A model generated the notes under the pieces. It worked only from the letters and a program-made list of their open reading frames with translations. It was not told the origin of the DNA and searched no databases. Source: an uncultured Saprospiraceae bacterium (lineage in GTDB: Bacteria; Bacteroidota; Bacteroidia; Chitinophagales; Saprospiraceae). Taken from it: a DNA stretch of 28,074 nucleotides. A program made the position numbers and the translations under genes. The stretch covers positions 9,309-37,382 of the forward strand of contig CAZXIX010000035.1 of assembly GCA_964640855.1 (NCBI GenBank), read 5' to 3'. This document shows positions 1-28,074 of this stretch, in pieces. Every line of letters begins with the position of its first letter. Within the stretch, counting starts at the first letter, position 1.

Positions 1-756
1 ATAGCCCACGAAATCAAAAACCCGCTCAATTTTGTAAATAACTTTGCGGAAGGCTCTTCTGAAATGACCGACGAGCTAACGGAAGCCCTGGAAGAAAACC
101 GGGAAAGACTTTCCCCGGAAGATTTCGGGGAAATGCAGGAACTGGCCCTCGAACTCAAGCAAAACGCCAAAGATATCATAGCCAACGGGCAGCGGATGGA
201 CCGGATCATCCATTCCATGATGGAGCACGCCCGCGGAGAAAAAGGAGAGTCCTCACCGGCAGATATCAACCTTTTGGTGGACGATGCCATCAACCTCTCC
301 TACCACGGCTTTCGAGCGATGGATCCCACCTTCAACATTACGATCGAGCGCCATTTCTCGGAAGAGCTCCCCTCGCCGGAGGTCGTTGGACAGGATATTT
401 CCCGGGTATTGCTCAACCTTCTCAACAACGCCTGCCATGCCCTTCACCAAAAAAAGCAGGAGGCAGGGGAAGGGTTTGACCCTATATTAAAAGTGACTAC
501 CCGGCAGGTTCTGGATGGTATCGAAATCCAGATCCGGGATAATGGCCCGGGTATTCCCCCCGAAATCCAGGACCGGATTTTCACGCCTTTTTTTACCACC
601 AAGCCCACCGGGGAAGGCAATATCGGCCTGGGCCTTTCCATCAGTCGAGACATCATCGTGGAAGGCCATTCCGGGGAGATTCGCCTGGAAAGCCAGGTTG
701 GAGAGTACACCTGCTTCACCGTTTTCCTTCCCGAGCACGTTTCGGCAACGGGTTAA
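1..756 (+). CDS. Sensor histidine kinase, C-terminal part (HisKA H-box plus HATPase_c); 5' end lies outside the window
   Basis: Frame 1 is open from nt 1 and translates IAHEIKNPLNF (H-box) at the very start. Further on are the N/G1/G2 boxes LLNLLNNACHAL, IRDNGPGIPPEI and GLGLSIS. The ORF-track start at 64 is an internal Met. Confidence 0.85.
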   Translation: MAHEIKNPLNFVNNFAEGSSEMTDELTEALEENRERLSPEDFGEMQELALELKQNAKDIIANGQRMDRIIHSMMEHARGEKGESSPADINLLVDDAINLSYHGFRAMDPTFNITIERHFSEELPSPEVVGQDISRVLLNLLNNACHALHQKKQEAGEGFDPILKVTTRQVLDGIEIQIRDNGPGIPPEIQDRIFTPFFTTKPTGEGNIGLGLSISRDIIVEGHSGEIRLESQVGEYTCFTVFLPEHVSATG

Positions 757-791
757 CCCGATTGATCCATTCAGACGGCGGCCATTATCTA

Positions 792-1300
792 GGTACAGAC
801 CTGATATTCCTGTAGGCTCAGGCCAATAAAAAGGTGCACATGCTCTACGGGCAAAAGGGTAACCGGGACCGCTTGATCAGGTATCAGGTACCAATAGGAT
901 ATTCAGTTTGTTACCCGATACCGTATTACCCTCCCGCGCCCTTTTATTCCCTAAAGGGATTCTGGCCGCACGCATTACCGCATTAAACCATTACAGCATT
1001 TTCCCCCCGCTTGTCAGTATCTCCGCTGCGCTCCGACCCGATACCCACTCAACTACTTAACTACTCAACTATTCAACCGATCCCCGATCCCCGATACCCG
1101 ATACCTGATACCCTGACGAAGCGAATCGTCTTTTTCCAGGATTTGAATTTTCCCCCCCGATTGTCAGGATCTCCGCTGCGCTCCGACCTGATACCCGATA
1201 CCCAATACCCACTTTCCCACTCAACCGCTCAACGACTTAACCATTCAACTCCATCACCCTTCCCTGACCATCCCGGGAAGCCCTACATTCCAATAATCCT
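792..1300. repeat. Copy A of a modular interspersed intergenic repeat family; contains an internal ~150-bp tandem duplication and heptamer/octamer micro-repeat arrays
   Basis: Seen directly: 792-905 aligns closely with 4213-4325 (ggtacagacctgat...taggctcagg...ggtgcacat...cgggcaaaagggtaacc.ggaccg.ttgatcaggtatcaggtac...). The segment ttttccccccgcttgtcagtatctccgctgcgctccgacccgatacc at ~1000-1050 recurs at ~1149-1200. Arrays (CCGATMC)x5 and (YTCAAC at 8-bp period)x4 are present. Confidence 0.8.
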
Positions 1301-1499
1301 TCAAGAATGATGGGTTTGCACTTAGTTATTAAAAAAGGCCAATTCAAGGTATTAACTTTACTGAGCGTGGATTTCCCGGCGGCAGGGCATCCACGGCTGA
1401 TCGTTGGAGGAGAAGATGCGAAGAATGCCGTAAAGGTTGATTCTATTAAACCCAAAGCCTGCCGGTATCTTGAACCGGCGAGCGCATTCAGTGTGTGGA

Positions 1500-3524
1500 A
1501 TGGCAATCCGGATATTAGTGGTTGACGATGAGCCGCAAGTGGAACGCTTGCTGCGTCAACGGTTTCGCCAGCAGTTGAAAAGCGGAGAATACGATTTTCT
1601 TTTTGCCTCCAGCGGAAAGGAGGCTCTGGCTATCCTGGAAAAGGAGTCCGATATTCCTATCGTCCTGAGTGACATCAACATGCCCGAAATGGACGGGCTC
1701 ACTTTTGTGAGCAAACTGAGGCAAAACTGGCCTCAGATTAAGGTCGTTATGGTTTCCGCTTACGGAGATATGGGAAACATCCGGGCAGCCATGAACCTGG
1801 GGGCCTTCGATTTCGTCACCAAACCCATCAATTTCGACGACCTGAATGCCACTCTCCGAAAAACCCTCCGGGAAGTGGAGGTCTCCAAACAGGCCGAGCG
1901 AGCCCGCGAACTGGAGTTGAATAACGAAAAACTCCGCGAACTCGACCAGGTCAAATCCACCTTTTTCACCAACATCTCTCACGAATTTCGGACGCCCCTG
2001 ACCGTGATCAGTGGCATGGCCGACCAAATCCAGGAAAAACCGGACCGTTGGATGGCCGAGGGGCTGCACATGATCAAGCGCAACAGCGACCATCTGTTGC
2101 AATTGGTCAATCAGATCCTGGATCTGGCCAAATTGGATTCGGGCCGACTCAAGCTGCGACTGGAGCAGGCGGACATCATTGCCTATCTCCGCTATCTGAC
2201 CGAGTCCTTTCGCACCCCGGCCGAGCAATACGAACTGCAACTGGCCTTTGAGGCCAGCGAAGAAGAACTCCTCATGGACCACGACCCCGAACGCTTGCAG
2301 TGGGTGCTCTCCAACTTGCTTTCCAATGCCTTGAAATTCACTCCCAAAGGAGGCACCATTCAGGTATCGGTTTCTCAACGCCCCTCAGCGAAGCCTCCGG
2401 CCGAGACCCGTTCCGTACCGGGTAAAAATCATTTGTGGCTGGAGGTCAAAGATAACGGGATCGGCATACCAAAAGATCGGCTTCCCTTTTTATTTGAGCG
2501 CTATTTCCAGGTGGAGGGAACCCAAACGGGCCCCCAACAATCCGGATGGGCCGGATCCGGGATCGGGCTCGCCCTGACCCGGGAGCTGGTCTTGCTGATG
2601 GATGGGGCGATTTGGGTGGAAAGCGAAGAAGGAAAAGGCTCTACCTTCTACATTGTGCTCCCGGTTCGCCAGGAAGCAGAAAGGAAGGATCCGGGAATCC
2701 GGCAGACAGGCACCGGGGAAAAAGAAACCGAGAACAGCCCCTTGGAATCCCCGGCTAAGGAAGAGGAGCGCGTGAATATCCTGCTGGTGGAAGACAACCT
2801 GGATGTGCGGACCTACGTCCGCTCCTGTCTGGAGGATAAATACGGGCTGTGGGAAGCTCGCAACGGGCAGGAGGGGATTGAGATGGCCATCGAACAGGTG
2901 CCCGATCTTGTCGTGAGCGACGTTATGATGCCGGAAAAGGACGGCTTTGAATTGTGTGAAACCCTGAAAAGCGATATACGTACCAGCCACATTCCCATCG
3001 TGCTTCTGACGGCCAGGGCGGACCAGGAATCCCGGATCTCGGGACTCCGCTACGGGGCAGATGCCTACCTGGCGAAACCCTTCAATCGGGAGGAACTGGA
3101 AGTCCGTCTCGAACAGCTTCTGGAGAACAGGCGTAAACTGCAGGAGCGGTTTCGCCGCGCCGAATCCGGCGAAGGGACCGAAGACGAAGCCATTCGCCAG
3201 GAGGACGCCTTCCTCACCCGGGTTCGCGAGCAACTCGAAGAAAACCTCGACGACGAAAATCTGGGAATTTCCGGTCTGGCCCGGGCCATCGGGGTCAGCA
3301 GGGCCCAATTGCATAATAAGATCAAAGCGCTCACCGGACAGTCGCCCTCCGTTTTTGTGCGCACGATCCGGCTGCGCAAGGCACGACACTTGTTGCTGAC
3401 CACAGACCTCAATGTAACCCAGGTAGCCTACGAGGTAGGTTTTCGGGATCCCGCCTATTTTTCCCGGACCTTTTCGGAGGAATACGGGCACAGCCCCAAG
3501 GAAACCCGAAGCGTGGACTCCTGA
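1500..3524 (+). CDS. Hybrid two-component protein: receiver - HisKA - HATPase_c - receiver - AraC-type HTH; no TM or periplasmic sensor domain
   Basis: ATG at 1500 gives MAIRILVVDDE...SDINMPEMDG (REC1). Then FFTNISHEFRTPLTVI (H-box), LEVKDNGIGIP and GSGIGLAL (HATPase), ILLVEDNLDVR...DVMMPEKDG (REC2), and AYFSRTFSEEYGHSPKE (AraC HTH). The ORF-track start at 1437 is a TTG 21 codons upstream; the ATG at 1500 is preferred. Confidence 0.9.
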   Translation: MAIRILVVDDEPQVERLLRQRFRQQLKSGEYDFLFASSGKEALAILEKESDIPIVLSDINMPEMDGLTFVSKLRQNWPQIKVVMVSAYGDMGNIRAAMNLGAFDFVTKPINFDDLNATLRKTLREVEVSKQAERARELELNNEKLRELDQVKSTFFTNISHEFRTPLTVISGMADQIQEKPDRWMAEGLHMIKRNSDHLLQLVNQILDLAKLDSGRLKLRLEQADIIAYLRYLTESFRTPAEQYELQLAFEASEEELLMDHDPERLQWVLSNLLSNALKFTPKGGTIQVSVSQRPSAKPPAETRSVPGKNHLWLEVKDNGIGIPKDRLPFLFERYFQVEGTQTGPQQSGWAGSGIGLALTRELVLLMDGAIWVESEEGKGSTFYIVLPVRQEAERKDPGIRQTGTGEKETENSPLESPAKEEERVNILLVEDNLDVRTYVRSCLEDKYGLWEARNGQEGIEMAIEQVPDLVVSDVMMPEKDGFELCETLKSDIRTSHIPIVLLTARADQESRISGLRYGADAYLAKPFNREELEVRLEQLLENRRKLQERFRRAESGEGTEDEAIRQEDAFLTRVREQLEENLDDENLGISGLARAIGVSRAQLHNKIKALTGQSPSVFVRTIRLRKARHLLLTTDLNVTQVAYEVGFRDPAYFSRTFSEEYGHSPKETRSVDS

Positions 3525-3590
3525 ATTTTTTCCGATCGGGGTTGACAATTTGCTCTAAAAAGGGGAAAATGGATCAAAAGTTCTCCCATC

Positions 3591-4214
3591 ATGAAACGAC
3601 TCTGGATTTCCTTCCTTCTTTTTGGGCTCCTTTCTAACTGCCAGTCACAGGAAAAAGCCGGCTAGAAAACCGTGGGCGGCCCTTGTGAGGGATGCGAAGC
3701 CGTTTACGAATTCGGGGATGCATCCCTTTCCAACACCGATACGCTTCCCGGCTTTGCGGTAAATGAGCCCCAACTGAAACTCACGGGTGTCGTTTTCCAG
3801 GCCGACGGCAAAACGCCGGCAGCCGACGTTATCGTTTACATTTACCACACCAGCCGACAGGGCATTTACGAAACGAAAGGGGACGAAACCGGATGGGGAG
3901 AAAGACATGGCCATTATCGGGGCTGGGTGAAAACCGGAAGCGACGGCAAGTATACTTTTTTCACCTTTCGCCCGGGACCCTACCCCAACGGAGCCGAACC
4001 GCAACACATCCATGTCATGGTAAAGGAACCGGATAAGAACGAATATTACCTGGACTCTTTTTTCTTTGCCGACGATCCTATGTTGACCCGGGAGGTCAGA
4101 TCCGGCATGCCCGGTCGGGGGGGATCCGGGATTGTGCAGCCCGAATCCAGGGGGGATTACTTCCTCGTCTCGCGGGATATCTACCTGGGAAAAAATATTC
4201 CGAATTACCCCTAA
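3591..4214 (+). pseudogene. Intradiol ring-cleavage dioxygenase-like small lipoprotein; signal peptide ORF (3591-3662) is separated from the mature domain (GTG 3672-4214) by an in-frame TAG at 3663-3665
   Basis: ATG 3591 encodes MKRLWISFLLFGLLSNC (lipobox LSNC) in the same frame as ORF 3672-4214. A TAG at 3663 lies between them. The mature part contains the EPQHIHVMV motif (the intradiol dioxygenase HIH iron-ligand motif) and a beta-sandwich-like sequence. Confidence 0.55.
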
Positions 4215-4440
4215 GTACAGACCTGATCTTCCGGTAGGCTCAGGTCCATAAAAGGGTGCACATTCTCCGCGGGCAAAAGGGTAACCCGGACCGGTTGATC
4301 AGGTATCAGGTACAAAACAGGGTATTCAATTAGTCGCCAGATACCCGGATACCCTACGAAACGAATCTTAGTCTTTCGGGGATTGAAAATCCGCTTCACT
4401 TCCATTGCGGGAAAGCGGATCTTTGGTCCGCCTCGCTTTT
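4213..4440. repeat. Copy B of the interspersed intergenic repeat family; starts immediately after the dioxygenase-like stop codon and ends in a hairpin (atccgctt...aagcggat)
   Basis: Direct alignment with 792-905 (copy A) over ~110 bp at high identity. The GATACCC repeats and the ctacgaaacgaatc module are shared with copies A and C. Confidence 0.8.
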
Positions 4441-4512
4441 TCAGATTACCTTGTATGGGAGAAGGATTTTTTCTGAGAGGCCGACAGGTTAGTCCGCAGC
4501 CAATATCCCCGT

Positions 4513-4938
4513 ATGGACACCTCAACTCTTGAAATCACCGTCCCAAACCAATATCCGGAGATCGACCGGGTGAAAGGAGCCTTCCTCCGGTTTTCCGGGG
4601 AGAACGGCATCCCGGATAAAGTAAAACGGGCTTTTATTCTGGCTTTTGACGAATTATTGAACAATATCATCTCCTACGGTTTTTCGCAACCCGGAGATTA
4701 TCCCATTGCTATAACCGTCCGATTGACAAAATCGATCGTCCGGGCAGATATTGTAGATAGCGGGGTGCCGTTCAATATTTTGGAAGCTCCCCTTCCGAAT
4801 GTAAAGACTGAATTGCCGGATCGTCCTACGGGCGGTTTGGGTATCTTTCTGGTCAGGCAAATGATGGACGAGATTCAATACCAGCGGGAAGGCGATTGCA
4901 ATCGCACTACGCTGATAAAATTTTTGGGAAATAGCTAA
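4513..4938 (+). CDS. Anti-sigma regulatory factor / serine protein kinase of partner-switching systems (RsbW/SpoIIAB-like, HATPase_c_2)
   Basis: 141 aa. Contains the GGLGIFLVRQMMDE G-box typical of RsbW-type GHKL kinases. A STAS-domain gene follows immediately. Confidence 0.75.
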   Translation: MDTSTLEITVPNQYPEIDRVKGAFLRFSGENGIPDKVKRAFILAFDELLNNIISYGFSQPGDYPIAITVRLTKSIVRADIVDSGVPFNILEAPLPNVKTELPDRPTGGLGIFLVRQMMDEIQYQREGDCNRTTLIKFLGNS

Positions 4939-4951
4939 GCCGTAAAAATCT

Positions 4952-5284
4952 ATGCAGATAAGCATTGTTGAGAAGGAAGGCGTACAGATCGTTCACCTCC
5001 GCGGGAGCCTGGATACCCAGACTTCCCCCGTGGCAGATGGCCGGTTTCGGGAAGTGCTTGAGGGAGGCGCCACGCGGGTACTGGCCGATTTCCGCGAACT
5101 GGACTACATTACGAGTGCCGGTATACGCGTCCTTCTCGGGGCTGCCAAACATTTGCAGGGGAGGGGCCGGTTCGGGATTTGCAACCTGAATGAAAATGTG
5201 CGCGAAATATTGGAGATGACCGGTCTGGCCGGATTGGTTTTCCAGGTGTACGGATCCGAAGACGAGGCATTACATGAATTGTGA
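4952..5284 (+). CDS. STAS-domain anti-sigma factor antagonist (RsbV/SpoIIAA-like)
   Basis: 110 aa. Has the conserved phosphorylatable-Ser context DFRELDYITSAGIRVL. Lies 13 bp downstream of the RsbW-like gene. Confidence 0.8.
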   Translation: MQISIVEKEGVQIVHLRGSLDTQTSPVADGRFREVLEGGATRVLADFRELDYITSAGIRVLLGAAKHLQGRGRFGICNLNENVREILEMTGLAGLVFQVYGSEDEALHEL

Positions 5285-5293
5285 AACCTTCAG

Positions 5294-7888
5294 ATGATCA
5301 AGACAGTCATCATTGCGGACAATCTGGTGAACGATTATTGCGGGCTGCGGGATCGCTACCTGGAAAACAACGTCCACATCGGCACGATCGCTGCGGAGCG
5401 ACTTTTCGGTCGGGCGGACCTGGATGAAGAAGGGCCCATTCCCATTTTTTTGCACCGGATGCAGCAGCAGCCGGCTACCCATTTGCTTTTCCTGCGGGAT
5501 TATTACGACCCGGAGGAAAGGACCAATACGGAGCAATTACAACGTCTGGGCAATCACTGTTTGAAGGGTTCCACAGGGGAAGATTTCGTAGCGGTCATTC
5601 GCGATTTGGTAAGCCCCGGGAATACCATCAATGACAAAGGTCTTTCGTTTCCCCTCGAAGGTCTCAAGGATGCCTTATGCGCTTTTGCCGACCTCGATCT
5701 GACGGATTTCGATCCGGAAAAGAACCGGGCTTCGGAGATCCGATTTCTGCTCATCGGGTTTCACACCGAAAGAAGGCTCTTTACCATCGCCAATGTGCTG
5801 CGCAATCTGTTCGGTTTCCAGCATGTGGCTGTTTTCTCCCATTTTACGGCCAGCGCCAATAAAGACGCCCATTTCGCTGCACTGCAATACCAGTTCCCCG
5901 ACAACCTGATCAAAGTACTCAACTGTTCCAACGACCTGGCCGAATATATGGGCCTCGATCTGAGCTTTCTGGACCCCTTCCAGCTTCGGGCCGTGCGCAT
6001 AGAACCGGAATCGGTACGGGCCCGGCTCAATGACGCACAAATCGACATCATCGAAGCGCTCTGCATGCATTGGACCGAAGCCCGCCTCCACAGCCTGAGC
6101 AGCGGCTACAGCAACAGCGCCCTTTACCTGGCCTACGGAAGGCAAGGCATTTCCAAAACGGAACCGATGGTGATCAAGATCGACGATCATTATCCCATAC
6201 GGTTGGAGATCAAAGGTTACCACCTGGTAAAAGATTTTCTGGGCAAACATGTGCCCACGCTCACCTTTCCGGTCAACTCCGGCTCTTACTCGGGGATCGG
6301 CATGGAGATGGCCTCCATGGAAGGTACGCCCCTGACCCTGCAGGATCACCTGGAGCGCGCCCGCACCGATTTTGAACTTCGCGAATTTCTCATTATGCTC
6401 GACCGGGTGCTGACCTTGCTGAATGACCGGGTCTACTCCAATACGAAGATCGAACGCCTGATCGCACCCTATCGGCATTTCAAATTGCATCTCGAACAAC
6501 ATTCCAAATGGCTGAAAGCCAACATGGAAAATATTCAGTCCCACCTCATCGGGCAGATATCCGTTTCCCAGGAGTCCATTCTAAAGATCTTCGATGCCGT
6601 TCGCAAGAATAACGACGTGCTTCTGGGAGAACTCTGCATAGCCCATGGGGATCTCAACCTGGCCAATATATTGGCCGACGAGAACGGTAATCTCTGGACC
6701 ATTGACTGGACGCACACCGGCCTGCATCCCATTTCCATCGATTTTGCCAAATTGGAAAACGACGTCAAATTTGTGCTCACCAAGGATCTGGAAGACGAGG
6801 ACCTTCCGAGGTTGCAGATGCTGGAGGAATACCTGCTATTCAACCGGATCCCCGCCCCCATTGATCAGCTTCCCGATTCGTTGCGGTTTGTGGGCTGGGA
6901 TATCCGTTTTAAGAAAATCTATCTTCCCGTCCGGGAGTTCCGCCTGGCCTACAGTCGTTTGCAGAGTGATCAGGAGTGGCTGGTTTACAAGATCGCCCTG
7001 CTGCGCTACGCTCTGCACACCCTCAGTTTTGATCAATCCCGGGACAAGGGGGAGTGCAAGCCCGTACAACTTTGGTATGCTCTGCTTTCGGTTGAGATCC
7101 TGGTTTTCCTGCTGGTAGGGGACGACTTCCATCTCAAGACCCGGAGCGAGAAACCGGCCGAGTACCCGGAGCGCCTCCGGATCCCGATCGATCTGGCGAA
7201 TTGGAAAACCGAGTGCCCGGATTACGAACCTCCGTACTACGTATCTCCCGAGGTGGTCGAGCAGGATCGCCGCCGCAATCCGCAGGGAGAAGCAGATCCG
7301 GAAACGGAATGGATCTATCCCGATCTGGTCGAATGGGGGCGGGACTATCTTCGGGCTGCCGATGGGAAGCCCCTCAACCCAAATGGTCGGACCGGGATCG
7401 AGGGACGCGGTAGCCTTTGGCTTTGGGGAAGTAATCCCATGCTGTTTTTCTGCCCCATCTTTTTCAATGCAAAGACCGGACAGTTGGAGTGTCTGATCAA
7501 TACCGATGAAAAGGAATCCGACATCATCAGTATACACTTTCGCCGAGGGGAGTCCTTCCGGGAAGCTTTGGTGCGGGCTCAGGAAAAAGTGAAGATCCAA
7601 ATGGATGATCACTATTTCAAGATGTTGCATGAAGGCTATTTCTACGATCTGCGCCAGACGGATCACGCCTGGATCGATGCCCGGGCTTTCCTGGTTTTTC
7701 TGGACGGCGCCCACGAGGTACGGGAAGGAAAGAAGGGGGGCTTGCAATGGAAACCCGTCAATCATCATTTGATCAACAGCCTGCATCCCAGCTACGCCAA
7801 CCTGCTGCGGTCGGCCCTGCTGCATTTGTTTGACGAAAATATCCATCGGGACGAAAATATCATCGACATCCTGGAAAAATCGGGCTAA
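5294..7888 (+). CDS. Large three-part protein: N-terminal ~250-aa domain of unknown function; central aminoglycoside-phosphotransferase/ePK-like kinase fold; C-terminal NUDT9-homology (ADP-ribose pyrophosphatase-like) domain with a degenerate Nudix box
   Basis: Kinase fold: LCIAHGDLNLANIL (Brenner HGDxxxxN) and TIDWTHTG (IDW Mg-binding Asp). NUDT9 cap: WKTECPDYEPPYYVSPEVV (cf. the W..DYPGYKPVEYTAPSV region I recall from human NUDT9, from memory not alignment) and LNPNGRTGIEGRGSLWLWGSNP (cf. NP.GRTGL.GRG.L.RWGPNH). NUDT9 core: HEGYFYDLRQTDHAWIDARAF (cf. [21 protein letters not shown]). No GX5EX7REUXEEXGU box is recognisable between these motifs. Confidence 0.6.
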   Translation: MIKTVIIADNLVNDYCGLRDRYLENNVHIGTIAAERLFGRADLDEEGPIPIFLHRMQQQPATHLLFLRDYYDPEERTNTEQLQRLGNHCLKGSTGEDFVAVIRDLVSPGNTINDKGLSFPLEGLKDALCAFADLDLTDFDPEKNRASEIRFLLIGFHTERRLFTIANVLRNLFGFQHVAVFSHFTASANKDAHFAALQYQFPDNLIKVLNCSNDLAEYMGLDLSFLDPFQLRAVRIEPESVRARLNDAQIDIIEALCMHWTEARLHSLSSGYSNSALYLAYGRQGISKTEPMVIKIDDHYPIRLEIKGYHLVKDFLGKHVPTLTFPVNSGSYSGIGMEMASMEGTPLTLQDHLERARTDFELREFLIMLDRVLTLLNDRVYSNTKIERLIAPYRHFKLHLEQHSKWLKANMENIQSHLIGQISVSQESILKIFDAVRKNNDVLLGELCIAHGDLNLANILADENGNLWTIDWTHTGLHPISIDFAKLENDVKFVLTKDLEDEDLPRLQMLEEYLLFNRIPAPIDQLPDSLRFVGWDIRFKKIYLPVREFRLAYSRLQSDQEWLVYKIALLRYALHTLSFDQSRDKGECKPVQLWYALLSVEILVFLLVGDDFHLKTRSEKPAEYPERLRIPIDLANWKTECPDYEPPYYVSPEVVEQDRRRNPQGEADPETEWIYPDLVEWGRDYLRAADGKPLNPNGRTGIEGRGSLWLWGSNPMLFFCPIFFNAKTGQLECLINTDEKESDIISIHFRRGESFREALVRAQEKVKIQMDDHYFKMLHEGYFYDLRQTDHAWIDARAFLVFLDGAHEVREGKKGGLQWKPVNHHLINSLHPSYANLLRSALLHLFDENIHRDENIIDILEKSG

Positions 7889-8793
7889 TGAAGGAATATC
7901 AGTCAATCATCGAAAAAGCCTTTCAAAAGGATATCGAGGCTTGCATCGACCCTTCGGATGCCAGGGAGTGGGCCCGGCTGGGATTTCATATCGCCTACCA
8001 CCTGTATCCCCGGGTTCGAAGCTGGCATTACAGGATGGAGCAGATAGAGCAGGTAAGAAAGGAAGACGGTTCTCCCTCTACGGCGGTGGAAGTGGAGATG
8101 GAACAACTGGCCCGCAGGAAGCTAAGGGCGTTTTTTCCGGAAGCTGTTTTCTTTGGCGAGGAACTGGGCGACGAACCGAAGCAGAGCGAATACTTGCTGG
8201 TGATCGACCCCATCGACGGGACCCGTAACTTCCTGGCCGGCTTTGGCAACTATTCGATCACGCTGGGTATTCTGAGAGGAAAGATTCCTTTGTTCTCCCT
8301 GGTCTGCGCGCCCGTCTCCGGAGAAATGTATTTTCGAATAGGAAATGAGCAGAGCTTTCTTTTTCTGATTCCCGAAAGGGGGAAGAGCCCGGAACTGCAT
8401 CCCCTTCCCTTGTTTACCCCCTCGGATGACAAGCCCATCCTGGTCAATCTCCATCCGTCCAGAAAAGCACTGCCTTATTTGGAATGTCTTTTCGAATTGT
8501 GGAGACTGGGCGAGATCTCTTTGCTCAAATCGGTGAGCGGTTCGCCTTCCCTATTGATGGCCGAAGCGGCGAAAACCGGAACTTTTTACATCAATACCTG
8601 GGACGATGCGCCTGCCCGGCCCTATGATCTGATTCCCGCATTGCATATCATCCGGGCTTCCCGCTCGCAAGCGATTCGTAAAGATGGAAAAGAGGTGGAC
8701 GCCTGGAATCATCAGGGGTTATACGTGCTCGGCCCTGTGGGCCAAAAACTGAAATCCTTGACGGATCGCCTGGCGGCTCTGGACCCGGCATAA
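7888..8793 (+). CDS. Inositol monophosphatase / CysQ (3'(2'),5'-bisphosphate nucleotidase) family phosphatase
   Basis: LLVIDPIDGTRNFLAG (the DPIDGT metal-binding motif of the IMPase superfamily) and TWDDAPA (WDxAAG-like motif). Its ATG overlaps the TAA of the upstream gene by 1 nt (ctaATGa), suggesting translational coupling. Confidence 0.75.
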   Translation: MKEYQSIIEKAFQKDIEACIDPSDAREWARLGFHIAYHLYPRVRSWHYRMEQIEQVRKEDGSPSTAVEVEMEQLARRKLRAFFPEAVFFGEELGDEPKQSEYLLVIDPIDGTRNFLAGFGNYSITLGILRGKIPLFSLVCAPVSGEMYFRIGNEQSFLFLIPERGKSPELHPLPLFTPSDDKPILVNLHPSRKALPYLECLFELWRLGEISLLKSVSGSPSLLMAEAAKTGTFYINTWDDAPARPYDLIPALHIIRASRSQAIRKDGKEVDAWNHQGLYVLGPVGQKLKSLTDRLAALDPA

Positions 8794-8816
8794 GAAAACG
8801 GTAGAGCGGAAATGCC

Positions 8817-10016
8817 TCAGCCGATGTATTTCAGGGCAAGGATCGTGAGGTCGTCGTTCAGAGAGGCCCCGTCCAGAAACTGCATGACCTCACCTTCGAG
8901 GCCTTTGACCAGGTCTTCCATCCGGCTCGGCCGGGCGCGGTTGAGATAGTCGATCGCTCTTCTTTCTCCAAACATTTCCTTGTCTTCCCGGGTGGCTTCC
9001 GATAAACCGTCGGTATACAGCACGAGCGTATCGCCGGGTTGGAGTTGTGCTTTTCCCAATTGATAGTGCCCGTCCTCCAGAACGCCCAGAATGGTCCCGT
9101 GGGGCAGATCCATGGATTGAAATTCCGAAGAGCCCCCCAGGGCAGCAAGAGGAGGATTGTGCCCGGCATTGGTAAACTGCAGGATCCCGGTTCGCAGATT
9201 GAGGACGCCTCCGAAAGCGCTGACGAACATCAGATCCTTATTGTTGCGGCAGAGAAGTCGGTTGACCGTGGAAAAAACGGCGCCGAAATCCGGATTGTCG
9301 CTCACATGATGCCGCAGGGAGGTAAAGGTGCGCGCCATCAGCAGCGAGGCGGGCATCCCCTTACCGGATACATCGCCGATGGCGAAATAAATATGTTCGG
9401 GGTCGAGGGCTAATGCATCGAAGAAATCGCCTCCTACCACGCGGGCCTGCCGGATCATGCCGAAGGCTTCTACCTCCGGTTTGTTGGGAAAGAGTCCGGA
9501 GCCATCCGGCACCATATTGGCCTGGATTTTGCCGGCCGTGGCCAGTTCTTTTTCCAGATGTTGGTATTTCAGTTGTTTCTCTACTCCGCGGATCAATGCC
9601 AGGTTGGTTCGTTCAAGCCGGCGCGCCATCATGTCCATGAGGTTTCGGATCCCCTGCCGGTTGACCGTCATCTTTTGCCAAAAAACCTCTCCCGGGATGA
9701 GGAGCACACGGGAAGCTTCGCCTGCGCGGGCCATGGCCGAGGTAGGGCGACGCATGATCAGGGACATTTCCCCCAGGCATTCGCCCGGCGAGATGGGTAT
9801 GGGGATCTGCGTGTCGTCCTTTTCGAGAACAACCTCCAGATTTCCGTCCAGGAGCAGATACAGGTTTTCATTGGGAACGCCGGGCTGGATCAGAACATCC
9901 CCCGGCTCCAATTCAAGCAGGGTGCTGCTTTCGAAAATATATTGGACGACCTCGGGCTCCAGTCCCTTGAAGAGGTCATAGGATCCGAGGGTTTGAGTGT
10001 AGGGAGAAAGGTCCAT
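8817..10016 (-). CDS. PP2C-family (SpoIIE/RsbU-type) serine phosphatase with N-terminal cyclic-nucleotide-binding domain
   Basis: The N-terminus has a cNMP phosphate-binding-cassette-like segment, GECLGEMSLIMRRPTSAMARA. The C-terminal half has VVGGDFFD and AIGDVSGKGMPASLLMA (PP2C/SpoIIE metal-binding motifs) and TDGLSEA. Confidence 0.85.
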   Translation of the reverse strand: MDLSPYTQTLGSYDLFKGLEPEVVQYIFESSTLLELEPGDVLIQPGVPNENLYLLLDGNLEVVLEKDDTQIPIPISPGECLGEMSLIMRRPTSAMARAGEASRVLLIPGEVFWQKMTVNRQGIRNLMDMMARRLERTNLALIRGVEKQLKYQHLEKELATAGKIQANMVPDGSGLFPNKPEVEAFGMIRQARVVGGDFFDALALDPEHIYFAIGDVSGKGMPASLLMARTFTSLRHHVSDNPDFGAVFSTVNRLLCRNNKDLMFVSAFGGVLNLRTGILQFTNAGHNPPLAALGGSSEFQSMDLPHGTILGVLEDGHYQLGKAQLQPGDTLVLYTDGLSEATREDKEMFGERRAIDYLNRARPSRMEDLVKGLEGEVMQFLDGASLNDDLTILALKYIG

Positions 10017-10069
10017 GAGACAATACTGAAAGCCCCGCCTAATATACTAAGTATGGGCCTAATATTTCG

Positions 10070-10350
10070 GAAGGCTCAGGCTGATTGAAGGGGGCGCATA
10101 CTCCACGGGGTAAAGGTAAGCTGAAACGGTTAATCAGATATTCAATTTGTTACCTGATACCCAATCCCCAATACCCTGACGAAGCGAATCTTACTTTTTT
10201 CCAGAAATTGAATTATCCACCCGCGCCCTTGGATTCCCCAAAGGGAAGGCTAGCCCGCAGTTTCGAAAATCCATATCCCCGAAAACCAATACCTACTTAC
10301 CCACTCAACTACTCAACTACTCAACCGATACCCTGGTCCCCGATCCCTCT
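10070..10350. repeat. Copy C of the interspersed intergenic repeat family, between the flotillin stop and the PP2C start
   Basis: Shares modules with copy A in the same order: ggctcagg...ggggcgcatactc..gggtaa, then attcaatttgttacc.gataccc, then ataccctgacgaagcgaatc.t..ttttttccag.a.ttgaatt.tcc, then cccgcgccctt..attcccc.aaaggga, then acccactcaactact.aactactcaac. Confidence 0.75.
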
Positions 10351-10462
10351 TCCGGGATCATGAGGCATAGTCCTGCAGTGGAATCACTTTCAATGCTTAC
10401 GGGTGTGTAGTTAGACCTCCCGATCCGATTTGCTTCTTCTTACTCCCGCGGGGGAGTATCTT

Positions 10463-11752
10463 TTAGCGCTTTTCCGGGGGCAGTTCGATCTTGTTGGAAT
10501 CGCCTTTCGCCAGATCGCCGAGATCTACGCCGGTGGTGTTTTTCAGTTGCTCGATGAGGGTCACCGCGCTGCGGGTCAGGTTCTTCACGTAATTCGACAT
10601 TCCTTCTCCGCCATCGCCTCCATCCAGTATGGTCAATTTTTCGATGTGCAGGTTGTCGGCAATGACGCGGGTTGCCTTGTCGAAAAGGTCGGGAAGCATG
10701 CGGATCATGAAGAGTTCGTGCGCTTCGCCGTTCTGCCATTGCTCCCGCATCAGTTCGACGGCCTTGGCGGTAGCTTTCCCGTCTTCGAGAATGCGAGAGG
10801 CTGCTCCCTGGGATTCCATTTCCATGGCTTGCTTGCGGGCTTTGGCGGGAATCACGGTTTCGGCTTCCTGTTTTTTCGCACTGAGCTCTACCCGGAGTTT
10901 TTCCAATTCGATCTTTTCCGTGGTGCGGGCAATGTCGCCGGCTACCACCGCCTTTTGGCTGGCCTTGTTCTCTTCCCCCTGCAAGTTGAAACGGGTTACG
11001 GCCAGGGCGTTCTCTTTTTTGACGATCTCGAGCTCGGACTGGATCTCGGCTTCCCGCCCCAGTTTCTTTTGTTCGGCGGTTACCTGCCGGGCTTCCGCAT
11101 CGGCCCGCGCTTCTGCTACTTGAGCATCCCGCAGTACCTCGGCATTTCGCTTCCGGCCGATGGCTTCCAGGTGGCCATGGTCGTCCGATATACTGAGGAT
11201 CTGAAAAGAGTCCAACACCAGGCCCAGGTTTTTCAGCTCCTTGCGAGCCTCCAGGGTCGTGGATCGCATCACTTCTATGCGTTGGGTATTGGCGTCTTCC
11301 GGGCTGTAGGAAGCCAGCACACCCCGCAGGTTACCCTCGATAACTTGTTGGGCCGTTTTATCGATGTTCTCTTCGGATTTTCCAAGGAAACGTTCGATGG
11401 CGTTCTCCATGCCTTCTTCGGTCCGGCCGGCCAGCTTGATGTTGGCCCGCCCTTCGATTTCGATCGGGATCATCCCCTTGCAAAGCACTTTGGCCAGGTT
11501 GATCTTGATCGTACGGGTGTTCAGGGATAAACGGCTGATGGATTCGATGAAAGGCCATTTGAACCCGCGGCCTCCCCTAATGATCCGGTAGCCGACTTTC
11601 TGACCGTCGGGGCCCTTGCGTTGGCGCCCGGAAATGATGACGATCTCGTTGGGCTTGCAGATCACCACATTGGTCCGAATGAAGGCGATGAGGAGCAAAA
11701 TGAAAATCGACCCAAAAAAAATAGCGATTCCGGTTATTTGTGCTACGTCCAT
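10463..11752 (-). CDS. Flotillin-like SPFH/band-7 domain protein
   Basis: N-terminal TM helix, SPFH-like core, and a long Ala/Glu/Lys/Gln-rich coiled-coil (EARADAEARQVTAEQKKLGREAEIQSELE...) typical of bacterial flotillins (FloT/YqiK). Confidence 0.8.
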   Translation of the reverse strand: MDVAQITGIAIFFGSIFILLLIAFIRTNVVICKPNEIVIISGRQRKGPDGQKVGYRIIRGGRGFKWPFIESISRLSLNTRTIKINLAKVLCKGMIPIEIEGRANIKLAGRTEEGMENAIERFLGKSEENIDKTAQQVIEGNLRGVLASYSPEDANTQRIEVMRSTTLEARKELKNLGLVLDSFQILSISDDHGHLEAIGRKRNAEVLRDAQVAEARADAEARQVTAEQKKLGREAEIQSELEIVKKENALAVTRFNLQGEENKASQKAVVAGDIARTTEKIELEKLRVELSAKKQEAETVIPAKARKQAMEMESQGAASRILEDGKATAKAVELMREQWQNGEAHELFMIRMLPDLFDKATRVIADNLHIEKLTILDGGDGGEGMSNYVKNLTRSAVTLIEQLKNTTGVDLGDLAKGDSNKIELPPEKR

Positions 11753-11779
11753 GATGACAGGTTTCTCATTCTTGAGTTA

Positions 11780-13213
11780 TCAGACGTTGAAGTACAGCAT
11801 AAATTCGCTGGGGTGCGGTCTCAGGTTGATGTATTCCAGCTCTTCCTTTCGTTTGATCCGTACCCATTTTTCCAGAAGACCTTCCGAGAAAACCCCGTCT
11901 CGTACCAGGAATTCGTGGTCCTTTTCCAGGGCATTCAGCGATTCTTCCAGGGAGGAGGGAGTTCTTTTCAGGTCGGAGCCCCGCCCGGAGGCTACATACT
12001 CGTAAATGTCTTCATCCACCGGCTTGGGCGGAGTCATTTTCTTCTGAATGCCATCGATACCGGCCAGCAGGATGGAAGCGAAAGCCAGATAAGGATTACT
12101 GGATGGGTCAGGGGTGCGGTATTCGATCCGCTTGGCTTTGGGACTGGTAGCGGTGGCGGGGATCCGGATGCAGGCGCTCCGGTTGCTTTGGGAGTAGACC
12201 AGGTTCATCGGCGCTTCGTAACCGGGGACCAGCCGCCGGTAGGAGTTGGTGGTCGGATTGCAAATGGCACAAAGTGCCGGGGCATGGGTCAGCACACCGG
12301 CGATGAAGTGATCAGCCAGTTCGCTCAGGTCGGCATAGCGGTTGGGTTGGTAGAAGATATTCTCCCCATCCTTGACCAGGCTCATGTTTACGTGCATACC
12401 GGAGCCGTTTTCCTGATGCAAGGGCTTCGGCATGAAGGTTACGGTCTTGTCGTAGCGATCCACCACATTGCGGACCACATATTTGTATTTCACTGCCCGG
12501 TCTGCCTGCATGGTCAGGGGGCCGAACTTGAAGCCGATCTCTGACTGACCGGCGGCGCCTACCTCGTGGTGGTGCAACTCGGGTTGCAAGCCGACGAGCT
12601 TGAGGACCTGGGCGATCTTGGACCGGATGTTGTTGTATTGGTCTATCGGCGGAGCTGCCATGTAAGCCCTTTTTCGGGGCGCGATGTTCCCGAGGTTTTT
12701 ACCTTCCTTTCCCGTACTCCAGAAGGCCGCCGCGCTGTTGAGGTAATAGTAGCCGAACTGGGTTTCCTGATCGAAGCGGACCTCGTCGAAAATGAAGAAT
12801 TCGATCTCCGGTCCGAAAAAGGCGGTTTCGGCGATTCCTTTGGCCCGCAGCAATTGTTCCGCTTTTTTGGCAATGCCCCGGGGGTCCGAAGGATAAGGCG
12901 CATTGTCGCGTGGCCGGATGATGTCGCAGAAAAAAGACAGGGTGGGCTCATCGAAAAAAGGATCCTTGAAAACGGAAGACGGATCGGGGCGAAGGATCAG
13001 GTCGCTGTCGTTGATGGTCTGGAATCCCTTTACGGAAGAGCCGTCAAAAGAAAACCCTTTGACCAGATCTCCCTCGTCCACCTGATCAGCAGCAATAACC
13101 AGGTGCTGCAGCATGCCGAAGAGGTCAACGAATTTGAGGTCGAGAAACTGGATGTTCTCATCCTTGATTTGTTGCAACACAGACCGGATATTCGGTATTC
13201 TGTTCTTTCCCAT
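11780..13213 (-). CDS. glnA: Glutamine synthetase, type I
   Basis: 477 aa. Carries GSI signature regions FDGSSV, HHEVGAAGQSEIGFKF, KPLHQENGSGMHVNMSL and TNSYRRLVPGYEAP. Lies directly downstream of a PII gene. Confidence 0.9.
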   Translation of the reverse strand: MGKNRIPNIRSVLQQIKDENIQFLDLKFVDLFGMLQHLVIAADQVDEGDLVKGFSFDGSSVKGFQTINDSDLILRPDPSSVFKDPFFDEPTLSFFCDIIRPRDNAPYPSDPRGIAKKAEQLLRAKGIAETAFFGPEIEFFIFDEVRFDQETQFGYYYLNSAAAFWSTGKEGKNLGNIAPRKRAYMAAPPIDQYNNIRSKIAQVLKLVGLQPELHHHEVGAAGQSEIGFKFGPLTMQADRAVKYKYVVRNVVDRYDKTVTFMPKPLHQENGSGMHVNMSLVKDGENIFYQPNRYADLSELADHFIAGVLTHAPALCAICNPTTNSYRRLVPGYEAPMNLVYSQSNRSACIRIPATATSPKAKRIEYRTPDPSSNPYLAFASILLAGIDGIQKKMTPPKPVDEDIYEYVASGRGSDLKRTPSSLEESLNALEKDHEFLVRDGVFSEGLLEKWVRIKRKEELEYINLRPHPSEFMLYFNV

Positions 13214-13227
13214 AATTCGCTCTCAGG

Positions 13228-13560
13228 TTAAATGGCTCGGTCGCCCCGTTCTCCGGTCCAGATTTTGACGGCGTCATAGACTTCCGTGACGAAGATCCGT
13301 CCTGCTCCACCGCTGTTCATGGCGCCGTTGGAAATCGCCTCGATGGCCACTTCGACATCAGATTCTTTAATGATCAGTTCCATCCGCATCCGCTTGAAAA
13401 GGGTCACTTTTTGCTCTACGCCCCGGAAGGTTCGTTGTTCGGCGCGGGGAGCGGTCCCCAAAACGGGCATAACGGTGAAATGAAAGATCTCGGCGTCGGC
13501 GAGCGACTCCTTGATGGCCGGCAATTGTTCCTGTCGGATATAGGTGATGATCATTTTCAT
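13228..13560 (-). CDS. glnK: Nitrogen regulatory protein P-II (GlnB/GlnK family)
   Basis: 110 aa. T-loop region RTFRGVEQKVT and C-terminal GGAGRIFVTEV. Positioned between amtB and glnA. Confidence 0.9.
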   Translation of the reverse strand: MKMIITYIRQEQLPAIKESLADAEIFHFTVMPVLGTAPRAEQRTFRGVEQKVTLFKRMRMELIIKESDVEVAIEAISNGAMNSGGAGRIFVTEVYDAVKIWTGERGDRAI

Positions 13561-13574
13561 AGTGAGGCCCGTCG

Positions 13575-14813
13575 TTATTCGGTGGTGAAAATCTGGAAGC
13601 CGCTGTAGGATTCCATGCCGTGCTCCTCGATGTCCAGCCCTTTCAGCTCGGATTCATGGGATACGCGCAAGCCGACGATGGAGTCGATCGCTTTGAAAAC
13701 GATATACATGCTCAGAGCCGTAAACCCCAAACAGGCAGTTACGCCCAGGGCCTGGATGCCCAAAGCCCCGAAACCGCCTCCGTAAAAAAGGCCTTCCAGA
13801 GGGGCACCGAGCGCCGTAGACCCGAAAATGCCGACACAGAGCGTTCCGAAAATACCGCAGATCCCGTGGACCGGGAAAGCGCCTACGACATCATCTACTT
13901 TGATGCGGTTCATCCATTCGACTCCGAAGACGACCAGCGCGCCCGACACCAGTCCGATGAAGATGGCCGAACCGCTGTTTACGACCGCACAGGGAGCTGT
14001 GATGCCCACCAGACCGCCCAATACGCCGTTGAGCGCCAGGGAAAGGTCCGGTTTGCCAAAGCGAAGCCAGGAGACGCACATGGCCGAAAGAGCCGCCACG
14101 GAAGGGGACAGGGTGGTGTTCAGGGCGATGCGGGCAACGGTCTCCGGGTCACCGAAACCCAGGGTGGAACCCGCGTTGAAGCCGTACCAACCGAACCAGA
14201 GGATAAAAACGCCTATGGCCACCAGCGGCATGTTATGACCGGGGATGGCGCGTGGTTCTCCATTCCGGGTAAATCTTCCGAAGCGGGGCTTCAGCATCCA
14301 GGCGCCTACAAGAGCCGTTACGCCTCCCACGGCATGTACTACGGTGGATCCGGCGAAGTCGTGGAAATTCAGGTCGGCCAGCCAACCTCCCCCCCACACC
14401 CAGTGACCGACCACCGGGTAGATGAAGGCTGTAATGATGAAGGAATAGAACAGGTAGGCGGCAAACTTCATGCGTTCGGCTACGGCGCCGGCGACAATGG
14501 TGGCCGCAGCCCCGGCAAAAACCGCCTGAAACAACCAGAAGGCTTCAACGGGCACCCCTTCCACCGGGGATTCGACCCCGAACATGAACCAGCCGGCCGT
14601 GCCCACGATCGGAGAGTCCGTACCATACATGATGGCATAGCCGAAAATGAAATATCCGAGGGCTGCAAAGCTGAAGTCAACGACATTCTTCATCAATACG
14701 TTCGCTGCATTCTTGGTGCGGACCAATCCCGCTTCCACCATGCCGAACCCGGCTTGCATAAAAAAGACCAGGAAAGCGCACAGCAGGATCCACAGGGTGT
14801 CTATTGCATTCAT
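13575..14813 (-). CDS. amtB: Ammonium transporter (Amt/MEP family)
   Basis: 412 aa polytopic membrane protein. Has DFAGSTVVHAVGG and NGVLGGLVGITA motifs. Classic amtB-PII linkage. Confidence 0.9.
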   Translation of the reverse strand: MNAIDTLWILLCAFLVFFMQAGFGMVEAGLVRTKNAANVLMKNVVDFSFAALGYFIFGYAIMYGTDSPIVGTAGWFMFGVESPVEGVPVEAFWLFQAVFAGAAATIVAGAVAERMKFAAYLFYSFIITAFIYPVVGHWVWGGGWLADLNFHDFAGSTVVHAVGGVTALVGAWMLKPRFGRFTRNGEPRAIPGHNMPLVAIGVFILWFGWYGFNAGSTLGFGDPETVARIALNTTLSPSVAALSAMCVSWLRFGKPDLSLALNGVLGGLVGITAPCAVVNSGSAIFIGLVSGALVVFGVEWMNRIKVDDVVGAFPVHGICGIFGTLCVGIFGSTALGAPLEGLFYGGGFGALGIQALGVTACLGFTALSMYIVFKAIDSIVGLRVSHESELKGLDIEEHGMESYSGFQIFTTE

Positions 14814-15214
14814 AGTACCGATACAGGTTGAATGAACCTTTTTCTTGTGTTGAAAGTCGTACCGGAGTTTTTCCGATACCTTTTGGCGGCTAGGACTCGA
14901 ACCCGCAAACTAGAAAAATTTTGGGATTTCGAAATCCACCTGTTCAAAACCAAAGGAGGATATTTTAGCTATTTTCCAATCTCCAAACTAAGTGAAAAAT
15001 CTTTGGTTTTGCCGCGTGGATGCAGGTTGGAGTGCGGGTCTGGCGGGCCATACGAGTAAATTCACCCTTCTACCATTTCCGGCCTGAACTTTGGGAGTAA
15101 CGGCTGTGCGCAGCAAGATCCGGAGCTGTCTTATTTCCTTTTCAGCAAAGAGCAGCCCCGCTTTTTCATCCCGGGGGGATTTGTCAAAAAAAGGCTCTTT
15201 TTTTCTCTGGACCA

Positions 15215-15256
15215 TTAAAAAAAGCCTCCTCCCCGGGTGAGGAGAAAGGCTTTCTC
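15215..15256 (-). terminator. Rho-independent terminator-like hairpin upstream of amtB; its run of 7 T on the minus strand follows the stem
   Basis: aaaaaaagcctcctccccgggtgaggagaaaggctttct. On the minus strand the hairpin is followed by TTTTTTT. Confidence 0.45.
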
Positions 15257-15363
15257 GGGCCCTTCGAAAGGGGTTCAAACAGGCCCGTGTTTTGGTTTAT
15301 TGTTGGGTGGTATACAGAGCATCGGATTCGGGGCGGCCTTCGCGGGGTTTTAGGTGCGCCGGC

Positions 15364-15570
15364 TCAATAGGCGGCATATATCTCTTCCATTTTCGGAACA
15401 TAATCAGCCATGTGCAGCTCCCAGGAAACCAAGGGTTGGCCGGACCAATAGATCAGACCGAGGGAAAGGAGGCAGATCAGCAGGGTAAGGGCTGCATGGA
15501 ATTCCCGCTGCTCATTTCCCGGGTGATCCGGTTTGGCCGGAATGCTGTGGCGTGGACTCAATGGATTCAT
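15364..15570 (-). CDS. Hypothetical small membrane protein (68 aa from ATG 15570; ORF extends to a GTG at 15624)
   Basis: Single predicted TM helix ALTLLICLLSLGLIYWSGQPLV. No recognisable family. Weak call based only on ORF plus hydrophobic segment. Confidence 0.25.
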   Translation of the reverse strand: MNPLSPRHSIPAKPDHPGNEQREFHAALTLLICLLSLGLIYWSGQPLVSWELHMADYVPKMEEIYAAY

Positions 15571-15730
15571 AACGGTGAATTTTAATGGGTTTGTTGATGG
15601 TGTCGTTATGAGTCCAAGATGCACTATATCCTCTTGTGAAAAGTATAACTATGTTTAAAATCGTTGGATTTATGTCTATTCGGCAAAACTTTATGCTCCT
15701 GAGGTCGAAATCGGCCTTAGGGGAAAGAAA

Positions 15731-15764
15731 ATTTAAAAGGGCCTCCCTTTCGGGAGACCCTTTT
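15731..15764 (-). terminator. Terminator-like hairpin immediately downstream of hsp20
   Basis: gggcctccctttcgggagaccc hairpin flanked by aaaa (5' on plus) and tttt (3' on plus), so it could work in both directions. It lies 13 nt past the hsp20 stop. Confidence 0.5.
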
Positions 15765-15776
15765 GGGGTTTCGCCA

Positions 15777-16214
15777 TTAGCCGATTTGGATTTCCTTCTT
15801 TTTGGGTTCCTTGACCTCGATCTTTTTTAAGGAGATCTTCAGTATCCCCTGTTCATAGCGAGCTTTCACCGAATCCGGGTCTACATTTTCCGGGAGGCGG
15901 AACAAGCGCTCAAAAGATTCGAAGTTGTACTCCCGACGGTGGTAGTCCTTTTCCTTCTCCTCTTTCTTTTCTTCTTTTTCGGCGCGGATCTTGAGCATAC
16001 CCTCCTCCACCATAACCTGGAAATCCTTTTTGGTCATGCCGGGGGCAGCCACTTCGACCAGAAATTCTTTTTCGGTTTCGGAAATGTTGACGGCAGGTAT
16101 TCGTTTGCCGTTTCGGAAAGCTGGGAGAAAATCATCATCCCAACCCATTCTTTCGAAGAAGGAAGGGATAGTTGGGAAAAAGTCCCGATCTCTGTTCCAT
16201 CTAACGATTGACAT
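15777..16214 (-). CDS. Hsp20/alpha-crystallin family small heat-shock protein
   Basis: ACD core PAVNISETEKEFLVEVAAPGMTKKDF...GILKISLKK. Confidence 0.85.
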   Translation of the reverse strand: MSIVRWNRDRDFFPTIPSFFERMGWDDDFLPAFRNGKRIPAVNISETEKEFLVEVAAPGMTKKDFQVMVEEGMLKIRAEKEEKKEEKEKDYHRREYNFESFERLFRLPENVDPDSVKARYEQGILKISLKKIEVKEPKKKEIQIG

Positions 16215-16467
16215 GACGATAGATTTTTGTTAATGAATAAGTTAGCACCCATGAGTATAGCTTTTCCGCGCTAAAAAATCAATGACGATTGTCAATCGGG
16301 GCCCCCTGGATGAGGTGATATAGTTCAGAGGGATTGGAACGCAATCTGCATTCAAGTCTGGAGGGTCCATCTCGAAAGAACCGGGCCTCCCTCAACGATT
16401 TGGTCGTTTTCGGGCAGTCCCCGGCGACCGTTTTAGGGACATACATGCAGCCATCCATCATTGATCC

Positions 16468-16504
16468 AAAGAGACCCCTCCCAGCAATGGAAGGGGTCTC
16501 TTTT
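16468..16504 (+). terminator. Strong intrinsic-terminator-like hairpin (10-bp perfect stem plus TTTT), followed by a second 12-bp-stem hairpin at 16517-16543
   Basis: agagacccct-cccagcaatgga-aggggtctct-tttt; then ggtccgacgact-tgg-agtcgtcagacc. No convincing CDS ends here. Confidence 0.5.
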
Positions 16505-16664
16505 CCTGCCCTCAGTGGTCCGACGACTTGGAGTCGTCAGACCACTTTTGAAATGGCGGCAGTTGAAGGAGCCGCTACCGCGGCTGATATACTTATCGGT
16601 AGTCATGTGTAATAACCGTGAAAATTCAGCATTTTTTGCATAAATTTCACGGAATATAGAACCT

Positions 16665-17816
16665 ATGTCCAAACTCCTGGAGCGGGAAAAAGATGTTGAG
16701 GCCATTCGGGAATTACTGGCTGTATTCCCGGTAACGGCCCTATTGGGTCCGCGTCAGGCAGGCAAGACCACTTTGGCTAAAACCTTCCAACCCGACCATA
16801 CCTTCGACCTCGAAAATCCGAGAGATCTGGCAGCCCTGGAAAATCCTCAGTTGACGCTGGAAGGGCTATCTGGACTGGTCATGATCGATGAGGTACAGCG
16901 ACGGGCAGACCTCTTTCCTCTGTTGCGTTATCTGGTTGATACACGATCGGATCTACGCTTCCTGCTCCTGGGCAGTGCATCGTCAAACCTCCGCCAGCAA
17001 AGCGGTGAATCCCTGGCCGGCAGGATCGGTTATTATTATTTATCGGGCTTCAATCTGGCCGAAACCGGATACGAAGACTTGGACAGGTTGTGGCTTCGGG
17101 GAGGCTTTCCCCGTTCTTTTTTGGCCGCTTCCGACAAGCTCAGTCGGACCTGGCGATCCAACTTCATATCCACCTTTCTGGAAAGGGATCTTGCCGTACT
17201 GGGGCAGGTCATCCCTTCTCCTACCATGTATCGATTCTGGACGATGTTGAGTCATTACCACGGACAAACGCTTAATTACAGCGAGCTGGGCAGGTCTTTT
17301 GGCATCAGCGACAGAAAGGTGAAGCAATACATTTCGCTGTTGGAGGATACCTTTATGCTGCGCCTCCTGCTTCCCTGGCGTGCCAATTTATCGAAAAGAC
17401 TGGTAAAAAGCCCCAAGCTATACATCCGGGACTCCGGCATTTTTCATTCCCTTCAATCCATAGAAAGCATGCAAGATCTTCGAACGAATCCCAAGCTGGG
17501 GGCCTCCTGGGAAGGGTTTGCTCTGGAAGAGTTGGTAACCTTTCTTCGGAAAAGAGATACCGAGGTCTTTTTCTATGCCACGCATCATGGCGTAGAACTG
17601 GATTTGTATTGGCAAGAAAGGGGCAAGGCTTACGGTGCGGAGTTCAAATATCAGGACGCACCCAGGACAACGCGGTCCATGTGGCAAGCCATTCAGGATC
17701 TGGATCTGGAACACCTATGGGTGATTTATCCTGGAAATCGGTCCTATGCCCTGGATGAAGTGATAACGGTTGTGCCTTTGCGAGAGATGGGGCAGATAGC
17801 CAACGCAAGTATGTGA
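16665..17816 (+). CDS. AAA+ ATPase of the COG1373/DUF4143 family
   Basis: Walker A GPRQAGKTTLAK near the N-terminus, Walker B VMIDEV, and a DUF4143-like C-terminal region. Confidence 0.8.
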   Translation: MSKLLEREKDVEAIRELLAVFPVTALLGPRQAGKTTLAKTFQPDHTFDLENPRDLAALENPQLTLEGLSGLVMIDEVQRRADLFPLLRYLVDTRSDLRFLLLGSASSNLRQQSGESLAGRIGYYYLSGFNLAETGYEDLDRLWLRGGFPRSFLAASDKLSRTWRSNFISTFLERDLAVLGQVIPSPTMYRFWTMLSHYHGQTLNYSELGRSFGISDRKVKQYISLLEDTFMLRLLLPWRANLSKRLVKSPKLYIRDSGIFHSLQSIESMQDLRTNPKLGASWEGFALEELVTFLRKRDTEVFFYATHHGVELDLYWQERGKAYGAEFKYQDAPRTTRSMWQAIQDLDLEHLWVIYPGNRSYALDEVITVVPLREMGQIANASM

Positions 17817-17984
17817 CTATTGCAGCCGTCTGCGTATGGACTTCCGTCCTTAAATAGGGGGTTTCTGGAAAATGTTTTTGAGGGCGAAAAGGAACTTTGC
17901 AGCCCAAAGCCTGCCGGCGAGGCAGGGATATTCTCCAGACATACCCCAAAAAGAGCCCTCTTGCCGCGGCGAATGATTTCGCCG

Positions 17985-19400
17985 CTACCGCTGCCCGTCC
18001 ATTTCAATGACCGCTTCGATCTGAGAGCTTTCCAGGTTCTTCCCTATAATGGTCCGGTCGGGATTCAGCACGTAGATCTCCGGCGTATTGTCGACGTAGT
18101 ATTTGGCGTAAATGGAAGCATTGGTGGGGTCGAAGACATTGATGAAGTCCATCTTATTTTCCTGGATAAAGGCTTTCCATTTTTCCGGATCAGTATCCAG
18201 CGCAATGGCGAAAACCTCTACTCCTTTCGGCTTCCATTCCCGGTAAAACTCGACCAGCTTAGGGGCTTCCTCCTGGCAATGGTCGCATTCGGGATTGTAC
18301 ATGAAAATTACTACGTAGGGGGCGGTGATCTCATAGATTGATTTCGTATTTCCATTCGGGTCGGTGGAGACCACATCCGGCCCTTTCTGTCCGATCAGGC
18401 TTTGTGCCATTTGGCTTGCCCTTTCCTGCAGCGCGTAAAGGGTCATGGAATCTGCCCAAAAGGCTTTGTCATAAGTGAAATATTCTTCGACCATGCGCAC
18501 GAACACCTTTTCACCGTCCATGATCGAAGTCTGCCCGGGGCGGTATTGGGAGGGTATCCAGTTGGCGAAGAATTCTACGTATCCGGATTCGGGAGGCACC
18601 TGGTCGATCAGGTAGTGGGCAGCAGCCAGGATGGAGTCGGCATTTTGAGGCGTCAGCTCGATGATGTAGTTTCGAAGCTTGTTGGCGATCACCGGGGTGC
18701 GAAGGAGGCGTTCATCCTCAAAATCCACACTTTCCCAAAAGGCTTTTTTGTAGAGGGCCAACTGCTTTTGCCGATCTACGCTACCATCCGGCAAACGTAC
18801 ATCCTCAACTTCCGGGTTCTGACCGGCCTTTTTGTATTGGGTGAAAAAGGAATCCGGATGTTTTTCAAATAGGGCCTCCAGGTCTGCCTTGCGTTCGGCG
18901 AGCAACCGATCCCGGTCCTCCAGAAGGTTGTTGTACTCGGCACTTCCCTCGGGAAGATCCCGCATTTGGAAAGTAAGTCGCTGAAGTTTTTCCTTGAAAT
19001 CCTGCTCGTAGGCCAGGTTTTGCTGGAGCAGTTCATTGTCCAGGCTACCCGTCACTTCCGCAGATCGCTGGGGGAAATCCAGACCGGTCTCGATATGAAA
19101 GGTCTGATCCTGGTCGATCAACAACTGTATGACAGGCGTACCCGGGCCTTGCAGGGTATAAAAGCCGGATTCGTAAGGTTCGTCTCGTTTCAATTGCCCT
19201 CTGCCCGCAGCATCGGTCAACGCAGAATCAACGATGAACTGCTGGGCCTGGTAAAATCCGATCAGATAAACTTGGCTGTTGCTGGCTCCCGTCAGCTGAA
19301 AAGTGATATCGGGAGACTCTTTGGGCGGCCTCTGATCCGGTAAGCCGGATTGACATCCCAGAGCCGAAAGCATGATGAAAAGAGGCAGGAAATATCGCAT
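17985..19400 (-). CDS. TlpA/ResA-like thioredoxin-fold lipoprotein (thiol-disulfide oxidoreductase) with long N-terminal domain
   Basis: Lipoprotein signal MRYFLPLFIMLSALGC. C-terminal thioredoxin motif NPECDHCQEE (CxxC) in a TlpA-like context. Confidence 0.75.
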   Translation of the reverse strand: MRYFLPLFIMLSALGCQSGLPDQRPPKESPDITFQLTGASNSQVYLIGFYQAQQFIVDSALTDAAGRGQLKRDEPYESGFYTLQGPGTPVIQLLIDQDQTFHIETGLDFPQRSAEVTGSLDNELLQQNLAYEQDFKEKLQRLTFQMRDLPEGSAEYNNLLEDRDRLLAERKADLEALFEKHPDSFFTQYKKAGQNPEVEDVRLPDGSVDRQKQLALYKKAFWESVDFEDERLLRTPVIANKLRNYIIELTPQNADSILAAAHYLIDQVPPESGYVEFFANWIPSQYRPGQTSIMDGEKVFVRMVEEYFTYDKAFWADSMTLYALQERASQMAQSLIGQKGPDVVSTDPNGNTKSIYEITAPYVVIFMYNPECDHCQEEAPKLVEFYREWKPKGVEVFAIALDTDPEKWKAFIQENKMDFINVFDPTNASIYAKYYVDNTPEIYVLNPDRTIIGKNLESSQIEAVIEMDGQR

Positions 19401-19636
19401 AAGGGATTAATGGTCGGTCAGAAATGGAAGGCTTAAAAATAGTAAGCTTTCAAAACAAATGCCCCCTTACCCTTTATTTGTAAAAGGCAAACGCAACCCA
19501 GGCGGGGCGAGCGAAAAAAATGCCCAAACTTTTCTGCCATTTTAAAATGGAAAGAGCATCTGGCAGAAGTCGTTTCCCGGCAGTTTCTTGACCTGCTTAT
19601 CTTAGCACAAACATTTATCAAAAAGGAATACTGCAA

Positions 19637-20536
19637 ATGAAACCAACCCTATTGATTCTGGCTGCCGGTTTGGGGAGTCGCTATGGAGGAGTAAAACAAA
19701 TGGATCAGGTAGGTCCATCCGGAGAAAGTATTATTGATTATTCCATCTACGATGCCATCCGCGCCGGGTTTGGTAAGGTCGTTTTTGTTCTGAACGAGCG
19801 GATCATAGATGACTTCAAAGAGATCTACGAGCCCCGTCTCGAGGGTAAGATCGATGCCGAATACGTGCTGCAGAAGCTGGATGATATTCCCGCCGGGATC
19901 GAGGTGAATCCGGAGCGGGTCAAGCCCTGGGGTACGGGCCATGCCGTGCTGGCAGCCCGCGACGTGATCAACGAACCCTTCGCCGTAATCAATGCCGATG
20001 ACTTCTACGGTAAAAGCGGATTCCAATTGGTGGGTGATTTTCTTTCCCGGTCGAAAAACGATTCCACCGATTACGCTATGGTAGGTTATGTCCTCCGCAA
20101 TACCCTTTCCGATCACGGATCGGTGAATCGCGGCGTCTCCGTTGAAAAAGATGGATTCCTCGTCGATGTGGTGGAGCGGCTCAACATCCATCGGGAAGGC
20201 GATCAGGTGGTTTTCGAAGAAGACGGGGAGCAAAAAGCCATTGATCTGGACTCCGTCGTATCCATGAACTTTTGGGGCTTTACCCCCAAATACTTCGAGC
20301 AAAGCGCTGAGGATTTTGAAAAATTCCTGAAGGAAAAGGGGCAGGAAATGAAGTCGGAGTTCTTCATCCCGCTGACCATAAACAAGCTGATCAAGGAAGG
20401 AAAAGCGACATGTAAGGTCCTTACCAGCCACGACAACTGGTTTGGCGTCACCTACCAGGAGGACAAGCCGGTGACCATTGCCAGGATCCGTGAATTGGTA
20501 GACCAGGGAGTTTATCCTGAAAATCTCTGGAGTTAA
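19637..20536 (+). CDS. Sugar-1-phosphate nucleotidyltransferase (NTP_transferase family; MurU-like candidate)
   Basis: LILAAGLGSRYGG (G-x-G-x-R nucleotide-binding loop) and KPWGTGHAV. Confidence 0.75.
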   Translation: MKPTLLILAAGLGSRYGGVKQMDQVGPSGESIIDYSIYDAIRAGFGKVVFVLNERIIDDFKEIYEPRLEGKIDAEYVLQKLDDIPAGIEVNPERVKPWGTGHAVLAARDVINEPFAVINADDFYGKSGFQLVGDFLSRSKNDSTDYAMVGYVLRNTLSDHGSVNRGVSVEKDGFLVDVVERLNIHREGDQVVFEEDGEQKAIDLDSVVSMNFWGFTPKYFEQSAEDFEKFLKEKGQEMKSEFFIPLTINKLIKEGKATCKVLTSHDNWFGVTYQEDKPVTIARIRELVDQGVYPENLWS

Positions 20537-20560
20537 GTCCGCACGCTGGAGCCGTTACCA

Positions 20561-21613
20561 TTGGATCGTCTGTTGCCGGTCTGGAATCTCCCGGCCGGAG
20601 CCATTGCGCGACCTTTCGGGCAAGGGCACATCAACGATACTTACCGGGTTGAGGTCGCTGGGAAAAGCTACATCCTCCAGCGCGTCAACGGCCGGGTCTT
20701 CGATCTGGAAAACCTCCGGACCAATTATGAGCGAATGGTCCCGGCTCTGCAGGAATACGAAGCCAGACGGGATGTTAAGCTCAGCCCGAGCATTTTACCT
20801 ACTCGCTTTAACCGTTTCCACCATGTGGATGAGGGCCAGAATACCTGGCGGCTGGTCAAATTCCAACAGGGAAGCCGTACCCATTCCATTTCCCCCGATC
20901 CGGAAACATCCTATCGGGCAGCCCGGACCGTGGGGGCTTTCCAGCTTTTTCTCAATCGGTTTTCCCCGGCGCAGTTCAAAGAAACCATTCCGGGCTTTCA
21001 TGCTTTAAACAGGCGTCTCGAAAAATTCCGGGAAACACTCCTTACCGGAGATCCGGCACGAATCGATCAGGCGAAGCCCGAGGTGGAACAAGTGCTCTCT
21101 CTTGCTCATCTGGGACCCCAGCTTAGCCAGGCGATCTTTCTGCTTCCCCATCGGGTAGTCCACGGCGATGCCAAGCTGGAGAACGTGCTTTTCGTCGGCG
21201 AAGAAAATCGGATCATTGATCTGGATACCGTCATGCCCGGCTTTACACCTTTTGACTTTGGCGACCTGGTACGCACTTGCTGCAGCCCGGTACCGGAAGA
21301 CGATCCGGATACGGAAAAGGTGAAACTTCGACGGGATCACTTTCAGGCTCTTGCCCGAGGTTATCTCGAGGCCCAAAAGCCGGAATTAACCCTCCGGGAA
21401 AAGGAGAATCTGGTGGCCGGTGCCCTCTATATCGTTTTCGAACAGGCCGTCCGTTTCCTGTCCGATTATCTGATCGGCGACCTTTACTACCCGGTCTCTT
21501 ACGACAACCACAACAGGGTTCGGGCACGCAACCAATTGGCATTACTGGAGGAGATCCTTGGCTCGCAATCCGATCTCCAGGCCCTCATGGCCGAGCCGGA
21601 TGCGACAGCCTGA
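20561..21613 (+). CDS. Aminoglycoside-phosphotransferase-family kinase (AmgK-like anomeric sugar kinase candidate); annotated start is TTG
   Basis: GQGHINDTYRV near the N-terminus, VVHGDAKLENVLF (HGDxxxxN) and IIDLD. Same reading frame as the upstream nucleotidyltransferase, separated by TAA plus 8 codons. Confidence 0.7.
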   Translation: MDRLLPVWNLPAGAIARPFGQGHINDTYRVEVAGKSYILQRVNGRVFDLENLRTNYERMVPALQEYEARRDVKLSPSILPTRFNRFHHVDEGQNTWRLVKFQQGSRTHSISPDPETSYRAARTVGAFQLFLNRFSPAQFKETIPGFHALNRRLEKFRETLLTGDPARIDQAKPEVEQVLSLAHLGPQLSQAIFLLPHRVVHGDAKLENVLFVGEENRIIDLDTVMPGFTPFDFGDLVRTCCSPVPEDDPDTEKVKLRRDHFQALARGYLEAQKPELTLREKENLVAGALYIVFEQAVRFLSDYLIGDLYYPVSYDNHNRVRARNQLALLEEILGSQSDLQALMAEPDATA

Positions 21614-22419
21614 TCACCCTGGATCTGGATATCGGACAACCTTCGGAGCAAACCCAGGTGGTGAAGGCCTGCGACGAGTATACGCTTCCGGGCGGCAGGA
21701 TAGTCGATTCCAGTGGCACCTACCGGGATACGCTAACTACGCCCCAGGGTTGCGACAGCATTGTCATCACGGAGCTGGCCATTAGTTCCAGCAGTCCGGT
21801 AACCGATGAAAGGGTAACCGAATGCAACCGCTATACCTGGCCGGCAAACGGCGTTACATACGATCAGAGCGGCATCTACACCGCTACGCTGATCAATGCG
21901 ACGGGCTGTTATTCCGTCATCCGGTTGAATCTGACCCTGACGGAATTGCTATTTGAAGTCATACCGTCGGATGGTTTTTTTACGGCAGTGATTCCGGAAG
22001 GAGGCGAGCTCCAATGGCTCGATTGCGATAACGACTTCGCTCCGGTAGCGGGAGCCACTGGGTCCACCTTTGCGCCGCCCGATTCCAGGGCCTATGCTCT
22101 GGAGGTCACTGCCGATGGATGCGTGGACACCTCAGATTGCCAAAGCCTGGTTCCGGTAGGGGTCAACGAGACCGCTTTTGAAGGCAAGCTCAGCCTGTTC
22201 CCCAATCCGACCACGGGCCGGATCACCGTGGGGCTGGGGAAGACTTACGGGGAAGTCCGCACGATCCTCCGCAACAGTTCCGGACAAAGCCTGGCCGAAA
22301 CCCGTTTCGAACGAATCGAGCAGTTCGACCTGCAGGTAGAGGGCCCGGCCGGGGTCTACACCCTGGAGATCCGGACACAAAAGGGCGAACGGGCCGTGGT
22401 CCGCCTGCTGAAAGAGTAA
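21614..22419 (+). pseudogene. 5'-truncated fragment of a T9SS-secreted repeat protein retaining the type IX secretion C-terminal sorting domain
   Basis: The ORF has no ATG after the kinase stop. Its upstream extension (21277-21613) overlaps the kinase gene and is low-complexity R/G/P. It contains repeats CDSLITLDLDI / CDSIVITELAI / GCYSVIRLNLTL and a CTD-like tail LSLFPNPTTGRITVGL...YTLEIRTQKG...VVRLLKE. Confidence 0.5.
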
Positions 22420-22455
22420 AGGAGAAGGGTACTATCGGCTCGATATCCTGCTTTA

Positions 22456-22611
22456 AGGCTTATTCAATGGCGTTTAACACCTTCCGGGCCATTTCGGCCA
22501 TGTGCCGGGGTTCGAGCCACCGGGTAACCAAAACGAGATAGTGTCCGGGATCGATCAGGATGTAATTCCCACCGAATCCGGCTGCGTAGTAGACCGAAGC
22601 CGGTATCCCTT
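22456..22611 (-). CDS. Small ORF (51 aa; MEGIPASVYYAAGFGGNYILIDPGHYLVLVTRWLEPRHMAEMARKVLNAIE), absent from the ORF track; may be a gene fragment
   Basis: Hand translation of the minus strand; non-random composition. I do not recognise a family. Confidence 0.2.
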
Positions 22612-22647
22612 CCATGTATCGGCCCCACCTCCGGCATCACACCATCG

Positions 22648-22687
22648 TGACATCGCGACATCATAAAATCATGACATCGCGACATCA
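22648..22687. promoter_or_regulatory. Operator-like array: two copies of TGACATCGCGACATCA (four GACATC hexamers, 8-bp period within each pair) ~65 bp upstream of the DUF202 gene
   Basis: Seen directly at 22648-22663 and 22672-22687. Confidence 0.45.
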
Positions 22688-22753
22688 AATCGTGTCCTGG
22701 ATCACATTTTCCTCCAACGGCTCTTCGTACCTTTACATCATCAAATTTCAATC

Positions 22754-23023
22754 ATGTCTGAGAACCAACTGATCACCAGGGATTATCTCGCCATTGAGCG
22801 TACTCGTCTGGCCAATGAACGGACTTTCCTGGCCTATTTCCGGAGTACCGTCGTATTCCTGGCCAGCGGGTTATCCATTATTCAGCTGGAGTCCTTGCGT
22901 GAGATCTACGAAATAGGCTTGGTGCTGGCTGCCATCGCGCCGGTCCTGCTGGCGGTCGGACTGGGGCGTTTCATTTATGTGAAAAGAAGCATCCGCAAGT
23001 ATTACGTCGAGAGCCAGGCCTGA
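22754..23023 (+). CDS. DUF202 (YidH-like) small inner-membrane protein
   Basis: DYLAIERTRLANERTFLAYFRSTVVFLASG followed by a second TM helix. This is the YidH/DUF202 signature as I recall it. Confidence 0.7.
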   Translation: MSENQLITRDYLAIERTRLANERTFLAYFRSTVVFLASGLSIIQLESLREIYEIGLVLAAIAPVLLAVGLGRFIYVKRSIRKYYVESQA

Positions 23024-23266
23024 CCCTTTGGGAAACGGACACCGGATCGGGCTTTTCCCGCTTTTCCCCAAGCGGTTTGCGATGCCACATCCCCAAGCGC
23101 TTTCCGGAGCGAAGCCAAAAGCGTATACATGAGCCGGTAACCTTGCCGGGGCGGGGAAAGGAGGAATTTTTATCGGGAAAAGTAATACCGGAAACAGCTA
23201 GACTTTTCATAAAACCCTACATTGAGAGGGAGTGGTTGAACCCACCAGGAACTGAAAAAATTAGCT

Positions 23267-24085
23267 ATGCTCCATATTGAGATCAAGGGGGCACACATTC
23301 CGGTATTGGGTCTGGGCACCTGGCGATTGGAAGGTACAGATGCCAAGGATCTGGTGCAAGATGCGCTTGAAGCCGGGTATCGGCATGTGGATACCGCCCA
23401 GATGTATGCCAACGAAAATGAGGTTGGGCATGCCCTGCGCGGCTCCGGTATTCCGAGAAAGGAACTGTTTGTCACCACCAAGGTCAACCTCGAAAACCTG
23501 GAACGGACCAAATTTCATAAATCCGTAGAAGAAAGTCTCCGGAGCCTTCGTCTGGAATTCGTGGACCTGCTGCTCATCCACTGGCCCCACCCGCGCATGC
23601 GCATGGAAGACTATCTCGAAGACCTGGTCATGGTGAAAGAAGAGGGTCTGACCCGGCACATCGGGATCAGCAATTTTACGACCAGCCAGATCGCCCGGGC
23701 CGTGAACTTTGCTCCCGATCTGATCAACAACCAGATCGAATACCACCCCTTCATCGATCAGCGCAAGGTCTGGAAAGCCTGCCGCCAGCACGGGCTGTCG
23801 CTTACGGCTTACAGTCCGCTGGCCAAAGGGCTGGTTTCGAAGAATGAGACCTTGAGCGAAATAGGCCGCCGATACGACAAGACCGGCGCGCAGGTCGCCT
23901 TGCGATGGCTGATCCAGCAGGACGGCGTCATCGCAATCCCCAAGACCGCTTCCCGCCAGCGCCTGCAGGAAAATCTGGAAATTTTCGACTTCAGTCTTTC
24001 CGAAGAGGAAATGCAGCAGGTTTTTGCCCTGACGGCCGCCAACAATCGCCTGATCAACCCGGATCACGCTCCAGCCTGGAATTGA
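23267..24085 (+). CDS. Aldo/keto reductase (2,5-diketo-D-gluconate reductase-like)
   Basis: IPVLGLGTWRL, DTAQMYANE, LLIHWP and IGISNF motifs of the AKR superfamily. Confidence 0.85.
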   Translation: MLHIEIKGAHIPVLGLGTWRLEGTDAKDLVQDALEAGYRHVDTAQMYANENEVGHALRGSGIPRKELFVTTKVNLENLERTKFHKSVEESLRSLRLEFVDLLLIHWPHPRMRMEDYLEDLVMVKEEGLTRHIGISNFTTSQIARAVNFAPDLINNQIEYHPFIDQRKVWKACRQHGLSLTAYSPLAKGLVSKNETLSEIGRRYDKTGAQVALRWLIQQDGVIAIPKTASRQRLQENLEIFDFSLSEEEMQQVFALTAANNRLINPDHAPAWN

Positions 24086-24242
24086 TCGGTGTTGGGACGC
24101 CGCTATGATTCCTGTCTTCGAGCCGGCTTGCCCGCTCTGGCATTCCGGGACTATGCCGTTGTAAAGTCGGCCCGCCCCGGGGAGGAGGGGCAGATATTTT
24201 CCGAATTATTTAAACAAATTGTTTTAAATTTGATTGCAAATT

Positions 24243-24275
24243 AACCACTCAACCACTCAACCACTCAACCACCTC
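24243..24275. repeat. Tandem 8-bp repeat (CCACTCAA)x3.5, 30 bp upstream of dinB; related to the YTCAAC 8-bp arrays inside the interspersed repeats
   Basis: aaccactcaaccactcaaccactcaaccacc. Confidence 0.7.
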
Positions 24276-24302
24276 CCGTCATACCAGAGAAAACGATAAT
24301 CT

Positions 24303-25445
24303 ATGTTCGAACGTGCTGTGCTCCATCTGGATCTGGACGCCTTTTTCGCTTCGGTCGAGATCCTGAAGAACAGTTCCCTGAGGGGAAAACCTTTGCTGAT
24401 CGGCGGAAGCAGCGGGCGAGGGGTGGTTTCTTCCTGCAGCTATGAGGCGCGCCGGTTTGGCATCCACTCCGCCATGCCGATGAAGATGGCCCTGCGCCTT
24501 TGCCCGGATGCCGTCGTGTTGCGAGGCGATATGGAATCCTATTCCCGTTATTCGAAAACCATCACGGAGATCATCAGCGAAGAGGCGCCCCTGTTCGAGA
24601 AAGCTTCCATTGATGAGTTTTACCTCGATCTCACGGGCATGGATCGCTACTTTGGCTGCTGGAAGTGGTCAGGCGAGCTGCGGCAGAAGATCATCCGGGA
24701 GACCGGGCTGCCGCTTTCGATCGGCCTGTCCGTCAACAAGCTCGTGTCCAAGGTTGGCGCGGGCGAGGCCAAACCCAACGGGTCGCAATTGGTGGAAGCC
24801 GGTCTGGAGAAAGCCTTCCTGGCGCCGCTGCCCGTGCGCAAGATCCCTTCCGTCGGCAAGGCCACCCATCGCAAGCTTAGCCTTATGGGCGTCCGCGACG
24901 TACGAATGCTCAGTCAGATACCGCCGCGGCTGCTGGAGCGCGAATTCGGCAAGCACGGCATCAGCCTCTGGAAAAAGGCCAACGCCATTGACGACAGTCC
25001 GGTCGTGCCCTACCACGATCGGAAGTCCATCTCTACGGAGCGGACCTTCCAGGTGGATACGACCGATGTGCGTTTCCTGCGCGACAAGCTCAGCGGCATG
25101 GTCAGCAAGCTGGCCTTCGAGTTGCGCGACAAGCAGAAGCTCACCAGCTGCGTCACGGTGAAGCTGCGCTATTCCGATTTCAACACCTTTTCCCGGCAAA
25201 GACATATTCCGTACACGGCCAGCGATGCGGTGATCCTGCGCCATGCACACGAGTTGTTCGACAAGCTCTACGAGCGCCGGCAGCTGGTGCGGCTGGTCGG
25301 GCTGCGGCTCAGCAGCCTGGTGAGCGGGAGCCCGCAGTTAGACCTCTTCGATCAGGATAAAAAAGACGAACGCTTGCTCCAGGCCATGGATCGCATCCGC
25401 AAACGCTTCGGAGCCGGAGCGGTGGGGACGGGGGCGGATGTGTAG
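24303..25445 (+). CDS. dinB: DNA polymerase IV (Y-family translesion polymerase)
   Basis: LHLDLDAFFASVE (catalytic DxD motif), SCSYEARRFG, and a little-finger region. Confidence 0.9.
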   Translation: MFERAVLHLDLDAFFASVEILKNSSLRGKPLLIGGSSGRGVVSSCSYEARRFGIHSAMPMKMALRLCPDAVVLRGDMESYSRYSKTITEIISEEAPLFEKASIDEFYLDLTGMDRYFGCWKWSGELRQKIIRETGLPLSIGLSVNKLVSKVGAGEAKPNGSQLVEAGLEKAFLAPLPVRKIPSVGKATHRKLSLMGVRDVRMLSQIPPRLLEREFGKHGISLWKKANAIDDSPVVPYHDRKSISTERTFQVDTTDVRFLRDKLSGMVSKLAFELRDKQKLTSCVTVKLRYSDFNTFSRQRHIPYTASDAVILRHAHELFDKLYERRQLVRLVGLRLSSLVSGSPQLDLFDQDKKDERLLQAMDRIRKRFGAGAVGTGADV

Positions 25446-25623
25446 ATTTTTTGATGCGGGGATTTTGTCGGGCGTCAGCCGTTTGCCGTAAACCACTTAC
25501 CGTTCATAGACAGGGATCGGGTCGACTGCCGGGCGGCGACTTCCTCTTGGCCCGTCTGAGAGCCGGAGCCGGGTTACTGTTTAAAATGAGTAGGTTGTAA
25601 CCCAAAAAAATGCTATTTTTGGG

Positions 25624-26835
25624 TTGTTAAACACCCATTTTTTGCAAGAACTCATTCAGAGATCTGACTTATTGGTAAGGAGAGCCCCTCTTGCGTTTCA
25701 ACGTCAGGTGCCGGGAAAACCGAACTGGGATTGGCGTATGAATGCCATTGTAGGGGCGCGGGGTGTCGGAAAAACGACCGTGCTGTTGCAGCGATTGAGG
25801 AAAGTTAGCGCGGAAGGGAAAGCGGGGCTTTATGTCACCCTCGACGATCCGTATTTCACCGAAGAAAAGCTGATTGGTGTAGCGGAGCAATTTGACCGGG
25901 AAGGTGGTGAGGTATTATTTATAGATGAAGTGCACAAATATCCAAATTGGGGTCGGGAACTCAAGAATATATACGATCTGCTACCCCAATTAAAAGTGGT
26001 TTTTTCGGGCTCGTCCGTATTGGATATTCATGCACAGGGAAAAGATTTGAGCCGCCGGGCTCTATATTATTCCTTGCCAGGACTTTCTTTTCGGGAGTAT
26101 CTGAAGCTGCAAAGGGTTTTGGACTACCCGGTTTTGGCCCTGGAATCATTGCTCCGGGAGCATCGGCAAATAGCTAATGATATCCTGTCTTCCATAAAAC
26201 CCATTCCTCATTTTAAGGACTATTTGAAAAAGGGTTATTACCCCTTTTTCGCAGAGCCGGAAAGGGATTATCAAATTACCTTAAGCCAACTTATTCAATT
26301 GGTTATAGAGGTGGATATGCAGTTTCTTGCCAATCTGGATCCTTACCAGGGGAGAAAGGTCGCTCAATTGCTGAGGATCATAGCACATTCACCTCCCTTC
26401 AAGCCCAACATAAGTAAGCTCAGCGAGCGTATTGGCGTAGAGCGAAAAACACTTCAGCGATATCTCCACTACCTGGACCGAGCCAGGCTTCTTCGATTGG
26501 CAACCCTTCCGGAGGGAAATACGAGTATTTTACAAAAGCCGGATAAGGTGTTTCTCGAGAACCCCAACCTCTACTATGCACTGGCGGGTGAAGAACCACA
26601 GAGGGGTAGCCTTCGGGAGACATTTTTTTTGAATCAAGTCAGTGCTTCACATCAAGTCAGCCTGCATCGGAAAACCGATTTCCTGGTGGATGAAAAATGG
26701 TCTTTCGAGATTGGGGGGCGAGCCAAGTCGAAGGCGCAGATCAAAGAATTGGAGAATGCCTATATCGCTGCTGATGATATTGAGATCGGATATGGAAAGA
26801 CCATACCGCTTTGGCTTTTTGGCTTTTTGTATTGA
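25624..26835 (+). CDS. Second AAA+ ATPase of the COG1373/DUF4143 family (paralog of 16665-17816); start codon uncertain (TTG at 25624)
   Basis: Walker A GARGVGKTT, Walker B LFIDEVHKY, and the same overall layout as the first paralog. A perfect hairpin cccaaaaa-aatgcta-tttttggg abuts the putative start. Confidence 0.75.
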   Translation: MLNTHFLQELIQRSDLLVRRAPLAFQRQVPGKPNWDWRMNAIVGARGVGKTTVLLQRLRKVSAEGKAGLYVTLDDPYFTEEKLIGVAEQFDREGGEVLFIDEVHKYPNWGRELKNIYDLLPQLKVVFSGSSVLDIHAQGKDLSRRALYYSLPGLSFREYLKLQRVLDYPVLALESLLREHRQIANDILSSIKPIPHFKDYLKKGYYPFFAEPERDYQITLSQLIQLVIEVDMQFLANLDPYQGRKVAQLLRIIAHSPPFKPNISKLSERIGVERKTLQRYLHYLDRARLLRLATLPEGNTSILQKPDKVFLENPNLYYALAGEEPQRGSLRETFFLNQVSASHQVSLHRKTDFLVDEKWSFEIGGRAKSKAQIKELENAYIAADDIEIGYGKTIPLWLFGFLY

Positions 26836-27075
26836 ATGATCAAGGCTGCTGCCCCGCTCGATCGGCCTGAGAGCTGTTGCCGAGCCGTAGAGTAGAGATA
26901 ATGGGCAGAACAAATTACTCGGTTTATTAAGCAAATTTACCCGGCATATTGAGTAATTTACAAATGCCATTTTTACCCCCGTGCTCAAGTGCCAACGCTC
27001 ATTTCGAAGCCTTGTCTTTAGCCCTAACGAAACCTCGTTTGTCAGAATCCTCGACCTTAGCCTATCGTAATTCCC

Positions 27076-28074
27076 ATGCCTAACGAAAACTACACCTACG
27101 ACCTGCTCATTATCGGCGGAGGTGTAATGGGCACCTTCCATGCCTACCATGCGCTTCAGGCAGGTCTGCAAGTGGCTTTGCTGGAGAAAAACCGGTTTCC
27201 GCAAGGCGCTACGGTCCGAAACTTTGGGCAGATCGTCCCTTCCGGGTTGGATACCCATTGGCAACCGCTCGGCCGGGAGAGTCTGAAGTTGTACCGGAGC
27301 ATCCAGGAAAAAGGCGATATCTCGCTTCGCCACCAGGGGTCGGTGTATCTGGCTTCCAATGAGGAAGAAATAACTTTGATCGAAGAATTGGCTGAGATCA
27401 ACCGGGAGAATGATTATCCATCGCAGGTGCTGACGGCTGCACAATGCATAGAACGTTACCCGGGTCTCAAAGGATCTTATTGCCGGGCTGGGCTCTTCTT
27501 CCCGGAGGAAGTCAATCTCGACCCGAGGCTGGCTGTAGGCCGGATATTGGAATTTCTCGTCGAACAGAAGGGATTGGCTTATTTCCCGAGTACTTTGGCT
27601 ACCACCGTAGAAGATACTGGGGCAACTTGCAAAATCATTTCGGCTGACGATCGTAAATGGATGGCAAGCCGGGTCGTGATTTGCAGCGGGAGTGATTTCC
27701 GGTTTCTGTTTCCGGAGGAATTCAGATCCAGTGAAATCCAGGTGGTGAAAATTCAGATGCTCCAGACGGTCTCCCAGCCCGCTCAACGCATACCGGGATC
27801 TGTTCTGACCGGGAGGACGATACGGCGTTACGAAAGCTTTTCGGAATGCCCATCCTTTCCCGGAATAAAAGCCCGGGAATCGCAGGAAGACCCTTTTGTC
27901 CGGCAGGGCATTCACATTTTGTTCAAGCAAGCGGCTGACGGCTCGGTGATCGTAGGGGACTCCCACACCTATGCGCCGGTTGTCCGGGAAGATGAATTGG
28001 GCTTTGACGTCGAAGGGGAGATCAACGACCTCATACTTCGGGAAGCTCGGGAAATCTTTGAATTGGAGTCGTGG
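27076..28074 (+). CDS. FAD-dependent oxidoreductase, N-terminal 333 codons (continues past the window end); missing from the ORF track because it has no stop in the window
   Basis: ATG 27076 gives MPNENYTYDLLIIGGGVMGTFHAYHALQAGLQVALLEKN (GxGxxG Rossmann dinucleotide-binding motif). The frame is open to nt 28074. Confidence 0.8.
   Translation, partial: MPNENYTYDLLIIGGGVMGTFHAYHALQAGLQVALLEKNRFPQGATVRNFGQIVPSGLDTHWQPLGRESLKLYRSIQEKGDISLRHQGSVYLASNEEEITLIEELAEINRENDYPSQVLTAAQCIERYPGLKGSYCRAGLFFPEEVNLDPRLAVGRILEFLVEQKGLAYFPSTLATTVEDTGATCKIISADDRKWMASRVVICSGSDFRFLFPEEFRSSEIQVVKIQMLQTVSQPAQRIPGSVLTGRTIRRYESFSECPSFPGIKARESQEDPFVRQGIHILFKQAADGSVIVGDSHTYAPVVREDELGFDVEGEINDLILREAREIFELESW

Follow-up and report, generated by a model that had tools for sequence, protein, structure and literature searches.

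Three intergenic repeats, here called A, B and C, lie in the 28,074-nucleotide window (the whole stretch of DNA that was analysed), and we interpret them with moderate confidence as copies of one MITE, a small non-autonomous transposable element that would be mobilised in trans and that carries micro- and minisatellites in its interior. The repeat is best explained as lineage-restricted and as a new family of a well-known kind, not as a new type of regulatory device. An earlier note on this DNA had called the repeats MITE/REP-like. The first half of that label is favoured by sharp common boundaries, terminal inverted repeats of about 28 nt, TA flanks, empty sites in a relative and the non-coding character of the copies, while the REP-like half is not supported: no short imperfect REP palindrome of 20-40 nt recurs in the copies and a Y1/RAYT gene is absent from the window.

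Extent and anatomy of the copies

A degenerate signature of 28 nt, taken from the first block, has three exact matches, at 814, 4236 and 10072, all on the + strand, against 0.01 expected, and the presence of three repeats, all of them strictly between genes, is thereby borne out far above chance. The sequence blocks listed by the earlier note were all found: ggctcagg...ttgatcaggtatcaggtac, attcaatttgttacc, the GATACCC heptamers, ctgacgaagcgaatc...ttgaatt, cccgcgccctt...aaaggga and the YTCAAC octamers. Enrichment of the short motifs is evident as well, with 23 occurrences of ACCYGAT (7.7 expected, and 14 of the 23 within the three copies) and 11 of ACTCAAC (1.9 expected). The element consists of a leader of about 100 nt, a mosaic interior and a tail of about 75 nt; between the ends the variable interior is made of short tandem arrays and units of about 150 nt, and its contents are ACCYGAT heptamers, ACTCAAC octamers, a unit U of about 48 nt, a block M3 and a hairpin block M4. 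The features are as follows.

792-1322 (+): copy A, complete element of 531 nt with a partly duplicated interior; aligns with B and C and is absent at the orthologous site of a syntenic relative (L002)
790-791 (+): left flanking TA of A, putative target-site duplication; the joined flanks, ggccattatc-TA-gttattaaaaaagg, give a CTAG target
792-819 (+): 5' terminal inverted repeat of A, GGTACAGACCTGATATTCCTGTAGG...; local alignment against the reverse-complemented 3' end, score 11, shuffle p=0.002
792-894 (+): leader block M1 of A, with one direct ACCTGAT and two inverted (ATCAGGT ATCAGGT)
898-925 (+): block M2 of A, ATATTCAGTTTGTTACC plus GATACC
930-959 (+): block M4 of A, CCCGCGCCCTTTTATTCCCTAAAGGGA, a small hairpin; repeat family D7, 77% identity to 10195-10246
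999-1046 (+): first copy of unit U in A, TTTTCCCCCCGCTTGTCAGTATCTCCGCTGCGCTCCGACC...; 92% identity to 1149-1196
1047-1113 (+): in A, octamer array ACTCAACT x3.9 (1047-1077), then CCGATAC heptamers x5.3 (1077-1113), from Tandem Repeats Finder
1113-1148 (+): block M3 of A, CTGACGAAGCGAATCGTCTTTTTCCAGGATTTGAATT, which belongs to repeat families D8 and D9 and has a weak hairpin and a T-run
1149-1250 (+): in A, second copy of unit U (1149-1196), heptamers (1186-1210) and octamers (about 1215-1250)
1251-1322 (+): tail of A, which contains the 3' terminal inverted repeat ...GAATGATGGGTTTGCACT; shares homology with the tails found in C, in the sister strain's copy at site B and in L002
1323-1324 (+): right flanking TA of A
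4212-4213 (+): left flanking TA of B, the TA of the native TAA stop of a dioxygenase-like gene; homologues of 205-220 aa align through the last residues of the protein
4214-4436 (+, end approximate): copy B, 3'-truncated, without octamers and without tail
Modules of B (+): M1 4214-4316; M2 and heptamers 4321-4353; M3 4354-4390; hairpin at the M4 position 4386-4423
10048-10049 (+): left flanking TA of C
10050-10411 (+): copy C, complete element of 362 nt, the oldest copy; orthologues in the sister strain (L009/L010), decayed orthologue in L002
Modules of C, 5' part (+): M1 10050-10140 (without the ATCAGGT pair); M2 10138-10155; heptamers 10152-10176; M3 10176-10213
Modules of C, 3' part (+): M4 10217-10246; octamers 10297-10326; tail 10346-10411
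10412-10413 (+): right flanking TA of C; the rebuilt empty site is cctaatatac-TA-gacctcccg, a CTAG target
24243-24272 (+): solo octamer array AACCACTC x3.8, with the motif of the element's octamers, outside any copy

These limits replace those given previously: the three sites stand, and A (792-1322), B (4214 to about 4436) and C (10050-10411) are redrawn, A and C proving longer than had been noted and sharing a tail of about 75 nt that had been missed. By repeat search and BLAST, A and B are 89% identical across 106 nt and 83% identical across 145 nt, which agrees with the high identity claimed for them, and A/C and B/C share 61-66% over 180-330 nt. Copy C is diverged, as had been said, but the copies are not strictly collinear, since M4 precedes M3 in A and follows it in C. 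Copy A amounts to roughly 1.5 C-like units. The tandem duplication attributed to it is real over its first 48 nt (92% identity, 999-1046 against 1149-1196) and still visible over 85 nt (79%), but beyond that the order of the heptamer and octamer arrays differs. The unit U is also duplicated in the C copy of the sister strain. As for B, it does follow a stop codon, but the description of it as lying immediately after the stop was incomplete, since the element occupies the TA of that gene's native TAA. The segment 4437-4512, on the 3' side of B, is orthologous to the rsbW-proximal region of the sister strain.

Ends, flanking TA and orthologous sites

Sharp 5' and 3' boundaries are common to three unrelated loci. 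Leader and tail end in imperfect terminal inverted repeats of about 28 nt, 5'-AGTRCARACCYGAT... / AGTRCARACC..., so that the ends of the element read AGTRCARACC...GGTTTGCACT; about 22 of 29 positions match, with two gaps, and the heptamer is the core of this inverted repeat. The repeats are significant in two copies, A (score 11, shuffle p=0.002) and the sister strain's copy at site B (p=0.0015), and in the old C copies, where they are degenerate, they do not reach significance (p=0.82 and p=0.12). A TA is found on both sides of all the complete copies, namely A, C, the C copy of the sister strain and its copy at site B, the last with one extra G ahead of the 3' TA. The reconstructed targets at the three sites are CTAG for A, CTAA for B and CTAG for C. 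At B, the first base of the element, an A, restores the TAA stop, and homologues show that the upstream dioxygenase-like frame is full length, which argues that the flanking TA is the target TA. It should be noted that the flanking TA lies within a near-palindrome, CTAA...TTAG, and may alternatively belong to the inverted repeat instead of being a duplication.

Elements of the IS630 family insert at TA, with a preference for CTAG, and the TA becomes duplicated (PMC2170065). The TA flanks and CTAR sites, three sites in all, correspond to the target choice and duplication that characterise IS630/Tc1-mariner transposition. The inverted repeats would be bound by a transposase whose gene lies elsewhere in the genome and which is most likely of the IS630/Tc1-mariner type, and the element would insert into the TA inside CTAR with duplication of the TA. 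After insertion the interior may change fast, by slippage during replication, by deletion and by unequal recombination among the copies.

Comparison with relatives adds information on the history of the sites. In L002, whose PP2C is 87% identical at the amino acid level, the same genes lie in the same order, but the two flanks of A adjoin each other directly and there is no B, so that sites A and B are empty; site C holds only a decayed leader and tail. The empty site A of this relative is too diverged to show the exact CTAG. The sister strain, about 93% identical, has both B and C. Its copy at site B, upstream of the same operon, is a compact form of 204 nt with only leader, M2 and tail, which lacks the heptamer, M3 and M4 interior and keeps exactly both ends; interiors thus differ greatly between near-identical strains. 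Identity is 88% between A and B, 82% between B and its orthologue, 78.5% between C and its orthologue and 67-73% between C and A or B, a ranking that fits successive insertions of C, then B, then A.

Coding and RNA tests and alternative explanations

The copies measure 531 nt (A), 362 nt (C), about 223 nt (the truncated B) and 204 nt (the sister strain's copy at site B), within the tens to several hundred bp of a prokaryotic MITE, and no coding capacity was found in them. No coding signal was found in any frame, with stops or non-synonymous changes throughout; in the sole open frame the differences between A and B are almost all non-synonymous, and the copies gave neither a Pfam match nor a protein homologue. 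The open reading frame at 1011-1310, already suspected to be an artefact, is best read as one, since it has no Pfam match and the repeat periods of 7 and 8 exclude a stable frame. Among plasmid and phage records, the search for a known IS end or attC site gave only chance matches: four plasmids matched through simple runs of heptamers, and phages gave none. No further copies were found in 185,579 species genomes and the JGI metagenome contigs; the exact patterns used there also miss the copies of the sister strain, so that the negative scans of public collections are weak evidence. That the family is undescribed, as the earlier note proposed, is plausible on this weak test.

The main rival is a non-mobile mosaic similar to BIMEs or NIMEs, produced by local copying (segmental duplication, ectopic recombination, gene conversion) together with slippage, with no transposase and with inverted ends that are incidental; we regard it as unlikely. 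No more than three copies are known, and they lie within 10 kb in one orientation on a single strand, which also fits local duplication and counts against a MITE, as does the failure to find a parent IS with matching ends; nor does the window contain a transposase gene. Modules have been shuffled among the copies, and the C copy of the sister strain has the U-unit duplication that is found here only in A, suggesting exchange between copies, and gene conversion would also fit the closer resemblance of A to B than of B to its orthologue. However, arbitrary duplication would not yield identical sharp boundaries at three loci, nor ends whose inverted repeats reach significance in two independent copies, nor TA on both flanks with reconstructed CTAR sites, and the compact 204-nt copy retains exactly both ends.

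A second rival is a function-based reading, in which a regulatory cassette (a shared promoter or operator, or an array of regulator-binding sites) would have been recruited upstream of the hybrid kinase, the rsbW-rsbV operon and the PP2C gene to co-regulate the partner-switching cluster. All three copies adjoin signalling genes, A and B are upstream of their downstream genes and co-oriented with them, the ACCYGAT heptamers form direct and inverted arrays in the style of binding sites, M2 resembles a Bacteroidetes -7 box, agreeing with it at 5 of the 6 positions specified, and segments of BrickBuilt, a repeat of Porphyromonas gingivalis, show promoter activity (PMC4596501). This cassette, and the functional tie to signalling that the earlier note implied with it, nevertheless seems improbable to us: L002 has the identical gene order without A and B, the sister strain's B lacks the heptamer, M3 and M4 interior in front of the same operon, and C does face the opposite way relative to the PP2C gene, as had been observed. 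In addition, the hybrid kinase has a conserved promoter-like region that is not part of the element but downstream of A, the conserved -7-like box of PP2C is likewise outside the element, and the exact TAnnTTTG box occurs in no copy. The link to signalling genes is probably incidental, and so would be any effect of the copies on them. Still less credible, and in our judgement very improbable, is that the leader M1, of about 100 nt, is the source of a small structured RNA or of an RNA element acting in cis. In A and B it folds as a long hairpin whose closing pairings are GGTAC/GTACC and ACCTGAT/ATCAGGT, with two apparently compensatory changes in the inner helix (TCCTG/CGGGA, TCCGG/CCGGA, TTCGG/CTGAA), but fold z-scores on the + strand are only between -1.1 and -1.9, the - strand gives no significant value, the consensus fold of six copies by RNAalifold is only -4.2 kcal/mol, covariation is not above controls, the hand-drawn helices are no better than shuffles (59/500 and 37/500), and the outer stems are lost in older copies. 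Rfam 15 gave no match at the gathering score nor even at E<=5.

Comparison with known repeat families

As a putative MITE, the element resembles the IS630/Tc1-mariner MITEs and insertion sequences (ISY100, PMC2170065) in its terminal inverted repeats, its insertion at TA with duplication and its CTAG-type target. Typical IS630-derived MITEs, however, have simple interiors without tandem arrays, whereas arrays are carried by the present one. In overall construction the element is like BrickBuilt (P. gingivalis, with MITEPgRS/MITE464; PMC4596501), which is confined to its species and also comes from the Bacteroidota: both have a non-repetitive leader and tail, small terminal inverted repeats and imperfect internal tandem repeats, are strictly intergenic, are often cut to leader-only or tail-only forms, vary in length by copy and strain, attract spurious ORF calls, and have a narrow host range and no internal transposase. 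For BrickBuilt a copy number of 19 and promoter activity have been measured (PMC4596501). The two differ in that its terminal inverted repeat, GAGACCTTTGCA, is IS5-like and its interior a single 23-nt minisatellite (PMC4596501), whereas the present ends, AGTRCARACC with TA flanks, are IS630-like and the interior combines 7-nt and 8-nt arrays, a unit of about 48 nt and unique blocks. Membership in BrickBuilt/MITEPgRS was rejected, there being no sequence similarity to the 23-nt or 41-nt brick or to the terminal inverted repeat GAGACCTTTGCA (Table 2, PMC4596501). It is the architecture alone that is alike.

Post-stop siting, strain variation and an intergenic mosaic are shared with BIMEs and NIMEs, from which the present element differs in its defined inverted-repeat ends and TA flanks and in lacking REP-type palindromes. 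BIMEs of E. coli consist of REP palindromes and need RAYT (Y1) transposases, dRS3 repeats make up the NIMEs of Neisseria, and both are strain-variable intergenic mosaics with a small ordered vocabulary of modules, often just past stop codons. Cyanobacterial STRR are tandem heptanucleotide arrays that are only intergenic and show strong strand asymmetry. The present heptamers are like them in being tandem, intergenic and asymmetric between strands, but differ in sequence and phylum and, unlike STRR, sit inside a bounded element.

The solo octamer array at 24243-24272 is not a further copy, as it has neither leader nor tail; it lies between a TAAATTTG box and the start codon of a dinB-like gene.

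Anatomy and ends of the repeat family

The three repeat copies reported in the earlier note are real, and its account of the family is good overall. A 28-nt degenerate signature of the first block matches the window exactly three times, always on the plus strand, against 0.01 matches expected. The copies also align with one another, A with B at 89% identity over 106 nt (83% over 145 nt) and C with both at 61-66% identity over 180-330 nt. Every block listed there was found; the copies are longer than reported, however, and carry a tail of ~75 nt, which is common to A and C and recognisable also in the syntenic relative L002. Their bodies are the following:

792-1322, plus strand: copy A, 531 nt, junctions fixed
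4214-~4436, plus strand: copy B, 3'-truncated
10050-10411, plus strand: copy C, 362 nt, junctions fixed

The full element consists, in this order, of a leader (module M1, ~100 nt), module M2, ACCYGAT heptamers, module M3, the hairpin M4, a spacer, ACTCAAC octamers, further heptamers and the tail. ACCYGAT occurs 23 times in the window (7.7 expected), 14 of them within the three copies, and ACTCAAC 11 times (1.9 expected), while the GC skew of the array-rich parts is strongly negative (-0.27 to -0.49). By eye, the C3N4 arrays have G-quadruplex or i-motif potential, inconsistent from copy to copy. Copy A amounts to ~1.5 full-element units, and the 48-nt unit U is present in it twice (999-1046 and 1149-1196, 92% identical), followed each time by arrays in a different order. 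The tandem duplication of ~150 bp previously noticed in A thus exists, though only in part, and A and C, which had been called collinear, are not strictly so; the collinear alignment between them covers A 1086-1328 and C 10149-10416, tail included.

The element begins with AGTRCARACC and ends with GGTTTGCACT. In A, the first ~28 nt and the reverse complement of the last ~28 nt form a terminal inverted repeat (score 11, shuffle p=0.002), and in the compact B copy of a sister strain (L009-B) AGTGCAGACCTCATATTC is paired with AGTGCAAACTCATAATTC (p=0.0015), whereas in the old C copies the inverted repeats are degenerate (p=0.82 and p=0.12). One feature merits a specialist's second look: the heptamer ACCYGAT of the internal arrays is also the inner core motif of the terminal inverted repeat, and the leader holds it once direct and twice inverted.

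Directly outside both ends, every complete copy has the dinucleotide TA, and joining the flanks gives the empty sites CTAG (A), CTAA (B, from L009) and CTAG (C), that is, three sites. Insertion at TA, duplication of TA and a preference for CTAG are described for IS630/Tc1-mariner elements in PMC2170065 and in the Tenzen references cited there. At B, the left TA belongs to the TAA stop codon of the dioxygenase-like gene, and the first base of the element, A, restores the stop. Homologues of 205-220 aa can be aligned with the dioxygenase-like protein as far as its C-terminus, which shows that this stop is in its native position; insertion of an element targeted to TA would produce exactly such an arrangement. 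Copy A was at first read as ending in CTTAG within a 4-bp duplication of TTAT, but the TA model was preferred, since it holds for every copy and also accounts for the B stop codon. Formally, the flanking TA could belong to the near-palindromic element end.

Copies in relatives and their relative ages

In L002 (JGI 3300022723), whose PP2C protein is 87% identical and whose gene order is the same as in the window, both flanks of the element are contiguous at site A, the spacer between the hybrid kinase and rsbW lacks both B and the dioxygenase-like gene, and site C holds a decayed leader and tail around a different interior. The sister-strain contigs L009 and L010 (JGI 3300035633) show ~93% DNA identity to window 2645-10258 and beyond. 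Here B is a compact element of 204 nt made only of leader, M2 and tail, and between it and the rsbW-proximal region lie ~680 nt, apparently non-coding (L009, reverse complement, 1775-2451), that are absent from the window. As the window keeps the interior of B and lacks the ~680 nt, the deletions in the two strains had different end points. The possibility that B replaced the whole upstream region of rsbW was ruled out, because 4437-4512, directly 3' of the truncated copy, is orthologous to the rsbW-proximal region of the sister strain.

The C copy of the sister strain retains a pair of ATCAGGT motifs that the window's C has lost and, on the L010 side, has two tandem units of U, heptamers and M3, as in the window's A. 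It also contains an extra segment of ~200 nt rich in GCCAAG short repeats (L009, reverse complement, 8190-8390), absent from the window, perhaps a further small element nested in C. Both contigs stop within C, from opposite sides. The repeat thus breaks short-read assemblies, a hint that this genome has more copies or unresolved tandem units. For site A in the sister strain, a query with the N-terminal half of the hybrid kinase gave no protein above 90% identity. A contig from Logan (SRR7048222), L011, is 100% identical to window 22069-23681, so that reads of the same strain exist. Proteins of the window led to these contigs: exact matches were obtained for P-II (L010) and DUF202 (L011), a cluster member pointed to L009, and for PP2C, STAS, GlnA and HSP20 there was no exact match.

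Leader identities are 88% between A and B, 82% between B and its L009 orthologue, 83% between A and L009-B, 78.5% between C and its orthologue and 67-73% between C and A or B; the leader copy of L002 is ~50% identical to all others. Judging from these values, C is older than the split from L002 and B older than the split of the two near-identical strains, after which A arose from the B lineage by copying or conversion.

Non-coding character and gene neighbourhood

The element is non-coding. In the sole frame open across M1, 9 of the 11 nucleotide differences between A and B change the amino acid, and arrays with periods of 7 and 8 are incompatible with a stable frame. No Pfam match was found for the frames of the element, and the open minus-strand frame of B, searched against 5.8 billion proteins in order to catch spurious ORFs on other copies, had no homologue. 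The element explains the following spurious ORF calls:

1011-1310: ORF call within copy A
10085-10363: ORF call within copy C
4214-4525, minus strand: ORF call over copy B

A structured RNA, for which the earlier note had proposed a covariation analysis, was rejected: Rfam gave no match, either at the gathering score or at E<=5, fold z-scores were -1.1 to -1.9 at best, RNAalifold gave -4.2 kcal/mol for six leaders, and helices drawn by hand in the leader were no better than shuffles by pair counting. In plasmid and phage collections the element matched no known IS end or attC site, and the REP-like option raised earlier is not borne out, as the element has no REP palindrome and the window no Y1 transposase. 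Exact scans with degenerate patterns of the leader gave one chance Firmicutes match in genome contigs, first no match and then three chance matches without similarity beyond the pattern in metagenome contigs, and none in viral contigs. These negatives carry little weight, since the patterns miss even the sister strain's own copies.

Judged by the named homologues of its PP2C and hybrid-kinase proteins, the window comes from a Saprospirales/Lewinellaceae-like member of the Bacteroidota. The gene context, with each copy next to signal-transduction genes, is as it had been described:

64-756: 3' end of a histidine-kinase gene
about 1500-3524: hybrid RR-HK-RR-AraC protein
3591-4214: dioxygenase-like gene
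4513-5284: RsbW-like and STAS genes
8817-10016, minus strand: cNMP-binding PP2C

After rsbW/STAS, 5294-8793 encodes an 864-aa protein (TCAD9, APH-like kinase; NUDT9_N in relatives) and then an IMPase-like protein; these genes and the PP2C gene are convergent. For partner-switching genes this neighbourhood is unusual, and L002 and L009 share it. The dioxygenase-like gene, which encodes a lipoprotein, has an in-frame TAG at 3663-3665, just past the signal peptide, where the ~93%-identical strain has CAT; the gene may have become a pseudogene recently, translation may restart at GTG 3672, or the TAG may be an error of sequencing.

Origin of the element and other repeats in the window

The explanation that we favour, with some reserve, is a lineage-restricted MITE (a small non-coding transposable element without its own transposase) that a transposase acting in trans, probably of the IS630 family, would mobilise, and whose interior would evolve quickly through slippage, deletion and unequal exchange among the copies. 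The earlier note had offered a MITE as one alternative, and this was broadly right. Its main rival, local recombination-driven copying of a mosaic spacer without transposition, is favoured by three co-oriented copies less than 10 kb apart, but sharp ends common to the copies, inverted repeats at these ends and TA on the flanks speak against it. It is also unlikely that the element is a dedicated regulatory cassette, the other option of that note: L002 has these genes but neither A nor B, copy A does not include the conserved region upstream of the hybrid kinase, and the sister strain has B before the same operon without the interior modules. Moreover, C points in the opposite direction and does not contain the conserved -7-like box of PP2C. 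A promoter reading gained no support, since the TAnnTTTG box occurs in none of the copies and a sigma-70 scan stayed at background.

It is possible to hypothesize, as a long shot, that the ACCYGAT arrays are self-multiplied transposase-binding sites (an exaggerated IR/DR, acting as a sink or self-regulating module), or that they have been recruited to serve as binding sites or a mobile promoter rewiring the partner-switching cluster. On present evidence the element reveals no new regulatory mechanism.

Of the elements described so far, BrickBuilt of Porphyromonas gingivalis comes closest: its leader and tail carry small inverted repeats and enclose a minisatellite, it lies strictly between genes and is restricted to its species, and many of its copies are truncated (PMC4596501); the likeness is only architectural, because ends and repeats differ in sequence. 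If confirmed, our family would be the second case, after BrickBuilt, of Bacteroidota MITEs with internal micro- or minisatellites, and a MITE family would become known from an uncultured Saprospirales/Lewinellaceae-like lineage, for which, to our knowledge, few or none have been described. Besides the spurious ORF calls, the element accounts for breaks in metagenome contigs, given the two that end within C. Its fast-changing interior provides a strain-typing marker, and its presence marks the spacers around the partner-switching cluster as places where near-identical strains often differ in structure.

Other repeats were seen in the window and in its relatives. A perfect octamer array, AACCACTC x3.8, with the motif of the element's octamers, occupies 24243-24272. 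A canonical Bacteroidetes -7 box (TAAATTTG, 24225-24232) precedes it and a dinB-like gene starts after it (region 24225-24302), so that the array probably makes up most of the 5' leader of this gene; in L004, a relative at 66% identity, the orthologous leader keeps the promoter and lacks the array. Upstream of a DUF202 gene, 22635-22687 is a tandem array of period 8/16/24 with half-palindromes of the TCACGA/TCGTGA type (CATCACGACATCGTGA...), identical in L011, which may be a set of operator sites. The AAA_14/DUF4143 gene at 25624 is directly preceded by a TAnnTTTG box, on both sides of which lie the arms of a 26-nt inverted repeat (AAAATGAGTAGGTTGTAACCCAAAAA / TTTTTGGGTTGTTAAACACCCATTTT; 25583-25641). 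Finally, in L004 (236-1050) a heptamer array, CTACCGC x3.9 (236-263), lies just upstream of a gene of 220 aa with a faint Y1_Tnp (IS200/RAYT-like) match, and the two may form an unrelated repeat/transposase pair.

Follow-up and report, generated by a model that had tools for sequence, protein, structure and literature searches.

What does a partner-switching module control when no sigma factor gene lies beside it? The question is raised by a stretch of 28,074 nucleotides from an uncultured Saprospiraceae bacterium (hereafter the window), in which an RsbW-like kinase, a STAS protein and a PP2C phosphatase are encoded together with two enzyme-like proteins. An earlier note, made from the letters of this DNA alone, had read the locus as a self-contained signalling device directed at something other than a sigma factor. 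We followed up this reading by analysing the encoded proteins and the gene neighbourhoods of their relatives.

The gene set and its neighbourhood

All five ORFs of the proposed set were confirmed. Together with the adjoining genes discussed below they are, in order:

4513-4938, + strand: RsbW-like GHKL serine kinase, 141 aa (Pfam HATPase_c_2, E 1.8e-19)
4952-5284, + strand: single-domain STAS protein, 110 aa (Pfam STAS, E 1e-15)
5294-7888, + strand: 864-aa protein, here called BIG, with APH/TCAD9 kinase matches and a C-terminus like NUDT9 and the TRPM2 NUDT9H domain
7888-8793, + strand: IMPase/CysQ-superfamily phosphatase-like protein, 301 aa (Pfam Inositol_P, E 4.4e-20)
8817-10016, - strand: PP2C phosphatase of SpoIIE/RsbU type, 399 aa, convergent (Pfam SpoIIE, E 5.8e-45)
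about 8829-9401, - strand: PP2C part of this gene
about 9669-9914, - strand: sensor part of this gene
10463-11752, - strand: flotillin-like SPFH/Band_7 membrane protein, 429 aa (Pfam Band_7)
11780-13213, - strand: GlnA, type I glutamine synthetase (TIGR00653, 593 bits against a cutoff of 429)
13228-13560, - strand: divergent PII-like protein, 110 aa (Pfam P-II, E 3.1e-14)
13575-14813, - strand: ammonium transporter Amt (Pfam Ammonium_transp, E 4e-128)

As had been claimed, the stop codon of BIG and the start codon of the IMPase-like gene overlap by 1 nt (TAATG at 7886-7890); elsewhere in the + strand operon the intergenic gaps are 13 nt (RsbW-like/STAS) and 9 nt.

We compared this arrangement with 80 genome and 8 metagenome loci, with neighbourhoods of about 20 kb each. 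The gene set co-occurs over at least 12 phyla, clearly the opposite of the lack of conservation that the earlier note would have taken as a sign of fortuitous adjacency. Recurrence of the same set beside BIG in so many phyla puts the arrangement far outside what chance would produce. Under a strict rule the IMPase-like gene adjoins BIG in 49 of 64 loci; adding upstream and overlapping cases by eye raises this to about 58. The 31 loci with full flanks contain STAS genes in 20 cases, RsbW genes in 20 and PP2C genes in 21, and matches to these three families cluster within about 4 kb of BIG, not in the outer flanks. A reverse search from the STAS subfamily recovered BIG and the IMPase-like gene in five of five new cases. 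That five unrelated genes adjoin by chance, for which nothing would speak except that the PP2C gene is convergent and preceded by a 447-bp gap, is scarcely credible and already refuted by this neighbourhood analysis; coding regions in the set moreover overlap or abut.

The idea of a self-contained operon did not survive the comparison. The set belongs to a larger conserved cluster with amt, PII-like, glnA and flotillin-like genes, to which other phyla add a TrkA_N protein, stressosome-like sensors and a cNMP-gated K+ channel. Of the large unassigned BIG neighbours, 14 of 113 belong to Ammonium_transp, the one family that recurs strongly there; P-II is the commonest family among the mid-size ones (7 of 134), and linkage of glnA to BIG is seen in 11 of the 31 full-flank loci and in at least six phyla. 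The flotillin-like protein, also linked to BIG, is 51-61% identical across phyla; it carries a hydrophobic segment at the N-terminus and scores 180 bits as FloT-like, under the cutoff. One locus that includes the PII gene (L085) has the order Amt-PII-GlnA-Band_7-sensor.PP2C.RsbW-STAS-channel-BIG-IMP on one strand, while two others (L025, L029) read PP2C-Amt-GlnA-SPFH-RsbW-STAS-BIG, followed by IMP in L029 only.

About one third of the full-flank loci contain BIG and the IMPase-like gene and no partner switch (L044, L054, L056, L058, L045, L060). The last two, from Acidobacteriota, show the order amt-glnA-SPFH-BIG-IMPase. The switch is therefore an optional input, dispensable for the BIG-IMPase core.

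The partner-switch proteins and the sigma factor question

The assignment of the RsbW-like, STAS and PP2C proteins to a partner-switching set is borne out by their motifs. The N box (D..xN), G1 (DxGxxF) and G2 (GGLG) are kept in the RsbW-like protein across 43 relatives. Ser55 of the STAS protein, the predicted phospho-acceptor (codon 5114-5116), is invariant in 42 of 42 relatives within the motif Y-I-S-S-A-G-L-R, and the GDVSGKG, YTDG and DD motifs are seen in the PP2C translation. Judged by these retained residues, which a cycle of Ser55 phosphorylation needs, all three proteins appear catalytically competent. The STAS protein scores 65 bits with NCBIfam TIGR00377, over the cutoff, and BIG-adjacent STAS proteins, about 110 aa long, make up one tight orthologous subfamily that spans phyla and has a mean column identity of 62%.

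What had been overlooked in this otherwise correct trio is the sensor of the phosphatase, an N-terminal cNMP_binding (CAP-type) domain at residues 35-116 (Pfam E 2.2e-14). Its phosphate-binding cassette, GEMSLIMRRPTSA, has Thr in place of the canonical Arg, as in the three closest relatives (L001-L003). The input domain of PP2C depends on lineage: CAP-like here, it is REC in some phyla and is represented by a stressosome-type RsbR/S/T set or Cache/PAS arrays in others. Stressosomes (RsbR/RsbS/RsbT) with alternative outputs offer one parallel, as Gemmatimonadota, Armatimonadota and other relatives carry such genes (dCache-HAMP-STAS, protoglobin-STAS, RsbS-like STAS and RsbT-like kinase) upstream of STAS-BIG-IMPase; the window has none of them, its sensor being the CAP-like domain. 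While the input domains change between loci, BIG and the IMPase-like gene stay constant.

The earlier statement that no sigma factor is linked to the module was upheld within the 28 kb. Pfam scans of 30 window ORFs gave no member of the sigma-70 family, and phmmer searches with RpoE, SigB and SigF seeds against all window ORFs of at least 50 aa gave no sigma factor. For the DNA just outside the window the test was made through the loci of relatives only. No sigma factor recurs over the 88 related loci, Sigma70 is not among the 25 most frequent families listed as BIG neighbours in either Pfam scan, L081-L088 have no sigma factor, and the one sigma-like (RpoD-like) match in 80 loci belongs to a locus that has no switch.

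The Bacillus modules RsbU/RsbV/RsbW and SpoIIE/SpoIIAA/SpoIIAB are built from the same three families (PP2C, single-domain STAS, GHKL Ser kinase). Common to them and the module of the window are a phospho-Ser in the D/S-S-x-G motif of STAS (predicted here), a tight operon and a swappable N-terminal PP2C sensor. Unlike the Bacillus modules, the one described here lacks a linked sigma factor, in the window as in its relatives, its constant neighbours are an enzyme pair and nitrogen or ion-transport genes, and its RsbW-like protein falls far under the NCBIfam cutoffs for RsbW (28 vs 145 bits) and SpoIIAB (22 vs 135 bits). These differences bear on a classical switch, in which the RsbW-like protein would be the anti-sigma factor of a sigma factor encoded elsewhere, with BIG and the IMPase-like protein as mere co-expressed cargo of its regulon. 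The nearest named families, RsbW/SpoIIAB and RsbV/SpoIIAA, agree with such a switch, as does the annotation of STAS relatives as 'anti-sigma B factor antagonist' in the sources, and our survey was confined to neighbourhoods of about 20 kb. Nevertheless, the low scores, the absence of a recurrent sigma factor from genome and metagenome loci in which the other partners are tightly linked, and the co-inheritance of the STAS subfamily with BIG across phyla make it quite unlikely.

Sigma-independent partner switches have been described, namely SypE/SypA of Vibrio fischeri, HsbR/HsbA of Pseudomonas, and SiaABC (PMC10120452, PMC6482189, PMC7647112; reviewed in PMC8256260). Their output is not, or not solely, a sigma factor; kinase-PP2C fusions are frequent among them, comparable to Gemmatimonadota and other relatives in which an RsbW-like domain is fused to the C-terminus of PP2C, and REC-domain inputs occur in some lineages. 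They govern biofilm polysaccharide, FlgM/RpoS or a diguanylate cyclase, and in no case is there linkage to a kinase-NUDT9H or IMPase-like protein, to glnA/amt or to a K+ channel. Taken together, the module of the window is most likely a partner switch that works independently of sigma factors and whose sensor inputs are interchangeable.

BIG and its phosphatase neighbour

The architecture of kinase and NUDT9H proposed for BIG was right, and a third, N-terminal domain with a nicotinamidase fold had escaped notice. BIG (AF2 model with a pLDDT of 92.5 and a pTM of 0.87) comprises:

5294-5989, + strand: domain 1, nicotinamidase/isochorismatase-fold pseudo-enzyme, about residues 1-232
6011-7138, + strand: domain 2, APH/MTR-kinase-like small-molecule kinase, about residues 240-615
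7142-7888, + strand: domain 3, NUDT9-homology domain of cap and Nudix core with a degenerate Nudix box

Domain 1 has the isochorismatase fold. Where nicotinamidase PncA and isochorismatase-like hydrolases have their Cys nucleophile, BIG has Arg, leaving the Asp-Lys-Cys triad incomplete. Because of this replacement, and because in most other phyla a deletion removes the metal-site segment, domain 1 is not an amidase. The kinase fold of domain 2, in contrast to these disabled sites, comes with the ATP-binding Lys, the catalytic HxDxxxxN loop and the metal-binding Asp all present, and the motifs K295, HGDxN..N and IDW are invariant among relatives. It shares 11-17% sequence identity with its structural matches and has no close characterised relative.

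BIG also has a Pfam match to TCAD9 ('ternary complex associated domain'), which could place it in an anti-phage or conflict system, with ADPR-type alarm molecules being sensed or broken down by TCAD9-type kinase, Nudix and cNMP-effector domains. Defence signalling often relies on NAD-derived nucleotides, and the cNMP-binding domains resemble those of Pycsar effectors. However, the match spans only the C-terminal third of the model (positions 299-429 of 429). In PADLOC only the generic cNMP domain was recognised; BIG, the IMPase-like protein, RsbW, STAS and SPFH had no match. Rather than sitting in variable islands, the cluster keeps its synteny with housekeeping genes (amt, PII, glnA) across phyla, and the neighbour families listed include no recurrent defence-type partner. 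A role in defence is accordingly very improbable.

The best PDB matches of the C-terminus of BIG are NUDT9 (1q33, E 8e-24, and 1qvj) and the NUDT9H domains of TRPM2. Both the NUDT9_N cap and the Nudix-fold core are present in domain 3, and the BIG family shows no variation in the NUDT9-type motifs GRTG..GRG..W..N and D785-x-R787-x-T-D..W793. The Nudix box GX5EX7REUXEEXGU is not intact, as the first Mg-binding Glu is replaced (R[V/I]L). The residue after the Nudix-box Arg is V, I, A, L or T in 93 of 102 sequences, Glu not being among the five commonest, and the next-but-two Glu position is variable in the same set. With RAQE-K, the box in the window is the most degenerate of the family; ligand binding may therefore differ in this clade.

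NUDT9 and the NUDT9-H domain of TRPM2 have in common with domain 3 the cap-plus-core organisation and the GRTG..GRG..WGxN and DxRxTDxAW motifs. The box of the BIG family, R[V/I]LExE, has lost its first Glu as has RILRQE of human TRPM2, which is enzymatically inactive and still binds ADPR (PMC6461439, PMC4974056); a RILGEE mutant of NUDT9 is likewise inactive (PMC6461439). The parallel extends to gene order, as BIG abuts an ion-channel gene in many phyla. Unlike in TRPM2, the bacterial NUDT9H is fused to a kinase and a pseudo-nicotinamidase instead of a channel, its ligand binding is a prediction, and the neighbouring channel is a 6-TM K+ channel with cNMP-domain gating, not a TRP channel.

The IMPase-like protein has IMPase/FBPase 2pcr as its best PDB match. 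Its Inositol_P match covers the N-terminal half only, the C-terminal half being divergent, and conservation of its metal motifs (GEE, DPxDGT, D247) reaches at least 90% among 54 relatives. It scores far under every NCBIfam equivalog cutoff tested (HisN, CysQ, SuhB, FBPase/IMPase and NADP phosphatase), with 71 vs 275 bits for HisN and 57 vs 229 bits for CysQ; weak matches are to PRK14076 (E 4.8e-6) and CysQ (E 1.9e-15). In MJ0917 of M. jannaschii (PRK14076), an NADP phosphatase fused to NAD kinase, and in the pAp phosphatase CysQ, an IMPase fold strips a ribose phosphate from an adenine nucleotide. MJ0917 is also a precedent for pairing such a phosphatase with the kinase that adds the same phosphate, although the kinase here is of the APH/MTR-kinase fold and not of the NAD-kinase fold.

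Possible targets and outputs of the switch

The switch might control ion transport (the cNMP-gated K+ channel, Amt or TrkA_N) and not BIG, with STAS acting on flotillin-organised membrane proteins and BIG and the IMPase-like protein forming a parallel branch. In about 25 loci the gene immediately between STAS and BIG encodes this K+ channel, which has a TTVGYGD filter and a canonical cNMP site. Genes for a Na/H exchanger and TrkA_N occur in the vicinity of the cluster in relatives. In a Bacteroidota relative (L005), RsbW-STAS precedes the channel gene, apart from BIG, so the channel could be the target instead. Regulation of SLC26/SulP transporters by STAS domains (PMC8256260) counts in the same direction. 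Against this, the window and L001-L003 have no channel gene, and RsbW-STAS still lies directly upstream of BIG; L055 and L073 (PP2C.RsbW-STAS-BIG-IMP) lack the channel too. We consider control of ion transport in place of BIG unlikely.

We give an even chance to the reading in which the sigma-independent switch is the regulatory input to the core of BIG and the IMPase-like protein, within an ammonium-assimilation and cation-homeostasis cluster. What the switch controls is probably a kinase and a phosphatase that act as a pair on a ligand of NAD/ADP-ribose type and are tied to ammonium and cation homeostasis; we infer both the substrate and the target. The lineage-variable PP2C sensor would set the phosphorylation state of STAS, which in its unphosphorylated form would capture the RsbW-like kinase. 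The RsbW-like protein or STAS could then bind or release BIG, or the channel where one exists. The two disabled hydrolase domains of BIG may serve as ligand pockets for an NAD-derived molecule, one for the nicotinamide and the other for the ADP-ribose moiety. This molecule, or a ribosyl compound related to it, would gain a phosphate from BIG and lose it again through the IMPase-like enzyme. The outcome might be a writer/reader/eraser cycle, or a toggle like that of NAD kinase and NADP phosphatase, that tunes ammonium uptake, glutamine synthesis or K+ flux. The writer, reader and eraser suggested in the earlier note fit the residues, with invariant kinase motifs, a degenerate Nudix box amid invariant NUDT9-type motifs, and conserved IMPase metal ligands.

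In its most specific form, the reading involves a phosphorylated second messenger of NAD or ADP-ribose type, which BIG would write and read and the IMPase-like protein would erase. The disabled domains would hold nicotinamide and ADP-ribose, and the phosphate that the kinase places on a ribose hydroxyl would be taken off by the IMPase-like protein, with partner-switch and stressosome inputs controlling this cycle and an output gating ammonium assimilation and the neighbouring cNMP-gated K+ channel. This version is a long shot. If true, it would give prokaryotes a counterpart of the ADPR sensing that TRPM2 performs with its catalytically dead NUDT9-H, and would extend partner-switching and stressosome signalling by a new output that is non-transcriptional. 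We found no description of a BIG-IMPase partner-switch system in the literature. Overall, a switch joined to a kinase with two disabled NAD-breakdown domains, a phosphatase and ammonium-assimilation genes points to an undescribed signalling pathway.

The five-gene cluster and its surroundings in the window

The coordinates that an earlier note, made by a model from the sequence alone, had assigned to the five genes of the cluster were each confirmed by the ORF list and domain scans.

Genes of the cluster (ORF list and domain scan for each)
4513-4938, + strand: HATPase_c_2 protein (RsbW-like), 141 aa
4952-5284, + strand: STAS protein, 110 aa
5294-7888, + strand: BIG, 864 aa
7888-8793, + strand: Inositol_P-family (IMPase-like) protein, 301 aa
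8817-10016, - strand: SpoIIE/PP2C protein, 399 aa

BIG, as we call the large protein, consists of a nicotinamidase-fold domain, an APH/MTR-kinase-like kinase and a NUDT9-homology domain (NUDT9H), and the RsbW-like, STAS and PP2C proteins form a partner-switching set (the switch). Since the genes on the + strand are separated by only 13 nt and 9 nt, followed by a one-base overlap (TAATG), they constitute one operon. The first reading had overlooked two domains, namely a cNMP_binding (CAP-type) domain at residues 35-116 of the PP2C protein and the third, N-terminal domain of BIG. An Rfam scan of the entire window detected no RNA family.

No sigma factor is linked to the five-gene set, which bears out the sigma-less operon proposed in the earlier note. 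Pfam scans of 30 ORFs revealed no sigma-70-family protein in the 28-kb window, and phmmer with approximate RpoE, SigB and SigF seed sequences had no match in any window ORF of 50 aa or longer. Nor does one recur in the loci of relatives: over all ORFs of 80 genome loci phmmer returned a single RpoD-like match, at a locus without the switch, the Sigma70 family is absent among the 25 most frequent families shown in Pfam neighbour scans (isolated ECF sigma genes may lie below this rank), and none was seen in eight metagenome loci (L081-L088). A distal sigma factor is a possible but unsupported target of the switch.

Two upstream genes were considered as parts of the module and rejected. The first (1437-3524, +), 1 kb upstream of rsbW, encodes a hybrid histidine kinase of REC-HisKA-HATPase-REC-AraC HTH architecture, a type common in Bacteroidota; it is probably unrelated to the module because it is not conserved beside it in the genome loci L001-L004. 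The second, a dioxygenase-like gene (3672-4214), is likewise not beside the module in these loci. Downstream, an NTP_transferase gene (19637-20536, +) precedes an APH-family kinase gene (20561-21613, +), together resembling an AmgK/MurU-type pair of sugar kinase and uridylyltransferase for cell-wall sugar recycling; this kinase shows a faint TCAD9 match and is unrelated to the module. The window also has two paralogous AAA_14 + DUF4143 ATPase genes at a distance of ~8 kb from each other (16665-17816, +; 25624-26835, +), the end of the latter being overlapped by a 439-aa ORF (26647-27966, -) with no Pfam match.

The neighbourhood of BIG is conserved across phyla

The BIG family is rare yet phylogenetically broad. 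Among 1.84 billion representative proteins we found 326 matches at E<=1e-30, and full-length BIG accounts for ~25-30 clusters at 50% identity. Scanning one genome for each of 185,579 species with a degenerate pattern yielded 173 confirmed loci with a BIG relative, spanning at least 12 phyla. The best 80 of the 173, all from MAGs, were retrieved including flanks of at most 10 kb and represent Bacteroidota and Ignavibacteria, Gemmatimonadota, Acidobacteriota, Planctomycetota, Verrucomicrobiota, Actinomycetota (Acidimicrobiia), Alpha- and Gammaproteobacteria, Desulfobacterota and Myxococcota, Armatimonadota, Spirochaetota and Peregrinibacteria. Their ORFs were called anew; the queries run against them were the window proteins and seeds taken from one Gemmatimonadota locus.

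The IMPase-like gene adjoins BIG in 49/64 loci under a strict downstream rule, or in ~58/64 (counted by eye) with immediately upstream or overlapping cases. Flanks of 5 kb or more are available on either side in 31 loci; of these, STAS was detected in 20, RsbW in 20 and PP2C in 21, mostly within ~4 kb of BIG and not in the outer flanks. GlnA and the flotillin-like SPFH (Band_7) gene are each present in 11/31. The remaining large neighbours include only one strongly recurrent family, Amt (14/113), and among mid-size ones P-II is the most frequent (7/134). A six-TM K+ channel gene occurs at or near the start of BIG in 31 loci, mostly abutting it directly; the filter is recognisable in 25 of these channels (TTVGYGD) and accompanied by a canonical cNMP cassette, GERRTASV.

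Gene orders around BIG (arrowheads give strand; IMP, IMPase-like gene; CNB, cNMP_binding domain)
Bacteroidota (L001, L002): RsbW> STAS> BIG> IMP> <CNB.PP2C <SPFH <GlnA <Amt
Gemmatimonadota/Longimicrobiales (L029): PP2C> Amt> GlnA> SPFH> RsbW> STAS> BIG> IMP>
Acidobacteriota (L025): PP2C> Amt> GlnA> SPFH> RsbW> STAS> BIG>, then a second BIG-like ORF, no IMP
Acidobacteriota (L045, L060): Amt> GlnA> SPFH> BIG> IMP>, without the switch
Peregrinibacteria, Alphaproteobacteria, Leptospiraceae: BIG> IMP> only
Planctomycetota (L085): Amt-PII-GlnA-Band_7-sensor.PP2C.RsbW-STAS-channel-BIG-IMP, one strand throughout

The gene set is identical in the window and in its closest relatives, L001 and L002. In these two the SPFH and PP2C genes abut, whereas in the window they are separated by 447 bp (10016-10463). 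Read on the - strand, this gap holds a GC-rich hairpin, TACTCCCCCGCGGGAGTA, directly after the SPFH stop, as well as a short direct repeat, GAGTAGTT GAGTAGTT GAGTGGGTAAGTAGGT. In L025 the usual place of the IMPase-like gene is occupied by the second BIG-like ORF (12492-14927, +; E 7e-38), which is much more divergent. Gemmatimonadota and others carry an inserted stressosome-like set (dCache-HAMP-STAS, protoglobin-STAS, RsbS-like STAS and RsbT-like kinase) with RsbW fused to PP2C, and in other lineages PP2C bears a REC domain or Cache/PAS arrays.

The reverse search, starting from STAS, led back to BIG. The 39 BIG-linked STAS proteins form a tight subfamily, all ~110 aa long with a mean column identity of 62%, and the window STAS shares 35-47% identity with members from other phyla. 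As a single sequence in a word-index search it retrieved only three close relatives, so a profile of the 39 proteins was searched against 5.8 billion proteins. Five top matches on long metagenomic contigs, which may overlap the 80 genome loci, were looked up, and all five lie within 2 kb of BIG with an IMPase-like gene beyond; GlnA-Band_7 is upstream in two of the five, in one case preceded by Amt and PII. Overall, the association of the five genes is real and conserved. The conservation in relatives on which the earlier note had proposed to judge the set extends across phyla, and chance adjacency is refuted.

We also considered a defence system, as a TCAD9 match might indicate. This reading is unlikely: the match is partial, PADLOC was negative, and housekeeping nitrogen genes are syntenic with the cluster. 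We rejected it on the PADLOC result.

Predicted activities of the encoded proteins

A profile search of PDB sequences with BIG matched NUDT9 (E 8e-24) and the NUDT9-H domains of TRPM2 (~1e-22). Foldseek agrees, and PF25969 (NUDT9_N) is precomputed on all relatives. Residues were analyzed in 102 sequences. The kinase motifs K295, E305, H451-G-D-x-N..N458 and I470-D-W are invariant. The NUDT9-type motifs GRTG..GRG..W..N and D785-x-R787-x-T-D..W793, which line the ADPR site in TRPM2, are invariant as well. Within the Nudix box (G-x5-E-x7-R-E-U-x-E-E-x-G), the Glu after the Arg is not among the five commonest residues of its column in the 102 sequences (V 52, I 22, A 10, L 6, T 3), and variation is also seen at the next catalytic Glu. 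As a family, BIG has the consensus R[V/I]LExE, which resembles RILRQE of human TRPM2, and the same catalytic glutamate is lost as in vertebrate TRPM2; the box of the window protein is RAQE-K. The RILGEE form of NUDT9 is inactive, and the domain of TRPM2 can bind ADPR without hydrolyzing it (PMC6461439, PMC4974056).

In the N-terminal domain of BIG, the PncA nucleophile motif G-I-A-T-D-H-C-V is replaced by G-F-H-T-E-R-R-L, as placed by an alignment by eye, and Arg161 is at least 90% conserved. BLASTP against M. tuberculosis PncA (approximate sequence) aligned the metal-site region alone. Since the kinase motifs are invariant and the catalytic residues of the hydrolases are lost, BIG is apparently an active kinase with a disabled hydrolase domain on either side. 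The enzymes from which these two domains derive act on the halves of NAD, nicotinamide and ADP-ribose.

A short form of BIG, pseudo-nicotinamidase plus kinase without NUDT9H, occurs in Peregrinibacteria/Peribacteria (L071, L075, L077, L080) and in many proteins of 600-780 aa. As it is still paired with the IMPase-like gene in L071, L075 and L077 (L080 ends at BIG), NUDT9H is dispensable for the minimal core.

The IMPase-like protein matches known IMPases only over its N-terminal half and falls under every NCBIfam equivalog cutoff. It is probably an active phosphomonoesterase, as GEE, DPxDGT and the C-terminal Asp are kept in the family (54 relatives). Removal of ribose phosphates from adenine nucleotides by this fold is known from CysQ and from MJ0917, an NADP phosphatase fused to NAD kinase; the window protein matches NCBIfam models of the CysQ/MJ0917 type weakly.

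The switch proteins retain their motifs. Ser55 of STAS (Y-I-T-S-A-G-I-R) is shared by all 42 of 42 relatives, N, G1 and G2 boxes are present in the RsbW-like protein, and the window PP2C has the usual GDVSGKG, YTDG and DD. The phosphate-binding cassette of its CAP-like domain is GEMSLIMRRPTSA, in which Thr replaces the Arg of cAMP/cGMP binders, as it does in L001-L003. Canonical cAMP/cGMP binding by this sensor is therefore doubtful; the K+ channels of relatives, by contrast, carry the canonical R-T-A motif.

Proposed mechanism and physiological context

We infer a constant core, formed by BIG and the IMPase-like protein, to which the switch is added as an optional regulatory input. From lineage to lineage this input comes with different domains (CAP-like, REC, stressosome, Cache/PAS), the downstream genes being unchanged. 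As inputs vary and downstream genes stay constant, the switch would most likely control BIG through protein-protein contact, or the channel in loci that have one. Alternatively, the true target may be the channel or another transporter, as suggested by L005 and the STAS-channel adjacency; loci without a channel, the window included, argue against this. With kinase and phosphatase predicted to be active and the flanking hydrolase domains inactive, the most economical reading would be a cycle in which a small-molecule ligand of the NAD/ADPR type is phosphorylated and dephosphorylated. BIG may also phosphorylate a protein, since LxmK and FN3K are among the structural neighbours of its kinase.

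The PII-like protein of the window (13228-13560, -) is divergent, scoring 45 bits where the NCBIfam cutoffs are 181-202. Judged by eye, the T-loop (RAEQRTFRGVEQ) has Phe at the position of Tyr51, the residue uridylylated in canonical GlnB/GlnK. P-II genes recur beside BIG in other phyla. A gene for a 769-aa Na_H_Exchanger-family protein adjoins the stressosome/STAS/channel/BIG cluster in two metagenomic contigs (L081:1-2112, L083:17-2326), and in many Gemmatimonadota-type loci the gene after the IMPase-like one encodes a TrkA_N-domain protein of ~420 aa; both support a cation-transport theme. A physiological context in ammonium and cation homeostasis is indicated by the recurrent linkage of amt, PII-like, glnA, flotillin-like, K+ channel and TrkA_N genes.

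The partner switch itself is of a known kind, as sigma-independent outputs are already documented (PMC8256260, PMC10120452, PMC6482189, PMC7647112). Our literature search found no description of the BIG family, its pairing with the IMPase-like protein or its association with the genes of partner switches, stressosomes, K+ channels and nitrogen assimilation. Although modules of the partner-switching and stressosome kinds are widespread, few of their outputs outside Firmicutes are known to date. The cluster offers a conserved, well-defined non-sigma output open to direct test. Its pseudo-nicotinamidase, kinase and pseudo-NUDT9 domains make BIG an uncharacterised three-domain family, and the enzymatic core of the cluster is substantial and unexplored. 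There is a parallel to TRPM2, as a NUDT9 domain without the same Glu is encoded by a gene that abuts an ion-channel gene in many phyla. Finally, the linkage of amt, PII-like, glnA and flotillin-like genes suggests a layer of nitrogen and cation regulation that may lie outside the classical GlnD/GlnE/NtrBC schemes.
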